A DNA stretch of 64,000 nt from Bacillota bacterium (GTDB lineage Bacteria; Bacillota; JAAYKD01). Shown piece by piece: positions 1-64,000 of the stretch. Below the pieces are notes generated by a model. That model saw only the letters and a program-made list of their open reading frames with translations. It was not told the origin of the DNA and did not search any database. The DNA lies in NCBI GenBank assembly GCA_963666425.2, contig OY762825.2, forward strand, positions 2,496,001 to 2,560,000, written 5' to 3'. The translations under genes and the position numbers were made by a program. Numbering within the stretch: position 1 is the stretch's first letter; the number at the start of each line of letters is the position of its first letter.

Positions 1-3000
1 GCCAGCAAGAGTGCGCCGACCGCAGTGGTGTCGGTGGAAGAAATGGCGCCAATGGCGCTCAATGTCAGTATCTTAGGAACCTCTATGGTTGGCGAAACGC
101 TAACCGTAGATTATACTTATCTGGATCTCAATGGCGATCCGGAAGGCGACAGCCAGATTCAATGGTATGCCAGTGACCTCAGTGATGGCTCTGAAATGCT
201 GATGCTGGCAGAAAATCCGAATCGTACGGCAATTAGCGGCGCTACCGCAAGAACCTTAGTTATCACAGCAGCACTGCAGCAAAAACAGATCGATGTGGAA
301 GTCACTCCGGTGGCGACCAGGGGTAAAAAAATCGGAAATCCTGCCCGCAGCGCTAAAACAAACGCGGTAACAACGGATATCAGCCTGCTTACCATTAATG
401 GGGTGACTGCTCCGGTGAAAGGAGCCGTTCCGGTGGTGAGTCTAGCCGAAACAACGGAATATACACTTTCCCTGGTCTGGTCTCCTGCAGTATCTACTTT
501 TACCGCCAATACAGTTTATACGGCGACCATTCAGGTTACGCCGAAAGCAGGCTATAGTCTGGCGAAAGTCAAGCATAACAGCTTTACGGTGACGGGAGCG
601 GTTGCTGCCAACGCAGCTCATAGCGGCAGCGTAACGGCAGTCTTTCCGGCTACTGCAAAAGAAACGCTGATCAGCGTTTCAATCAGCGGCAACCCGGTCA
701 TCGGTGAAACTCTGACAATGGATCAATTGCTACCCGCTAACGCTGCGGTGACCTATCAATGGCAAAGAAGTACGGCCTTTGACGGTAGTTACAGTGATAT
801 TGCCGGGGCGAATACAAATCAATATGTGCTGACGGCAGAGGATGATTTGCAATATCTGCGTCTGTCGGTCAGTGGTTCAGGAAATTTCACCGGTACGCTG
901 AGCAGTGTCCCTATCGGACCGGTCAGTGCGCAAGGTAGAGTTCTCAACGGTATCACGGCAATCGGGGGTTTGCCTCAGGTAGCCAGCCTTCTGACTGCGG
1001 GGGTTCTGACGCCAGCCGGTGCCAGCGCAACTTATCAGTGGCAAAGATGCGCCACGATAGACGGCGAATATCTTGCGATCAGCGGAGCGACCGGCAGCAG
1101 TTATCTGCTGACAGCCGACGATTATCAAGCTTATCTGAAGGTAGTCGCGACAGGCTCCGCCGGTTTCTCCGGCGTGATTACCAGCGCGGCTACGGCGCAA
1201 GTGCAGAAAGGGCCGTTGACCGCCATCTCCGATGTAATTGGTACCACCGTAATCGGACAAATCCTAACAGCCGGAACGGTCACACCGCTCGGTGCTACGG
1301 TGACCTACCAGTGGCAGAGATGCGGTACCACCGGAGCCTATGTTGATATTGCAGGTGCTACGGCAAGTAGCTATCAGATCACCGGTTCAGACAGTCAGTT
1401 CTTCCTAAGAGTGATTGCGACCGGCACGGGTGTTTATACCGGCAGCGTGACGAGTGACTCCACCGTACATAAGGTTACGGAAAGCAGTATTGCGATAAGC
1501 AGCATCGCAGCCACCGGCGGCAGCATCCAGGTCGGCCGCACGCTGACTGTAGGTGAATTGACTCCCTACGAAGCAACAGTAACTTACCAATGGGTTCGTT
1601 CTGCGGCAGCCGACGGGACGTATGAACCGATTGCCGGCGCGACCAACGCGGCTTACACGCTGACAGCGGCTGACTGCAATCAGTATCTCCGGGTTGTGGT
1701 GCTAGGTTCCGGTTTGTATACCGGCAGCTTGACCAGCATCGCGGTCGGTCCGGTCTCTACCGGGGTTGTCTCGGCAATCGCCGCGATCAATGGTACGACC
1801 ACAATCGGCCAAACCTTAAGCGCAGGCGCTCTGACACCGCTTGAAGCCACCGTAACCTATCAATGGCAGAAATGCAGAACAGCCGGCGGCAGCTACACTG
1901 AAATTAGTGGAGCTACTTCGGCGACCTATACAATTACGGCAGCTGATTTCAACTACTATCTCCGCGTGGTTGCTACCGGTTACGGCAGCTATACCGCTTC
2001 CGCCACCAGTGCACCGACTGCCAGTAAAGTAGGCAGTGCTAATACGCCGATTAGCAAAATCGGTGTGATTGTTGGTCAGATGCGAGTCGGCAATACGATC
2101 AGTGCGGGAACTTTAACACCTACCGTTGCCACTGCGACTTATCAATGGCTGCGCTGTTCGACAGAAGACGGCAGCTACGAACCGATTGCAGGGGCGACCG
2201 GCTCGACTTATTGCTTAACCGCGTTGGATTACAATTATTATTTGAAAGTCACTGCTGTCGGCTCCGGCAGTTATAGCGGCAGTGTGACGAGTTTGGCATC
2301 CGCTCTGACGGCAGCCTGCCCAATCAGCTCCATTTCGGACATTATCGGAACCACAACCGCGGGAGAAACATTAACCGCAGGAACGGTTACCCCGCTCGGT
2401 GCCACGGTCACTTATCAATGGCAGACTTCGGATGCAACCGATGAGACCAAGTTTATTGATATTGCCGGTGCGACTGCGCAGGATTTCATTGTGATTGCGG
2501 AATACAATTATCGCTACCTCAAAGTGGTGGTGACCGGCAGCGGCGCTTATACCGGAACGATCGCCAGCGCTCAAACAACCAGCAGAGTGGTTGGAACCGT
2601 GCTTGCTACTCTCAGCGGTATGGATCCGATCATCGGCACGGCCAAAATCGGTAATACGCTCACTGCGGGGAATCTGATTCCGGCCGGCACGGATGCAACC
2701 TATCAATGGCAAAAGTGCACGATTGCCGACGGCACCTACGAGAATATTCCGGGTGCGGCAGACAATTCTTATGTATTGACAGCAACCGATTATCAATACT
2801 ATTTGCGGGTCGTCGCTACTGCCTCCGGCAGTTATATTGGCAAAGCCACCAGTGCAGTCGTGGGACCGGTCGAGGCTGGAACGATAACAGCGGTGGGACC
2901 GATCAGCGGCATGGCAGCAATCGGGCAGACTGTGAGCGTGGGATCCATCGAACCAAGCGGTGCGACGGTGACTTATCAATGGCAAATAAGTCCGACGGCG

Positions 3001-6000
3001 GACGGTGTCTATACCGACTTAACGGGTGAGACTTTTGCTCATTATACAATCAGCGAAGCTGATTACAACAGTTATCTGAAAGTGACGGTCACCGGCAGCG
3101 GCAGTTATAGCGGCAGTATCAGCAGCGCGGCCAGCAGTAAAATCAGCAATGCAACGTTTGCGCTGACCGCTCTGGAAGCGATGCATGGTACGGCTGCAGT
3201 AGCGCAGCAACTGACGGCCGGGGCAGTGTCTCCTGCCGGGGCAACGGTGACCTATCAATGGCAGAAATGCCTGACTGCGGATGGCCAATACGAAGACATT
3301 GCTGGTGCCACTAAGAGCAGCTATCTGATAACCGCCAATGAATACGGTTATTATATCCGTCTGACCGTCAGTGGCTCGGGTAATTATGGCGGCAGTTTAA
3401 GCAGCGCGGCCACGGGATTGGTGCAAAAAGCGACCATCACGGCAATTTCGGATCTGATCGGCAGCACAAAAATCGGCTTAACCCTGACCGCCGGCGAATT
3501 GACGCCCAGCGGAGCAACCGCCGATTATCAATGGCAGCGCTCCGATACCGGCGGCGGTCTGACTTACAGCAATATCCCCGGCGCCACGGCAGAAAATTAT
3601 ACCATAACCGGTGAAGACAGCTATTGCTACATTCGCGTCGTTGCCACTGGCAACGGCGCTTACAGCGGAACCATCACGAGTGAATCCACCGTCAGCAGAG
3701 TGAGCGCCGACGAGCTGACACCGCTGCAGAGTATTGCAGCCATCAGCGGCAGTACTGTGGTAGGACAAACGCTGACAGCCGGCGTGCTGACACCGGTCGG
3801 AACGGCAACCTATCAATGGCAGCGCTGCGCTACAGTCGACGGCAGTTTTGAAAATATCAGCGGAGCCAGCAAAGCGACTTACATCCTGACAGCGGCTGAT
3901 CTGCATTACTTCCTCAAAGTGACGGCAACCGGTTCAGGAGTTTATTCCGGCACGGTGATCAGTTCTGTCACCGCCGAGGTTGCTGCCTGTCCGATCACCG
4001 GCATCGGTGCGACAGCCGGTTCACTGGCTGTCGGCCAGGTTCTGACTGCCGGCACCGCGCTGCCGGCCACCGCTAACCTGACTTATCAGTGGCAGAAAAG
4101 CGCGACGGTGGGGGGGACCTATCTCAATATCGACGGAGCTCAGCAAAACGCTTATGTTCTGCAAGCGGAGGATGCCGGTTACTATTTGAAGGTAGTGATC
4201 ACCGGTGTCAATGGCTACACGGGGACCATCACCAGTGCCTATTGCGGTCCTGTGGGTCTGACTCTTACGCCGATTACCGCCATTGCAGCCATCAACGGAA
4301 CTGCACAGGTCGGCAGTGTGCTGACCGCGGGAAGTCTGACGCCGAGCAATGCCACGGTTACTTATCAGTGGCAGAGAGCAGCCGAAGCGAACGGCACTTA
4401 TGACGATATCCCGGGAGCAACCGCCAGAAATTATACCTTGCAGGTTGAGGATTATACAAAATATATCCGGGCCAGAGCAACCGGATCCGGCAATTATGCG
4501 GAAACGGTCATCAGTGCTGCCACAGAGCAAGTAACCGCTTGCCCGCTGACAGCGATCTCGGATCTGATCGGTACAACCAGACAATACCAAACGCTGACAG
4601 CCGGCAGTGTGAGCCCGCTTGGCGCGACGGTTACCTACGAATGGCAGGTAACCAAAACACCGGGAAGCGGAACGCCTACGGTGATCAGCGGCGCTACCGC
4701 CAATACGTATTACATCGCATATTTAACCTATAGCCAATATTATATCCGCGTTGTCGCGACTGGGACGGGAGCCTATACGGGTAGTGTCGCCAGCGCTTAT
4801 TCCGTCAGTATCATCACGAGCGGAACCGCCACAGCGTTGTCTTCCATCGCTGCTACAAGCGGTGCAACGCAGGTCGGCAGTCTGTTGACCGCTGGGGTTT
4901 TGGGGCCAAATGGCGCAACTGCAACCTATCAATGGCAGAAGTGTGAGACCGAGAATGGTGTTTATGCCAACATCCCCGGAGCAACCGGCAAGACCTATCG
5001 GCTCACAGCAGCGGATTACAATTATTATCTTAAGGTAATCGCTACCGGTTCCGGTAGTTACAGCGGGACCCTGTCCGGTGACACAGTCGGGCCGATCAGC
5101 TTGGCCCCTGTTACAGCAATCGGTCCGATCAGCGGCAGCAGCATCAAGGGTGAAACCTTAACAGCCGGCAGCATTACGCCGCTTGCTGCCACCGTGAATT
5201 ACCAATGGCAGAGCAGTAATGCATCAAACGGCAGTTATACGGATATTGCCGGCGAAACACAAGCCAGCTATACCATGCAGGAGTCCGATCTGAATCGCTA
5301 TATCAGAGTCATGGTGACCGGCACCGGCAGTTATTTTGGCAGCGTGAGCAGCGTTGCGACCGGTCCGGTCGTAAATACCGCAATTCCCATCACGGCGATC
5401 GGACCGATCAGCGGAACGGTGCAAGTCGGGCAAAACCTGACAGCGGGAAGCGTCAGTCCGGCAGGCGCCAACGTTACCTATCAATGGCAGCGAGCGAACG
5501 CTGCCGGCGGCAGCTACAGTGATATTGCCGGCGCGACAGCAGCGAGTTACACGCTGACGGCGGACGATTACACCAAATTCCTGGTTGTGAGAGTAAGCGG
5601 CGCGGGCGTTTATAACGGGACGCAAATCAGCGCGGAAACAGCCGCAGTAGCGAGCTGTCCGATCACAGCGATCTCGCCAATTATCGGTTCCACCACAGCA
5701 GGGCAAACCTTAACTGCCGGAACGATTATGCCGCTAGGCGCAACCGTCACCTATCAATGGCAGGCTTGTCAGACTCCGGGCAGCGGTGCAGTTACCACGA
5801 TTGATGGGGCTGTCGCCAATAGCTATGTCGTGAGTCTGCAATACAGTTGGTCTTTCCTCAGAGTGGCGGTAACCGGCAGCGGAGCTTACAGCGGTACGAT
5901 AGAAAGTGCCTATACGACAGGCAGAGTAACCTCTGCGGCAGCCACGGCCATTTCAGCGATGGCTGCGATTCAGGGCAACGCTCAGGTTGGCACGCAGCTG

Positions 6001-7680
6001 ACTGCGGGCAATCTGACTCCGGCCGCGGCGACGGCGACGTATCAATGGCAAAGAGGCACCGCTTCAACCGGTAATTTCGAAGATATCTTGGGGGTGACAA
6101 CAAAGAATTATACGCCGACAGAGGCAGATGATTCCGCTTATCTCAGGGTGATTGCCACCGGTTCCGGCGCTTACAGCGGCGTGAAAACAAGCGCGGCGGT
6201 CGGACTGGTATTGGCGGCAGAAGCGGCTCCCTCGGTGAGTGGTGTCGGTATCAGTGGCACCGCTCAGGTTGGGCAAACGCTGAGCGGCCATTATAGCTAT
6301 TACGATGCGAACGGTGATCTCGAAGGGGTTTCCAGCTTCCGCTGGTTCGCCGACAGTACAGAGATCTCCGGCGCAACAGGCTTGACTTATGTCTTAACGG
6401 CAAGTGAGTTGGGTAAAACGATCCGATTTGAAGTTACACCGGTTGCCGCAAGCGGCATCAGCCACGGCACAGCCGTGCAAAGCAGTGCAACAGCACAGGT
6501 TGTGGCAGCCGAAGCGGCACCCAACGCCAGCCTGGTTAGTGTCAGCGGACTCTTACAAGTAGGAAAAACACTGACCGGACACTATAGCTATTCCGATGTG
6601 AACAGTGATCCGGAAGGCGTTTCCAGCTTTCGTTGGTTCGCCGACGGGACGGAGATCACCGGCGCGACAAGCTTGACTTTTGTTTTGACGGCAGGTGAAT
6701 TGGGTAAAGCGATCCGATTTGAAGTCACACCGGTGGCGACAAGCGGCACACTCAATGGCAGCGCCGTTCTGAGCGAGGCGACTGCGGCTGTGGCGGAAAC
6801 CGCAGCGGAAGCGGCTCCGACTGCCGACGCAGTCAGCATCAGCGGTACGGCGCAAGTAGGGCAAACGCTGACCGGTAATTATACCTACAGTGATGTGAAC
6901 GGTGATTCGGAAGGAATTACCACTTTCCGCTGGTTTGCCGGCGAAACGGTGATAATTGGTGCAACAGAGAGAACACTGCTCTTAACCGCAAATGAACTCG
7001 CTGCCGCAATTCGCTTTGAAGTGACACCGATGGCAGCAACGGGCACGAGCAGTGGTTTGGCGGCAATCAGCACCGTAACAGCCGCCGTGCTGCCGGCCGA
7101 AGCAGCGCCGCAAGCTATCAATGTGACAATCAGCGGCATGGCGCAATTCGGTCAAACGCTGACAGGCAATTATAGCTACAGTGATGTGAATGGTGATCCA
7201 GAAGGTGTTTCTAGCTTCCGTTGGTACGCCGATGGGGTTTTGATCACCGGTGCCGATGCAAAAACGTATTTGGTAACGGCGGCTGTACTCGGCGCTGTCT
7301 TGAAATTTGAAGTGACACCGATGGCCGCCACAGGGATCACCGGCGGCAGCGCCGTAGAAAGCGCTGTTACGGCGGCTGTCACAGAAAAACCGATTGACCT
7401 GACTGCCATCTCCGGTGTTACGCCACCGGTGAAAAATGCCACACCGGATACGACTGTAGAGGCTGCCAGTCAATATACAGCCACCATCGTCTGGAATCCA
7501 TCACCCGGAGATAAATTTAAAAATAACATTGTCTATACGGCTGTGATAACCCTGACACCGGCGGAAGGTTACACAACCATCGGCATTCCTGCCAACTATT
7601 TCACCATCGCCGGTGCAGTCACGGTGACGAATTCTGCCGATTCGGGAACAGTCAGTGCAATTTTCCCGAAAACGGGTTAG
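1..7680 (+). CDS. Giant Ig-like repeat surface/secreted protein (5' end outside window; >2550 aa)
   Basis: Frame is open from position 1 to TAG at 7678-7680. It has 20 ~92-aa repeats of type 'TYQWQR..G.Y.DI.GAT...Y.LT..D...YLRV.ATGSG.Y.G', 5 AIR9/A9-like repeats of type 'YSYSD.NGD.EG.S.FRW...IRFEVTP', and 2 'GVT.PVK.A.P...VW.P...FP.T' domains. Thr/Ala/Gly/Ser-rich. Confidence 0.85.
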   Translation, partial: ASKSAPTAVVSVEEMAPMALNVSILGTSMVGETLTVDYTYLDLNGDPEGDSQIQWYASDLSDGSEMLMLAENPNRTAISGATARTLVITAALQQKQIDVEVTPVATRGKKIGNPARSAKTNAVTTDISLLTINGVTAPVKGAVPVVSLAETTEYTLSLVWSPAVSTFTANTVYTATIQVTPKAGYSLAKVKHNSFTVTGAVAANAAHSGSVTAVFPATAKETLISVSISGNPVIGETLTMDQLLPANAAVTYQWQRSTAFDGSYSDIAGANTNQYVLTAEDDLQYLRLSVSGSGNFTGTLSSVPIGPVSAQGRVLNGITAIGGLPQVASLLTAGVLTPAGASATYQWQRCATIDGEYLAISGATGSSYLLTADDYQAYLKVVATGSAGFSGVITSAATAQVQKGPLTAISDVIGTTVIGQILTAGTVTPLGATVTYQWQRCGTTGAYVDIAGATASSYQITGSDSQFFLRVIATGTGVYTGSVTSDSTVHKVTESSIAISSIAATGGSIQVGRTLTVGELTPYEATVTYQWVRSAAADGTYEPIAGATNAAYTLTAADCNQYLRVVVLGSGLYTGSLTSIAVGPVSTGVVSAIAAINGTTTIGQTLSAGALTPLEATVTYQWQKCRTAGGSYTEISGATSATYTITAADFNYYLRVVATGYGSYTASATSAPTASKVGSANTPISKIGVIVGQMRVGNTISAGTLTPTVATATYQWLRCSTEDGSYEPIAGATGSTYCLTALDYNYYLKVTAVGSGSYSGSVTSLASALTAACPISSISDIIGTTTAGETLTAGTVTPLGATVTYQWQTSDATDETKFIDIAGATAQDFIVIAEYNYRYLKVVVTGSGAYTGTIASAQTTSRVVGTVLATLSGMDPIIGTAKIGNTLTAGNLIPAGTDATYQWQKCTIADGTYENIPGAADNSYVLTATDYQYYLRVVATASGSYIGKATSAVVGPVEAGTITAVGPISGMAAIGQTVSVGSIEPSGATVTYQWQISPTADGVYTDLTGETFAHYTISEADYNSYLKVTVTGSGSYSGSISSAASSKISNATFALTALEAMHGTAAVAQQLTAGAVSPAGATVTYQWQKCLTADGQYEDIAGATKSSYLITANEYGYYIRLTVSGSGNYGGSLSSAATGLVQKATITAISDLIGSTKIGLTLTAGELTPSGATADYQWQRSDTGGGLTYSNIPGATAENYTITGEDSYCYIRVVATGNGAYSGTITSESTVSRVSADELTPLQSIAAISGSTVVGQTLTAGVLTPVGTATYQWQRCATVDGSFENISGASKATYILTAADLHYFLKVTATGSGVYSGTVISSVTAEVAACPITGIGATAGSLAVGQVLTAGTALPATANLTYQWQKSATVGGTYLNIDGAQQNAYVLQAEDAGYYLKVVITGVNGYTGTITSAYCGPVGLTLTPITAIAAINGTAQVGSVLTAGSLTPSNATVTYQWQRAAEANGTYDDIPGATARNYTLQVEDYTKYIRARATGSGNYAETVISAATEQVTACPLTAISDLIGTTRQYQTLTAGSVSPLGATVTYEWQVTKTPGSGTPTVISGATANTYYIAYLTYSQYYIRVVATGTGAYTGSVASAYSVSIITSGTATALSSIAATSGATQVGSLLTAGVLGPNGATATYQWQKCETENGVYANIPGATGKTYRLTAADYNYYLKVIATGSGSYSGTLSGDTVGPISLAPVTAIGPISGSSIKGETLTAGSITPLAATVNYQWQSSNASNGSYTDIAGETQASYTMQESDLNRYIRVMVTGTGSYFGSVSSVATGPVVNTAIPITAIGPISGTVQVGQNLTAGSVSPAGANVTYQWQRANAAGGSYSDIAGATAASYTLTADDYTKFLVVRVSGAGVYNGTQISAETAAVASCPITAISPIIGSTTAGQTLTAGTIMPLGATVTYQWQACQTPGSGAVTTIDGAVANSYVVSLQYSWSFLRVAVTGSGAYSGTIESAYTTGRVTSAAATAISAMAAIQGNAQVGTQLTAGNLTPAAATATYQWQRGTASTGNFEDILGVTTKNYTPTEADDSAYLRVIATGSGAYSGVKTSAAVGLVLAAEAAPSVSGVGISGTAQVGQTLSGHYSYYDANGDLEGVSSFRWFADSTEISGATGLTYVLTASELGKTIRFEVTPVAASGISHGTAVQSSATAQVVAAEAAPNASLVSVSGLLQVGKTLTGHYSYSDVNSDPEGVSSFRWFADGTEITGATSLTFVLTAGELGKAIRFEVTPVATSGTLNGSAVLSEATAAVAETAAEAAPTADAVSISGTAQVGQTLTGNYTYSDVNGDSEGITTFRWFAGETVIIGATERTLLLTANELAAAIRFEVTPMAATGTSSGLAAISTVTAAVLPAEAAPQAINVTISGMAQFGQTLTGNYSYSDVNGDPEGVSSFRWYADGVLITGADAKTYLVTAAVLGAVLKFEVTPMAATGITGGSAVESAVTAAVTEKPIDLTAISGVTPPVKNATPDTTVEAASQYTATIVWNPSPGDKFKNNIVYTAVITLTPAEGYTTIGIPANYFTIAGAVTVTNSADSGTVSAIFPKTG

Positions 7681-7757
7681 CGATTCGTACGCAAAAAAAC
7701 AAAACATCGCAAATTGAGATAACACCGTAAATAATCTTTAAATATCGGCAAAAGCTA

Positions 7758-7786
7758 TTGACTGAGTGACTTTCCCGGCATATAAT
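7758..7786 (+). promoter_or_regulatory. Sigma-A promoter for sipW-like gene
   Basis: TTGACT (7758-63), 17-bp spacer, TATAAT (7781-86). Confidence 0.75.
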
Positions 7787-7952
7787 CACATTATCGATTG
7801 ATAAAGGAAACGATAACCAGTTCATTTACAGATGGATCTGGAATCAGGCTGCAAATCAGGTAAGAATCGATTGCGCTGGATTTAGCCAACGCTGATCCAG
7901 CGTAAGCGATTCGCGTATGCTAATCCGAGAAAAATTGAGTGGGGGTTTTTAA

Positions 7953-8600
7953 ATGAACACGATTGATCACACCAAAAAAACACGGGATAAAACTGTGATG
8001 GTGATTGGCATCCTGCTTTGCATCCTATTATTGCCGCTACTGATCATCAATGTAACGCTGATTGTGAAATCCTTTGTCTATCCCAATGAAGTACCAAGCT
8101 TCCTTGGCTATAAGCCGTTCATTGTCTTATCCGGCTCAATGGAACCGGAGTTTTATTCAGGAGATCTTGTCTTGGTGAAAGAAGTGGCGACAAATACCCT
8201 TCAGGTTGGGGACGTAATTTCTTACCGCGAGGGGAATTCAGTCATTACTCATAGAATCGTCGAGATCACCGAGAGCGCTGCCGGACGTAAATTTACGACC
8301 AAAGGGGATAACAACAACGTAAATGACAGAAATCAGGTATTGGAGAGTATGGTGGAAGGGCAGTATTTGCTGCATGTCTCCAAATTAGGTAATTTTGCGA
8401 TTTTTATGCAGACACCGATTGGTATGGTCATTTTTATCGCTTGCCCGTTGGCCTTGTTTATTTTGTATGATGTTTTGCGCCGTATTTTCTTTGACCGTAA
8501 GAAGAACCAGAAAACACAGGAATTGGAAGCCGAGCTGGAAAAAATGCGTCAGCAATTGGCGGAAAAGCAGGATAATAAGAACGAGCAGCCAAAAGAATAA
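7953..8600 (+). CDS. sipW: Signal peptidase I, SipW/ER-type (S26B)
   Basis: N-terminal TM; VLSGSMEP (catalytic Ser), GDL, ITHR (His) and TKGDNN motifs; C-terminal TM plus coiled coil. Confidence 0.9.
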   Translation: MNTIDHTKKTRDKTVMVIGILLCILLLPLLIINVTLIVKSFVYPNEVPSFLGYKPFIVLSGSMEPEFYSGDLVLVKEVATNTLQVGDVISYREGNSVITHRIVEITESAAGRKFTTKGDNNNVNDRNQVLESMVEGQYLLHVSKLGNFAIFMQTPIGMVIFIACPLALFILYDVLRRIFFDRKKNQKTQELEAELEKMRQQLAEKQDNKNEQPKE

Positions 8601-8656
8601 AAAAGACATCCTAACTGTTGACAGTTTAACTGCAAACAGTTGGGATGTTTTTTTTG
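8599..8656. terminator. Bidirectional intrinsic terminator
   Basis: aaaagacatcctaactgtt...aacagttgggatgtttttttt hairpin between convergent genes. Confidence 0.75.
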
Positions 8657-8683
8657 GCAGTAGATTGACAAGGAAAATCATTC

Positions 8684-10708
8684 TTACATCGGAGCTGGAT
8701 TTTCTGACATCATTGCAATGAAAACAGCGGTGATGCGCGGATCAATTACCTTGCCCGCCATTTCACTCATTTTCAGCAGTGCTGCTTCTTTCGATAAAGG
8801 TTTGCTGCGATAGATATTTGTCATAGCATCATAGGCTTCAGCGACTGCAATGATACGGGACATTTCCGGGATTTCCAGACCATGCAAGCCCTTTGGATAA
8901 CCCGAACCGTCCCAATTTTCATGATGGCTGTAAACCGATTCCGCTAGATCCAGGGTTTCATCAAATAGATTGAGGATACGGTAACCCATGATCGGGTGTT
9001 TTTGCCGCTCTGCTCGCTTTTCCTCTGTCATCGTATCGGTCTGCAGGATTTCATCCTTTAAAACAATTTTACCGATATCATGCAGGAAACCGGCTTGTCC
9101 CAGCTTTTTAATTCTGGTTTCAGGCAGTTGCAATGCCACCCCAATTTGGATGCAAAGCCTGCTGGTGTTGAGGGAATGCTGACGTTCTCTGGGGTATTTA
9201 TCATGCAGGGTTGTGATGACCGTGTTCAGTATTTCCGAGTCGATTTGTTTGCGGTTGCTGGTTTTATTCTGATACATATTGCTTTCCGCATTGAGAATCG
9301 TCCGCTCAATATCTTGGGTACGGTCTGTTTTCGTATCGAAACCCATTGACATGCTGCAGGGAATAGCGGAGACTTTTTCTTTGAAAAGTTCGGTTGTGAT
9401 TTTGCCTGAGATTTTTTCTGCGGTGGCGGCATCTGTTTTTGCTAGGAGAAGAATAAATTCATCTCCACCTGCCCGCGCAATGATGGCCGTATCTCCACAG
9501 ATTTTACGCAGGATCTCTGCTGATTTTTGGATCAATTCATCGCCGAGGTTATGACCAAAGATATCGTTGATTAATTTTAAACCGTTGATGTCGCCGAAGA
9601 ACAGGGAGATCGGTAGATTCTCATCGGTGTCCATTTTGGCGACCTGATCATAGAAACGAGCTTTGTTCAGCAGACCGGTCAGAGAATCATGATAACTGAG
9701 GAATCTGATCTTGTCTTCGTCTTTCTTGCGCTCGGAAATATCCATAAAGGTGATCACAGCACCGACGATTTTTCCATCTTTATATTGAGGATAGGAATGA
9801 TACTCCACATCGAAAGAACTGGCATCGGCTCTCCAGAAAACTTCATCCTTCACATGCAAAGCACTGGCTTCCTGCAGGGATTTTAAAATGCGGCATTCTT
9901 CTTGAGGATATGCTTTGCCGTCTTTCAAGCTGTGCAGAATTTGGCTGTGCATATTTTTACCCAGTAAGTCTTCTTGTCTGTGATAACCTAAAGTAGCAAG
10001 GCAGCTATGATTACAGAAAGTACAATTGCCCTGCAAATCAATGCCATAAATCGCTTCGGCGGTGGAATCCAAAATCAGACGCAATTGCTCTTTGCTGTCT
10101 TGCAGCGCTTCGTTGGTGAGTTCCAATTCGCGATTCTTTTCATTCAAAAAGGCGGATACTTCATTCCTGCTTTGTTCGAAATAGTCGATGATTAGGATTA
10201 AAACCAGAGTGGCGAAGAAGAGATTCCCGAGGGTGATCCAGTTGATGCCGGCGGGCTGCCATATTTCATACCGACTGAGAAGATAAATCAAGAGACCTGA
10301 ACCATACACCAGAGTCAAAAGTCGGCCAATCTTTAGCCCCAGCTGGAAATAGAGATAGGGAGGGAAACAACAAATCCAATAAAAGGCATAATCGGTATTC
10401 CCCTTTAAAACAAGATAAAGGCTCAAAGAAGCCAAGAGAATAAAAGCAGTGAGATGGCTTGCTTGGATAAATTGATTCGTCTTGTGGAAATAATAGAGTA
10501 AGCAGGTGGCGCAGAGGATGACAAGCAAGTTGACTGCTGCCGAGGCGGAGCATTGGAAAAAAAACAGATTGCTGACAGCACAAAAGGCAGAGATGGGAAT
10601 CAGAGCAAGCAGGATCACATTGAGCAGGATTACGCTGCGGTATTGCGGATGACTGGTGGTAAAATGATGATGATTGGTTAAAAACCCCTCATCTAGAGTG
10701 AAACGCAT
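8684..10708 (-). CDS. Membrane PAS-GGDEF-HD-GYP c-di-GMP turnover protein
   Basis: Multiple N-terminal TMs, coiled coil, PAS/PAC, ARAGGDEF, LHDIGK and HHENWDGSGYP. Confidence 0.92.
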   Translation of the reverse strand: MRFTLDEGFLTNHHHFTTSHPQYRSVILLNVILLALIPISAFCAVSNLFFFQCSASAAVNLLVILCATCLLYYFHKTNQFIQASHLTAFILLASLSLYLVLKGNTDYAFYWICCFPPYLYFQLGLKIGRLLTLVYGSGLLIYLLSRYEIWQPAGINWITLGNLFFATLVLILIIDYFEQSRNEVSAFLNEKNRELELTNEALQDSKEQLRLILDSTAEAIYGIDLQGNCTFCNHSCLATLGYHRQEDLLGKNMHSQILHSLKDGKAYPQEECRILKSLQEASALHVKDEVFWRADASSFDVEYHSYPQYKDGKIVGAVITFMDISERKKDEDKIRFLSYHDSLTGLLNKARFYDQVAKMDTDENLPISLFFGDINGLKLINDIFGHNLGDELIQKSAEILRKICGDTAIIARAGGDEFILLLAKTDAATAEKISGKITTELFKEKVSAIPCSMSMGFDTKTDRTQDIERTILNAESNMYQNKTSNRKQIDSEILNTVITTLHDKYPRERQHSLNTSRLCIQIGVALQLPETRIKKLGQAGFLHDIGKIVLKDEILQTDTMTEEKRAERQKHPIMGYRILNLFDETLDLAESVYSHHENWDGSGYPKGLHGLEIPEMSRIIAVAEAYDAMTNIYRSKPLSKEAALLKMSEMAGKVIDPRITAVFIAMMSENPAPM

Positions 10709-11007
10709 TGATTTGTAACACCTCCCAAAGATGTCTGACCAATTGTAAGCAAGGTATCCTTGCTTGGATTTATTTGAACGACACCATGCGATCTGTTTGA
10801 AGATCGTTGAGCGTGAAGCAGAACCATGACGATGGACGCCTTTTTATGTTCTACCAGTAGATAAAAAATAGAGAAAATTCTCATTATGCGCAATCGCTTT
10901 TTATGATAAATCTTCCAACAGTATTTGTCAATTACGAATTGTTTTATTTCAGCGAATAATCAAAACTTTCTCGGCGGAGAAAGATAGATTACCGGTTCTT
11001 TATATAG

Positions 11008-11058
11008 AAAAAGCAAGACAGCATTCCGAGATGAAGTCGGAGCGCTGTCTTGCTTTTT
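11008..11058 (-). terminator. Intrinsic terminator after asnS-glutaredoxin
   Basis: aaaaagcaagacagc...gctgtcttgcttttt inverted repeat. Confidence 0.75.
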
Positions 11059-11089
11059 GTTCGATTAACAGACTAATTTTTAGAAGGAA

Positions 11090-11371
11090 TTATGCTTCTG
11101 CCAGTGCGGCTTTCAGAACCGCTTCGACAGCCTCTTTGCTGCCGACACCTTTGATGGGAGCTGCTTCCAACATTTTTTGACTGCCGAGATAAAAAGTTGG
11201 CACAAAATAGTAATCGTACTTGTTCGCCAATTCCATTTGCTGGCTTTCATCGATTTTTTCAATTTCGATAGCAGCATACTCCGGATGCAGTTCGATCAAT
11301 TCATTCAACATCCGCAGGGCTTCTTTGCAATAGGGACAATATGGTAAATAGAATAGAGTGATTTTTTTCAT
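11090..11371 (-). CDS. Glutaredoxin/thioredoxin-family protein
   Basis: CPYC active site, VPT cis-Pro motif, 93 aa. Confidence 0.85.
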   Translation of the reverse strand: MKKITLFYLPYCPYCKEALRMLNELIELHPEYAAIEIEKIDESQQMELANKYDYYFVPTFYLGSQKMLEAAPIKGVGSKEAVEAVLKAALAEA

Positions 11372-11398
11372 CGTATGTTAAGCATCCTTTCGTTTTGG

Positions 11399-12793
11399 CT
11401 AAAATGATATACTGCCAACCGTGCGCGGACTGAGGCAAACATCGCGAATATTGCTGACTCCGGTCAGATACATGACCAGTCGTTCAAAACCGAGGCCATA
11501 GCCGCTGTGATACACCCCGCCGTATCTGCGTAATTCCAAATACCAACTGTAGGGTGTCAGATCCATATTCAATTCGTTCATCCGTTTGATCAGCACATCA
11601 TAGCGCTCTTCACGTTGGCTGCCCCCTACGATTTCACCGATACCGGGCACCAGCAAATCGACTGCCGCCACCGTCTTGCCATCGCCATTTTGGCGCATGT
11701 AAAAAGCCTTGATTTCTTTGGGATAGTTGTAGACAAAGACGGGTTTTTTAAAGATCTGCTCTGTCAGGTAGCGCTCATGTTCTGTCTGTAAATCCATTCC
11801 CCAGGAGACGGGGAACTCGAACACATGCCCGCTTTGCAGGAGCAGATCGACTGCTGCAGTATAGGAAAGGTGTTTGAATTCATTGGAGACGACATTGTTC
11901 AAGCGAGTCAGCAAATTGGTATCGACGAATTGATTGAAGAATTCCATTTCTTCCGGGCATTCCTGCAGCACATAGTTGATGACATATTTGATCATACTTT
12001 CGATATTGGCCATATTGTCTTCCAAATCGGCATACGCCATTTCCGGTTCCATCATCCAAAACTCTGCCGCGTGACGGGTGGTATTGGAATTTTCAGCCCG
12101 GAAGGTGGGGCCAAAGGTGTAGATGTCACGGAAAGCCATCGCCATTGCTTCGGCTTGCAGTTGACCGGTGACGTTGAGATGGGTTTCTTTGCCAAAAAAA
12201 TCCTGGCTGTAATCCACACTGCCGTCAGCGTTATGGGGCAGGTTCATCATATCCAATGTGGTGACACGGAACATTTCGCCGGCGCCTTCACCATCGGAGT
12301 CGGTGATCAAAGGAGTATTGGCGTAAACGAAACCCTGTTCCTGAAAGAAGCGATGGATGGCAAAAGCCGCCACAGAACGGACACGCAGGACAGCGGAGAA
12401 GAGATTGGAGCGCGGACGGAACCAGGCAATTTCACGCAGATATTCCAGGGAATGACGTTTTTTCTGCAGCGGGTAATCGGCAGACGAAGGCGCCAGTTCA
12501 ATGATTTCCAGAGCGTGCAGTTCAAAGGGCTGCTTGGCATCCGGAGTTTGAATTAAGCTGCCGCTGATCTGCAGCGCCGTGGCGATGGGCATTTTTGCGA
12601 CATCTGCGTAATTGGTGACGTGCTGCGGGTCAAATACGATTTGCAGGTTTTTAAAAAAGCTGCCGTCGTTCAGTTCGATGAAACCGATACTGTTGGAGGA
12701 GCGGCTGGTGCGGACCCAGCCGTTGACGGTGATTGTTTGGTCATAAGGCGGCTGTGCCATGCGGTAGAGTTGTTTGATTTTGGTGATGGTCAT
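11399..12793 (-). CDS. asnS: Asparagine--tRNA ligase
   Basis: OB-fold start [47 protein letters not shown]-specifier T-box upstream. Confidence 0.97.
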
Positions 12794-12822
12794 TTTTTAG
12801 TACCTCCTGTTTTTTTGGGGTA

Positions 12823-13135
12823 TAAAGAAAGCCCTTCGTTGACGCTGTAAAATTTACAGCGGGACGAAGGGCTGCTATTCGCGGTGCCACCCACTTTGGA
12901 GATGAGATCCGCTGACGAATGATTCGCAAGACGGCAATCTCCCAACTCATGAATCGCTGTAGCGGGCGAACCCGTCCGCGCCTACTGAAAAAGCAAAGAG
13001 AGTCAGCTTTTTGTTGGGGCGGTAACTCGGCGGTGTTCTTGGCAAACATTGATTTATCGGGTTCGCAGCCTTCCCGACTCTCTGGAAAATCAGTTTGTTT
13101 GTTACTCTCCGCGTCATCGTTTTGTGTGGATGAAG
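12823..13135 (-). promoter_or_regulatory. T-box riboswitch leader, Asn (AAC) specifier
   Basis: On the minus strand: stem I with AGAGA and GGCTG elements, specifier AAC (13035-37), T-box AAAGTGGGTGGCACCGCG (about 12880-12897), terminator gcccttcgt...acgaagggc-tttcttt. Confidence 0.92.
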
Positions 13136-13142
13136 TTGACTT

Positions 13143-13171
13143 ATTATAGCGAAATTGAGATATTTTGTCAA
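13143..13171 (-). promoter_or_regulatory. Sigma-A promoter of asnS leader
   Basis: Perfect TTGACA-17-TATAAT on the minus strand. Confidence 0.85.
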
Positions 13172-13200
13172 GCAAAAATTTGTAAGAGAGGAGCGGCAGG

Positions 13201-14412
13201 TGTTTTTTGTGGCAAGCGACAATCTCCTTCCGGCAGCTGCAGCCGGGGCTGATGCTGGCCTGCAGGAGACAGCCGCTCGCTTTGAGGACTGTGCTGCTGA
13301 TGTGGGGAGAGGGGTTGTTTTTGGACGGGGGTAAAATGTTTTTGGCAGCAAGCGACAATCTCCTTCCGGCAGCTGCAGCCGGGGCTGATGCTGGCCTGCA
13401 GGAGACAGCCGCTTGCTTTGGGGACTGTGCTGCTGATATGAGGAGGGGGGTTATTTTTGGACGGGGGAAAGTTCTTTTGGCAGCAAGCGACAATCTCCTT
13501 CCGGCAGCTGCAGCCGGGGGCTGATGCTGCCCTGCAGGAGACAGCCGCTCGCTTTGAGGACTGTGCTGCTGATGCGGGGAGGGGGGTTATTTTTGGACGG
13601 GGGAAAGTGTTTTTTGTGGCAAGCGGCAATCTCCTTCCGGCAGCTGCAGCCGGGGCTGATGCTGCCCTGCAGGACACAGCCGCTCGCTTTGAGGACTGTG
13701 CTGCTGATGTGGGGAGAGGGGTTGTTTTTGGACGGGGGTAAAATGTTTTTGGCAGCAAGCGGCAATCTCCTTCCGGCAGCTGCAGCCGGGGCTGATGCTG
13801 CTCTGCAGGAGACAACCGCTTGCTTTGTGGACTGTGCTGCTGATGTGGGGAGGGGGTTATTTTTGGACGGGGGAAAGTGTTTTTTGTGGCAAGCGACAAT
13901 CTCATTCCGGCAGCTGCAGCCGGGGCTGATGCTGCCCTGCAGGAGACAGCCGCTTGCTTTGAGGTGTGCTGCTGATGTGGGGAGGGGGGTTATTTTTGGA
14001 CAGAGGAAAGTGTTTTTTTGTGGCAAGCGGCAATATCCTTCCGGCAGCTGCAGCCGGGGCTGATGCTACACTGCAGGTGACAGCCGCTTGTGCTGCTGAT
14101 GCGGCCCTGCAGGAGACAGCCGCTCGCTTTGAGGACTGTGCTGCTGATGAGGGGAGGGGAGTTATTTTTGGACGGGGGAAAGTGTTTTTAGCAGCAAGCG
14201 ACAATCTCCTTCCGGCAGCTGCAGCCGGGGCTGATGCTGGCCTGCAGGAGACAGCCGTTCGCTTTGGGGACTGTGCTGTTGGGGGGTATTCTGGAATGGA
14301 ATCAAATGCTTTTAGGTGGCAAGCGACAATCTCCTTCCGGCAGCTGCAGCCGGGGCTGATGCTGCCCTGCAGGAGACAGCCGCTTGCTTTGGGGACTGTG
14401 CTGCTGATGAGG
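13201..14412. repeat. Tandem array of 9 ~135-bp units, each with a ~70-nt imperfect palindrome
   Basis: gcaagcgRc unit starts at 13212, 13348, 13483, 13619, 13755, 13889, 14023, 14194 and 14319; linkers are near-identical (unit 8 linker diverged). Confidence 0.95.
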
Positions 14413-14427
14413 AGAGAGAGGAGAGCA

Positions 14428-14508
14428 TAAAAAATTCGGGGTGTATTCCTCAAGACATCTCGCACGGAAGGTGGAGAGGCCTTGAGGAGCACACGCCCCG
14501 AATTTTTT
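14428..14508 (-). terminator. Long hairpin/terminator after M14 genes
   Basis: aaaaaattcggggtgtattcctcaag...cttgaggagcacacgccccgaatttttt. Confidence 0.7.
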
Positions 14509-14551
14509 GGGTTTAGATTGTGATAGGGAATTTAAGTGCTGCTTGAGAAAA

Positions 14552-16195
14552 TTACGGCAGCACTACTTCAACTCTGGCCGTGCCGGCACGTTCGCTGCTG
14601 GCAGTGATCGTTACTTTGCTGCCGGCTTTACCGAGCAGCAGCCATTCGGCTTTCTTTTCTTCCCGTCCTTTTAACTGCGGCAGTTTGATTTTTTCTTTGC
14701 CATTGGGGACAGAGATGTTTTTACCGCTGATTGATACTTCAATTGGTTGAACCATCTTGATTTGTTCGGCGAGATAAGTGCCGCCGGTAGGCAGGTAGCC
14801 TTTGTTGACGATACCGCAGGTGATTTTATACAAACCGTCGGCCATGGCTTCCACTTTTACTTTACGGACATCCACTTCAGCCATCGCTTTGACCTGAACA
14901 TTGGTAAAGCGCATATTGCGTTCGCAAAGATCGGCAAGGAAACGTTCCGGAGGGTTCTGGAGCAAGAATTTTGATTTCCAGCCGCCGATTTCCACTTTAC
15001 CCAATTGCGGGTGATCAAATTCATGCCATTCCACAAAGCAGCCAAGGTTGTTTTCGTCATGCCATTTCGCCATTTTCAGCATGTCGTCTTCACGTTCCTT
15101 GACCGTCTGCAGCTTACGATCTTTGGAATAATCATTTTTGGGGCAGCCAGCCGCATTGGTCGGGCTCCACAGTTCGGTTGACCAGGAAAGGATACCGCGA
15201 TGATTATAGATCCAATCGAGATAGACGCCGCGCAATGGTTTATCTCTTTGGCTGGGAGCCATATAGCCCTCAAAAATGTTGCAGTGACCGTAACCGGTAA
15301 ATTCAACGCCGCGGGTGCCTAATTCTTTATAGGCGGTCACATCATCTTGATTCATTGCTTTATCGGGAATGGTGGCACAGGGACGCAGATGGACTTCACC
15401 GGTGGTATGATAACTCTGTGCGCCGGCAATGTTTTTCTGCTTGATCAGGAAATCGGCTACGGATTTGGTTTCCGGTTCGGAAAGGGCATAATCACCGGAA
15501 CCGATTTGTTTGGCATCGATATCCCAAAAAGCGGGCATGTTGCGGTTGACATCCAAACCCCAGCGCGAACGGGCAGCATTGACTTCAATCCCATCGAATT
15601 CGACGATTTTACCTTCCTGATATACACGATAAAAATCACCGGTTACTTCATCGGGCCCGCGTTTGACCATCAGACGGGCATCTTCCGGACAAAGTTTGTA
15701 ATCACCGTTTGGATCTTTGATGCGCATTTGAGTGATCCAGCCGTCGCCGTCCATATCTTCGGCATGTAAACCGGGCTGATCTTCCGTGAAGGGAAAGAGA
15801 CGGGTAGAGGAGCGCAGTGTATAGGGAGTATGGAAATACATTTCCGATCCGTCAATGGAAACGCGGGGTACCACGTAGATGGTGCGGTTATCCAGCATGG
15901 CGGTGGCATCTGCATCCGTGCCGTAATTTTCCAGCAGCCAGCTGACCGTGTAGAGCGCAACAGCGGAACCGGTCACCTCACCGGCATGGAAATTGGCATC
16001 GATGTAATAACCGGGTTTTTCGGCGGCGACGCCTTTTTGAGAAGTTAATTCCAAACAGATGATGGTTCGGCCTTCATAAGTCTTGCCGATGGGATATTGT
16101 TTGATTAATTCCGGGAAAGCAGCGCACCATTTTTCAACCAAATCTAAAATTTCAGCCCAGACATAGTATTTGGCGGCTTCATAAGCGACTTTCAT
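14552..16195 (-). CDS. M14 family zinc carboxypeptidase
   Basis: HAGE (HxxE), DVNRN, SYHT, TELW; no signal peptide. Confidence 0.9.
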   Translation of the reverse strand: MKVAYEAAKYYVWAEILDLVEKWCAAFPELIKQYPIGKTYEGRTIICLELTSQKGVAAEKPGYYIDANFHAGEVTGSAVALYTVSWLLENYGTDADATAMLDNRTIYVVPRVSIDGSEMYFHTPYTLRSSTRLFPFTEDQPGLHAEDMDGDGWITQMRIKDPNGDYKLCPEDARLMVKRGPDEVTGDFYRVYQEGKIVEFDGIEVNAARSRWGLDVNRNMPAFWDIDAKQIGSGDYALSEPETKSVADFLIKQKNIAGAQSYHTTGEVHLRPCATIPDKAMNQDDVTAYKELGTRGVEFTGYGHCNIFEGYMAPSQRDKPLRGVYLDWIYNHRGILSWSTELWSPTNAAGCPKNDYSKDRKLQTVKEREDDMLKMAKWHDENNLGCFVEWHEFDHPQLGKVEIGGWKSKFLLQNPPERFLADLCERNMRFTNVQVKAMAEVDVRKVKVEAMADGLYKITCGIVNKGYLPTGGTYLAEQIKMVQPIEVSISGKNISVPNGKEKIKLPQLKGREEKKAEWLLLGKAGSKVTITASSERAGTARVEVVLP

Positions 16196-16249
16196 AGAGA
16201 TCCTCCTTTATTTTTAATTTTTTTTTTAAAGCATCGTTCATCCTGTTTC

Positions 16250-17932
16250 TTAAGCTAAAACCAGTTCCGCGACGGCTTTGCCGGCACGGGGAGCGTGGGC
16301 GGTGACGCTGATTTTACTGCCGGCGGCAGCCTGGATGATCCAAGCTACTTTCTTGCGGGAACCGCCGCCGCTGACATTACCATAACCGCCTCCGGAATTT
16401 CCATGACCTTTTAAGTGTCCCAGATCCAGTTCTGCTTCTCCCTGCAAGACTTCACCGCCGCTGAGCGTGGCTTTGACGGTGGCTGCCATCTTCGTTGTGA
16501 CTGCCTGCAGCGTTCCGCTGGTGGGCATAAAGCCGGTATTTTCCACACAGCCGCTGATTTTATAGATGCCTTCGGAGATTTTTTCGGCTGTCAGATCATC
16601 TACCGCTAATCCTGGCGTGGCAGCAGCGAAGGAAAGACTGAAGAGCATATTCTTATGGCATTCTTCCTGCAGCAATTTTGCCGGAGGATTCTGGCGTCCG
16701 AATTTCGGATTCCAGCCGCCAATTTCCACTTTGCCCAATTGCGGATGATCGAATTCGTGCCAAGCAATAAAACAATCGCCGGCCATAACATCGTCGTTCC
16801 ATTTGAGCAATTTCAGCTGCATCTCTTCCTGTTCGGCAGGTGTCATTTTCATGATCTTGGCATAGGTCAGATTCTTCAGGCCGGCTCTGCCCAGCAGATC
16901 CCACAATTCGGTTGCATAAGAAAATAAACCGATATAGGTGAAGGTCATATCGAGGAAAGTGCCCCACTGCGGTTGATAATCACAATAATCCACAAAAAGT
17001 CCTTTGACGGGATAACCGGTAAAGCCGGTTGCTATGCTGCCGATGGCGGTATACATGGCTAAATCATCCGGATTCATCTTATCATCGGTGTCGATGCAAA
17101 GCGCACGCAGATGTTCTCCACCAGCCGTGTGATAATACAAACAACCGGACAGATTTTTTTGACTGAGTAAAAAGTCACTGATTGCTTGGGTTTCGGGTTC
17201 GGAATTTGGCCGCGGACCGGCGCCGTTTTGCATGTAAGGCGGCTTCCAATTGATGGGATAGTTGCGATTAAAGTCCAAACCCCATTTATTGGGTGCCATT
17301 TTCATTTCGTAACCATTATATTGATTGATGGTGCCTTCAGTATAGACGTGGTAGTAAGCACCGCCAAAATCATCGGGTTGGCGTTTGATCATCAAGCGGG
17401 GATCTTTTTCGGAGATTTTCATGTTGCCGGTCAGGTCGTCTCGTACGCGCATTTGCAGGATCAAACCGTCTCCATCCAGATCGGCTCCCACCAGACCGCT
17501 GGGGTCGGCGTAATCCGGGAAAGTAAATTCTTTATCGGATGAACGGACGGTATAGGGTGTCGTCAGATAGAACTCCGCTCCGTCAGGAGAAACACGGGGA
17601 ATAATATAGAAGGTTTTGTGATCAAGCAGCCAGGTTGCCTGTGCATCCTCGCCATAATTGCTCAGGAGGTAATCAATGGTATAAAGACAGGCCATACTAC
17701 CGGTGACTTCACCGGCGTGCGTGTTGCCATCGAGATAGAAACCCGCTTTCTCATCAGCCTTACCGGTCGCATGATTGGTCAGTTCAATGCACCAAAGATC
17801 TCTGCCGCCCGAGCTTTTGCCGAGAGAAAAAAGACGGGTCAATTCCGGATGGTCCAGACAGAAATTTTCCAGCGCTTCCACCAGTGCATGGTAACGGTAA
17901 TAGCGGGTATAGTCCAGTTTCAGAGAAGCCAT
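16250..17932 (-). CDS. M14 family zinc carboxypeptidase (paralog; likely start 17932)
   Basis: HAGE, DFNRN, YYHT, TELW; shares WHEFDHPQLGKVEIGGW with its neighbour; RBS-like aagga upstream of 17932. Confidence 0.9.
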   Translation of the reverse strand: MASLKLDYTRYYRYHALVEALENFCLDHPELTRLFSLGKSSGGRDLWCIELTNHATGKADEKAGFYLDGNTHAGEVTGSMACLYTIDYLLSNYGEDAQATWLLDHKTFYIIPRVSPDGAEFYLTTPYTVRSSDKEFTFPDYADPSGLVGADLDGDGLILQMRVRDDLTGNMKISEKDPRLMIKRQPDDFGGAYYHVYTEGTINQYNGYEMKMAPNKWGLDFNRNYPINWKPPYMQNGAGPRPNSEPETQAISDFLLSQKNLSGCLYYHTAGGEHLRALCIDTDDKMNPDDLAMYTAIGSIATGFTGYPVKGLFVDYCDYQPQWGTFLDMTFTYIGLFSYATELWDLLGRAGLKNLTYAKIMKMTPAEQEEMQLKLLKWNDDVMAGDCFIAWHEFDHPQLGKVEIGGWNPKFGRQNPPAKLLQEECHKNMLFSLSFAAATPGLAVDDLTAEKISEGIYKISGCVENTGFMPTSGTLQAVTTKMAATVKATLSGGEVLQGEAELDLGHLKGHGNSGGGYGNVSGGGSRKKVAWIIQAAAGSKISVTAHAPRAGKAVAELVLA

Positions 17933-18129
17933 ACATCTTTTCATCCTTTCGTTCGTTTTCTGTCTTATCATAAATAATCAAGACAAATAGTATTTCGTCA
18001 CGCAAAATATGAATCCTTCCTACTTGGAAGAAAAAGAAGCTGCTTGTTTTCGACGGTAAGAAGCAGGATTTTCTGCGTCAAACTGGGAATTAAAACAGAT
18101 AGAAATTGTGAAAAACAGAGAGAGAAAGG

Positions 18130-19758
18130 ATGAAGCAGCAAGTGCAGCAGAAAACAATTTTTTATAACGGTCGCATCTGGACCGGTAATCAAAATCAACC
18201 GGAAGCCGAGGCGATGCTGGTTGAAAACGGACGTATTCAGGCAGTCGGTGAGAATCTTGACTTGATCAATCAAGTGATAGGCTGCGAAAAGATAGATTTG
18301 GCTGGAGCAAGGGTCATTCCCGGTTTACACGACAGCCATCAGCATTTGGTCAATATCGGACGCATGATGGATTGGGTGAATTTGAACGGATCTGCTTCCA
18401 GAGCGGAAGTGGTGGCACGCTGCCGGCTATATGCCGCTGCGCATCCGGAGCGGCAGATCATCACCGGCCGCGGCTTTTTGCAGGACCTTTTTGCTGACAG
18501 GGCGATGCCAACCCGTTATGATTTGGATCTGGTAGCGGAGAATAAACCGGTCGTCATTGTACGAGCCTGCGGTCATATTGCGGTTTGCAACAGCGCGATG
18601 CTGCGTTTGGCTGGAATTGGGCAGGGATATCGCTGCGGTTCGGATGGTCAAGTCGATTTGGATGTGCATGGGGAGCCGCTGGGGATTTTCCGTGAATCGG
18701 CTGTGGCTCTGATTTCCGCTTTTTATCCCAAAGATACGACTGCGGATGTGCAGCGTTATATCAGCAATGCCGCTCGGGCGGCGACGGCCTGCGGTCTGAC
18801 CAGTGTGCAGACCAATGATGTCGGCAATACCGGCAACGAGGGCTGGCAGACTTGCCTGACTGCTTATACGGATTGGATCAAAGCCAATCCTGCGGGCTTA
18901 CGCGTCAATCATCAATTGCTGTTTGCCAAGATCGAAACTTTACTGAATTTCCATGCCTGGCGTCAGCTCAACCCACTGCAAGTGGACGCAGAGCGGATGA
19001 GTTATGGTCCGCTGAAAATTATGTGTGACGGCTCACTGGGTGGCCGGACTGCCCACCTGCTGGCGCCGTACAGCGATGATCCGTCGACCTGCGGCGTAGA
19101 AACCCTGACGCAGGAAGAGAAAACTGCTCTGCTCAGCCTGGGCCATGTTTTGGGCTACCAAATGAGTGGTCATGCCATCGGAGATGCCGCCATTCAGGGC
19201 ATGCTGAATGCTTTTGAAAAAACGTTGGGAGCACATCCCAGCGGCGACGCACGGCCGCGGATTATTCACGCCCAGCTTACCACTCCTACCCAATTGGAAC
19301 AGATCAAACGCTTGGGTGTAGTGATTGACGCACAGCCGGGATTTGTCGGTACGGATCTGCATGTGGTGGAGGAGCGCATCGGTCAAGCGCGCTCAGCCAG
19401 TTCTTACGCCTGGAAATCGATGCTTGAACTGGGCATCCCCGTGGCGGGGGGATCTGATTCTCCGGTCGAACCGTTTAACCCCTTTATCGGGATCGCTTGC
19501 GCTGTGACAAGGCAGGATCCGAGCGGTTTTCCGGCGGGAGGCTGGTTGCCGGAACAACGGATTACAATTGAACAAGCGGTGCGCATGTATACCTACGGCT
19601 CCGCTTACAGCTGTTTTCAGGAAACCAGCAAAGGCCGTTTGATGGAAAATATGCTGGCGGATTTTATTCTGCTGGACCGCGATATTTTCAACATCGAAAC
19701 CGGTGCGATTCAGGATACCAAGGTGCTGCAGACTTGGATTGGCGGCAAATTAGTGTAG
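18130..19758 (+). CDS. Amidohydrolase 3 family (YtcJ-like)
   Basis: PGLHDSHQH, KIMCDGSLG, HAIGD, RIIHAQ, GSDSP, ADFILLD. Confidence 0.9.
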   Translation: MKQQVQQKTIFYNGRIWTGNQNQPEAEAMLVENGRIQAVGENLDLINQVIGCEKIDLAGARVIPGLHDSHQHLVNIGRMMDWVNLNGSASRAEVVARCRLYAAAHPERQIITGRGFLQDLFADRAMPTRYDLDLVAENKPVVIVRACGHIAVCNSAMLRLAGIGQGYRCGSDGQVDLDVHGEPLGIFRESAVALISAFYPKDTTADVQRYISNAARAATACGLTSVQTNDVGNTGNEGWQTCLTAYTDWIKANPAGLRVNHQLLFAKIETLLNFHAWRQLNPLQVDAERMSYGPLKIMCDGSLGGRTAHLLAPYSDDPSTCGVETLTQEEKTALLSLGHVLGYQMSGHAIGDAAIQGMLNAFEKTLGAHPSGDARPRIIHAQLTTPTQLEQIKRLGVVIDAQPGFVGTDLHVVEERIGQARSASSYAWKSMLELGIPVAGGSDSPVEPFNPFIGIACAVTRQDPSGFPAGGWLPEQRITIEQAVRMYTYGSAYSCFQETSKGRLMENMLADFILLDRDIFNIETGAIQDTKVLQTWIGGKLV

Positions 19759-19765
19759 GAGGAAA

Positions 19766-20548
19766 ATGATGAAGAACTTAAAAGCAACCGCAGGCTTCGA
19801 TATCGTCTTGCATGAGGATATGCATCTGAGTTATGCTCCCATTCTGGGCAACCTAAAGCCGAGCGTGCGCAAATTGAATGATTGTCTCAATGTCTTGGCG
19901 CAGCCAGAGGCGGCAGGTCCGGAGGAACTTTATTGGATGTATCGTGATCTGGCTTTGCCGGAACATCGTAAAACCATGCAGAATATGGGTTTGCGCTATG
20001 ATATCACCGTGATTCGGCCGGGAAAAATCGGAGATGAATATATCAAGACCATTGGTCATTATCATCCTCTGATGGCAGGCTCTGCTTTGACCTGGCCGGA
20101 AGTCTATGAGGTTTTACATGGAGAAGCAACCTATTTGCTGCAAAGTCCGGGTAAAACAGCCGGGACTTTGAGCGATGTGGCAGTATTGCAGGTGAAAGCA
20201 GGAGAAAAAGCGGTGATTCCACCTGGTTATGGTCATATTACTATCAATGCCGGACCCGAAGTCCTGGTAATGGCGAATTGGGTCTCTTCCCGTTTTGATT
20301 CGATCTATGGTGAGATTGCCCAATTGCATGGCGGTGGTTATTATTTGCGGGAACGCTCCGGCCAACCGATTTGGACAGTGAATCCATCTTATCATGAAGT
20401 ACCGGAAATTCGCAGCTTGACACCGGTCGATTTGCCTTACTGGGGTCTGGTCAACGGGGAGCCAATGTATCGTTTGATAGCGCAGGATCCTGAGAAGCTG
20501 CGTTTACTGAATGAACCGCAGCATTATTTTTTAAGCAAAGAGGATTAA
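19766..20548 (+). CDS. Cupin-type (archaeal-like) glucose-6-phosphate isomerase family
   Basis: RYDITVI, KTIGHYH, PEVYEVLHG, IPPGYGHITIN. Confidence 0.85.
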   Translation: MMKNLKATAGFDIVLHEDMHLSYAPILGNLKPSVRKLNDCLNVLAQPEAAGPEELYWMYRDLALPEHRKTMQNMGLRYDITVIRPGKIGDEYIKTIGHYHPLMAGSALTWPEVYEVLHGEATYLLQSPGKTAGTLSDVAVLQVKAGEKAVIPPGYGHITINAGPEVLVMANWVSSRFDSIYGEIAQLHGGGYYLRERSGQPIWTVNPSYHEVPEIRSLTPVDLPYWGLVNGEPMYRLIAQDPEKLRLLNEPQHYFLSKED

Positions 20549-20552
20549 GACG

Positions 20553-21959
20553 ATGACTACGATCAATCCAGGCATCTTTCGGGAATACGACATACGCGGC
20601 ATTGCGGATACGGATCTTACTACCGAGGCGCTGCAGTTTTTGGCCAAAGGGTTAGCCGCTTATTTTCAAAGCAAAGAGATCCGGCATGTTCTGGTCGGCC
20701 GCGATTGCCGCACCCATTCTCCCCGTATTAGTCAGACCATGATCGAATTGTTTTTAGCCTTTGGTTTCGATGTGACAGACGTTGGTATGTGCACAAGCCC
20801 TTTGTTTTATTATGCGGGTAAAAAATTGGCGATCGATGGCGGTATCATGATCACGGCCAGCCATAACCCGCCGCAGGACAATGGCATGAAGGTTGCCTGT
20901 GGTCCATCGACGATTTACGGCGAGGAAATTCAAAAGGTTTGTCAGTTGGCCCAACAAGCCGAGGCGGGCAGCTTAGAGGAGATCGTTTCAGCGCAGCCCG
21001 GGCACTTAACCAGCGTTGATTTGGCAGCTGTCTATATCAATGAATTAACGCAGCGCATCCGTTTGGGTCAACGCAAGTTGCATGTGGTAGTGGACTGCGG
21101 CAACGGCAGCTCCGGTGCGGTCAGCCAGGCTTTTATGCAAAACTACAGCAATCTTAGTTTTACACCGCTCTTTTTTGAACCGGATGGTACTTTTCCCAAT
21201 CACGAACCGGATCCCACCAAAGCTAAGAATCTGCAATTTCTGCGGGAAAGAGTCTTGGCAGAGCAGGCGGATTTGGGTATCGCCTTTGACGGCGACGGAG
21301 ATCGTTTGGGCGTGGTGGATCAATTTGGCAATGTTCTCTATGGTGATACCTTAATGGCGATTTACTGGCGTGAGATTTTGGCGAAACATCCGGGAGCGCT
21401 GTGTTTGGTGGAAGTGAAATGCTCGCAAAGTCTGGTCGATGAAATCAATCGTCTGGGCGGTCAGCCTGAATTCTGCCGTACCGGACATTCGTTGATCAAA
21501 GCCAGAATGCGGGAAACCAAAGCATTGTTTACCGGTGAAATGTCGGGACATCTCTTCTTTGCTGATGAGTATTATGGTTTCGATGACGCGCTCTATGCCG
21601 CCGGCCGTCTGCTGCGCATCTTGAGCCACAGCGAAGCAACGTTGTCCGAAATGGTGGCCGTCATCCCGAAATATTACAGCACTGCTGAAACACGGATCGC
21701 TTGCGCGGATGATTTGAAATTCCGTTTGGTCGAGCAGCTGAAAGAGCGTTTGAGCCAGGAGTACCCTGTGATTACGGTCGATGGCGTCAGAGTGATTTTC
21801 CCGCAAGGTTGGGGATTGTTCCGTGCTTCCAATACGCAGCCGGCCATCGTCAGCCGCTGCGAAGCGCAGAGTGAAGCCGAGCTGGCAGCATACTTAGCAA
21901 TACTAAATGAAGTGTACCAAACGCTCTGTCCGGGAGAGAACATCGACTGGGTGTTTTAG
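20553..21959 (+). CDS. Phosphomannomutase/phosphoglucomutase
   Basis: IFREYDIRG, ITASHNP, FDGDGDR, GEMSGH, RASNTQP. Confidence 0.95.
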   Translation: MTTINPGIFREYDIRGIADTDLTTEALQFLAKGLAAYFQSKEIRHVLVGRDCRTHSPRISQTMIELFLAFGFDVTDVGMCTSPLFYYAGKKLAIDGGIMITASHNPPQDNGMKVACGPSTIYGEEIQKVCQLAQQAEAGSLEEIVSAQPGHLTSVDLAAVYINELTQRIRLGQRKLHVVVDCGNGSSGAVSQAFMQNYSNLSFTPLFFEPDGTFPNHEPDPTKAKNLQFLRERVLAEQADLGIAFDGDGDRLGVVDQFGNVLYGDTLMAIYWREILAKHPGALCLVEVKCSQSLVDEINRLGGQPEFCRTGHSLIKARMRETKALFTGEMSGHLFFADEYYGFDDALYAAGRLLRILSHSEATLSEMVAVIPKYYSTAETRIACADDLKFRLVEQLKERLSQEYPVITVDGVRVIFPQGWGLFRASNTQPAIVSRCEAQSEAELAAYLAILNEVYQTLCPGENIDWVF

Positions 21960-22006
21960 CCGGCAGAGTGTTTTCCGGAATAGCAGCGCAGGAGGGAATA
22001 GAAAGT

Positions 22007-24268
22007 ATGGCAATGGCACAGGAAAGAATGGCTGAAGCTTTGCAGTTGATGCCGGAAAAAGCAGAAGCTCTAATTACGAATGCTGTTTTCAAATCCTGGT
22101 TTGTCAGCGGAGAGCGTTTAGTCTATCTGCGGGAAGAATTCATCAAAGATCACAAGCAAGTCCGCTATGTTCTGCACAATCTGTCCGATGGAAAAGAACA
22201 GGAGCTGTTTGATCATCAGGCAATGGCAACAGCACTGGGGCAGCGCTTGGGCAAAGAGTTGGATATCGATCTGCTGCCGATCGTATTTGAGGAACTACAG
22301 GCGGATGATATACCCGTCTTTTCCCTGAGTCCGGGCGGCAAGTTTCAACTGCGTTTTGCTTTTGACGGCAAGAAAATCAGCGATTTAAGCAAAGAAGTAC
22401 CGGCCAACGCACGGATTTCCCCGGACCATCGCAAAGCTGTTTATGGTGTGGAAGGCAATTTATTTGTCATGGATCTACAAACCGGCATCAGCACTGCCCT
22501 CACCAAAGACGGTGAAGCGGAAGATGGCTACGGTATTCTTTGCGCCAATGCCAGCGGTGTGATCGCGGCGCAGCTGAAAGGGACAGCCACTCCTGTGGGG
22601 GCGTTCTGGACGCAGGACAGCCAGCAGATCTTCACCTACCGCATGAATCTGAAAAAAGTGGAGAAGTTCACGCTGGTGCAAAATGTTCCGGAGGGTGACA
22701 GGGCAGTTCGGCCTGTCGTTTATAACTATCATTATCCCTTACCCGGCGATGCTAATTTGCCGCTGGTGGAATATTATCTGGCGGATTTATCGATGAATCG
22801 TTTCCGTTCGCTGGGTTTGGGTCAAATCGCTTATTCCGGCACCATGCCGAGCGGTTTCGCAGACTCGTTGGAGGGAAATTATTCGGCCTTTGAAGTGAAA
22901 AACCGCAGCAATACACGCAGTCAGGTCTATCTGATCGAACACAGCAGCGGAGAAATCCGCCTGCTGTTTACGGAAACGGCGGACACCTTTCTTTTTGCCG
23001 AGCAATTGAAAATGCAGAGCATCGGACCGAACGCCACAGAATTCAGCAAAAGAAAATACTGTATCTCAGAGCAATTGCACTGTATGTTCTGGCTGAGCGA
23101 ACGCAACGGCAGTCTCGATTTATACCGTTACGAGCTCAGCGACGGGGCTTGCACGCAGTTGACCGATGGCTATTATGTCCGTCAGCTGTTGTATCTCGAT
23201 GCGGAACGACAATTGCTGTATTTCTCTGCCAGCAATCATGGTATGGGTAAGACGCCATATCAGAAATTCCCTTATTGTCTTGACCTTAGTACCGGCGAGC
23301 TGCGGATCCTGCTGCAGGAAGACGGCGACCACGAAACACAAATCTCTCTGGATGGCCGCTATCTGATCGACAGTGTTTCTGCCTTCTATCGAGCGACCGT
23401 GACGAAGCTTTATCGGATCGATGGCAGCTTGCTGCGCACGATCAGCAGCTGCGACTGCAGCCGGCTCCTGGCGGCCGGTTACAGTTACCCCATTGGCTTT
23501 ACAATAAAAGCTGCCGACCAACAGACGGAGATTCATGGTGTAATGATATTGCCGCCTGATTTGGATCGGAGCAAAAAGTACCCGGTTGTGGAATATTGTT
23601 ATGGCGGTAATCAGAAAATGCTGGCGCCGCAGACATTCAGCGAGACTATTTCCCGGCATGCAGGCTTCAGCCAAAGTTTAGCCAAGCTCGGTTTTATTTG
23701 CGTGATCACAGACGGCCACGGCACCCCGCTGCGCGGCAAACAATTCCATGATGCCTGCTACAATCAGATGGGAGACTGTGCCGGTATTGAGGATCACGCA
23801 GCGGCCCTCTATGCTCTGGCGGCAAAGTATCCCTTTTTTGACCTGAAGCGTGTGGGGATTTGGGGGCATTCCGGCGGCGGTTTTGCTGCCTTCCAGTTCA
23901 TGGTGAAGAAACCGGAACTCTATCGGGTTGGGGTTTCCTCCAGCGGAAATCATGCGCAGGAAATCTACAGTGCCAGTTGGTCGGAATTGTTTATGCAGGA
24001 GTTTGATCGCGATATATGGCGGGCGCAGAATGCGGAATTTCTGGCTGACCGTTTGGCCGGACATTTATTGCTGATTCACGGTGATTTAGACGATAATGTG
24101 CATCCGGCCAATACCATGCGCATCGTCAATGCCCTGATTCAGGCTGACAAGGATTTTGATTTGCTGATCATCCCGAATCGTCATCATGATTTACATGACC
24201 ACCCCTATTATCGCCGTCGGCTGCTGGAATACTTCATCAAGCATTTACAGCCTGAGCAGTCATCATAG
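22007..24268 (+). CDS. S9B dipeptidyl-peptidase IV-like protein
   Basis: Beta-propeller N-region, GIWGHSGGG nucleophile, HGDLDDNVH, C-terminal His; ggaggg RBS before 22007. Confidence 0.9.
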   Translation: MAMAQERMAEALQLMPEKAEALITNAVFKSWFVSGERLVYLREEFIKDHKQVRYVLHNLSDGKEQELFDHQAMATALGQRLGKELDIDLLPIVFEELQADDIPVFSLSPGGKFQLRFAFDGKKISDLSKEVPANARISPDHRKAVYGVEGNLFVMDLQTGISTALTKDGEAEDGYGILCANASGVIAAQLKGTATPVGAFWTQDSQQIFTYRMNLKKVEKFTLVQNVPEGDRAVRPVVYNYHYPLPGDANLPLVEYYLADLSMNRFRSLGLGQIAYSGTMPSGFADSLEGNYSAFEVKNRSNTRSQVYLIEHSSGEIRLLFTETADTFLFAEQLKMQSIGPNATEFSKRKYCISEQLHCMFWLSERNGSLDLYRYELSDGACTQLTDGYYVRQLLYLDAERQLLYFSASNHGMGKTPYQKFPYCLDLSTGELRILLQEDGDHETQISLDGRYLIDSVSAFYRATVTKLYRIDGSLLRTISSCDCSRLLAAGYSYPIGFTIKAADQQTEIHGVMILPPDLDRSKKYPVVEYCYGGNQKMLAPQTFSETISRHAGFSQSLAKLGFICVITDGHGTPLRGKQFHDACYNQMGDCAGIEDHAAALYALAAKYPFFDLKRVGIWGHSGGGFAAFQFMVKKPELYRVGVSSSGNHAQEIYSASWSELFMQEFDRDIWRAQNAEFLADRLAGHLLLIHGDLDDNVHPANTMRIVNALIQADKDFDLLIIPNRHHDLHDHPYYRRRLLEYFIKHLQPEQSS

Positions 24269-24286
24269 GAGGCTAACGTTAGAAAT

Positions 24287-24333
24287 AAAAAAAGAACGCT
24301 GGCGGATTACAACTTCGCACAGCGTTCTTTTTT
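24287..24333. terminator. Bidirectional terminator
   Basis: aaaaaaagaacgctg...cagcgttctttttt between convergent genes. Confidence 0.75.
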
Positions 24334-24362
24334 GACTTAATTTTAAGTGTACGGAACAGTAT

Positions 24363-25835
24363 TTATTCTCCGGTATAGGCTTCCAGATTCATCGAACCGG
24401 TATAAGTGTGGTTATTGCGCGAGATTTGGAAGTTGATTGGATCACCAACGTTGTAATCCTGCAGCAATTTGTTGATTTCGGCAACAGAATTAACCCGGGT
24501 GTCGTCGATAGAAACGATATAGTCACCCGCTTTAATTCCATTTTTTTCAGCATTGGAGCCTGTATCCACCCCTGCCACATAAACACCTGGATTGACATTG
24601 CCGTAAAAGATACCGTAATAGCTGCTGACGTCCTGCAAGGTCATATGCAGATCGATGCGGCCTTTGACATAGCCGAAGCTCATGAGATCGCTGAGTACTG
24701 CTTTTACATCATTAATTGGAATCGCAAAACCCAGGCCTTCCACACCGCTGCCGGTGGATTTGGCGTTGACAATGCCAATCAACTCACCGTAGGCGTTGAA
24801 TAAACCACCGCCGGAATTGCCCGGATTGATCGCCGCATTGGTTTGCAGCAGATTCATGGTTGCATTATCAAATTCCAATTCACGATCCAAAGCGCTGATG
24901 ATACCATCGGTGACCGTACCTCCCAACTGACCGAGTGGATTGCCAATGGCAACCGCCAATTCGCCGACCACCAATTGATCCGAATCACCTAAGACAGCGG
25001 GTGTGAGTCCGGTTGCATTGATCTTCAATAAAGCAATATCTGTTTTACTGTCGGTACCGATTAAGCTCGCTTCATAGGCTTCTCCGTTGCGCAGGGAAAC
25101 AGCTATGACGTTGGCTCCTTCGATGACATGATGATTGGTGATAATGTAACCGTCTTCAGAAACAATAACGCCGCTGCCGGCACCGGTTGTGACATATTGT
25201 ACGCTGCGCCAATTATTGACCGCTGCTTCCGTTTGAATTTCAACGACGGAATCCGCTGCGAGTGCTGTGATTTGGCTGACGCTCAAAGGCTGACTGAGGC
25301 CGTTTTCTTGGATATAATTTAGTTTGGTCAGTGCCGCATCACTGTTGTGATCTCGAGAAGATTCAAAGAGATTGATCGAAGAGGCACTGCTGTTCAGGCG
25401 TGAGAGGTAATACCCTCCTCCGAAGCTAAGAGCGCCGCTGATTAGCATACAAGCAGCGACCAGACCAAAAATCTGACGTTTCAATTTGCGGGATAATCCG
25501 TCGGCCGTGATATGCGGACTTTTCGGTAAATTCAAGTCAGTTGCCGGCGGCTTGCTTTCGTCATGATCTGCCGGTTCGGTCTGTGAAAAAGCAGCTGCCT
25601 CTGCTTGGTCTATGGTTTCTGTCGCGTTTTTTTGATCGTTGTCAATTGGTTTTCCGATCAGAATAAAATCAACCGCATGTTCCTGCACTGCGTCTTCCTG
25701 ATTCAGCGGCTGTGATAGTTCCTCTTTTGTCACGGGAGCATCGGATTCAGGCAAATCTTCTGCAGCGGTAGGAGCGGGTGTACTGTTCATTTCAGATTCT
25801 GTTGCTTTTTCCGGCATGTCGTATTGTTGTGCCAT
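24363..25835 (-). CDS. htrA: HtrA/DegP-like S1C serine protease with PDZ domain
   Basis: Acidic N-tail, TM, TNHHV, DIALLK, INPGNSGG, C-terminal PDZ. Confidence 0.92.
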   Translation of the reverse strand: MAQQYDMPEKATESEMNSTPAPTAAEDLPESDAPVTKEELSQPLNQEDAVQEHAVDFILIGKPIDNDQKNATETIDQAEAAAFSQTEPADHDESKPPATDLNLPKSPHITADGLSRKLKRQIFGLVAACMLISGALSFGGGYYLSRLNSSASSINLFESSRDHNSDAALTKLNYIQENGLSQPLSVSQITALAADSVVEIQTEAAVNNWRSVQYVTTGAGSGVIVSEDGYIITNHHVIEGANVIAVSLRNGEAYEASLIGTDSKTDIALLKINATGLTPAVLGDSDQLVVGELAVAIGNPLGQLGGTVTDGIISALDRELEFDNATMNLLQTNAAINPGNSGGGLFNAYGELIGIVNAKSTGSGVEGLGFAIPINDVKAVLSDLMSFGYVKGRIDLHMTLQDVSSYYGIFYGNVNPGVYVAGVDTGSNAEKNGIKAGDYIVSIDDTRVNSVAEINKLLQDYNVGDPINFQISRNNHTYTGSMNLEAYTGE

Positions 25836-25974
25836 TTTTTATACCTCCTTGATGGATTATGAATCAGATCAGCAGCAGTGAATCACTGCAGCATCTATAG
25901 TATAAGCCATGGAAGAGAAGAATGTATCATCAAATTGTGAAGTAAAAATGAAAAAAGCTTTACATGGTTCTTGC

Positions 25975-27843
25975 TTAAATGAAAGAGATATAACCTTCTT
26001 TGATTGGTTTGAAGCTTTCTTTGTAGAGAGAATCATAGATGACGGACATCTCTTTGTTCAACAGAAACAGTCTGCGGCCATTGGGGATATTCGGCAGACT
26101 GCTGAGTTCTTCTTTCAGGCGATAAACCTGGTTGATCTTGCCTTGATGGAAACCCTGACCGCAGTAATCCGGCAGGGTGCTGACATCACGATAAAGATAA
26201 GAGGCAACGTGACAGTATTCGATGCCGTTTTTCACCTCAAAGCAGGGTGAAAGCAGGTCGCGGCTGCCGTTTGCCGGTGTGTTGATAAAGCCTTTACCGA
26301 TCTCATCCGTAACCGGCAAAAAAGAGCCTTCAAAAACGCCGTAGATTTCACTGTCATCGCGGGCAGAAAGGGAGGCAATCAAAATACCGGGGTGATCCTT
26401 CAACTGAGCCACCTGTAAGCCGGTGGCGATATCCCGAATGACCAGATCATAGGGAGAGGCATCGATACAGATGTATTGCTTGCCGAGACGTTTCTCCCAG
26501 GCGGCAGAGATGGCCGGATAGTTGACTGCTTTTTGTGCCAGCGGAATCCGTCGGCCTTTCAGATTGGTGATCAGATAGACAGAATCCTTGCTTTCACTGA
26601 AGTAAAAAGTTTGTCCATCCGCTGCCTCAAAGACACTGCCGTTAAATTTAAGGTTTTTATAAATACCTTCGCTTTCGCCGCGGGTGGTGTCATGCGTGAT
26701 GTTGCAGGTCGTGCCGTAGAGATGCACCCGATAAATCGCACTCGGCAGCAGATAAAGACCGGCATAGTGCTCGATCATTTCCTGCGGAATCAGCTTCTGC
26801 TTCTGGTAAATATTGACGCCTTCTTCTAACAAGGCAGTGGCAAAGAGACGCAGGATGGTTTCGCTGACATCACATTTGCAGTCATGCGTAGCTGAAATCG
26901 CGAGGGCTGCATCAAATTTAGGAATCACCACGAATTGGGTATTAAATTGGAAGCTGTTGCCGCCTTTTTGCAGGACACCTTCACCTAAATCATATTCCGG
27001 ATCTTTCAGATTGACATTGTCCCAGCCCAAACCAAAACTCGTGCTGCGGTCGTCTTCCGTTAGGAAGCTGACGCCATGCGGTTTTGCCATTTCCTCTAGC
27101 GAACTCTGTAAGAACAGCTCCCCCGGATGCAAAATCATTTGACCCAGCTTGCAGAGATCCGGCATACTGGTCGTGATACCGGCGGCACCTTGAATTAAGA
27201 GCAATTCAGCGGGTTTGCTGCCCTCACTGACCAAGGTGTTTTCGCCGGTCAACTGTTCGGAAAATTTGGTCGTAGTGGCCGACAAGGGATGCATAATATA
27301 TTGTTCGCAAAAAGCGGAGAAGCGGATGCCGCTGACTTCAGCCACCACCAATTCTGCCATGGTGAAGCCGTCATTGCAATAAACCGCGTATTCACCGGGG
27401 TTAGCTTTCAGGTGATTATACGACAGATAATCGTAGACATCATCGTAGTAATTCGCATCGGTCGTATCGGTTACGGAGAAGCCTTTCCATTGTGTGCCGG
27501 GCAGTCCGCTGGTATGACTGAGGCAATGACGCAGCGTGATCAATCGATAACGTTCGTCCAGCATCTGAAAACGGGGAAGATACTTGACAATCGGTTCATC
27601 CAAAGACACTTTACCTTGTTCTACCAGTTTCATGACAGCAAGTGTACAGTAAATTTTCGATACGGAGGCCACATTATAGGTATCGTCAATCGTGGAAGGC
27701 TTTTTTCCCGTCCCGCCGCTGTTGCCGATTGCTCCGGCAGCCAGCAATTCACCATTTTTCAGCATGGCATAAGAAACAGAAGTGTATTTCTTAGCCAGAT
27801 TCATTTTTAGGATGCCGTTTAGTTTTTCGCTCAGATGGTTCAT
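25975..27843 (-). CDS. Serine hydrolase, beta-lactamase/PBP superfamily, with C-terminal extension
   Basis: ASVSK (SxxK), LSHTSGL, YCN (YxN), KGG. Confidence 0.85.
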   Translation of the reverse strand: MNHLSEKLNGILKMNLAKKYTSVSYAMLKNGELLAAGAIGNSGGTGKKPSTIDDTYNVASVSKIYCTLAVMKLVEQGKVSLDEPIVKYLPRFQMLDERYRLITLRHCLSHTSGLPGTQWKGFSVTDTTDANYYDDVYDYLSYNHLKANPGEYAVYCNDGFTMAELVVAEVSGIRFSAFCEQYIMHPLSATTTKFSEQLTGENTLVSEGSKPAELLLIQGAAGITTSMPDLCKLGQMILHPGELFLQSSLEEMAKPHGVSFLTEDDRSTSFGLGWDNVNLKDPEYDLGEGVLQKGGNSFQFNTQFVVIPKFDAALAISATHDCKCDVSETILRLFATALLEEGVNIYQKQKLIPQEMIEHYAGLYLLPSAIYRVHLYGTTCNITHDTTRGESEGIYKNLKFNGSVFEAADGQTFYFSESKDSVYLITNLKGRRIPLAQKAVNYPAISAAWEKRLGKQYICIDASPYDLVIRDIATGLQVAQLKDHPGILIASLSARDDSEIYGVFEGSFLPVTDEIGKGFINTPANGSRDLLSPCFEVKNGIEYCHVASYLYRDVSTLPDYCGQGFHQGKINQVYRLKEELSSLPNIPNGRRLFLLNKEMSVIYDSLYKESFKPIKEGYISFI

Positions 27844-27946
27844 GTCTCGTCACTCCTTTTTTTGTGTATTTGGTTGTTCTGATCCGATTTACCGGCACCA
27901 TAGACAGCCCAGCAGCTCGGAAAACAGAGAAAAACAGAATGTTGCT

Positions 27947-28759
27947 TTAGCTGAACAGGTTAATCAAGGTATATTTCATCAAAAGATAGCCGAGACTGGT
28001 ATGTTCATAGATTTCAACTCTGGGGAATAAATAAAGGCTGTCACTTTTCTTGCCAATTTTGTTTTCTGAAGTAAAGGTCACGGTATAATCGGCTGCTTTC
28101 AAAATCTGATCATTGAGAACATTATAAGCTCCATAGGGGTAGGCAAAAGCTTTTGGACGATAACCCATGTATTGATCAAAACGTTCATTCGTTTGATTAA
28201 TATCTTCGTTAACTCTGCTGCGGTAGGCTGTCTCGGTTTCCTTGGAGCGCTGCTCCATCGAAGCGGTGCCGTCTTCCAGTCGGTGGTGTAGGTTATAGGT
28301 ATGGGACTGAATGTCAATTACGCCCGAATCGGCCAAGGCTCTTGCTTCCGGCCAGGTTAATTTCCTGTCACTGCCCATTGCAGAGGCAATGATGAAAATT
28401 GTCGCTTTCATCCCGTATTGTTTGAGCAAAGGATAGCCATACGTATCATTATTCTTGTAGCCATCGTCAAAAGTAATCACAACCGGTTTTGGCGGCAGCG
28501 GTTGGTCCATATCTTTGGCAAAAATCGTGGTATAGCCATTTTTTTTCAAATAATCCAGGTCTTCTGCAAATTTTTTACTGGAAACATAAAGGGGATCGGA
28601 TTTCGCAATCGCGGGATCGTCGGTCAGACAGTGATAAGTCAGCACAGGAATTTCTTGGCTTTTTTCATTCATGATCAGGTTTCTGCTGAAAAGGCTGCCG
28701 GAAAGCAGCAGGATCACCAAAGGTAAGATAATCAGTTGGATTTTTTTCGGACGTTTCAT
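27947..28759 (-). CDS. Polysaccharide deacetylase (CE4, PgaB/IcaB-like); start uncertain
   Basis: N-terminal TM, PVLTYH, TFDDG, SHTYNLH, FAYPYG. Confidence 0.88.
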   Translation of the reverse strand: MKRPKKIQLIILPLVILLLSGSLFSRNLIMNEKSQEIPVLTYHCLTDDPAIAKSDPLYVSSKKFAEDLDYLKKNGYTTIFAKDMDQPLPPKPVVITFDDGYKNNDTYGYPLLKQYGMKATIFIIASAMGSDRKLTWPEARALADSGVIDIQSHTYNLHHRLEDGTASMEQRSKETETAYRSRVNEDINQTNERFDQYMGYRPKAFAYPYGAYNVLNDQILKAADYTVTFTSENKIGKKSDSLYLFPRVEIYEHTSLGYLLMKYTLINLFS

Positions 28760-28902
28760 ATAGCTGCGCTCTTTTCCAAGATTGATCGAATCATCTTGTT
28801 GAATTATAGATTCTTCTCTGATAGAAGTCAATTAAAAATAACAGGGGACACAGGCCGGCAAAGCAGGAAATCCATTCGAATTTGCATTGGGGCGCTGCCA
28901 CC

Positions 28903-30363
28903 TTACGGAACTGATTTCTTCATTGTTGATAATAGTCGATCCCAATGGACTTGCAGCTGATCTTCGGTTGCCGTCCAGCTGCCGCTGTTATCAATCACCA
29001 CATCACTCAGGGCTTTCTTCTTTTCCAGTGGCCATTGTGCATCCATGCGGGCGAGTGCTTCTCGTTCGGTTAAGTGATCCCTTTGCCGTAAACGCTGCAG
29101 CTGACTCTGATGATCGAGCCAAATCAACCATATAGTGTCGCAATATCGGGTCAGATTGGCTTCAAATAAGAGGGGAATATCGAGGACCAACGGCAGTTCG
29201 CTTTTACTTTGACGATACTGATTGATTTGCTGCTGCATTTCCGCTTCGATTTTAGGATGCAAAATGGCATTGAGCTGGGCAAGCTTTTTCGGATCCTGGA
29301 AGACAAGTTCAGCCAAACGACGGCGATTTAAAACACCCGGCGCCAAGAGTACGTCTGAACCAAATACCTTGCTAATCTCCGTCACAGCGGCAGATTGATC
29401 CGCCGTAATCCGGTGTGAGATGGCGTCCGTATCGACAATTTTAGCTCCTTTGGCAGCGAGCCACCGGATGACGCTGGATTTGCCGCTGGCAATGCCGCCG
29501 GTTAAACCGATAATCAAACCCAGTGAATCCTGCTTTGCCTGACAGTGCGGGCAGTAGTGGCTGCTGCGGCCGGCGACTTTACAGCGCTCAATCAGGCTGC
29601 CGCAGATTGGACAGGGTTTACCGGTTTGCTGGTAAACCAACCATTGATCCTGAAAACTGCCTTTGGTTCCATTCACATCCAAATAATCCCGCATGCTGCT
29701 GCCTTTGGCTTCTACCGCTTCCTGCAGGACTTCCGTAATTGCTGTCTGTAAGCGTTGGAGCTGACTGGGGTTGAGGGAGCCGGCTGCTTCGAGCGGATGG
29801 ATACCTGCCCGAAAAAGTGCTTCATCGGCATAGATGTTGCCTAAACCGGCAATTTGATGCTGATCCAGCAAGAAGCTTTTAATGGGAGTCCGGCGATTTT
29901 GACAAATTCGGTTCAAATAGGCAAGATTAAAATCAGATTCCAATGGTTCCGGGCCCAGTGCAAGGTATCCCGGATCCTCAGGTTCTGCCGGCCAATATCT
30001 GATTTTGCCAAAACGCCGCACATCAACATAGCGCAGGCAGCTGCCGTCTTCAAAATGCAGAATAACATGGGTATGCGGCAGCAAAGGAGTTGCTGCATTC
30101 CGCTCGGCCGACAACCAGTAGAGTTGTCCGGTCATGCGCAGATGGATCAGCAGGCAACCCTTCGGCTGCAGACAAAGCTGTAGGTATTTACCGCGCCGCT
30201 TCGCAGCGACGATGGAGTGATGCTGCAAACAGCAAGCAAAGGAGGCGGCGTCCAGCGGTGCGATTACCCCTTCATTGCGAACTTCGGTTTGGCAAATTGG
30301 TGCGGATGGTAAATAAGGCAGTAAACTGCGGCGCACATTTTCGACTTCGGGTAATTCTGGCAT
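28903..30363 (-). CDS. mutM-coaE: Fused MutM (Fpg DNA glycosylase)-CoaE (dephospho-CoA kinase)
   Basis: N-terminal PELPEVE, HLRMTG, GLGNIYADE and CPIC/CPHC zinc finger, in frame with IGLTGGIASGKS, DIPLLFE, VIDNSG. Confidence 0.92.
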   Translation of the reverse strand: MPELPEVENVRRSLLPYLPSAPICQTEVRNEGVIAPLDAASFACCLQHHSIVAAKRRGKYLQLCLQPKGCLLIHLRMTGQLYWLSAERNAATPLLPHTHVILHFEDGSCLRYVDVRRFGKIRYWPAEPEDPGYLALGPEPLESDFNLAYLNRICQNRRTPIKSFLLDQHQIAGLGNIYADEALFRAGIHPLEAAGSLNPSQLQRLQTAITEVLQEAVEAKGSSMRDYLDVNGTKGSFQDQWLVYQQTGKPCPICGSLIERCKVAGRSSHYCPHCQAKQDSLGLIIGLTGGIASGKSSVIRWLAAKGAKIVDTDAISHRITADQSAAVTEISKVFGSDVLLAPGVLNRRRLAELVFQDPKKLAQLNAILHPKIEAEMQQQINQYRQSKSELPLVLDIPLLFEANLTRYCDTIWLIWLDHQSQLQRLRQRDHLTEREALARMDAQWPLEKKKALSDVVIDNSGSWTATEDQLQVHWDRLLSTMKKSVP

Positions 30364-30626
30364 TCATCTCATCCTTTGTTACATTTTACTCTCTTTTTAT
30401 TTGCCATTGCAGAGAAGAAATCCTTTCTAATGAGCGGATTATAATGTTTTCTACGGAACGGAGAAATCTGTAGTGTTCAGGGCTTTCATCGCTTTTATTG
30501 TAAAAAATACTGAAGAATGATAGATTGAAATAAAGGAAATCTTCTTACTGTTCGAGAATTCATAAAGCGGTAAAAGAGAATTTGGGTATAAATAAGGAAC
30601 GTGCTTGAGAGCGGGAGGCGATCGTT

Positions 30627-30914
30627 TTGTTTAGTTATAAAAAGAAGAAGAGGGTTATGGTTGCGTACAAAGATAATTGTCCGGCCTGTCATTTATTTTC
30701 CCTGGAACAACGTTCTTGTATGGGACCGCATAGTGATAAAAAAGAATCGGAGTTAAAAATCTGTGACGATTATAAACTTGATTTGGAAACCTTTTCTTCC
30801 TTGATCCCGCGGGACTTAAAAATCACTCGTTGGGCTCGTGTCAAAGGCGGTTATCTGTTTGAAGGTCTGCCGAAAGAAACGCCAACGGAGAATAGCGAGG
30901 AACTCTGTGAATAA
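30627..30914 (+). CDS. Small Cys/His-rich hypothetical protein
   Basis: gggagg RBS 8 nt before TTG; CPACH..C..H..C; stop overlaps the nfo start. Confidence 0.6.
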   Translation: MFSYKKKKRVMVAYKDNCPACHLFSLEQRSCMGPHSDKKESELKICDDYKLDLETFSSLIPRDLKITRWARVKGGYLFEGLPKETPTENSEELCE

Positions 30915-31752
30915 GATCTATTTAGGCTGTCATCTTTCCATTGCCAAAGGTTTTACAGCGGCAGCGCAGGATGCGATCCAAATCGACGCTACCAGCTTTC
31001 AATTTTTTACGCGTAACCCACGCGGCGGTGCGGCCAAAGAATATTCTGCACAGGATCTGGCAGAATCTGCGGCCTTGCTGCAGGAGCATCGTTTCGGACC
31101 ATTATTAGCCCACGCACCTTACACGATGAATTTATGCTCCGCCAAGGAAGAGGTGCGCAGATTCGCTCTGGATATTCTGAAAGACGATTATCAGCGGGTG
31201 CAGCGTCTCCCTTATGAGGCGCGTTACTTGTTTCATCCGGGCAGTCATATTGGTTTGGGCACAGAGCAGGGAATTCATCATATCGTTAATGCCTTGAATC
31301 TGGTCATCAAAGAAGAGGACGGACCTTGGGTCTTGTTGGAAGGCATGACTGGCAAAGGCTCTGAAATTGGCTCCACTTTTGAAGAACTGAAGCAAATCAT
31401 TGAGGGAGTCACGCACACAAAAAAACTCGGTATTTGTATTGATACCTGTCATCTGCATGCCGCAGGTTATGATATCGTCAACCAACCGCGGCAGGTTTTG
31501 CAGGAATTGGACCGCGTAATTGGGCTGCACAAGGTGATGGGTGTGCATGTCAACGATAATATGAATCAGCTGAACAGTCATAAGGACAGGCATGCGCCGA
31601 TTGGAGAAGGCAATATCGGCACAGAGGCCATTGTCAATTTTATTAACCAACCGGAATTAGCCGGTCTGCCGTTCAACTTGGAAACCCCCAACGAATTGGA
31701 AGGATATGCTGCCGAAATCGCTTTATTGCGTCGCTTGAGCAGCAATCGATAA
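30907..31752 (+). CDS. nfo: Endonuclease IV (likely GTG start at 30907)
   Basis: GCHLS, HAPY, FHPGSH, LLEG, CIDTCH, HVND, DRHA, LETP. Confidence 0.95.
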   Translation: MNKIYLGCHLSIAKGFTAAAQDAIQIDATSFQFFTRNPRGGAAKEYSAQDLAESAALLQEHRFGPLLAHAPYTMNLCSAKEEVRRFALDILKDDYQRVQRLPYEARYLFHPGSHIGLGTEQGIHHIVNALNLVIKEEDGPWVLLEGMTGKGSEIGSTFEELKQIIEGVTHTKKLGICIDTCHLHAAGYDIVNQPRQVLQELDRVIGLHKVMGVHVNDNMNQLNSHKDRHAPIGEGNIGTEAIVNFINQPELAGLPFNLETPNELEGYAAEIALLRRLSSNR

Positions 31753-31781
31753 CTCTAAAAAAGCTGCGGTACCTTAAAATG

Positions 31782-31846
31782 CATTTTAAAAAAGCACCCT
31801 TCCTGTTTTCAAAAGGTGAGAACAGGCAGCGGTGCTTTTTAAAATG
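31782..31846. terminator. Bidirectional terminator
   Basis: cattttaaaaaagcacc...ggtgctttttaaaatg. Confidence 0.7.
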
Positions 31847-31938
31847 TCATGATGGATTTTTTAGATCCCTAGAGTCGCTTAGATTTTGGCTGGCTTGAGC
31901 AGCAGATCGGTGAAGCTTAATATGAAAGGTAACACCGC

Positions 31939-33633
31939 TTAATGCAGTCCGTCTGCCACACCGCAGCGGCGTGGATCGACTGTTGTGCAGAGCGCACCGT
32001 TTTCATCCAGAAAACAAGTCTGGAAAGAACCGGTATGAGAATCCCAAGGTTCGGAAACCACCAGATCAGCGCCGAGTTTGCGCAGCGTTTGAATTGTTTC
32101 GAGGCGGATGCGGTCTTCCATTAAGATGGTGGTGTCGTTGATAAACCCATACATCCGCGGCAGATAACCGGCAGTATAGGGATCCATCTTGTAAAAGAGA
32201 AGATTGGTCAGCATCTGTGCCTGAGAGAAGGACGGATTACCGGGACTGCCGGTCATCAGCACCGGCTGACCATTTTTAAACAACAGCGTATGTCCCATGA
32301 TCAAACGGGTGCGGGCGCCGGGGACCAATTTGATCTGCATCCCTTCGAAGCCATTGGCGGCGGCAGAACTGCCGCCCATCGGTACGCCGCCTACCACTGC
32401 ACCGGCAATGCCACTGCCTTGAATGGTATTCATGATTTGCAGCCAATTGCCGTAGGTATCGACAATGCTGATTTCACAGCTGCCACAGGAAGCTTTCGGC
32501 CGATCATCGGAAGCAAAACACTCACTGACCAGACTGCCGCGTGGACCGGGTTTGACAGTCAGTTTCATATGTTCGCTTAAATCGACTTTTGGTTTGTTGC
32601 TTTCGATCAAACGGGCAAGGTAAGCGTGATAGGCAGGATCACGGAAGAGATCAAAATCCGGATTGGCTACGACGGTGTCATTCATATAACCGGTATGGAA
32701 ATTCCCGATGCGTAAAGCTTGTGCCATATAATAGAGGTGTTCGCCGGAATAAGGTTCGTATTGCTCAAGATGCAGCTGATCCAGAATTCCTAAAATCAGG
32801 GCTTGCTGCTGCCCTTGCTGCTGTGGTAAAGCCAAACAGGCAATCTCGTAATCTTTGACCCGAAAACGGTACGGTTCTACCCAGCGGGGTGGATTTTCCG
32901 TCATATGAGCCAGATTGATCTGCCAGCCGAGCGAGTTGGCCTTCGCCACATACGCTTTTGCCCAATCGCCCTGAATCATATAGTCGGGTCCTTCCTTGGC
33001 GATCCCACGCAAGGTATCACCCAAACCCGGTTTCGGGAAACGTTCGCCGATTTTTACCAAACGTCCGTTGGGTTTGAAGTATTCTCTGGCTTCAGGGTAA
33101 TAGGTAAAGACAGCATGCATGTCCATGGTCGCTTCACGCTCAAATTCGGAAACATGATTGCCGTGATCTGCCCACCAGATCGCTTCTTCGCATAAATCGC
33201 TCCAGCTGAAGCTGCCATAACGTTCATGCAAAGCCTTGAGACCGGGAGCAAAGCCGGGAATGGAAGAGGCCATCGGAGCGGCACCCCAGCCGGCGCCGGG
33301 TCGGGCAGGCATGGGACGATGCAAAGCTAAGCCGCTGGGAAAGGTAGAGGTGCTGTCCAATTGAACTGTTTGGCGCGTTTTGGCATCATAATAGAGCGCA
33401 GTCACTGTACCGGCAAGGTTTGTCATATAAGGTTCTAAAACACCCTGCAGCAAACAGCCGGCAATTCCCGCATCGACGGCTGTGCCGCCTTTTTCCAGGA
33501 TCTGCAGCAAAGAGTAGGTAACCACCGCATTATCGGAACTCACTGCGGCTTTTACTCCTTTTACTGTATGTTTGGAAGCAGAGCCGGGCAGCCATCTGGC
33601 TTCGGAAAGATTAATTTCACGAGGGTTGAGCAT
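31939..33633 (-). CDS. Gamma-glutamyltransferase family Ntn-hydrolase (atypical)
   Basis: GGTAVDA, IPG, SIVDTYGN, GSPG, C-terminal DPRR. Confidence 0.82.
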   Translation of the reverse strand: MLNPREINLSEARWLPGSASKHTVKGVKAAVSSDNAVVTYSLLQILEKGGTAVDAGIAGCLLQGVLEPYMTNLAGTVTALYYDAKTRQTVQLDSTSTFPSGLALHRPMPARPGAGWGAAPMASSIPGFAPGLKALHERYGSFSWSDLCEEAIWWADHGNHVSEFEREATMDMHAVFTYYPEAREYFKPNGRLVKIGERFPKPGLGDTLRGIAKEGPDYMIQGDWAKAYVAKANSLGWQINLAHMTENPPRWVEPYRFRVKDYEIACLALPQQQGQQQALILGILDQLHLEQYEPYSGEHLYYMAQALRIGNFHTGYMNDTVVANPDFDLFRDPAYHAYLARLIESNKPKVDLSEHMKLTVKPGPRGSLVSECFASDDRPKASCGSCEISIVDTYGNWLQIMNTIQGSGIAGAVVGGVPMGGSSAAANGFEGMQIKLVPGARTRLIMGHTLLFKNGQPVLMTGSPGNPSFSQAQMLTNLLFYKMDPYTAGYLPRMYGFINDTTILMEDRIRLETIQTLRKLGADLVVSEPWDSHTGSFQTCFLDENGALCTTVDPRRCGVADGLH

Positions 33634-33760
33634 AAGATACCTCCTTTAAAATGATGATGCAGTTTTTTTCGACTGGGGGCTCGAAAAAACCTTTCTTAAA
33701 TCTTTGGCAATCGAAGAATTTCCATGAAGCGACGGCAAGAGCACACAGGTCTGGTATTGA

Positions 33761-33789
33761 TTGACAGAGCGCAGCGCGCATGCTATGAT
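33761..33789 (+). promoter_or_regulatory. Sigma-A promoter for GAF gene
   Basis: TTGACA-17-TATGAT with extended TG. Confidence 0.7.
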
Positions 33790-33853
33790 ACAAAACAAAA
33801 TGATGCCATGCAGGAAGCAACAGTTTGCTGCACAACAGGAAGGATGGAAAGCC

Positions 33854-34342
33854 ATGATCGAAATACAATCGGATTATCCCACAACAAAGCCGGAATTATA
33901 CACTTTACTGCAGCAGCAATTGCGAGCGTTAGTGGAAGGGGAAAGACACTCTATCCCAAATTTAGCCAACACCGCAGCGCTCTTGGCCGGCGCCTTACTC
34001 AAGATCAATTGGGTCGGTTTCTATTTAATGACAGATGGCTATTTGCTGTTGGGACCGTTCCAGGGTAAACCGGCTTGTCTTCGGATCGCTTTGGGCAGCG
34101 GGGTTTGCGGAACTGCGGCGGCTTTGGACGAGACGCAGCGGATAGCCGATGTTCATTGTTTTCCCGGGCACATCGCCTGCGACTGTGCTTCCAATTCTGA
34201 GATTGTGATTCCGATTCATGCAGACGGCAAGGTCATTGGGGTGCTGGATATCGACAGCCCTTTCCCCAATCGTTTTGACGAAGAGGATCAGCAGGGTTTG
34301 CAGGAGTTGGTTCGTATTCTGGAGGCAGCCTGTTCTTGGTAA
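33854..34342 (+). CDS. msrC: GAF-domain free methionine-R-sulfoxide reductase (likely start 33854)
   Basis: NWVGFY, LGPFQGKPAC, GVCG, HIACD, SEIVIP, DIDS. Confidence 0.9.
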   Translation: MIEIQSDYPTTKPELYTLLQQQLRALVEGERHSIPNLANTAALLAGALLKINWVGFYLMTDGYLLLGPFQGKPACLRIALGSGVCGTAAALDETQRIADVHCFPGHIACDCASNSEIVIPIHADGKVIGVLDIDSPFPNRFDEEDQQGLQELVRILEAACSW

Positions 34343-34418
34343 TGCTGCGCAGGAATTACTGCAAACTAAAAAAACTGCAGCCACAGGAGTGTCTTTGAAT
34401 TCCTTCTGATTCCAATGC

Positions 34419-34447
34419 TTGACATCGTGCTCTGTATTTGGTATAAA
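34419..34447 (+). promoter_or_regulatory. Sigma-A promoter of lar leader
   Basis: TTGACA-17-TATAAA with extended TG. Confidence 0.75.
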
Positions 34448-34453
34448 GGAAGT

Positions 34454-34630
34454 AAGATGCGCAGGAAGTGCATCAAGACCGCCAGAAGGCGAATCGATGG
34501 TTTTAAGATGCAGTCGACGTCTTTGCTTGGTAAAAAAGCCAAGCGCAGCCGCTTGATGCAGATTGGTTCACTTTCAAAGCAAGTAAAATGAAGTCTGAAG
34601 GCTTACAATTTTTGTAGGCCTTTTTTTTTT
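34454..34630 (+). promoter_or_regulatory. Structured 5' leader with intrinsic terminator (candidate attenuator/riboswitch)
   Basis: P1 tgcatcaag/cttgatgca encloses internal hairpins; terminator aggcttacaa/ttgtaggcct plus T10 lies immediately before the larE RBS. Confidence 0.65.
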
Positions 34631-34643
34631 CAGGGAGGAAAAC

Positions 34644-35387
34644 ATGGATCTGAAGACTTTTTTTCAAATCAATCCAAAAGTAGCTTTGGGCTTTTCCGGT
34701 GGGGTGGATTCATCTTATTTACTCTATGCCGCCATCACTTACGGTGCTGATGTCAAAGCCTATTTTGTACAGACTCCTTTTCAACCGCAGTTTGAATTGG
34801 AAGATGCCAAACGCATTGCAGCGCAGCTGAAGGCGAATTGGCAGGTTTTGCCGTTGGATGTTCTGCAGGATTGCCAGGTGACAGCCAATAACAGCCAGCG
34901 CTGTTATTTTTGCAAGCAACAGATTTTTGGTAAACTGGCAGCGCAAGCCGCAGCAGACGGCTATTCTGTGATTATCGATGGCACCAATGCTTCGGATGAT
35001 CTGACCGATCGCCCCGGTATGCAGGCGCTGCAGGAAATGCGGGTGCTTTCGCCCTTGAGAGAATGCAAAATCAGCAAGGCTCAAATACGGCAGCTGTCCA
35101 AAGAAGCAGGACTTTTTACCTGGGATAAACCAGCTTATGCCTGTCTGGCCACCCGCATCCCCACGGATACGCCAATTACCGCAGAATTGTTGGTCAAAGC
35201 GGAGCGTGCTGAATCCGTCTTGTTTTCTTTGGGATTCACTGATTTTCGCGTGCGGCAATTGGGAGAATACGCACGAATTCAAGTGCCATCGGACCAATTT
35301 TCAGCCGTTATCGAAAAAAGAGAGGCAATTTTTCAGGCGCTGGCGGCGGATTACAGTGGGATTTTACTTGACCTTAAGTCAAGATAA
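34644..35387 (+). CDS. larE: ATP-dependent sulfur transferase LarE
   Basis: PP-loop FSGGVDS, RCYFCK, DGTN, RPG, ACLATRIP. Confidence 0.92.
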   Translation: MDLKTFFQINPKVALGFSGGVDSSYLLYAAITYGADVKAYFVQTPFQPQFELEDAKRIAAQLKANWQVLPLDVLQDCQVTANNSQRCYFCKQQIFGKLAAQAAADGYSVIIDGTNASDDLTDRPGMQALQEMRVLSPLRECKISKAQIRQLSKEAGLFTWDKPAYACLATRIPTDTPITAELLVKAERAESVLFSLGFTDFRVRQLGEYARIQVPSDQFSAVIEKREAIFQALAADYSGILLDLKSR

Positions 35388-35399
35388 GGAGCAGTGAGC

Positions 35400-36160
35400 A
35401 TGGATAAACAAGAGATTTATCAGTTGCTGCAGCAGGTCAAAACAGGGACGCTGACCCCGGAAGAAGCGGTTTTGTTATTGAAGATGCAGCCGTTTGAAGA
35501 TTTGGGTTATGCAAAGGTAGATCATCACCGTGGTTTGCGTCAAGGCGTTGCCGAAGTGATTTACGGAGCCGGTAAAACTGCCCAACAAATTGCCGGTATT
35601 GTTGCTTCATTACGCAGTGCAGGTCAGAAAACAGTCCTGATTACCCGACTTAGTGTGGAGGCAGCGGATTTTCTGGCAAGTCAGCAAGCGGAATTTACTT
35701 ATTATACAATTGCCAGAGTTGGTATCGTCGGTCAAATCCCGCTGCCACGTGTACCGGGGAAAATTATCATCGCCACGGGTGGGACCAGTGACATGGCTGT
35801 GGCAGAAGAGGCAGCTCTGACCGCCGAAGCGCTGGGCAATGAGGTAATCCGCCTCTATGATGTAGGTGTTGCCGGCTTGCACCGCCTATTGTCCAAGCTG
35901 GATGTGCTGATGCAGGCGCGGGTGGTGATTGCAGTCGCTGGTATGGAGGGAGCGCTCGCCAGTGTCGTTGGCGGTTTGGTAGATTGTCCGGTGATTGCCG
36001 TGCCGACTAGTGTGGGTTATGGTGCCGCGTTTGGCGGCTTGGCGGCTTTGCTGGCCATGCTGAATTCCTGCGCCAGCGGTGTGAGTGTAGTGAACATCGA
36101 CAACGGTTTTGGTGCGGGTTATTTAGCGAGTATGATCAATCAAATAGGGGAGTTGAAGCA

Positions 36161-36164
<4 letters not shown>
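35400..36164 (+). CDS. larB: Nickel-pincer cofactor biosynthesis protein LarB
   Basis: [49 protein letters not shown]. Confidence 0.95.
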
Positions 36165-37441
<1,277 letters not shown>

Positions 37442-37454
37442 AAGAAGATAAGCA

Positions 37455-37502
37455 AGAGGCTCCGAAACAGGCTGCAATAACAGCAGTTCCGGAGCCTTTA
37501 TT
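37455..37502 (+). terminator. Putative terminator after larC
   Basis: aggctccg...cggagcct followed by ttatt. Confidence 0.5.
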
Positions 37503-37695
37503 CTCAACTGCAAAGAATGAAAATTTTACATAAATACAGGAATCCGGCAGCAGTATCTTGAATAAAACAAAAAATATTCGTCCCAAAAATAAAATAGGTT
37601 TTAAGTCTGCTCAAACAAGCAAAAGTTTTTTTACAGGTGCATGAGAGTGACCAGTAAAAGGATTTGAGAGAGAGCAGAATCAGGAGAGTGATGTC

Positions 37696-37875
37696 ATGGA
37701 TTTTTTCGTAAGTAATCTTTTCACTTTGTTATGTTTGGTGATCTCTATTTTCTTTATTTGGCAAAGCCGGGATGCGCGGCACCTTTCATTTCGTCGTTAT
37801 GGTTATCTTTTCTTGGCTGTTGCGACCGGTTTCTTTTTCTATGGAATTTATAGCTTGCTTCGCATGATAGCATGA
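37696..37875 (+). CDS. Small 59-aa two-TM membrane protein (not in ORF track)
   Basis: aggag RBS; MDFFVSNLFTLLCLVISIFFIWQSRDARHLSFRRYGYLFLAVATGFFFYGIYSLLRMIA; terminator follows. Confidence 0.7.
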   Translation: MDFFVSNLFTLLCLVISIFFIWQSRDARHLSFRRYGYLFLAVATGFFFYGIYSLLRMIA

Positions 37876-37890
37876 GAAGAAGCAGAACGA

Positions 37891-37931
37891 CAAGCGGTAA
37901 AACTGTATTTAGAACAGTTTCACCGCTTTTT
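37891..37931 (+). terminator. Intrinsic terminator
   Basis: aagcggtaaaactgt...acagtttcaccgc-ttttt. Confidence 0.65.
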
Positions 37932-38032
37932 CATTTTCTGTTTCCGGCAGCAGGTAGATAACCAGGTGAAAGAGAAATAGTAGGATCAGTTGTCTCGATC
38001 AGGAGCAAGATTTGTGATGAGGTGAGGGAAAA

Positions 38033-38818
38033 TTGCATATTATTGTATGTATTAAGCAGGTACCGGGAACGATGAAGGTGGAAGTAGATCCAGAAACCGG
38101 GGTTTTGAAGCGGGAAGGGATTGCCAATAAAATGAACCCGTATGATTTATTTGCTTTGGAAACCGCTTTACGCTTGAAAGAAGCAATCGGAGCCAGGGTT
38201 ACTGTAATATCGATGGGACCTCAACAGGCAGCATCTGTCATCCGCGAAGCCTATTGGATGGGGGTAGACGCAGGTGTGCTGCTGAGTGATAGGCGTTTTG
38301 GCGGTGCTGATGTGCTTGCTACTTCCTATACGCTGGCACAGGGAATTCGAACCTTGGCTGTGGCCGACTTGATTCTTTGCGGTAAACAAACGACAGACGG
38401 TGATACGGCACAGGTTGGGCCTGAATTGGCGCAATGGCTCAAGATACCGAACTTGTGTAATGTCCTCGAAATCCAGGCAGGCGAGAGGGATGCTGAAGTA
38501 AAAATTGATCTCAACCAAATCATACAAACCGTTCGGATCAAATACCCTTGCCTTTTAACCGTTGAAAAAGACATTTTCATGCCGCGGTTACCTTCTTATC
38601 GTTTAAAAAAAGCTACCGCACAATGGACGATCAAGGTTTTGAGCCTGGATGATCTTGCGGACCGGGATGCGCGTCATTATGGCTTAACTGGTTCAGCAAC
38701 CCAGGTTGAGCGAATTTTCCCGCCGCAAGCGGAGGGTGAGCATGAGATACTGCAAGGCAGCGGACGCAGTTTGGCGGCGACTGCCGCGGAGAAATTGCGG
38801 CTGCATGAGCTGCTCTGA
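38033..38818 (+). CDS. etfB: Electron transfer flavoprotein beta subunit (LctB-like)
   Basis: IVCIKQVP, MNPYD, GADVLATSY, GKQTTDGDTAQVGP, GLTGSATQV. Confidence 0.93.
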   Translation: MHIIVCIKQVPGTMKVEVDPETGVLKREGIANKMNPYDLFALETALRLKEAIGARVTVISMGPQQAASVIREAYWMGVDAGVLLSDRRFGGADVLATSYTLAQGIRTLAVADLILCGKQTTDGDTAQVGPELAQWLKIPNLCNVLEIQAGERDAEVKIDLNQIIQTVRIKYPCLLTVEKDIFMPRLPSYRLKKATAQWTIKVLSLDDLADRDARHYGLTGSATQVERIFPPQAEGEHEILQGSGRSLAATAAEKLRLHELL

Positions 38819-38843
38819 GTTAAAAGACTGGAGGGTCTAAAAG

Positions 38844-40034
38844 TTGGCAGAATTAAAGATAAATCAAGACAAGGTAGTTGACCGATATAAACTTATCGGT
38901 CTATGCCCATTCCAGGCGCTTTACATCGATGAAACAGGAAGTATTGCACTAAATGATCGCTGTAAGCTCTGTAAACTCTGTTTGAAATTTTCTGATGGTG
39001 CGATCGAACTGGTGGAGGAAATTGAACCAAAACAAGATTTCAGTTGCTGGAAAGACCTGGCAGTCTATTTGGAATGCCAGAATGGTAAAATTCATCCGAT
39101 TGCTTGGGAATTGGTGGGCAAAGCCCAAGAACTTGCGAAACAGTTGCATCAGCGCGTTTGTGGTGTTTTGATCGGTATGGATTTGGCAGCACCAATTGCC
39201 GAAGCGAAAAAATACGGTTTGGATGAATTGGTGATCTATGAAGCAGAGGAACTGCGCTATTTTCGCATTGAACCCTATACGGCAGCCTGGACGGATTTTA
39301 TTATTGATAAGAAACCTAATATCATTTTAATCGGCGCAACAAATTTAGGCCGTTCCTTGGCACCCCGGCTTGCTGCTTGCTTTTCTACCGGATTAACGGC
39401 GGATTGCACGGTTTTACGTGTGGAAAGTGACGGCGCACTGGTGCAGATCCGGCCGGCTTTTGGCGGTAATATTATGGCACAAATCAAAACGCCAGGCAGC
39501 AGACCGCAGATGGCAACCGTGCGTTATAAAGTGATGCAGGCTGCGCTGCCGAATGCTGTCAAAATACCGAACATTGAGTTCCGTCAACTGGCCCAAACAC
39601 AGCTTGTTTCTGCCATCACACTGCTGCGGATGGAAGCGAAACCGCCGGTGCAGGATATCAGTGACGCTGAAGTCATTATTGCAGTCGGTCGGGGTGTAAA
39701 ACGGCAGGAGGATCTGAAGTTGATCGGGCAATTGGCGGATCGTCTGAATGCAACCTTAGCCTTTAGCAGACCAATGATCGAAGCAGGCTGGGCGGATGCG
39801 CGGCAGCAGATTGGTTTATCCGGCAGAACGATCAAACCGAAATTGCTGATTGCCTTAGGAATTTCCGGCTCGGTGCAGTTTGTGGCCGGGATGAGCGGTT
39901 CTGCTTATACAATCGCCGTCAATACGGATGCCCAAGCTCCGATTTTTCAAGTTGCGCATCTTGGTTTGGTGGGGGATTGCTTTGAGTTTGTCAGAGAATT
40001 ATTGGCTATCCTGGATGAAAAGGCAGGTGTTTGA
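38844..40034 (+). CDS. etfA: Electron transfer flavoprotein alpha subunit with N-terminal Fe-S domain (LctC-like)
   Basis: CPFQA..CKLCKLC, TGLTADCT, RPAFGGN, QIGLSG, GISGSVQ. Confidence 0.93.
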   Translation: MAELKINQDKVVDRYKLIGLCPFQALYIDETGSIALNDRCKLCKLCLKFSDGAIELVEEIEPKQDFSCWKDLAVYLECQNGKIHPIAWELVGKAQELAKQLHQRVCGVLIGMDLAAPIAEAKKYGLDELVIYEAEELRYFRIEPYTAAWTDFIIDKKPNIILIGATNLGRSLAPRLAACFSTGLTADCTVLRVESDGALVQIRPAFGGNIMAQIKTPGSRPQMATVRYKVMQAALPNAVKIPNIEFRQLAQTQLVSAITLLRMEAKPPVQDISDAEVIIAVGRGVKRQEDLKLIGQLADRLNATLAFSRPMIEAGWADARQQIGLSGRTIKPKLLIALGISGSVQFVAGMSGSAYTIAVNTDAQAPIFQVAHLGLVGDCFEFVRELLAILDEKAGV

Positions 40035-40035
40035 A

Positions 40036-41442
40036 ATGCAGACTTATACACGAATGACTTCGGAGCACCTGATTGCTCTGCGTCAGATCCTGGCAGCGGA
40101 ACGAGTGCTGACGGGTGATGAGATTGCGGCAGAATATGGCCATGACGAACTGTCCGGCATGATTGTGATGCCTCAGGTTGTTCTGCAGCCGCTGTCTACT
40201 GCTGAAGTAGCCGGAGTGCTTCAGTTTGCCAGCGAACAGCGTATTCCCGTGACGCCGAGGGGACAAGGAACCGGTTTGGTTGGCGGCTGCGTACCTGTTT
40301 GCGGCGGAATTACGCTGGATATGAGTAAAATGAATCGAATTTTGGAACTCGATATGGATAACCTAACCCTGACAGTGGAGCCTGGTGTTCTCTTGATGGA
40401 TGTCACCAAGTTTGTTGAGGAGCGGCAGCTTTTTTATCCGCCGGATCCGGGAGAGAAAAGTGCCAGCATCGGCGGTAATATATCTACGAATGCCGGCGGT
40501 ATGCGGGCTGTAAAATACGGCGTTACCCGGGATTATGTTCGTGGCTTGGAAGTGGTTTTGGCAAACGGTACCATTCTCAACCTCAATGGCAAGGTCGCGA
40601 AAAATTCTTCTGGTTATGATCTGAAAGATTTGATCATTGGTTCGGAGGGGACGCTGGCTGTCGTGACCAAAGCAATTTTGAAATTGCTGCCTTATCCGTC
40701 TGAAACAATCAGCTTATTGATTCCCTTTGCCGATTTGAAAACCGCGATCAATACGGTGCCTTTGATTCTGCAGTCCCGCACGAATCCGGTGGCGGTGGAG
40801 TTCTTCGAACGCGAAACGATCATAGCCGCGGAGCATTTTCTGGGTAAACATTTCCCGGATCATTCAGCACCGGCCTATTTACTGCTTAGTTTTGATGGCA
40901 ACAGCCCGGCAGAACTGGAGCAGATCTATGAGACAGCAGCTGATTTATGTTTAGATAACGGCGCTCTGGATGTGCTGATTGCAGATACGCAGGAGCGTAA
41001 AGAATCTATTTGGAGTGCCCGCAGTGCTTTTCTGGAAGGTATCAAGGCAGCAGCCGGTGAAATCGACGAATGCGACGTGGTGGTACCACGGAAATTGGTG
41101 GCTGAGTTTATGCAGTTTGCCCATGGTTTAGAAGCAAAATACGGCGTTGGGATCCGTGGCTTCGGACATGCCGGAGATGGAAATCTGCATATTTACGCAA
41201 TGCGGGAAAACATGCAGGAATCCGACTGGCAAAAAGGGAAGAAGGCAGTTATGGCAGCGCTTTACCAACAGGCAGCGCTCTATGAAGGTCAGGTTTCTGG
41301 GGAACATGGCATCGGATGGGAAAAACAGGAGTATTTACTGCAGCGTTTAGGGAAAGCGCAGGTTTGCTTAATGCAGGCGGTGAAACAGGTATTCGATCCT
41401 TCTGGTATCTTAAACCCTCAGAAGATTTTCAAACTCGCATAA
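40036..41442 (+). CDS. FAD-linked oxidoreductase, GlcD/LctD-like (lactate dehydrogenase subunit)
   Basis: RGQGTGLVGG, PDPGE, TNAGG, GSEGTL, HAGDGNLH, GEHGIG; follows etfBA. Confidence 0.88.
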   Translation: MQTYTRMTSEHLIALRQILAAERVLTGDEIAAEYGHDELSGMIVMPQVVLQPLSTAEVAGVLQFASEQRIPVTPRGQGTGLVGGCVPVCGGITLDMSKMNRILELDMDNLTLTVEPGVLLMDVTKFVEERQLFYPPDPGEKSASIGGNISTNAGGMRAVKYGVTRDYVRGLEVVLANGTILNLNGKVAKNSSGYDLKDLIIGSEGTLAVVTKAILKLLPYPSETISLLIPFADLKTAINTVPLILQSRTNPVAVEFFERETIIAAEHFLGKHFPDHSAPAYLLLSFDGNSPAELEQIYETAADLCLDNGALDVLIADTQERKESIWSARSAFLEGIKAAAGEIDECDVVVPRKLVAEFMQFAHGLEAKYGVGIRGFGHAGDGNLHIYAMRENMQESDWQKGKKAVMAALYQQAALYEGQVSGEHGIGWEKQEYLLQRLGKAQVCLMQAVKQVFDPSGILNPQKIFKLA

Positions 41443-41561
41443 AATCATGGTGATTGCAGGAGCAGCCAATTGGAAATTCAGCTGAATAGTCAATCTGGAT
41501 GGTGGCTTGCAGTCAGGCGACGCAGTCATCGGACCGATCTGGTTGGGAGGGAGAAAGTAAG

Positions 41562-42869
41562 ATGCTGTTTCAAAACATTGCTTTTCTCGATGAGCATAAC
41601 AACGTGATTCCAAACGGTTATGTTGCTGTCGAGAATAGGAGAATTGCCTATACAGGCGAGACACCGCCGCAGGGCGATTTCGGTGAATGCTACTGTGGCG
41701 AAGGAAAACTGTTGCTGCCTGGATTTGTCAACAGCCACAGCCACACGCCGATGACGCTGCTGCGAGGCTACGGAGAAAACATGGCGTTGGCGTCTTGGCT
41801 GAACAATTGCGTTTTTCCGTTTGAAGCACACTGGAAGCCGGCTGAAATCTACTATGCTACCCTTTTGGGCATTGCCGAAATGGCTCGTTTCGGTATTGTC
41901 TCTACGACGGATATGTACTATTTTGTGCCCCAGATCGCGGATGCGTTTTTATCAGCCGGCATGAAGGCAAATCTTTCTCATACCATCGTCGGTACTTACG
42001 GCGGCGATTTTAACCGTTCACCGGTCAGTCTGGAAACCAGGCGGGTTCATTCGGAGTATCACGGCGCCGATGACGGCTTGATCCGTATTGATGTTGGTTT
42101 ACATGGCGAATATACTACCGATGAAAAAATGGTCAGAGGAGCAGTGAGTTTAGCCAAGGAGTTACAAACAGGGATTCACGTGCATCTTTCTGAAACCAAA
42201 GAAGAAACTGAGGGCTGCCGCAGCCGTCATAAAGGGTTTACTCCTGTGCAGTATTTTAATCGCTTGGGCCTTTTTGATGTACCGGTTACAGCAGCGCACG
42301 GAGTTTGGCTGGAAGCGGAAGATTATCCAATTTTACAGGAACATCAGGTAACCGTGGCGACCTGTCCCAAGAGCAACCTGAAACTGGCGAGCGGGATTCT
42401 GCCTTATCTTACTTTGAAGCAAGCCGGAATTCGGGTTGCTTTGGGAACCGATGGTGCAGCCAGTAATAACAATTTAAATATGCTGGAGGAAATGCGCTTT
42501 TTTGCTCTCCTGCAAAAAACCAAATATAACGACCCCACTTTAGTCACACCGACAGAAGCGCTGCAGGCCGCTACCGTCAATGGCTGGCAGGCGCAGCGGC
42601 GTGAGAACTGCGGTATCCTGGCAAAAGGTTATCGGGCAGATTTGACGGTTCTGGACACAACCTCACCCTCCTGGCAGCCGGTTCACCAAATGCTGAGCAA
42701 TCTGCTCTATTCAGCCAGCGGCAGTGATGTTTGCCTGACGATGGTAGACGGCAAGGTAATTTATCGGGATGGCTGTTATCCCACCATTGATCTGGAACGG
42801 GTTTACTTTGAAGTAGAAGCTGCAAAAAAAAGAATTTTAGGCGAACTGAAAATGGAATCAGCACGATAA
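41562..42869 (+). CDS. MTA/SAH deaminase-like amidohydrolase (MtaD family)
   Basis: PGFVNSHSH, HVHLSET, AAHGV, PKSNLKLASG, GTDGAASNNNL. Confidence 0.85.
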   Translation: MLFQNIAFLDEHNNVIPNGYVAVENRRIAYTGETPPQGDFGECYCGEGKLLLPGFVNSHSHTPMTLLRGYGENMALASWLNNCVFPFEAHWKPAEIYYATLLGIAEMARFGIVSTTDMYYFVPQIADAFLSAGMKANLSHTIVGTYGGDFNRSPVSLETRRVHSEYHGADDGLIRIDVGLHGEYTTDEKMVRGAVSLAKELQTGIHVHLSETKEETEGCRSRHKGFTPVQYFNRLGLFDVPVTAAHGVWLEAEDYPILQEHQVTVATCPKSNLKLASGILPYLTLKQAGIRVALGTDGAASNNNLNMLEEMRFFALLQKTKYNDPTLVTPTEALQAATVNGWQAQRRENCGILAKGYRADLTVLDTTSPSWQPVHQMLSNLLYSASGSDVCLTMVDGKVIYRDGCYPTIDLERVYFEVEAAKKRILGELKMESAR

Positions 42870-42935
42870 AGTCACAGGGAAACCAAGTTCTGCCAGACAG
42901 TGGAAAGCAAAACCTAAAAGCAAAAAGAATTATGG

Positions 42936-42983
42936 CAAGATCTGAAATCCGAAAGGATAACTTGATTCAGATCTTGCTTTTTT
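42936..42983 (+). terminator. Intrinsic terminator
   Basis: gcaagatctgaa...ttcagatcttgc-tttttt. Confidence 0.7.
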
Positions 42984-43120
42984 GTTGAATCATGTCAGTG
43001 CAGCCAGAAACCATCGGTGAAAGAAAATTCATTTGCATGCGAAGCAAATCCGAAAGGAATTGAGCAATCTTTGTAGAATATAGTTGCGATTTTATTTATT
43101 TTAGCGAAGGAGGGACCGAT

Positions 43121-44569
43121 TTGAAAGAAAAAATCCTAGGATTGTTGGCTTTTCTAAAAGAAAAGCAAGTGGATTATGCCGATCTGCGTGTCAATGAGAT
43201 TTTACAGGAGAATATCCAAACCGAAAATCTGAAGGTGCAGAGCTTAAGCACCACCACATCCTATGGTTATGGTATCCGTGTTTTTGTGGATGGTTCGATG
43301 GGATTTGCCGCTTCGCAAGACTTTTCTCAAATGGAAGCGACTGCTTTGCAGGCACTGGCGATTGCCAAAGCCAGCCGTTTGGTGCAAAAAACTCCAATTA
43401 AACTGGCAGCAAAACCGGTCGTCGTGGATCATTACGAAACTCCAATTGAAATTGATCCGTTTACCGTAGCAAAACAGGAAAAATTGGAACTGCTGTTTAC
43501 GGCGGAAAAAGCCATGCGCCAGGCGGCTCCTACAATCTTCCGCACCCACGGTGCTTTGGGATTCCGCAAAGAATATAAGATTTTTGCCGATACCGAAGGA
43601 TCTTATATCAGCCAAACCTTGGTGGAATCTGGCGGCGGGATTGATGCGGTTGCGGTCGCCAAAGGCGAAATGCAGACACGCAGTTTTCCCAATTCAGCCA
43701 GAGGCAACTATGCGACGGCCGGTTATGAGTTTGTGCGTGATCTGCAATTGGTGGAAAACAGCGCCAGAGTGGCGCAGGAAGCGGTGGCTTTGCTGACAGC
43801 AGAAGAATGCCCTTCCGGTTATTTCGATTTGGTTATCGATCCCAGTCAGCTGACCCTGCAGATTCACGAATCGGTGGGACACCCGCTGGAGCTCGACCGT
43901 ATTTTAGGTTATGAAGCAGGATACGCCGGCACATCATTCATCAGTACGGATATGCTGGGTAAATTTCATTACGGCTCTCCCATGATCAATATCATTGGGG
44001 ATGCTACCTGCCCGGGCGGACTCGGGACGTTTGGTTATGATGATGACGGCATTGCCGCTCAGCGCATCCCGCTGATCACCAATGGCGTGGTTGAAAACGT
44101 GCTGACCAGCCGCGATACGGCGGCAGTAGCGCAGCTTTTGCCGAATGGTACCGCCAGAGCGGATGGTTGGGCCCGGATTCCTATCGTCCGCATGACCAAC
44201 ATCAGCTTGCTGCCCGGTGACTTTGAACTGGATGAACTGATCGGCGGTGTGCAATACGGTTTCTATCTGGATATTAATCAAAGCTGGTCGATTGATGACC
44301 GCCGCACAAATTTCCAATTTGCCACAGAAATCGCCTATGAAATTAAAGACGGTAAACTGACGGGCAAGATTTTCAAGAATCCGCTTTATACCGGTATCAC
44401 ACCTGAATTTTGGAACAGCTGCGACGGCGTGGCGAAGGCGAAATACTGGAAACTCTTTGGCACGCCAAACTGCGGCAAAGGCGAACCCGGGCAAGTGGCG
44501 CATGTGGGACACGGTTCCGCACCGGCCCGCTTCAGAAAGATAAAGGTAGGTGTGGCTGATGTTCAGTAA
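43121..44569 (+). CDS. tldD: TldD metalloprotease subunit
   Basis: IHESVGHPLELDR (HExxxH), RMTN, CGKG. Confidence 0.93.
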   Translation: MKEKILGLLAFLKEKQVDYADLRVNEILQENIQTENLKVQSLSTTTSYGYGIRVFVDGSMGFAASQDFSQMEATALQALAIAKASRLVQKTPIKLAAKPVVVDHYETPIEIDPFTVAKQEKLELLFTAEKAMRQAAPTIFRTHGALGFRKEYKIFADTEGSYISQTLVESGGGIDAVAVAKGEMQTRSFPNSARGNYATAGYEFVRDLQLVENSARVAQEAVALLTAEECPSGYFDLVIDPSQLTLQIHESVGHPLELDRILGYEAGYAGTSFISTDMLGKFHYGSPMINIIGDATCPGGLGTFGYDDDGIAAQRIPLITNGVVENVLTSRDTAAVAQLLPNGTARADGWARIPIVRMTNISLLPGDFELDELIGGVQYGFYLDINQSWSIDDRRTNFQFATEIAYEIKDGKLTGKIFKNPLYTGITPEFWNSCDGVAKAKYWKLFGTPNCGKGEPGQVAHVGHGSAPARFRKIKVGVADVQ

Positions 44570-45902
44570 ATCAGAATTGTATCAGATGATTGATTGGGCT
44601 GTTGCGGCAGCCGGACAGCATCCAATTCTTGTGCTCGCCAGCAGTTCAGCCGAAGGGCTCACCCGTTTTGCCAATTCAGAAATCCATCAGAATGTCTTTG
44701 AAGATGTGACCGATCTGCGGATCACAGTGATGGGAAAACAGAAAAAGAGTCAGGTTACCACCAATAAAATCACCCGGCAGGGGATCGAGCAGGCGGTAGC
44801 GGAAGCCATTGAAAATCTGAACTTATTACCGGAAGGGGAAGAGATTCCCGCTCTGGTGAACCAACCGGCTGTCATGGAAATGGAACGTTTCAATCAGGCG
44901 CTGGCGGATGAATTTTCTGCCGAACAAAGAGCGCTGCGTCTGGGAGAGCAATTGGATCAGATTCATCTGCCATATAAGGCTTACGGTCAGCTCTCCTATG
45001 GTGAAAGCGCATTGGCTCTGGGAAATTCAGCTGGGATTCGCCGCTATTTCAGAAGCAACAGCGCCAATTGCAGTGTGCTGATCTCACACGAAAATGGCGC
45101 TTCCGGTTATGCCAGCTCGGTCGCGACCCGAGGCGGTGAACTGGAATTGGCAGCCGCTTTCCGGCGTGCCGATCAAAAAGCACAGGCCAATCAAGCACCG
45201 ATTGACCTGGATATCGGTGCCTACACAGTAATTTTAGAACCCAATGCTGTTTTTGATCTGCTGATGTACACCACGCTTTTGGGATTCTCCGGTAAAAGTC
45301 TGCAGCAGAAAAGCAGTTTCTTAACGGATCGTTTGGGAGAAAAAATCTTTGACGAAAAACTCAGCATCAAAGATGATTGGGAAAACGAAAACGCCCTCGG
45401 AATCCCGTTTGATTTTGAAGGTTCTCCGCGGCAAAAACTAAACTTGATTGATCAAGGGATTGCCAGAGAAGTCGCCTACGATCTGGCCAGCGGCGCCAAA
45501 GCCGGTGTTGCCAGCACAGGACATTCTGCCGGGATGGATATGTTTGGAGCGATTCCCATCAATATCGTCGTCACTCCGGGTGAACAAACACTGCAGCAAA
45601 TCATCGCCGAAACCAAGCAGGGCTTACTGGTTACTCGTTTTCACTATATGAATCCGGTCAATCCGCGTCAAGCCCTGTTAACCGGACTGACACGGGACGG
45701 GTTTTATCAAATTGAAAACGGTGTGGTGACTGCCGCTGTGAACAACATGCGCATGACCGAAAGTATGCTGAAAGCGTTCAACCAAATTGAGGCAATCAGC
45801 AGCGACTGCGAGCGGCTTTCCGCTTTTGTCGGCAATGTTTATGTTCCGGCAATGAAGATCAATCAATTCCATTTCACCGGCAAGACCGGTGTGAAGAAAT
45901 AA
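44559..45902 (+). CDS. TldE/PmbA partner subunit
   Basis: TRFANS, YTVILEP, PFDFEG, STGH, TGLTRDG; no HExxxH; overlaps the tldD stop. Confidence 0.88.
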   Translation: MFSKSELYQMIDWAVAAAGQHPILVLASSSAEGLTRFANSEIHQNVFEDVTDLRITVMGKQKKSQVTTNKITRQGIEQAVAEAIENLNLLPEGEEIPALVNQPAVMEMERFNQALADEFSAEQRALRLGEQLDQIHLPYKAYGQLSYGESALALGNSAGIRRYFRSNSANCSVLISHENGASGYASSVATRGGELELAAAFRRADQKAQANQAPIDLDIGAYTVILEPNAVFDLLMYTTLLGFSGKSLQQKSSFLTDRLGEKIFDEKLSIKDDWENENALGIPFDFEGSPRQKLNLIDQGIAREVAYDLASGAKAGVASTGHSAGMDMFGAIPINIVVTPGEQTLQQIIAETKQGLLVTRFHYMNPVNPRQALLTGLTRDGFYQIENGVVTAAVNNMRMTESMLKAFNQIEAISSDCERLSAFVGNVYVPAMKINQFHFTGKTGVKK

Positions 45903-46075
45903 CGATCGGATCGATCTCTTGCTCAATGCGTCCGTACGAAAACCATGATTGTGGGTTTCGTGCGGACGTTTTTGCTGTAGAAACAAGTTGAAGCTGCCGT
46001 TGGTTTTGAGTTCTGATGGCACACAGAGGAGCAATTAAAAAAGATTTCAGAAAATCGGATTTTAAAAGGTTAATC

Positions 46076-46104
46076 TTGACAAAACTGCCAATTGGATGTA
46101 TAAT
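46076..46104 (+). promoter_or_regulatory. Sigma-A promoter ~265 nt upstream of carD-like gene
   Basis: Perfect TTGACA-17-TATAAT. Confidence 0.8.
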
Positions 46105-46201
46105 AAACCCATCAAGCGAACGAATCAGAGATAAAACAGACGGAATTTTCTTAAAATAGGTGCGAATCCGATCAACGGTACAAGAATAAAGCAATGAAAA
46201 C

Positions 46202-46260
46202 AACGTGCAGTTTGCTGAGCGGAACGTAAGTCCAGTTGTGGCAAACTGTACGTTTTTTTT
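46202..46260 (+). terminator. Terminator-like hairpin inside the carD leader
   Basis: aacgtgcagtttgc...gcaaactgtacg-T8. Confidence 0.6.
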
Positions 46261-46369
46261 GCCTTGATGTTTGGTCTTAGGATTGCAGTGGTTTGGCGGA
46301 CATCAATCGGCTGAATCAAAACAAACCAAAGACCCTGTCTACCCTAGGGAAGGAGTAAGGAGTATGATT

Positions 46370-46891
46370 ATGCTAACAATCAATACCTATGTTGTCTACG
46401 GTACTAACGGTGTTTGCCAGATTACTGGGATTAAGAAAGAAAAGTTCGGTGGCAGTGAGAAAGAATATTATCTCTTGAAACCGATCAATACGGAAGGCTC
46501 GATTATTTATGTACCGCTGGATAATGTAATGCTCACTTCTAAAATTAAAAACCTCCTTAGTCTGGATGAGATTCATGAATTGATTAAACACATGCCGGAG
46601 GAACAAATAACCTGGATCGCGGATAGTAAGCTCCGCGGTGAGAAATATAAAGATATTTTTGGCCGCGGCGATCGCCGGGAACTTGTTTGCATGATGAAGT
46701 CCATTTATCGTCAGAAAAAAGACCGCACCCGGGAAGGCAAAAAACTGTGGTCCGGCGATGAAAAAGCCTTGAATATAGCGGAGAAAATTCTCTTTGATGA
46801 ATTTGCTATTGTTTTGAATATTACCCCGGAACAGGTGGCTCCGTTTATCTATCAGGAACTGCAAGCCAATGGTGATACAGATCAAACCTGA
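46370..46891 (+). CDS. CarD family transcriptional regulator (likely start 46370)
   Basis: YVVYGTNGVCQI, EYYLL, IYVP; aaggag RBS. Confidence 0.88.
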   Translation: MLTINTYVVYGTNGVCQITGIKKEKFGGSEKEYYLLKPINTEGSIIYVPLDNVMLTSKIKNLLSLDEIHELIKHMPEEQITWIADSKLRGEKYKDIFGRGDRRELVCMMKSIYRQKKDRTREGKKLWSGDEKALNIAEKILFDEFAIVLNITPEQVAPFIYQELQANGDTDQT

Positions 46892-46954
46892 TTGCTGCCT
46901 GCAATCAAATAACGTGTGGGTCAGTCTGTAGGGAAACAGCAGGTTCAGAATGGG

Positions 46955-47626
46955 GTAGGGAACGGTCTTGACCGTTCCCTATAATTTACACATGGGACAT
47001 CAATTGTTTTCAGCACCAAGCGAGGGAATAATTATAGCCTAGCGCAATAGCAGGATGGCGCAAAGGTAGGGAACGGTCTTGACCGTTCCGCACGCAGCTT
47101 TTTACGATGATTGTGCAAGGAGTACGAACGCGCAAAGGTAGGGAACGGTCTTGACCGTTCCGCACGCAGCTTTTTACGATGAGTGTGCAAGGAATACGAA
47201 CGCGCAATGGTAGGGAACGGTCTTGACCGTTCCGCACGCAGCTTTTTACGATGAGTGTGCAAGGAGTACGAACGCACAATGGTAGGGAACGGTCTTGACC
47301 GTTCCGCACGCAGCTTTTTACGATGATTGTGCAAGGAATACGAACGCGCAAAGGTAGGGAACGGTCTTGACCGTTTCAAGTGTAACATGATTTAATTATC
47401 ATCGCAAAACGATGGTACGTAACGCTAGGACGGAGTCACGCGGAACGGTCTTGACCGTTCCGCTACGCAGCTTTTTACATAGTGATATCAACACCGCAAA
47501 ACGAGGATGCTACGCTGGGACATCAATTGTTTTCAGCACCAAGCGATGGAATAATTATAGCCTAGCGCAATAGCAGGATGGCGCAAAGGTAGGGAACGGT
47601 CTTGACCGTTCCGCACGTAGCTTTTA
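46955..47626. repeat. GTAG-type REP-like palindrome cluster (8 copies)
   Basis: GTAGGGAACGGTCTTGACCGTTCC at 46955, 47066, 47138, 47210, 47282, 47354 (3' end diverged) and 47589, plus a core without GTAG at 47442; five copies in 72-bp phase. Confidence 0.9.
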
Positions 47627-47954
47627 CGAAGACTGTGCAAGTACAAAGGACGCTCATTAGTGTAGAGAAACGGTTTCTGGAGTTGGAGAAGCTTTTTCGT
47701 AGAGCAGTAAGGATTGCTTTGCAGAACAAATCAAAAAATCACGGCGGCAGTCTGGCATGCTGCCGTGATTTCTTATTTTTACTGTTCATAAAGAAAGGAT
47801 CCTAAAAACACAAGGCTGCACAGGAGATTGACTCAAAGAGCAAGAAATAAGAGAGAAACCTAAAAGCGGCCGGTTTGGCAAGGCAGTTTCGCTCTGCTGA
47901 CGCCCTGCCGGAAAAAATTCTGTAAGCAACAAGCGGAAAAATAGAAAATGAGGA

Positions 47955-49070
47955 ATGAATATGGAAAATAAACTCGTATTGCCGCATGGAACCGTAAGAT
48001 TGCCGGCATTTTTCCCGGACGGCACCTATGGTGTGGTGCGTTGCCTGGATATGGAGGATCTGGAACGCTGTCAGGTTCAGGGCATTGTAATGAACAGTTA
48101 TCATTTACTGACCAAACCCGGCTTGGCGACGATCAAAGCGGTGGGCGGGCTGCATGCTTTTACCGGTTGGCAGCATCCGATCCTGACAGACTCCGGTGGA
48201 TTTCAAGTTTTTTCATTAATACGTCAAAATCCTAAATTCGGTGAGATCAGAAAAAATGAAATTGTTTTCCGGCCGGATAATAGCAATGAGAAGATCGTTT
48301 TCACTCCGGAAAAATGTATTCAGGCACAGTTTACATATGGCTCGGATATCATGATGTGTCTGGACTACTGCACGCAACCGGATGACAGCGATGAAGTCAA
48401 CCAATTCTCAGTGGAAGTCACAGTAGCTTGGGCAAAGCGCTGTAAAGCGGAGTACCTTGTGCAGATGAAGGCGAGAAAGATCGATCCCGCTAAACGGCCG
48501 TTGCTTTTTGCGATTATCCAGGGCGGCGGCAACAAAACAATGCGCAAATGGTGCGCAGAACAGCTGAAAGAAATCGGTTTTGACGGTTATGGTTTTGGCG
48601 GTTGGCCGATGGACAAAGAGGGCAAGCTCATCGAGGATATCCTGCATTTTACAGCGGACTTAATGCCGGATGAGACGCCGAAATATGCGATGGGTCTGGG
48701 CAAACCGGAAGACATCGGCGCCTGTATCAAGATGGGTTATAATTTGTTTGATTGTGTGATTCCCACCAGAGAAGCCAGACATAATCGGCTGTATGTGTTT
48801 GACAGCGACAATGCCAGCGATGCAGCCAATTATCATTATCATTACATTATGGATGATACCCATTACCGCGATCCGCAGCCAATTTCAGAGCAGTGTGACT
48901 GCCTGACTTGCCGCCGTTATTCCAGAGCATATCTGAGACATTTATATAAAGTAGGCGACTCACTCGGTTTCCGCTTGGCGACCCTGCATAATGTGCGTTT
49001 CTATACCCAGCTGATGGAGAAATACCAAGCTGAGAATATACAGGCTGGGGACACTGATGAGAAGCGTTGA
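47955..49070 (+). CDS. tgt: tRNA-guanine transglycosylase family protein (divergent)
   Basis: LTDSGGFQVFSL, IQGG, MGLG, FDCVIPTR, zinc site CDCLTC...H. Confidence 0.88.
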   Translation: MNMENKLVLPHGTVRLPAFFPDGTYGVVRCLDMEDLERCQVQGIVMNSYHLLTKPGLATIKAVGGLHAFTGWQHPILTDSGGFQVFSLIRQNPKFGEIRKNEIVFRPDNSNEKIVFTPEKCIQAQFTYGSDIMMCLDYCTQPDDSDEVNQFSVEVTVAWAKRCKAEYLVQMKARKIDPAKRPLLFAIIQGGGNKTMRKWCAEQLKEIGFDGYGFGGWPMDKEGKLIEDILHFTADLMPDETPKYAMGLGKPEDIGACIKMGYNLFDCVIPTREARHNRLYVFDSDNASDAANYHYHYIMDDTHYRDPQPISEQCDCLTCRRYSRAYLRHLYKVGDSLGFRLATLHNVRFYTQLMEKYQAENIQAGDTDEKR

Positions 49071-49851
49071 GGAGATCGACTGCCTGATCCGCGCTGCCAA
49101 GAAATATACCGGCTTATCTCCTGAGCTGATCACACGAATTTGTCAGCAGGAATATCTCAAATATAAAAAAGAAAAAGATTTGCTCAAAGCGATTCGAAAA
49201 GAGATCCATATCATTTATGGATCTTATCTTAAGGAAGATGCAATTCCTGACTTGCGGCAGCTGCTTGTATCATGGCAGCCGGCTGACGGCTCGCCGGCGG
49301 AATTAGCCGACCAACTGCTGCAGTTGCATGCGTCTACGCGGGAACGCTTTCCGGAAATCAAAGAATTCTATGCGCATTTGAGCGGTTTTCTGCGGCAAGA
49401 GGATCGGGTGCTGGACTTAGGCTGCGGTTTAAATCCCTGTGCCATCTACTGGTTCCCGGCCAGACCATTGAGTTATTGCGCATATGATCTCAATCACGCG
49501 ACGGCGGAATTACTCAATCTTTTTTTCCAAAAATCCGGTCAGACAGACTACCTGGCAGGCGCAGCTGATTTAATCCAAACTACACCAGCAGCCGAAGCGG
49601 ATCTGGTTCTGATGCTCAAACTCTTTCCTGTTTTGGAACAGCAGAAAAAAGGCAGAGCGTTTGAACTGCTCTCGCAGCTACAGGCCAGCCGTTTTGTCGT
49701 TTCTTTTCCAACGCGCAGTTTGGGCGGGAAACGCAAAGGGATGGAAAAATTCTATAGCGAATTCTTCCTTAGCCGGTTGCCCAGCGAATTTTGCGTCGTC
49801 CGTTCTTTTCAAATCAGCAACGAACTTGTTTTTTTGCTGCAAAGAGTTTAA
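49057..49851 (+). CDS. 16S rRNA m7G1405 methyltransferase, ArmA/Rmt (FmrO) family
   Basis: KKY N-terminal motif, LHASTRER, DLGCGLNP, LKLFPVLE, VVSFPTRSLGG, NELV. Confidence 0.88.
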   Translation: MRSVEEIDCLIRAAKKYTGLSPELITRICQQEYLKYKKEKDLLKAIRKEIHIIYGSYLKEDAIPDLRQLLVSWQPADGSPAELADQLLQLHASTRERFPEIKEFYAHLSGFLRQEDRVLDLGCGLNPCAIYWFPARPLSYCAYDLNHATAELLNLFFQKSGQTDYLAGAADLIQTTPAAEADLVLMLKLFPVLEQQKKGRAFELLSQLQASRFVVSFPTRSLGGKRKGMEKFYSEFFLSRLPSEFCVVRSFQISNELVFLLQRV

Positions 49852-49904
49852 TTTTACTGTTCCTGTCTCCATTCATCAATTTGCATGCAGAGGAAAGAGA
49901 AAAT

Positions 49905-50834
49905 ATGATCGACAACCGTGGAATATTGTATATTGTAGCGACACCGATCGGCAACCTGGCCGATTTTTCTCCCCGGGCTATTGAAATCTTAAAAAGTGTA
50001 GATTTAATCGCTGCCGAAGATACGCGAAATTCGAGTCATTTATTGCAGCACTTTGCTATCGAAACCAAGATGATTTCTTATCATAAATTCAATGAGCAGC
50101 AGAGGGCGGCGTCTTTACTGCTGCGTTTGCTGAACGGAGAGAATCTGGCGGTCATTTCGGATGCCGGCACACCCTGCATCAGCGATCCGGGCAGCCTGCT
50201 GATTCAAGAGGCGATCAAGGCACAGATCCAAGTGATCGGGATTCCGGGTGCCTGCGCCATGCTGACAGCGCTTTCCATCTGCGGCTTTAATCTGCAGGAA
50301 TTCTACTTCGGTGGTTTTCTGCCACGCAAGAAAACCCTGATCGAGCAGGAATTCCGCAAGCGGATCGCAACGCCGCAGTGCACCTGCGCTTGGTATGAAT
50401 CGCCGATGCGCCTGAAAGCAACTTTAGCAGTGCTTTGCCAGGCAGCCCCTCAGGCGGAGGTATGTCTCTGTAATGACCTTACCAAGAAATTCGAACGGAG
50501 TTATCATGGCACGGCGCCGGAAGTAGAAAAAGAAGTGATGAGCAATCCGGATTATCAAAAAGGTGAGTATGTTCTGGTTGTCAGCTTTGCCAAATTGTCT
50601 GCCGCAGTCAATGAGGCTGAAACAGGCGCAGAAACAATCTGTCATGAAGCGAAACTGGTACAGATCATGCAGCAGCAAAACTGCTCTCTGCGAGAGGCGA
50701 TGCGAGTTTTTTATCAGATGAATCACGGCAAACTCGGTAAAAAGGAAATTTACCAAGCCGGCTTGCACTTGAAGCAATTATGCCTCGGTGGTGATGCGGA
50801 AGCGGAAATACAAGAAGAATCGGATTGTCTTTGA
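49905..50834 (+). CDS. rsmI: 16S rRNA C1402 2'-O-methyltransferase (likely start 49905)
   Basis: LYIVATPIGNL, AEDTR, ISDAGTPCISDPG, YESP, LTKKFE, KGEYV. Confidence 0.93.
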   Translation: MIDNRGILYIVATPIGNLADFSPRAIEILKSVDLIAAEDTRNSSHLLQHFAIETKMISYHKFNEQQRAASLLLRLLNGENLAVISDAGTPCISDPGSLLIQEAIKAQIQVIGIPGACAMLTALSICGFNLQEFYFGGFLPRKKTLIEQEFRKRIATPQCTCAWYESPMRLKATLAVLCQAAPQAEVCLCNDLTKKFERSYHGTAPEVEKEVMSNPDYQKGEYVLVVSFAKLSAAVNEAETGAETICHEAKLVQIMQQQNCSLREAMRVFYQMNHGKLGKKEIYQAGLHLKQLCLGGDAEAEIQEESDCL

Positions 50835-50860
50835 ACAAAATGAACAGATATAATAAGGAA

Positions 50861-52681
50861 GGGGCTGTAGCAAAATGAAAAATTGCTACAGTCTCTTTTT
50901 GATGCTCCAGTATCATTTTTCACAAACGAAAAACAAGCTAATACGAAAAACAGCAGACAGAAATATAAAGGTCAGATAAAATCTCACCCAAATACAGGAA
51001 ATATTCTGATTTTTACTATTGTTAAGCCGTAAGTTTTTTAAACAATTGTCTGCCGGTGCGATTTTGTTGAATCTTGTTGTGTAATTTGTTGATGTTGTAG
51101 CCCATTGCCACCAAAAGAATCTCTGCCAAAACCTTTTTATTGCCGCGGAGCAGGAACTGACGGAAGCCGTAATCCTGCTTGATCACGCCGAAGGCTCCTT
51201 CTGACTGAATGGAACGATTCATCCGCAGCAAGATCCCCTTGGCACTGGTGATCCGCTCCAGTGACTGTTGACGCTGCTCAATGAATTTCTTGGAGACCTG
51301 CAGTTTCCTGTTTCCCTTCGATCGGGTGCATTTCTTTTTATAGGGACACGTTCCGCAATCCTCACATGCGTAGTAGGTGATCTCACTTTCAAAACCAGAC
51401 TTGCTCTTACGTTTGCCTGTATAAACTGCTCTGAGCTTCTTTTCAGCCTGACAGGTGTATTCATCCAGTGTCTTGTCATAGGCCATGTTTTCCCTCAGCG
51501 CCATGTTGCTCTTGTATTTCTTCGTTTTAGACCGCTCATAATTTTGAGGCTTAATGTAACACTGTGTGGTTTTATTTTCAAAAAAGGTGTAATTTTCCTC
51601 GCTCTCATAACCCGCATCCGCTGTGACATCTTCGTAACTTGTCCCCAGATGTGATTCCATATTTTCCAGCAAGGGTATGAGTGTAAGCTGATCGCTGCGC
51701 TCACTGGAAACCTGGACACCTGTAATATATTCACCTTCCACTCCAAGTTGGATGTTATAACCCGGTTTCAATTGCGCGTTACGCATATGATCGTCTTTCA
51801 TATGCATGAAAGTCGCATCCGGATCAATTTTAGAGAAGCTATTCCGCCCTTGGAAGGTCGTTTGATATCCGGCATACTTTTCTTTCCGGCCGAGCAGTTC
51901 CCGAAGCTGCTCGATATCCCTTTGCAACTCGCTTTTTCGCTTGCCCTTGCCGTAGACAAACGGTGCGGTTATCCGGCGCTCGAGGATCTGCAGCAAATCT
52001 TCCGACGTTTCTGCCAGAATACCGTATTTTGCAGACAGCTCAGGCAGCCACTTCGACAGTTTGTCAAGTAGCCTGCTTTCATATTTCGTCGTGCTTTTTT
52101 TCCAGACAAAGCTATACTTGTTCGCATTCGCTTCGAGTTTTGTCCCGTCTACAAACAGATGCTCAAACTTGATTTCACTCAAGTTTGCCAGCTTTTTCAC
52201 CAATTGGTAGAAAAGCTCCTCACCGCATTTTGTCAGCCGTTTACTTCGAAAACGCGCGATTTCGCTGTGGTTAGGTGCTTTTTTTCCATTGAGCAGCCAG
52301 ATGAAATTGATATCTCGCTTACATGCCATGGCGATGGCGCGGCTGGAAAAAATGCCTTGCATACTGGCATATACCATTAGCTTCAGCATGGTAACGGGAT
52401 TTGTTGCCGGGCGACGGCCTGTGCGTTGATATGCTCTCCAAAGCGGGGTCTCATCCATCTCCTCCATTATTTCGTCTAAGAGCCGCACACTGTCATCTGC
52501 AGGAATTATTTTCTCAGCAAAAAATTCGTCAAGTTTTAGTTGCACATTTCTTTTTTTCGTGCCATAATGGACACGGTGTAGTGGTTTTTTCACGATTCAA
52601 TTATACCAAAAAAACAGAGCCTTGTGTCTGCTTTTCGCAGCCACTTGGCTCTGTTTTTTTAGGCTGTTTTGCTACAGCCCC
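50861..52681 (-). mobile_element. IS1182-family insertion sequence
   Basis: Terminal IRs ggggctgtagcaaaa / ttttgctacagcccc (extending to a 21-bp perfect IR at 50855-50875 / 52667-52687) enclose an intact transposase. Confidence 0.9.
51022..52593 (-). CDS. IS1182-family DDE transposase
   Basis: VDGTKLEANANKY, DPDATFM, PGYNIQ, ADAGY, Cys cluster, RSIQSEGAFG. Confidence 0.93.
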   Translation of the reverse strand: MKKPLHRVHYGTKKRNVQLKLDEFFAEKIIPADDSVRLLDEIMEEMDETPLWRAYQRTGRRPATNPVTMLKLMVYASMQGIFSSRAIAMACKRDINFIWLLNGKKAPNHSEIARFRSKRLTKCGEELFYQLVKKLANLSEIKFEHLFVDGTKLEANANKYSFVWKKSTTKYESRLLDKLSKWLPELSAKYGILAETSEDLLQILERRITAPFVYGKGKRKSELQRDIEQLRELLGRKEKYAGYQTTFQGRNSFSKIDPDATFMHMKDDHMRNAQLKPGYNIQLGVEGEYITGVQVSSERSDQLTLIPLLENMESHLGTSYEDVTADAGYESEENYTFFENKTTQCYIKPQNYERSKTKKYKSNMALRENMAYDKTLDEYTCQAEKKLRAVYTGKRKSKSGFESEITYYACEDCGTCPYKKKCTRSKGNRKLQVSKKFIEQRQQSLERITSAKGILLRMNRSIQSEGAFGVIKQDYGFRQFLLRGNKKVLAEILLVAMGYNINKLHNKIQQNRTGRQLFKKLTA

Positions 52682-53173
52682 TTCCTTTTTTATTCTGCAA
52701 AGGCTGAATACAACAATGATCAGCATTGAATACAAGAGATCAAATCAGCAAGGCAGCGCTGCGGATCATTTTGCTCAGTCATTGATACGGATCGTTGCTC
52801 GGTTGTTATTGATGGTAGACTCAAAGTTGCAATCGATATCTAAAAGATTTAAAAGCGATACAAATTGTCCAATTTAGTTTACTTTTTCAAATTCAACAAA
52901 AAAAAGAGAGTATTTGCCGTTGACGAATGAGAAAATGATAAAAGTTCAAGCGTAATTTTTCTTATAATTAAATATATCTGTAGAAATAGATCTTTACCGC
53001 TTTTAGAAATTACTTATCGTGAAAATACAATTTTTAAAAAAAGAGGAATTTAGTGAATATTACCTAATTATGTTGTGGTTATTCTTTTAGTTGAATATTG
53101 GTGATGTTTCTGAAGTTTTTTTTACGATCGCACCGAATTTTAGGTTGACGCTTGCAGTAAAAGGGGGATTTGT

Positions 53174-55036
53174 ATGGATCAAACGAATGATCAAGTTGTC
53201 CATCTGCGGTATTCACTGAGAAGCAATCTTCTTTTTATCACGAAAGTAATTCGACAGCACCAGCCTCTTGTGATTCCGGCGATTTTTCTACGGGGTCTCC
53301 TGCAAGCCGGGTTGCCTATTCTTACGATTTATCTTACGAAAACAGTGCTTGATTTTTTCTCTTTATCGGAGCGCGTAAATACTGACCTTGTCGGTACTCT
53401 AGCAATGATGATCTTGATTTTATGGCTCGGCCGAACTGCGTCGAATGCTTTAGAAAAATGGCTAGCCATGCACGCCAACCGCAATCGGCATTACTTATTG
53501 CAGAAAATCGAAAACAAGGTTTTCACTATGGATTATGTCAATGTAGAAGATCCGGTTGGTCAACGTGCTCGTCAGCGAGCAATTCGGGCGATCAATTCTG
53601 ATACTTCCGGCGGAGAAGCGATGATCGTTCATTTTGGGGATCTTCTGCAGCACGGTTTTGGATTGGCATTCTTTGCAGCTTTCGTTGCGGTACTGAACGT
53701 TTGGATCTTGCTGGCACTCATTTCTGCATCACTGCTCAGTGTCTGGTTAACGCGGCTGGCTCAGCTTTATGAAGCTCGCCATAAGAGCGAAGAAAGCGTC
53801 ATTGAGCAGCGCTTGAATTACGTCCGCGAATGCGCGGTTCAGTATGAAAGTGCGAAAGACATTCGCTTATTCTCCATGTCCGCATGGTTTGTTGATTCTC
53901 TGCGCAAGAACACAGTGCAGATTGCTCTCTGGAAGCGTCGGATCCTTACCCGCTATTTTCTGGTGGATGCTGCCGGCGATTTGATGAATTTTCTGCGTGA
54001 TGGAGCCGCATATTTTTATCTGATCAATCAAGTCATCCATGGCTTTCTGACCCCTGGGGAGTTCACTTTTTATTTTGCCAGCATTGCAGGTATTTCCAAC
54101 TGGACGAGTCAGATGAACAGAGATCTGACACTGCTCAACAAAGCCAGCCTCGATATTGGTTATCTGCGCAGCTATTTGGATATTCCGGAGCATTCTTCGG
54201 TAACAAATGCTGCGAAGGTTCAATTTAGCAAGAACGTGGTACCTGAAATCCTCTTCGAGAACGTTTCTTACCGCTATCCGGGCGCAGCTGTTTGGACGCT
54301 GCATGACGTCAATCTTCGAATTCGTCCCGGAGAAAAACTGTCGATCGTCGGATTGAACGGGGCAGGCAAGACAACCCTAGTCAAACTGCTCTGTGGTCTT
54401 TATCAACCGACTGAAGGAAGAATTTTGCTTGATCATCTGGACATCTCCTCATTCAATCGTGAGGAATATTATCGCCTTTTTTCTGTTGTCTTTCAAGAAA
54501 TTCGAATTTTAGCGCTCGATGTCCAACAAAATATCGCTCTTTGTCTAAAGGAAGACATGGATCGTGCGCGCATAGAGCGAGTTATAGAGCAAGTAGGCTT
54601 AACACAAACTATAGCGGCTCTGCCACGTCAAGCAAAGACCCCCTTGACCCGAACATTAGAGCAAGATGGTGTGCTGCTATCGGGTGGGCAAGCGCAAAAA
54701 CTCTTATTGGCGCGCGCTCTCTACAAAGATGCTCCGGTGGTAATTCTCGATGAGCCAACCGCTGCCTTGGATCCCTTGGCCGAAGCCGAGCTTTATCAAG
54801 ACTTCAGTCGACTTGTTGAAGGGAAATCTTCGATTTTCATTTCTCATCGTCTGGCAAGCACTCGATTTTGTGACCGGATCGCCTTGCTGAAAGATGGCCG
54901 CATCCATGAACTTGGCAGTCATCAGGAATTGTTGGATCTTGGGGGAGAATATGCTCATATTTTCGAGGTTCAAGCTCGTTATTATCGCGAGAACAAAGAG
55001 GTGAGTGATTTTGATAAAAACGAAAGCAAACATTAG
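53174..55036 (+). CDS. ABC exporter, fused permease/ATPase
   Basis: TM domain; GLNGAGKT, LSGGQ, ILDEPT, ISHRL. Confidence 0.92.
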   Translation: MDQTNDQVVHLRYSLRSNLLFITKVIRQHQPLVIPAIFLRGLLQAGLPILTIYLTKTVLDFFSLSERVNTDLVGTLAMMILILWLGRTASNALEKWLAMHANRNRHYLLQKIENKVFTMDYVNVEDPVGQRARQRAIRAINSDTSGGEAMIVHFGDLLQHGFGLAFFAAFVAVLNVWILLALISASLLSVWLTRLAQLYEARHKSEESVIEQRLNYVRECAVQYESAKDIRLFSMSAWFVDSLRKNTVQIALWKRRILTRYFLVDAAGDLMNFLRDGAAYFYLINQVIHGFLTPGEFTFYFASIAGISNWTSQMNRDLTLLNKASLDIGYLRSYLDIPEHSSVTNAAKVQFSKNVVPEILFENVSYRYPGAAVWTLHDVNLRIRPGEKLSIVGLNGAGKTTLVKLLCGLYQPTEGRILLDHLDISSFNREEYYRLFSVVFQEIRILALDVQQNIALCLKEDMDRARIERVIEQVGLTQTIAALPRQAKTPLTRTLEQDGVLLSGGQAQKLLLARALYKDAPVVILDEPTAALDPLAEAELYQDFSRLVEGKSSIFISHRLASTRFCDRIALLKDGRIHELGSHQELLDLGGEYAHIFEVQARYYRENKEVSDFDKNESKH

Positions 55037-56882
55037 GCAGATCATAGCGGATGATTGGCGGATGATTCGCTTCAGCTTGAGATGTGTGAATCAATACGAT
55101 AGAAGGGCAATCCCTGCAATGTTAGCGCTGGCGATCGTGGAAATTGTAACGCCATTGATCAATTTATTCTTTACTGCGAAAATTCTCGATGCCTTGTTGG
55201 ATGCAGAGCAAAGAAAGTATATCTTTTCTTTGGCTATCTTGACGGTTTTCATAAATCTGGTCTGTGTCCTGCTGCGTCATGGATTGGACCAGATGCGAAC
55301 CTATTTCAGAGCAAAAATTGCGCAGGAATCAGATAATACTGTTGCTGAAAAGTTCACCTCAATCAGTTACGAACTCATGGAAAATCCGCAAACGAGAGGG
55401 AATTATGTCAAGTACCATAATTATGATATGTGGTATGGCGGCGTATTTATGGTGGTGGAACATTTTTTTACGATGGTGCAAGAGGGTGGAGGACTGCTGG
55501 TTTCCGGCGGCTTGATCCTGAGGCTGTTCAGTTTAGCAGCGGTGGGAGGTAGAGGGGGATTGCTCGGATTTTTCGATTCACCCTTTGCTTCAATGCTTTT
55601 ACTTGCTGTCTTTTTTACGAGCATTGTGATCAATTTTCGAGCCGACGCAGATTCCGCAAGCGCAGGACTCGCTTATGAAAAAAGTATGGAGAGCAAAAAC
55701 CGCAAATTTTCCTACTATGCTTTCGAGCTGCCCAATGATTACCATTTTGGTAAAGATATCCGATTATATCATATTGCCGAATTGCTTAATGACGAACTCG
55801 ACACTTTTTTTCAAGCTTCGCATCTTCAACGGGCAGGTTACACGCAAAATGTGATAAAAAATGATTCCTTCAGCATAGCTGCCACAACTTTTTCCATTGG
55901 TTTTTCTTACATTTTTATCGTGATGAAGGCAATTTTGGGGACAATTACCACGGGTGCTATCGTGATGTATATGGGTATTGCTGCAAATTTTAGCTCGGGC
56001 ATCAGCAGATTCAACGCGGTTATCTCAGAACTCCATTTATGCAGCCAGATGATTCTGCCATTTCGCAATATCATAAATCTAAGCTCCCCAACAGAGCAAG
56101 GTTGTCTGCCTTTACAGAAAAGCACAGAAGCTCAATATGAAGTTGAATTCCGGCATGTGATTTTTCGTTACCCCGGTGCAGATACACCTGTTCTGAAAGA
56201 TATTTCTTTCAAAATTGCGAAAGGCCAACACCTGGCGGTGGTTGGCTTAAATGGATCGGGAAAAACAACGATGATCAAGCTGCTATGTAGATTATATGAT
56301 CCGAATGAAGGGGAGATTCTCATCAACGGCAGGGATATTCGTTCTTACAATTTACAGGATTATCTCGCTCTGTTGGCCGTGGTTTTTCAGGATTTTCAAT
56401 TGTTTTCCTTCTCTGTAGGGCAAAATGTTGCCGTCGATCGGAATTATGATCCCAAACGCGTATGGCAGTGTCTTGCTCAAGCGGGAATTGAAGAGCGTGT
56501 GCGCAGCATGCCTCACGGTTTAGAGACGATTCTCTATTCGTTTCTCGATGCCGGGGGCATTGAAATATCGGGAGGAGAAGCGCAAAAACTAGCGATTGCT
56601 CGTGCTCTTTACAAGGACGCACCCATCATTATTCTGGATGAACCCACCGCTTCACTTGATCCGCTTAGCGAGAATGAGATCTATACTCACCTAAACGAAA
56701 TGATTACCGGTAAAACCGCTGTTTTTATCTCTCATCGCCTTTCCAGCTGCCGCTTCTGTGATGAAATACTCGTGGTTGATGAGGGGAGAATTGCACAACG
56801 AGGCAGCCACGACGCTCTTCTGGCAGAAGAATCAGGACTCTATTTTAAAATGTGGCAGACACAAGCGAGTTATTATAAGTAA
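55005..56882 (+). CDS. ABC exporter, fused permease/ATPase (partner)
   Basis: TM domain; GLNGSGKT, ISGGE, ILDEPT, ISHRL; overlaps the previous gene. Confidence 0.92.
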   Translation: MILIKTKANIRQIIADDWRMIRFSLRCVNQYDRRAIPAMLALAIVEIVTPLINLFFTAKILDALLDAEQRKYIFSLAILTVFINLVCVLLRHGLDQMRTYFRAKIAQESDNTVAEKFTSISYELMENPQTRGNYVKYHNYDMWYGGVFMVVEHFFTMVQEGGGLLVSGGLILRLFSLAAVGGRGGLLGFFDSPFASMLLLAVFFTSIVINFRADADSASAGLAYEKSMESKNRKFSYYAFELPNDYHFGKDIRLYHIAELLNDELDTFFQASHLQRAGYTQNVIKNDSFSIAATTFSIGFSYIFIVMKAILGTITTGAIVMYMGIAANFSSGISRFNAVISELHLCSQMILPFRNIINLSSPTEQGCLPLQKSTEAQYEVEFRHVIFRYPGADTPVLKDISFKIAKGQHLAVVGLNGSGKTTMIKLLCRLYDPNEGEILINGRDIRSYNLQDYLALLAVVFQDFQLFSFSVGQNVAVDRNYDPKRVWQCLAQAGIEERVRSMPHGLETILYSFLDAGGIEISGGEAQKLAIARALYKDAPIIILDEPTASLDPLSENEIYTHLNEMITGKTAVFISHRLSSCRFCDEILVVDEGRIAQRGSHDALLAEESGLYFKMWQTQASYYK

Positions 56883-57056
56883 TAGATAATATTATTAAAG
56901 CGCTTACAGATACCGGAGCTGCGCTGCGAAACTTTTGTTGGAATAACTGTAACCAAATAAACAACACCCATGTGGTAAAACATGCTTATTACTTTCCCAT
57001 CCTCTGATGATTTATTAGTATGGGGAGGGGATGATTTGATTGCTTATGCATAACAC

Positions 57057-57092
57057 AAAAATGCAGCAGGATTCAATTCCTGTTGCTTTTTT
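57057..57092 (+). terminator. Intrinsic terminator
   Basis: gcagcagga-ttcaat-tcctgttgc-tttttt. Confidence 0.65.
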
Positions 57093-57179
57093 ATTTTGCT
57101 TTCTTAGCTTACGATGTAATTTAGAGAATTCGTAGCCTGGAAAACTTTTTCGCAAGATGCTGCCTTTGAAATACAGAAA

Positions 57180-57245
57180 ATTTATGTTTTCTTAACGTAT
57201 TTCTCTGATCCCTTAATCCCGTCTTAATCGCTTCATCGCTATAAT
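57180..57245 (+). promoter_or_regulatory. kdp promoter with putative KdpE box
   Basis: TTTATGTTTTCTTAAC (57181-96) resembles the T-rich KdpE operators as I recall them; TATAAT at 57240-45 with a poor -35. Confidence 0.45.
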
Positions 57246-57301
57246 GAGGTACAGATTGGAAACCGAAATATCAGTCCGATCAATCCAAAGGAGTGAGCAG
57301 T

Positions 57302-57391
57302 ATGGGAGTCGTTTTGGCAGTTTCGTCGGTCATCGCGTTGTCCTTGTTTATTTATTTATTTTATGTTTTGTTCAGAGGTGAAAATCTATGA
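57302..57391 (+). CDS. kdpF: K+-transporting ATPase subunit F (29 aa, not in ORF track)
   Basis: aaggag [36 protein letters not shown] overlap with kdpA. Confidence 0.88.
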
Positions 57392-59082
57392 AGCAAATTT
57401 TGACTGAGGATATCTTTTTTTTGTTGGTATTGATTGGTTTGTCAATTCCACTTGGGATTTATATTTCTAAAGTAATGACAGGACAGAGGACGTTTTTAAC
57501 ACGCTTGTTATATCCTGTCGAACACGGTGTTTACAGGATTATGGGAATCCAAAACGAAGAGGAGATGACACCGAAGCAATACGCCCTCTCTATGCTGACT
57601 TTTAGTGCGTTCGGATTTGTCTTTTTATTTGCCATCCAATTGCTGCAAAAATACCTGCCGCTCAATCCTGAACATGTCGGGAACGTCGGTTGGGATCTTG
57701 CCTTCAATACAACTGCAAGTTTCGTATCCAATACAAACTGGCAGGCTTATGCAGGCGAGTCTGCTTTATCTTACCTGACGCAGAGTTTTGGGCTGACCGT
57801 ACAGAATTTTCTGTCAGCTGGTGTCGGCATTGCAGTTATGTTTGCACTGATCAGAGGATTCATAGCAAAACAGCGAATAAAAATAGGCAATTTTTGGGTG
57901 GATATGATCAGGGTTACACTCTGTGTGCTGATTCCCTTATCATTGGCATTGGCTATTGCCCTCGTATCGCAGGGAGTTGTTCAAACACTGAATCCCTATA
58001 TTCAAACAGCCATGCTTGAGACTGGAACTACACAGGTTATACCACTGGGGCCGGCGGCAAGCCAAATTGCTATCAAGCAACTCGGTACCAACGGAGGCGG
58101 ATTTTTCGGAGCGAATTCGGCTTATCCATTAGAAAATCCAACAACTTTTTCTAATTTCCTTGAGCTTCTTGCCATCCTGTTAATACCGGCTGCCTTATGT
58201 GTAAGTTTCGGAAAAGCGGTGAAAGACTCGAAGCAGGGCAGGACAATCTATGTTGTTATGCTGATTTTTTTCATCATCTCTACTGTAGTTGTAACAGCAA
58301 GCGAACTTTATACAGCACCGGTCTATCAAGGCGTCACAGCAACCGGCAGTATGGAGGGTAAGGAGATCATTCATGGTATTGGTACGTCGGCGCTTTGGGG
58401 TACTGCGACAACTGCTGCCTCAAATGGCTCAGTAAATGCCATGCACGATAGCTTTACTCCTCTCAGTGGAATGGTTCTCATGTTCCTGATGCAGATCGGT
58501 GAGGTTGTTTTTGGAGGCGTTGGGAGCGGACTATATGGCATGCTGGCGTTTGTCATTCTGACGGTTTTCATCGCGGGACTCATGGTAGGGAGAACGCCGG
58601 AATATCTTGGTAAAAAAATAGAACCTTTTGATATGAAAATGGTTTGTATTATTGTGCTCTTTCCCCCGTTGTTAACGCTTTTCGGGGTCACTTTAGCGGT
58701 TAAAATGCCAGAAGTCACGTCATGGCTTACCAATTCGGGAGCGCACGGATTTTCCGAGATTCTTTATGCCTTTACATCGATGGGTAATAACAACGGCAGC
58801 GCGTTTGCAGGGTATGCGGCAAATACTGTCTTTACTAATGTGATAGGCGGAATCATTATGCTGATCGTACGTTTTGTGCCGATGATTGCCACGATTTATC
58901 TTGCTGGTAATCTGGCCAGGAAAAAGCTGGTCGCTGCTGGTGAGGGGACGCTTTCGACGAGCAATACGATGTTTGCTGGCCTTCTGATCGCTATTATTTT
59001 AATTATCGGTGCGCTAACCTTTTTGCCCGCATTGGCATTGGGGCCGCTGGCCGATTATTTTACAACACTAGGTTTGAGGTGA
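57388..59082 (+). CDS. kdpA: K+-transporting ATPase subunit A
   Basis: [36 protein letters not shown]. Confidence 0.97.
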
Positions 59083-59087
59083 GCTAA

Positions 59088-61145
59088 TTGAATAAAAAAA
59101 ATCCACAAACAAAAATATACATTGACGCTGTCAAACAAGCCCTTAAGAAGCTTTCACCCAAGGTTCAGATCAAAAATCCGGTCATGTTCGTTGTTTATGT
59201 CGGTGCGATCCTTACCTCGGCACTTTGGCTGCTTTCCTTTGTGGAAATCAGGGATGAAAACGCTGGGTACACCTTCACGATTGCAATGATCCTATGGTTT
59301 ACAGTGCTGTTTGCCAACTTTGCGGAAGCCATTGCCGAAGGCAGAGGCCGCGCTCAGGCGGATACGCTGAGGAAATCACGCAAGGACGTAAAGACTAGAA
59401 AATTGAAATCCGCAGACAGCATCGACGAGTATGATGAGGTACTTTCCAATACCCTAAAAAAAGGTGATATTGTCTATGTCGTGGCCGGAGAGCAGGTTCC
59501 AACGGATGGTGAAGTCATCGAAGGAGCCGCGTCAGTGGATGAAAGCGCCATCACCGGCGAATCCGCGCCGGTCATTCGTGAATCGGGAGGTGACAGGAGC
59601 GCTGTTACCGGCAGCACGACGCTGATTTCAGACAGCTTGATCATCCGCATCACCTCCGAACCTGGAGAAAGCTTCCTTGACAAGATGATCGCGATGGTAG
59701 AGGGAGCTTCCCGAAAAAAAACTCCCAATGAAATTGCTTTGCAAATACTTTTGGTCACGCTAACCATCATCTTTCTTGTGGTAACTGTGACATTGCTGCC
59801 ATTTTCTGATTTTGCCAGTAAACAAGCCGGAGCAGGTCATGCCATTTCCATTACAAATGTGATTGCATTACTTGTATGTCTGGCGCCGACAACAATCGGA
59901 GCCTTTCTGTCTTCTATCGGTATCGCAGGGATGAGCAGACTCAATCAAGCTAATGTCTTAGCCATGAGTGGGCGCGCAATTGAGGCGGCAGGAGATGTTG
60001 ATATACTTCTTCTTGACAAGACGGGTACGATCACGCTTGGTAATAGACAAGCAAGTGAGTTTATGTCAGTGAACGGAATTACGGAGCAAGCTCTTGCCGA
60101 TGCGGCACAGTTGTCTTCACTTGCAGATGAGACTCCCGAAGGCAGAAGTATTGTGATCCTGGCAAAGGACCGATTTAACATCAGAGGACGTGACCTGTCC
60201 AAGTTGGACGCTTCTTTCGTGGAATTCACGGCAAAAACGAGGATGAGCGGGATCAATTACCAGAGTAATGAGATTCGCAAGGGAGCTGCGGAAGCCATCA
60301 AAGCATATGTGCTTGAGAAAGGTGGTATTTATCCGGAAGAATGCGAAAATATTGTAAAGCAGATCGCACAGCAAGGTGGAACTCCGCTTGTCGTAGCAAA
60401 AAACGCTGTTGTACTTGGTGTTGTTTATTTAAAAGATATTGTTAAAAAAGGTGTCAAGGAACGATTCAGTGATCTACGGAAAATGGGTATTAAGACGATC
60501 ATGATCACCGGTGACAATCCAATGACGGCTGCGGCAATTGCGGCAGAGGCGGGGGTGGATGATTTTCTCGCCGAGGCCACTCCGGAAGCAAAGTTGAAAC
60601 TCATCCGGGATTACCAGGCTAAAGGTCATCTTGTTGCCATGACCGGAGATGGTACCAATGACGCGCCCGCGTTGGCGCAAGCCGATGTAGCGGTGGCAAT
60701 GAATACTGGGACGCAGGCAGCAAAAGAAGCTGGAAACATGGTCGACCTGGATTCCAACCCGACAAAGCTGATTGATATCGTCCGTATCGGAAAACAGCTG
60801 TTAATGACTAGAGGAGCACTGACCACTTTTAGTGTTGCTAACGATATTGCCAAATACTTTGCGATCCTGCCGGTCATTTTTTTCGGAATCTATCCGCAGC
60901 TCCAAGCTCTTAATTTCATGAAATTGACCAGTGCGACAAGCGCAATCCTTGCTGCCATTATTTACAACGCGCTGATTATCATCGCGCTGATTCCGTTGGC
61001 ACTGAAAGGTGTTAAGTATCGTGAGACATCGGCAGGTAATCTTCTGAAACGAAACCTGCAAATCTATGGATTGGGTGGCATCATAGCCCCTTTTCTGGCG
61101 ATTAAATTGCTTGATATGCTGCTTACTGTATGTGGTATCGTGTGA
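59088..61145 (+). CDS. kdpB: K+-transporting P-type ATPase subunit B
   Basis: TGES, DKTGT, TGDN, GDGTND. Confidence 0.97.
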
Positions 61146-61158
61146 GGTGAATGACAAA

Positions 61159-61725
61159 ATGAAAACGACAACGAAATTGCTTCGGCCCGCGTTTTTCAGC
61201 TTTCTTATCTTGACTCTGCTTTGTGGAGTGATTTATCCGGGAATTGTCACGATTGTTGCTCAGGTGTTTTTTCCTGCTCAGGCAAATGGTAGTGTCATAG
61301 CAATTACTTTGCAAGATGGTACTGAAAGATTATACGGCTCTGAACTGATTGCTCAGGTCTTTACAAAAGCGGAGTACTTAATTGGGAGACCATCTGGTAC
61401 TTCAAATTTGTCTCCCGTCAGCGAGAAACAGGAAAAACTGGTAAAAGAGCGAATAGAATGGTGGCATCAATTTGACCCGAACAACATCGCCAACATACCA
61501 ATGGACCTTGTAACAGCTTCCGGCAGCGGAGTTGATCCGAACATTTCACCGGCAGCGGCGGAATATCAAGTTGCCAGGATCGCAAAATCTCGTGGTATCA
61601 GTGAAGAAAAAGTAAGAGAGGTCATCGAGAAATATACGACCGGGAAATTTCTCGGTATCTGGGGTGAAGAAGCAGTCAATGTTCTGAAGGTCAATTTGAC
61701 GCTTGACAGTCTGCTCAAAGAATAA
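61159..61725 (+). CDS. kdpC: K+-transporting ATPase subunit C (likely start 61159)
   Basis: QANGS, GSELIAQ, DLVTASGSGVDP, VNVLKVN. Confidence 0.95.
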   Translation: MKTTTKLLRPAFFSFLILTLLCGVIYPGIVTIVAQVFFPAQANGSVIAITLQDGTERLYGSELIAQVFTKAEYLIGRPSGTSNLSPVSEKQEKLVKERIEWWHQFDPNNIANIPMDLVTASGSGVDPNISPAAAEYQVARIAKSRGISEEKVREVIEKYTTGKFLGIWGEEAVNVLKVNLTLDSLLKE

Positions 61726-61760
61726 TCAAATTATAATCTCAAAGCATTGAGGTGAATATC

Positions 61761-64000
61761 ATGATAGGCAATCATGACGGAAGACCAAACCCAGATGTTT
61801 TGCTGGAGCGAATTCAATCCGACGAAGAGGAAAAAGTAGGCAAGCTGAAGGTGTTTTTCGGATACGCGGCAGGTGTAGGCAAAACATATGCCATGCTGGA
61901 CGATGCAAAGGAACAATTTAAAAACGGTGTCGATGTCTTGGTCGGATATGTGGAACCACATACACGGCCTGATACGATGCGATTACTGGAAGGACTACCA
62001 ATACTGCCTCCGCTCGTTGTTCCGTATAAAAACCTGCAGCTTAAAGAATTCGATCTGGATGCGGCGCTTTTACGCAAACCTAAACTGATTCTAGTCGATG
62101 AGCTCGCTCACACAAATCCTGTGGGAGTTCGAAATAGAAAAAGATATCAGGACATTGAAGAGCTTCTCAAAGCGGGAATTGATGTTTTTACGACCATCAA
62201 TGTACAGCATATCGAAAGCCTGAATGATGTAGTAGAGGATATTACTAAAATTCAGGTGAAAGAAACTGTACCCGATTCTATCTTCGACAAAGCTGACATG
62301 GTAAAGCTCATTGATATTGAACCTGACGAGCTTTTAAGGCGTTTTGAGAACGGCAAAATCTATTCTCCTGAAAGAGCAGAGATGGCGCGCAATCATTTCT
62401 TTATCAGAGAAAACCTACGGCTTTTACGAGAAATTGCAATGCGCAAGGCAACGGACCGAATCAGTCACGGCAATCAAAATGAATTGAAAATGGCAGAAAA
62501 AATGGCCAGCGCAAAAATTCTTGTCTGCATCGGCACTTCTCCATCCTCCGCCAGATGCATCCGGTGGACGGCGAGGACGGCTGAGGCTTTTCATGCATCC
62601 TGGGTTGCGGCCTACGTTGAAGCGATTGACAACCGATACTTAGCTGAAAGTGAGAAAAAAAATATCAAAGCCAATTTCGATTTGGCGGAACAGCTTGGTG
62701 GAGAAATTGTGACACTGAATGGTGACGATCTTGCAGCAGTGGTTTCCGAATATGCCCGGCTTTCGGGAATCACGAATATTGTCGTAGGTAAAAGCAGAAA
62801 CAAGAAGACACTCAAGAATTATTTCGAAATTGATCTTGAAGATAAGCTCGTTACCCTTCTGCCAAATGTTGAAATTCATATCATCCCCAGCAATCCATCG
62901 CAAAAGGCCTATAAGAAGGCAAGAAAAAGGCAACATGGCCCGAGTGTTTCCTTTTCTGTAGCCGACACATTAAAAACCTTAGGCTGCTTAATTGCGGCAA
63001 CCCTGATCTGCAAAGTTCTGCAGGTACTGAATATTGGTGATCAAAACATCATCATGGTCTATATCTTATCTGTTCTGGTTGTTTCCCGAATGACGATGGG
63101 TTATGCTTATGGTGTGATCGCATCCATTCTCAGCGTACTTACTTTTAACTTTTTCTTTACTGTGCCTTATTATACGTTCAATGCAATTCAACCAGGTTAT
63201 CCGGTCACATTTCTCGTTATGCTGCTGATCGCGCTGATCACAAGCGCCCTCACTTTTCGGGTAAAAGCACAGGCGCAGTTGGCTGTACAGCGTGAAAGGC
63301 GCACAGAGGTTTTGTATGAAATCAATAAAAAGCTACTAGCCACAAGAGGTCTTGACAGTATAGTGGAACTGACCAATGAAAATATGATAGAGATATTCAA
63401 GCGCTCTACCATTTTCTATACTATGGATCCAGAAAACCATTCAAATGGAAGCGTCATGCTGCAGTCACCCGAAGACAACGATGCTTCATTTTTGCTTACA
63501 GAAGATGAACGTGCGGTTGCGCATTGGGTATTCGTGAATCAGAAAAACGCCGGCGCAGGAACAGATACATTGATGGGAGCAAGCGCATTTTACATACCGG
63601 TTATTTCTCAGAGCAAGGTCCTGGGAGTGATCGGACTTTCATGCATGAAAGGGGAGCTCGATCAGCATAGCCGACTATTCCTGCAAATGATTCTGTCACA
63701 GGTGGCAATGGCTCTGGAACGACAAAGACTAACTGATGAGCAACGGCAGATATTAATTGAATCAGAAAGAGAAAAGATGAGAAGTAATCTTCTCAGGTCG
63801 ATTTCGCATGACTTACGCACTCCATTAATGTGTATTTCCGGTGCAGTATCAGCCATTCTTGAAAGTGGTGAAACACTTGATAAAGGAACTCATGACAAAT
63901 TTTTAACCAATATCAGAGACGATTCTCTGTGGCTGATTCGCATGGTCGAAAATATACTGTCCGTAACGCGCATTAGCGAAGGAGCTGCGAGCGTTTCGAA
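61761..64000 (+). CDS. kdpD: Sensor histidine kinase KdpD (truncated by window end; absent from ORF track)
   Basis: ATG at 61761 with gaggtg RBS; RPNPD, KLKVFFGYAAGVGKTYAML, VDELAHTN, Usp domain, TMs, ISHDLRTPL. Confidence 0.95.
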   Translation, partial: MIGNHDGRPNPDVLLERIQSDEEEKVGKLKVFFGYAAGVGKTYAMLDDAKEQFKNGVDVLVGYVEPHTRPDTMRLLEGLPILPPLVVPYKNLQLKEFDLDAALLRKPKLILVDELAHTNPVGVRNRKRYQDIEELLKAGIDVFTTINVQHIESLNDVVEDITKIQVKETVPDSIFDKADMVKLIDIEPDELLRRFENGKIYSPERAEMARNHFFIRENLRLLREIAMRKATDRISHGNQNELKMAEKMASAKILVCIGTSPSSARCIRWTARTAEAFHASWVAAYVEAIDNRYLAESEKKNIKANFDLAEQLGGEIVTLNGDDLAAVVSEYARLSGITNIVVGKSRNKKTLKNYFEIDLEDKLVTLLPNVEIHIIPSNPSQKAYKKARKRQHGPSVSFSVADTLKTLGCLIAATLICKVLQVLNIGDQNIIMVYILSVLVVSRMTMGYAYGVIASILSVLTFNFFFTVPYYTFNAIQPGYPVTFLVMLLIALITSALTFRVKAQAQLAVQRERRTEVLYEINKKLLATRGLDSIVELTNENMIEIFKRSTIFYTMDPENHSNGSVMLQSPEDNDASFLLTEDERAVAHWVFVNQKNAGAGTDTLMGASAFYIPVISQSKVLGVIGLSCMKGELDQHSRLFLQMILSQVAMALERQRLTDEQRQILIESEREKMRSNLLRSISHDLRTPLMCISGAVSAILESGETLDKGTHDKFLTNIRDDSLWLIRMVENILSVTRISEGAASVS

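Follow-up and report, generated by a model that had tools for sequence, protein, structure and literature searches.

Acquired 16S rRNA G1405 methylases abolish the activity of most clinical aminoglycosides, and the locus described here bears on both their origin and their native role. It raises the question of what such a methylase does on the chromosome of an anaerobe, where it lies between two other RNA-modification genes. The window, meaning the whole stretch of 64,000 nucleotides that was analyzed (G000 C1:2496001-2560000), is part of a 2,902,649-base contig, which supports a chromosomal location, and its anaerobic host is labelled Negativicutes. The features of the tgt2-rmt-rsmI cassette and its surroundings are as follows.

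46271..46891, plus strand: CarD/TRCF-RID-like gene (Pfam CarD_TRCF_RID, 55.8 bits), which opens a genus-specific block between pmbA and glnS
46955..47650, no strand: REP-like repeat field, a 72-bp tandem unit repeated 4.4 times (47058-47375) plus single copies
47736..47771, plus strand: terminator-like hairpin of 14 pairs with a T-run, from a consensus scan only, closing the upstream unit
47955..49070, plus strand: tgt2, an Rmt-linked tRNA-guanine transglycosylase paralog, 371 aa
49057..49851, plus strand: rmt, a predicted FmrO/Rmt-family 16S rRNA (guanine1405-N7) methyltransferase, 264 aa
49905..50834, plus strand: rsmI, 16S rRNA C1402 2'-O-methyltransferase, the sole copy in the genome
51022..52593, minus strand: IS1182-family transposase (NF033551, 374.7 bits), outside the cassette

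A probably acquired cassette between pmbA and glnS

A previous reading of this DNA from sequence only described an intact 264-aa Rmt gene that overlaps the tgt stop by 14 nt and is followed by rsmI, and the open reading frames confirm it: the rmt ATG lies 14 nt ahead of the tgt2 TGA, giving an overlap of exactly 14 nt. The SD position suggests that translation of tgt2 may really begin at its second ATG (47961). Although the open frame of rsmI extends back to 49791, its likely start is the ATG at 49905, which has GAGGAAAGAG ahead of it and follows the rmt stop after a 53-nt spacer. Transcription of the cassette as a unit of its own should begin between the predicted hairpin (47736-47771) and 47955. 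The Rfam scan of 40000-58000 found no family at E<=1 and thus gave no sign of a riboswitch, of the preQ1 or any other type, before tgt2, and no tRNA genes were found in the 64-kb window. Every repeat copy in the REP field contains the palindrome GGAACGGTC-TT-GACCGTTCC. The 72-bp tandem repeat was considered as a cassette-specific regulatory array and dropped, because the 20-nt core of this palindrome occurs 76 times across the genome, with 7 copies in the field upstream of tgt2.

In three genomes of the same family (G002, G003, and G004), glnS directly follows pmbA. In G000 and G001, a block of about 5 kb containing the CarD-like gene, the REP field, and tgt2-rmt-rsmI lies between them. Of the 41 relatives searched, only two, both of the host's genus, have Rmt and Tgt2. 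A weak match to Rmt in G006 (18.4 bits, 28% over 100 aa) was rejected as an Rmt and treated as a generic methyltransferase. Relative to the three same-family genomes the block is an insertion, and the context of the cassette is not native. The description of the locus as chromosomal and native-looking is thus right about the chromosome and wrong about nativeness, given the insertion relative to three same-family genomes, the restriction of Rmt and Tgt2 to one genus among the relatives, and the empty native rsmI slot, where 94 bp separate the two flanking orthologs in G000. The CarD-like gene, of which G000 has no second copy, has an 82% identical counterpart at the corresponding position in G001 and was not found at the pmbA-glnS site in G002, G003, or G004. 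It was rejected as a member of the conserved module, to which it probably does not belong, because none of the 80 Rmt loci described below contains a match to it.

The transposase 187 nt downstream of rsmI raises the possibility that the neighboring IS1182 element brought the cassette in recently and that the unit could be a resistance module still on the move. This is highly improbable. The transposase stands at the start of an insertion of about 14.4 kb, present only in G000, between rsmI and glnS; in G001, glnS directly follows the same cassette, and the IS and the next ~14 kb are missing. DNA homology between the two genomes ends at 50860; in G000, glnS is found at C1:2561317. Moreover, dS between G000 and G001 is 0.41-0.62 for the cassette genes and 0.43-0.49 for flanking tldD and pmbA, and the absence of the element from G001 together with this likeness led us to reject IS1182 as the vehicle. 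The GC content of the cassette (0.46-0.49, against 0.472 for the contig) and the lack of any match above 60% protein identity in 72,556 plasmid records also argue against recent transit. Since its dS resembles that of the flanking genes, the cassette is older than the split between the G000 and G001 species. The dN/dS values between these genomes, 0.05 for tgt2, 0.12 for rmt, and 0.11 for rsmI, speak for a cassette that is fixed and functional.

The methyltransferase and its plasmid-borne relatives

Membership of the ArmA/Rmt family, as proposed in the sequence-only reading, was borne out over the full length of the protein by PF07091 (FmrO; 138.8 bits, cut-off 27, residues 14-259) and NF000466 (261 bits, cut-off 250, residues 11-262), with functional residues kept or conservatively replaced. 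Residue roles have been assigned in RmtC, and the available text of bioRxiv 10.1101/712810 gives Arg111 and Asp160 as SAM-anchoring, Lys20 and Arg50 as N-terminal basic residues for 30S docking, and His54, Lys236, Arg241, and Met245 as required for modification yet dispensable for 30S binding. Their equivalents in the window Rmt are R97 and D144 (invariant in 53/53 aligned sequences), K16 and R47, and H51, R220, K225, and M229. Arg thus stands for Lys236 and Lys for Arg241, K/R swaps that are also seen in RmtB1 or RmtE2, and the equivalent of RmtC Gln212 is kept. Based on these residues and on homology to characterized enzymes at 25-40% identity, the window Rmt should methylate N7 of G1405. 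Sgm, a producer self-resistance methylase (PDB 3lcu), belongs to the same family (121 bits to the window Rmt) and presumably shares this chemistry, but unlike producer self-resistance loci the window has no aminoglycoside biosynthesis context.

The closest clinical alleles are RmtF1 (NZ_CP095571.1; 40.3% identity) and RmtE2 (NZ_LC511996.1; 36.4%), followed at 24.7-33.6% by the six other clinical sequences compared, a set without RmtA and RmtH. Scores fall far below the allele-specific NCBIfam cut-offs of 500-550 bits, the best being 185.8 against 525 for RmtE and 175.2 against 500 for RmtF (the RmtH model gives 122.3 against 500), so the protein is neither RmtE nor RmtF. In our trees, which are quick searches with SH-aLRT as the measure of support, it is sister (support 81) to RmtE2 and two further sequences (L018 and L014). 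Its position as sister to the RmtE branch, at no more than 40% identity to any clinical allele, makes it a new subfamily and not their source. The earlier proposal of a reservoir or ancestral locus, possibly with a new Rmt allele, therefore survives as a new lineage (<=40.3% identity) but not as a reservoir of a known allele, as no plasmid record matched the window Rmt above the 60% level.

On the plasmids themselves, the association of tgt with rmtD and rmtG, and of rsm genes with rmtG, that the sequence-only reading named held and could be extended: the same Tgt2 type precedes rmtB2, rmtD1, rmtE2, and rmtG. No tgt was present in the inspected 2.5-3 kb flank of plasmid rmtB1, rmtC, armA, or rmtF1. 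Plasmid linkage of tgt to rmtG and rmtD already appears in parts of the literature, and an rmtG operon is mentioned in the available text of PMC9311965. The rmtG region of Klebsiella/Enterobacter plasmids (pKP13f, NZ_CP004000.1; pEc13, NZ_MH325469.1) reads rsmH-tgt-rmtG-truncated rsmI and is bounded by an IS91-like/ISCR element. There is synteny with the window, in that both have a Tgt2-type gene, an overlapping rmt, and rsmI in this order. The rmtG-plasmid Tgt is 56% identical to the window Tgt2 and belongs to the same clade, and the 98-aa open reading frame after rmtG is an RsmI N terminus (52% identical over 61 aa), whereas RmtG and the window Rmt are only 31% identical. The window also lacks the upstream rsmH, and while the plasmid unit is mobile with its rsmI cut off, the window unit is chromosomal with a complete rsmI. 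Open reading frames downstream of rmtD1 and rmtE2 were rejected as RsmI remnants for want of similarity, leaving the one after rmtG as the only remnant. The Tgt fragment linked to rmtE2 is 70-71% identical to the window Tgt2 and groups with it (support 95). A statement that a Clostridia-like origin has been proposed for these alleles was not found in print, but in our trees every plasmid-linked Tgt2, like each of the eight clinical Rmt/ArmA sequences, falls on the Bacillota side.

A Tgt paralog linked to Rmt

The tgt gene of the cassette is not the housekeeping one; it encodes a divergent second paralog that is 37% identical to the canonical Tgt of the same genome, which sits elsewhere, behind queA. 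Tgt2 scores about 339 bits with PF01702, against 569.7 bits for the canonical protein, and passes the Tgt equivalog TIGR00430 narrowly (336.7 bits, cut-off 306.75). A canonical Tgt is also encoded elsewhere in the genome of 5/5 other carriers tested. Judged by its phylogeny, in which 40 Rmt-linked sequences split from 34 canonical Tgt with an SH-aLRT of 100, Tgt2 is a distinct clade and not the housekeeping tgt product. The literature searched, to which most subscription-journal papers including the original rmtD/rmtG context papers did not belong, held no description of such a clade.

Tgt2 shares its fold family with Zymomonas mobilis TGT (e.g., 1ozm), whose catalytic, zinc, and base-recognition residue roles we assume for the equivalent positions. 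Tgt2 retains counterparts of Asp102, Asp156, Asp280, and Gln203 as well as the Cys3His zinc site; the catalytic D79, D137, and D266 and the zinc ligands C314, C316, C319, and H345 are invariant in 39/39 sequences. The base-binding loop differs, with GGLAVGE at positions 229-235 of the Zymomonas enzyme and GGWPMDK in the window Tgt2 (G215-G216-W217-P218-M219-D220-K221), which departs from the GGL[A/S]VGE pattern and its Glu235 switch. This change from GGL[S/A]VGE to GGWP[L/M]D holds across the clade, since W is found in 37, P in 39, and D in 36 of the 39 Tgt2 sequences, with the Glu position variable, against L in 33, S or A in 34, G in 34, and E in 33 of 34 canonical Tgt. In addition, Zymomonas Val45 is replaced throughout the clade by Asp, and Tgt2 has about 10 more residues ahead of the zinc subdomain than bacterial Tgt. 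Unlike canonical tgt, the gene is not beside queA and always adjoins or co-resides with an FmrO gene. The WP[L/M]D loop may serve as a marker to trace the origin of rmtB/D/E/G-type cassettes, the plasmid copies of which all fall in the Bacillota branch.

We examined linkage in 80 loci, the best-scoring among at least 577 relatives, and what they show does not extend to actinomycete producers. Of these loci, 73 have 1100 nt or more of upstream sequence and could be assessed. Tgt2 is the immediate upstream neighbor of Rmt in 60, lies elsewhere in the locus in 4 more, and is absent from 9; the stop-start gap is <=4 nt in 29/33 pairs. In Chloroflexota, 52/251 genomes (21%) are Tgt2-positive, every one of them with FmrO and 47 with the pair adjacent, and in one of these phylum members (G180) both genes carry stop codons. 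Cultivable carriers of the pair include Chloroflexus islandicus (L053), Dictyobacter alpinus (L051), and Ktedonospora formicarum (L086). "Uncharacterized Chloroflexi homologs" are mentioned in the literature. In Clostridia, Tgt2 was found in 2/331 genomes, both with FmrO. Altogether FmrO is present in 56/56 Tgt2-positive genomes from Chloroflexota, Clostridia, and the relatives, which as related genomes are non-independent samples. Because Tgt2 was identified by how well it scored with a profile derived from Rmt-linked proteins, the count of Tgt2 never occurring without Rmt is partly circular, although full-length matches fall into two groups, at <=322 and >=410 bits. Tgt2 and Rmt are a conserved pair. 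Rmt does not need Tgt2, as seen from the 9 loci and the plasmid flanks without tgt, but Tgt2, never found without Rmt in the genomes searched, would depend on Rmt for its function. Other neighbors in the 80 loci are RsmI (adjacent in 27), RsmB/F-like (21), RsmE-like (8), and RsmH (4) proteins.

These counts bear on the most familiar explanation, that rmt is an intrinsic resistance gene against aminoglycosides of neighboring microbes and that tgt2 and rsmI are beside it by chance. All characterized family members confer high-level resistance, and the clinical genes, including those that still have a Tgt2 gene, act as plasmid resistance genes. Aminoglycoside uptake is poor in strict anaerobes, so selection for resistance would be weak in a Negativicutes host. 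The linkage to Tgt2 is far too regular for chance, the neighbors are consistently helix-44 modifiers, and the Tgt2-FmrO pair reaches the frequency given above in sampled Chloroflexota. We therefore hold this explanation to be quite unlikely. A native role other than drug resistance, as already suggested from the sequence, is plausible.

A second explanation is that Tgt2 is an ordinary additional tRNA-G34 transglycosylase, for instance for a salvaged queuosine precursor, that shares an operon through co-regulation of translation genes and has no mechanistic link to Rmt. It passes the equivalog model with all catalytic and zinc residues kept, and a Vut_1/YhhQ-type transporter, which we take to be a preQ0/preQ1 importer, is in the cluster in 8 Anaerolineaceae loci. 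No convincing QueC was found in the host genome, which may therefore depend on salvage. Each of the carriers tested, however, has a canonical Tgt as well, the 7-substituent-reading loop is replaced in 36-39/39 Tgt2 sequences with the Glu235 equivalent lost, FmrO accompanies Tgt2 in every positive genome, and the two genes bear stop codons together in G180. On balance this explanation is a real but doubtful possibility.

RsmI and a proposed modification of the decoding center

The cassette RsmI (TIGR00096, 222.1 bits, cut-off 167.9) is the one match in G000. It is 38-42% identical to the RsmIs of the family, against 65-69% for PmbA, and groups with cassette-linked Bacillota RsmIs. The gene probably came with the cassette and replaced the native one; with an SH-aLRT of only 82 for this grouping, and with a clade uniting it with native RsmIs of the family still acceptable in an AU test (p=0.07), the gene may instead be a native rsmI that moved and evolved fast. 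An incoming rsmI that replaces the housekeeping gene would be an example of an accessory cassette turning indispensable.

Taken together, we think it likely that the cassette is a horizontally acquired, now fixed and domesticated set of three genes that modifies the decoding center of the small subunit. Judging from its family and conserved residues, Rmt would be a SAM-dependent enzyme acting on assembled 30S subunits, where it would add a methyl group to N7 of G1405, at the top of helix 44. RsmI would form Cm1402, three nucleotides away, having taken over from the lost native gene. Interference of Arm/Rmt enzymes with RsmF or RsmI is described in the available text of PMC12406665. A likely reason for the takeover is tolerance of m7G1405 by the cassette RsmI, given reports that host RsmI or RsmF is blocked by acquired G1405 methylases. 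Tgt2 would be a catalytically intact RNA-guanine transglycosylase paralog with an altered base pocket, translationally coupled to Rmt. The most likely benefit to a strict anaerobe is tuning of decoding rather than drug resistance, but if rmt were moved to an aerobe, resistance to 4,6-disubstituted aminoglycosides would be expected.

That the tgt paralog never occurs without such a methyltransferase in the genomes searched suggests that the resistance genes began in a ribosome-tuning module. The locus would then represent a natural setting of these methylases outside antibiotic producers, a group of helix-44 modifiers inherited together, among which the most faithful is the Tgt paralog that the searched literature does not describe. 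The fitness cost of rmt genes that moved alone may, we hypothesize, stem from co-adapted RsmI/RsmF-type partners and Tgt2 left behind.

Tgt2 is also a candidate for a new RNA base-exchange activity. It might act after Rmt on the 16S rRNA decoding center and not on tRNA, binding the cationic m7G and replacing it with guanine, and so acting as an eraser, or with a 7-deazaguanine obtained by salvage, a speculative proposal that we consider rather unlikely. N7-methylation would turn the guanine, G1405 or a neighbor, into a good leaving group, and the Tgt2 pocket, with Pro at the Ala232 position, would lack the backbone NH that reads guanine N7 and has gained an Asp beside it. Prediction of a Tgt2-Rmt complex (alignments A2 and A3), run without controls, gave a score of 0.00, which carries no weight in either direction. 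If the proposal were true, rRNA would gain its first known case of transglycosylation, and the clinical Rmt genes would be the severed first half of a two-step pathway.

Gene content of the cassette and its Rmt protein

The tgt2-rmt-rsmI cassette (47955-50834) consists of the three open reading frames that the sequence-only reading had described, called here as a Tgt-family gene, an FmrO/Rmt gene and rsmI:

47955-49070, plus strand: Tgt-family gene (tgt2), 371 aa
49057-49851, plus strand: FmrO/Rmt gene (rmt), 264 aa

The rmt ATG lies 14 nt ahead of the tgt2 TGA, and tgt2 itself may start at its second ATG (47961), which is better placed behind GAGGA. The rsmI frame is open from 49791, with a credible start at ATG 49905, behind GAGGAAAGAG and 53 nt past the rmt stop. 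Upstream, a hairpin of 14 pairs with a T-run (47736-47771, consensus match only) looks like the terminator of the preceding unit, and an Rfam scan of 40000-58000 found no family. The Tgt-like protein matched PF01702 (339 bits) and TIGR00430 (336.7 bits, cut-off 306.75), Rmt matched PF07091 (138.8 bits) and the NF000466 'Rmt family' model (261 bits, cut-off 250), and RsmI matched TIGR00096 (222.1 bits, cut-off 167.9).

The FmrO gene (METHYLTRANSFERASE) is the sole copy in the genome. A comparison and phylogeny against ArmA/Rmt proteins, as the sequence-only reading had outlined, gave at most 40.3% identity and a position sister to the RmtE2 group. All 1595 matching plasmid records fell below 60% identity, and the protein scored far under every cut-off of the allele-specific NCBIfam models. 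Among 5.8 billion proteins searched, the only close relatives were 88% (G001, a genome of the same genus) and 75% identical, the next being at most 42%.

Identity of the window Rmt to ArmA/Rmt proteins from plasmid records
RmtF1: 40.3%
RmtE2: 36.4%
RmtB1: 33.6%
RmtD1: 33.5%
RmtB2: 33.2%
ArmA: 32.7%
RmtG: 31.2%
RmtC: 24.7%

The top solved structure was 6pi9_A (175 bits), followed by RmtB-type, Sgm, ArmA-type and RmtC-type chains. We aligned the protein to RmtC, using residue roles from the accessible text of bioRxiv 10.1101/712810, and found K16 and R47 at the positions of Lys20 and Arg50 (30S docking), R97 and D144 at Arg111 and Asp160 (SAM binding), R220, K225 and M229 at Lys236, Arg241 and Met245 (essential for modification), H51 at His54 and Q196 at Gln212. 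The His, Arg111 and Asp160 positions were invariant in 53/53 aligned Rmt sequences and the Met in 52/53. By homology, the family models and conserved residues together lead us to predict that the enzyme is active as a G1405-N7 methylase. A quick maximum-likelihood tree was built from 56 sequences standing for 80 loci plus references (every third Chloroflexota locus and four named ones being kept); in it, the window and G001 proteins were sister (SH-aLRT 81) to a group with support 99 that joins RmtE2 to L018 (Clostridiales MAG) and L014 (Lachnospiraceae MAG). All eight clinical sequences fell on the Bacillota side, which was split from Chloroflexota, Armatimonadota and CPR sequences with a support of 99.

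A second Tgt linked to Rmt

Two Tgt-family genes are present in this genome (G000). The 'tgt' preceding rmt does belong to the family, as the sequence-only reading had labelled it, but it is not the housekeeping copy, which lies elsewhere on the main contig, C1:

C1:182373-183434: canonical tgt, directly behind queA, 569.7 bits

Tgt2 scored 338.4 bits and shares 37% identity with the genome's own canonical Tgt. All five other carriers tested (G041-G045) likewise had a divergent copy beside rmt (305-327 bits) and a canonical Tgt elsewhere (463-530 bits). A quick tree of 74 sequences separated 40 Rmt-linked from 34 canonical Tgts with SH-aLRT 100 on both sides, along a branch of about 2.2 substitutions per site. 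Within the Rmt-linked clade, the window and G001 copies grouped with the rmtE2-linked fragment, L014 and L018 (support 95), and because these partners are identical to those in the Rmt tree, Tgt2 and Rmt appear to have been co-inherited.

The association extends to plasmids. With Tgt2 as a tblastn query against 72,556 plasmids, the Tgt genes immediately upstream of rmtG, rmtD1 and rmtB2 were 55.7-60.1% identical, in agreement with the sequence-only reading, which has tgt accompany rmtD and rmtG, and the surviving Tgt part upstream of rmtE2 was 70.2% identical; all other matches (at most 39.9%) were housekeeping tgt on a chromid or mis-filed chromosome. The accessible text of PMC9311965 has rmtG accompanied by tgt, rsmH and 'rsmL', and that of PMC3904158 mentions that, in Kp13, a CDS for a tRNA ribosyltransferase precedes rmtG. 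No tgt was found in the 2.5-3 kb flanks inspected around rmtF1, rmtB1, armA and rmtC. A calcineurin-like metallophosphoesterase gene lies between the Tgt2-type gene and rmtB2 on a Providencia plasmid (L010:6149-6958) and in none of the other cassettes inspected.

The rmtB2-, rmtD1- and rmtG-linked Tgts grouped with four Clostridia MAG loci (L019, L035, L088 and L092; support 100). These loci have the order rsmH-tgt2-rmt-rsmI, and compared with the rmtD/rmtG/rmtB2-type cassettes their RsmH is 69-75% identical to the plasmid protein, their Tgt2 65-79% and their Rmt 42-55%. They are the closest chromosomal kin found among the best 80 loci for these cassettes, though all are too distant to have been their immediate origin. 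Tgt2 is far more conserved than Rmt; for example, RmtG and its L088 counterpart share 49% identity and their Tgt2 proteins 77%.

An Rmt alignment, run against a single genome from each of 185,579 species, gave at least 577 relatives, and the best 80 loci were kept (59 Chloroflexota, 12 Bacillota, four Armatimonadota, two CPR phyla and three unassigned). Of these best 80 loci, 73 had 1100 nt or more of sequence ahead of Rmt; among the 73, a Tgt gene stood directly upstream of Rmt on the same strand in 60, elsewhere in the locus in four and nowhere in nine; its end was still visible in two of the seven short loci. The locus Tgts were, in every case, closer to the window Tgt2 (44-68%) than to canonical Tgt (32-39%). 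The gap from Tgt2 stop to Rmt start was at most 4 nt in 29/33 pairs with well-sized ORFs, and 24 overlapped, by lengths that are upper bounds since the most upstream start codon was taken.

Co-occurrence was one-sided. Among 41 relatives of the window's organism, only G000 and G001 had Tgt2 and Rmt, and both genomes had both; the 36 others with a Tgt match had one canonical copy each. In 251 evenly drawn Chloroflexota genomes, a Tgt2 profile built from Rmt-linked genes was bimodal, with 52 genomes at 410 bits or above and 12 full-length canonical matches at 303-322 bits, besides one partial match with stop codons (G180). FmrO was present in 55/251, including 52/52 Tgt2-positive genomes; without the unpublished genome G083, the tallies are 51/250 for Tgt2 and 54/250 for FmrO. 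The three extra FmrO genomes were G172, whose gene is 517 nt away from the end of its contig, G180, where stop codons interrupt both genes, and G243, which has fragments only. By our own reading of the coordinates, 47/52 pairs lay within 400 nt, one was 1.3 kb apart, one 6.4 kb, and three were on different contigs. The Clostridia sample (331 genomes, counting the carrier around which it was drawn, with G402 left out of FmrO scoring) had Tgt2 in two genomes, both with FmrO, and FmrO alone in one more. Across the three samples, 56/56 Tgt2-positive genomes had FmrO and none had Tgt2 without it, while FmrO without Tgt2 does occur, all as counted with a profile made from Rmt-linked genes in related, non-independent genomes and incomplete MAGs.

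Several loci depart from the usual arrangement. At G180:C209:412-1778, the Tgt2 match and adjoining FmrO match have two stop codons each, suggesting joint decay of the two genes. At G060:C135:38801-40665 and G187:C45:19732-21583, rmt comes before tgt2, and the matches sit in unusually long open frames (646 and 936 aa) that may represent fused or extended forms. These loci belong to a lower-scoring Tgt2 subgroup (480-503 bits), in most of which the order is likewise reversed.

Alignment to Z. mobilis TGT (1ozm) places Tgt2 D79, D137 and D266 at Asp102, Asp156 and Asp280, Q189 at Gln203 and C139 at Cys158. These residues and the zinc ligands C314, C316, C319 and H345 were invariant in 39/39 Tgt2 sequences; Asp280, matched by D266, is the nucleophile in the Z. 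mobilis enzyme. The base pocket, however, is rebuilt. The GGL[S/A]VGE loop, the reader of the base's 7-position, is GGWP[L/M/V]D-x in Tgt2 (Trp 37/39, Pro 39/39, Asp 36/39, with K, A, S or G for Glu235), against L in 33/34, S or A in 34/34, G in 34/34 and E in 33/34 canonical sequences. Other clade-fixed changes are Val to Asp22 (Val45 position), Phe to Leu136 beside the Asp156 equivalent and Leu to Ala245 beside the Met260 equivalent, and about 10 residues are inserted ahead of the zinc subdomain. Canonical TGT contacts guanine N7 through a hydrogen bond from the backbone NH of residue 232, once a peptide flip under the control of Glu235 has taken place. Proline at the 232 position has no backbone NH, which points to a changed base specificity in Tgt2.

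Acquisition of the cassette and probable replacement of rsmI

The sequence-only reading took the context to be native-looking, but synteny tells otherwise. In three same-family genomes (G002, G003 and G004), tldD-pmbA is followed directly by glnS, itself 75-82% identical to that of G001, whereas the order in G001 is pmbA, a CarD-like gene, REP-like repeats, tgt2, rmt, rsmI and glnS. In G000, an extra stretch of about 14.4 kb separates rsmI from glnS, and DNA homology to G001 stops at 50860. The stretch begins with a transposase gene:

51022-52593, minus strand: IS1182-family transposase, first element of the G000-only stretch

This stretch (50861-64000 and on to G000:C1:2561317), missing in G001, also holds two ABC-transporter genes (53174-56882; the first with ABC_tran at 109 bits, the second inferred) and several large ORFs (57388-63998), and looks like a separate, later insertion.

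The family's rsmI occupies a different, conserved neighbourhood. The G000 counterparts of the genes flanking rsmI in G002 (50% and 72% identity) are separated by just 94 bp, which hold no rsmI, and neither G000 nor G001 has any rsmI besides the cassette copy. Cassette RsmI is 38-42% identical to the family RsmIs, against 65-69% for PmbA and 75-79% for TldD. A 43-row RsmI tree put the window RsmI among Bacillota cassette-linked RsmIs with an SH-aLRT of only 82 and the four family RsmIs in their own clade (99). Forcing the window RsmI with the family proteins was unrejected by the AU test (p=0.07), and given these two values, the case for replacement rests mainly on synteny.

The cassette context is acquired and then domesticated. 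Between G000 and G001, dN/dS is 0.05 for tgt2, 0.12 for rmt and 0.11 for rsmI, and the three genes are under purifying selection. Both species inherited the cassette from their shared ancestor; dS is 0.41-0.62 for its genes and 0.43-0.49 for tldD and pmbA. Its GC content is unremarkable.

Some features of the surroundings stand apart. The REP-like element, with a 20-nt palindrome (GGAACGGTCTTGACCGTTCC), occurs in 76 copies genome-wide, 43 of them on C1 in 19 clusters, with further copies on C2, C16 and C17. At 46955-47650 it is arrayed as 4.4 tandem copies of a 72-bp unit, and every unit also fits a -35/-10 consensus (TTGACC, 18 nt, TACGAT). An exceptionally long ORF of 2559 aa or more occupies 1-7680 and is open towards the first base of the window. 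The contig that carries the window measures 2.9 Mb, out of a 3.2-Mb genome with 98.5% completeness and 6.85% contamination; five small contigs (C3, C7, C10, C12 and C13; GC 0.56-0.63 versus 0.47 for the main contig) are probably foreign to the organism, in agreement with that estimate.

Helix-44 modifiers and a proposed working

Among the best 80 of at least 577 loci, RsmI was an immediate same-strand neighbour in 27, an RsmB/F-type m5C methyltransferase was a neighbour in 21, a second FmrO paralog directly followed Rmt in 19, an RsmE-type methyltransferase (PF04452) and a Vut_1/YhhQ-type transporter occurred in eight each, and RsmH in four. According to the accessible text of PMC12406665, RsmF is blocked by Sgm and RmtC, and RsmI by ArmA. 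With the recurrent RsmI, RsmH, RsmB/F and RsmE neighbours, this suggests that the native setting of the Rmt genes in these loci is a set of helix-44 modifiers, which presumably cooperate.

Starting from the observed gene content, linkage, conservation, insertion and loss of the native rsmI, we propose that Rmt would make m7G1405 on assembled 30S subunits and that cassette RsmI would make Cm1402 on the m7G1405 ribosomes. Native RsmI would be hindered by m7G1405, which may be why the cassette enzyme displaced it. Tgt2 would be active as a transglycosylase, with a benefit contingent on Rmt; its candidate targets are position 34 of tRNA, with a different 7-deazaguanine, and rRNA or RNA containing m7G. 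Strict anaerobes take up aminoglycosides poorly, and the benefit in an anaerobe would most likely be altered decoding, not drug resistance. The boldest reading, a methylation-primed base exchange in helix 44, we consider improbable.

The Rmt family and plasmid tgt-rmt linkage are already known, and uncharacterised Chloroflexi homologs are mentioned in the accessible text of bioRxiv 10.1101/712810. The searchable literature, the original rmtD/rmtG context papers apart, yielded no account of the linked Tgt as a distinct clade of paralogs whose base pocket is rebuilt, nor of the one-sided way in which this Tgt co-occurs with Rmt across phyla, of a helix-44 'super-operon' setting or of displacement of a housekeeping rsmI.

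The second FmrO paralog was seen in Chloroflexota (L034, L047, L052, L064, L084, L090 and 13 more; for example, L064:6796-7629 and 7626-9116). It is 22-33% identical to the window Rmt and scores 135 bits on PF07091; the Rmt stop overlaps its start, and an RsmB/F-type methyltransferase is often next.
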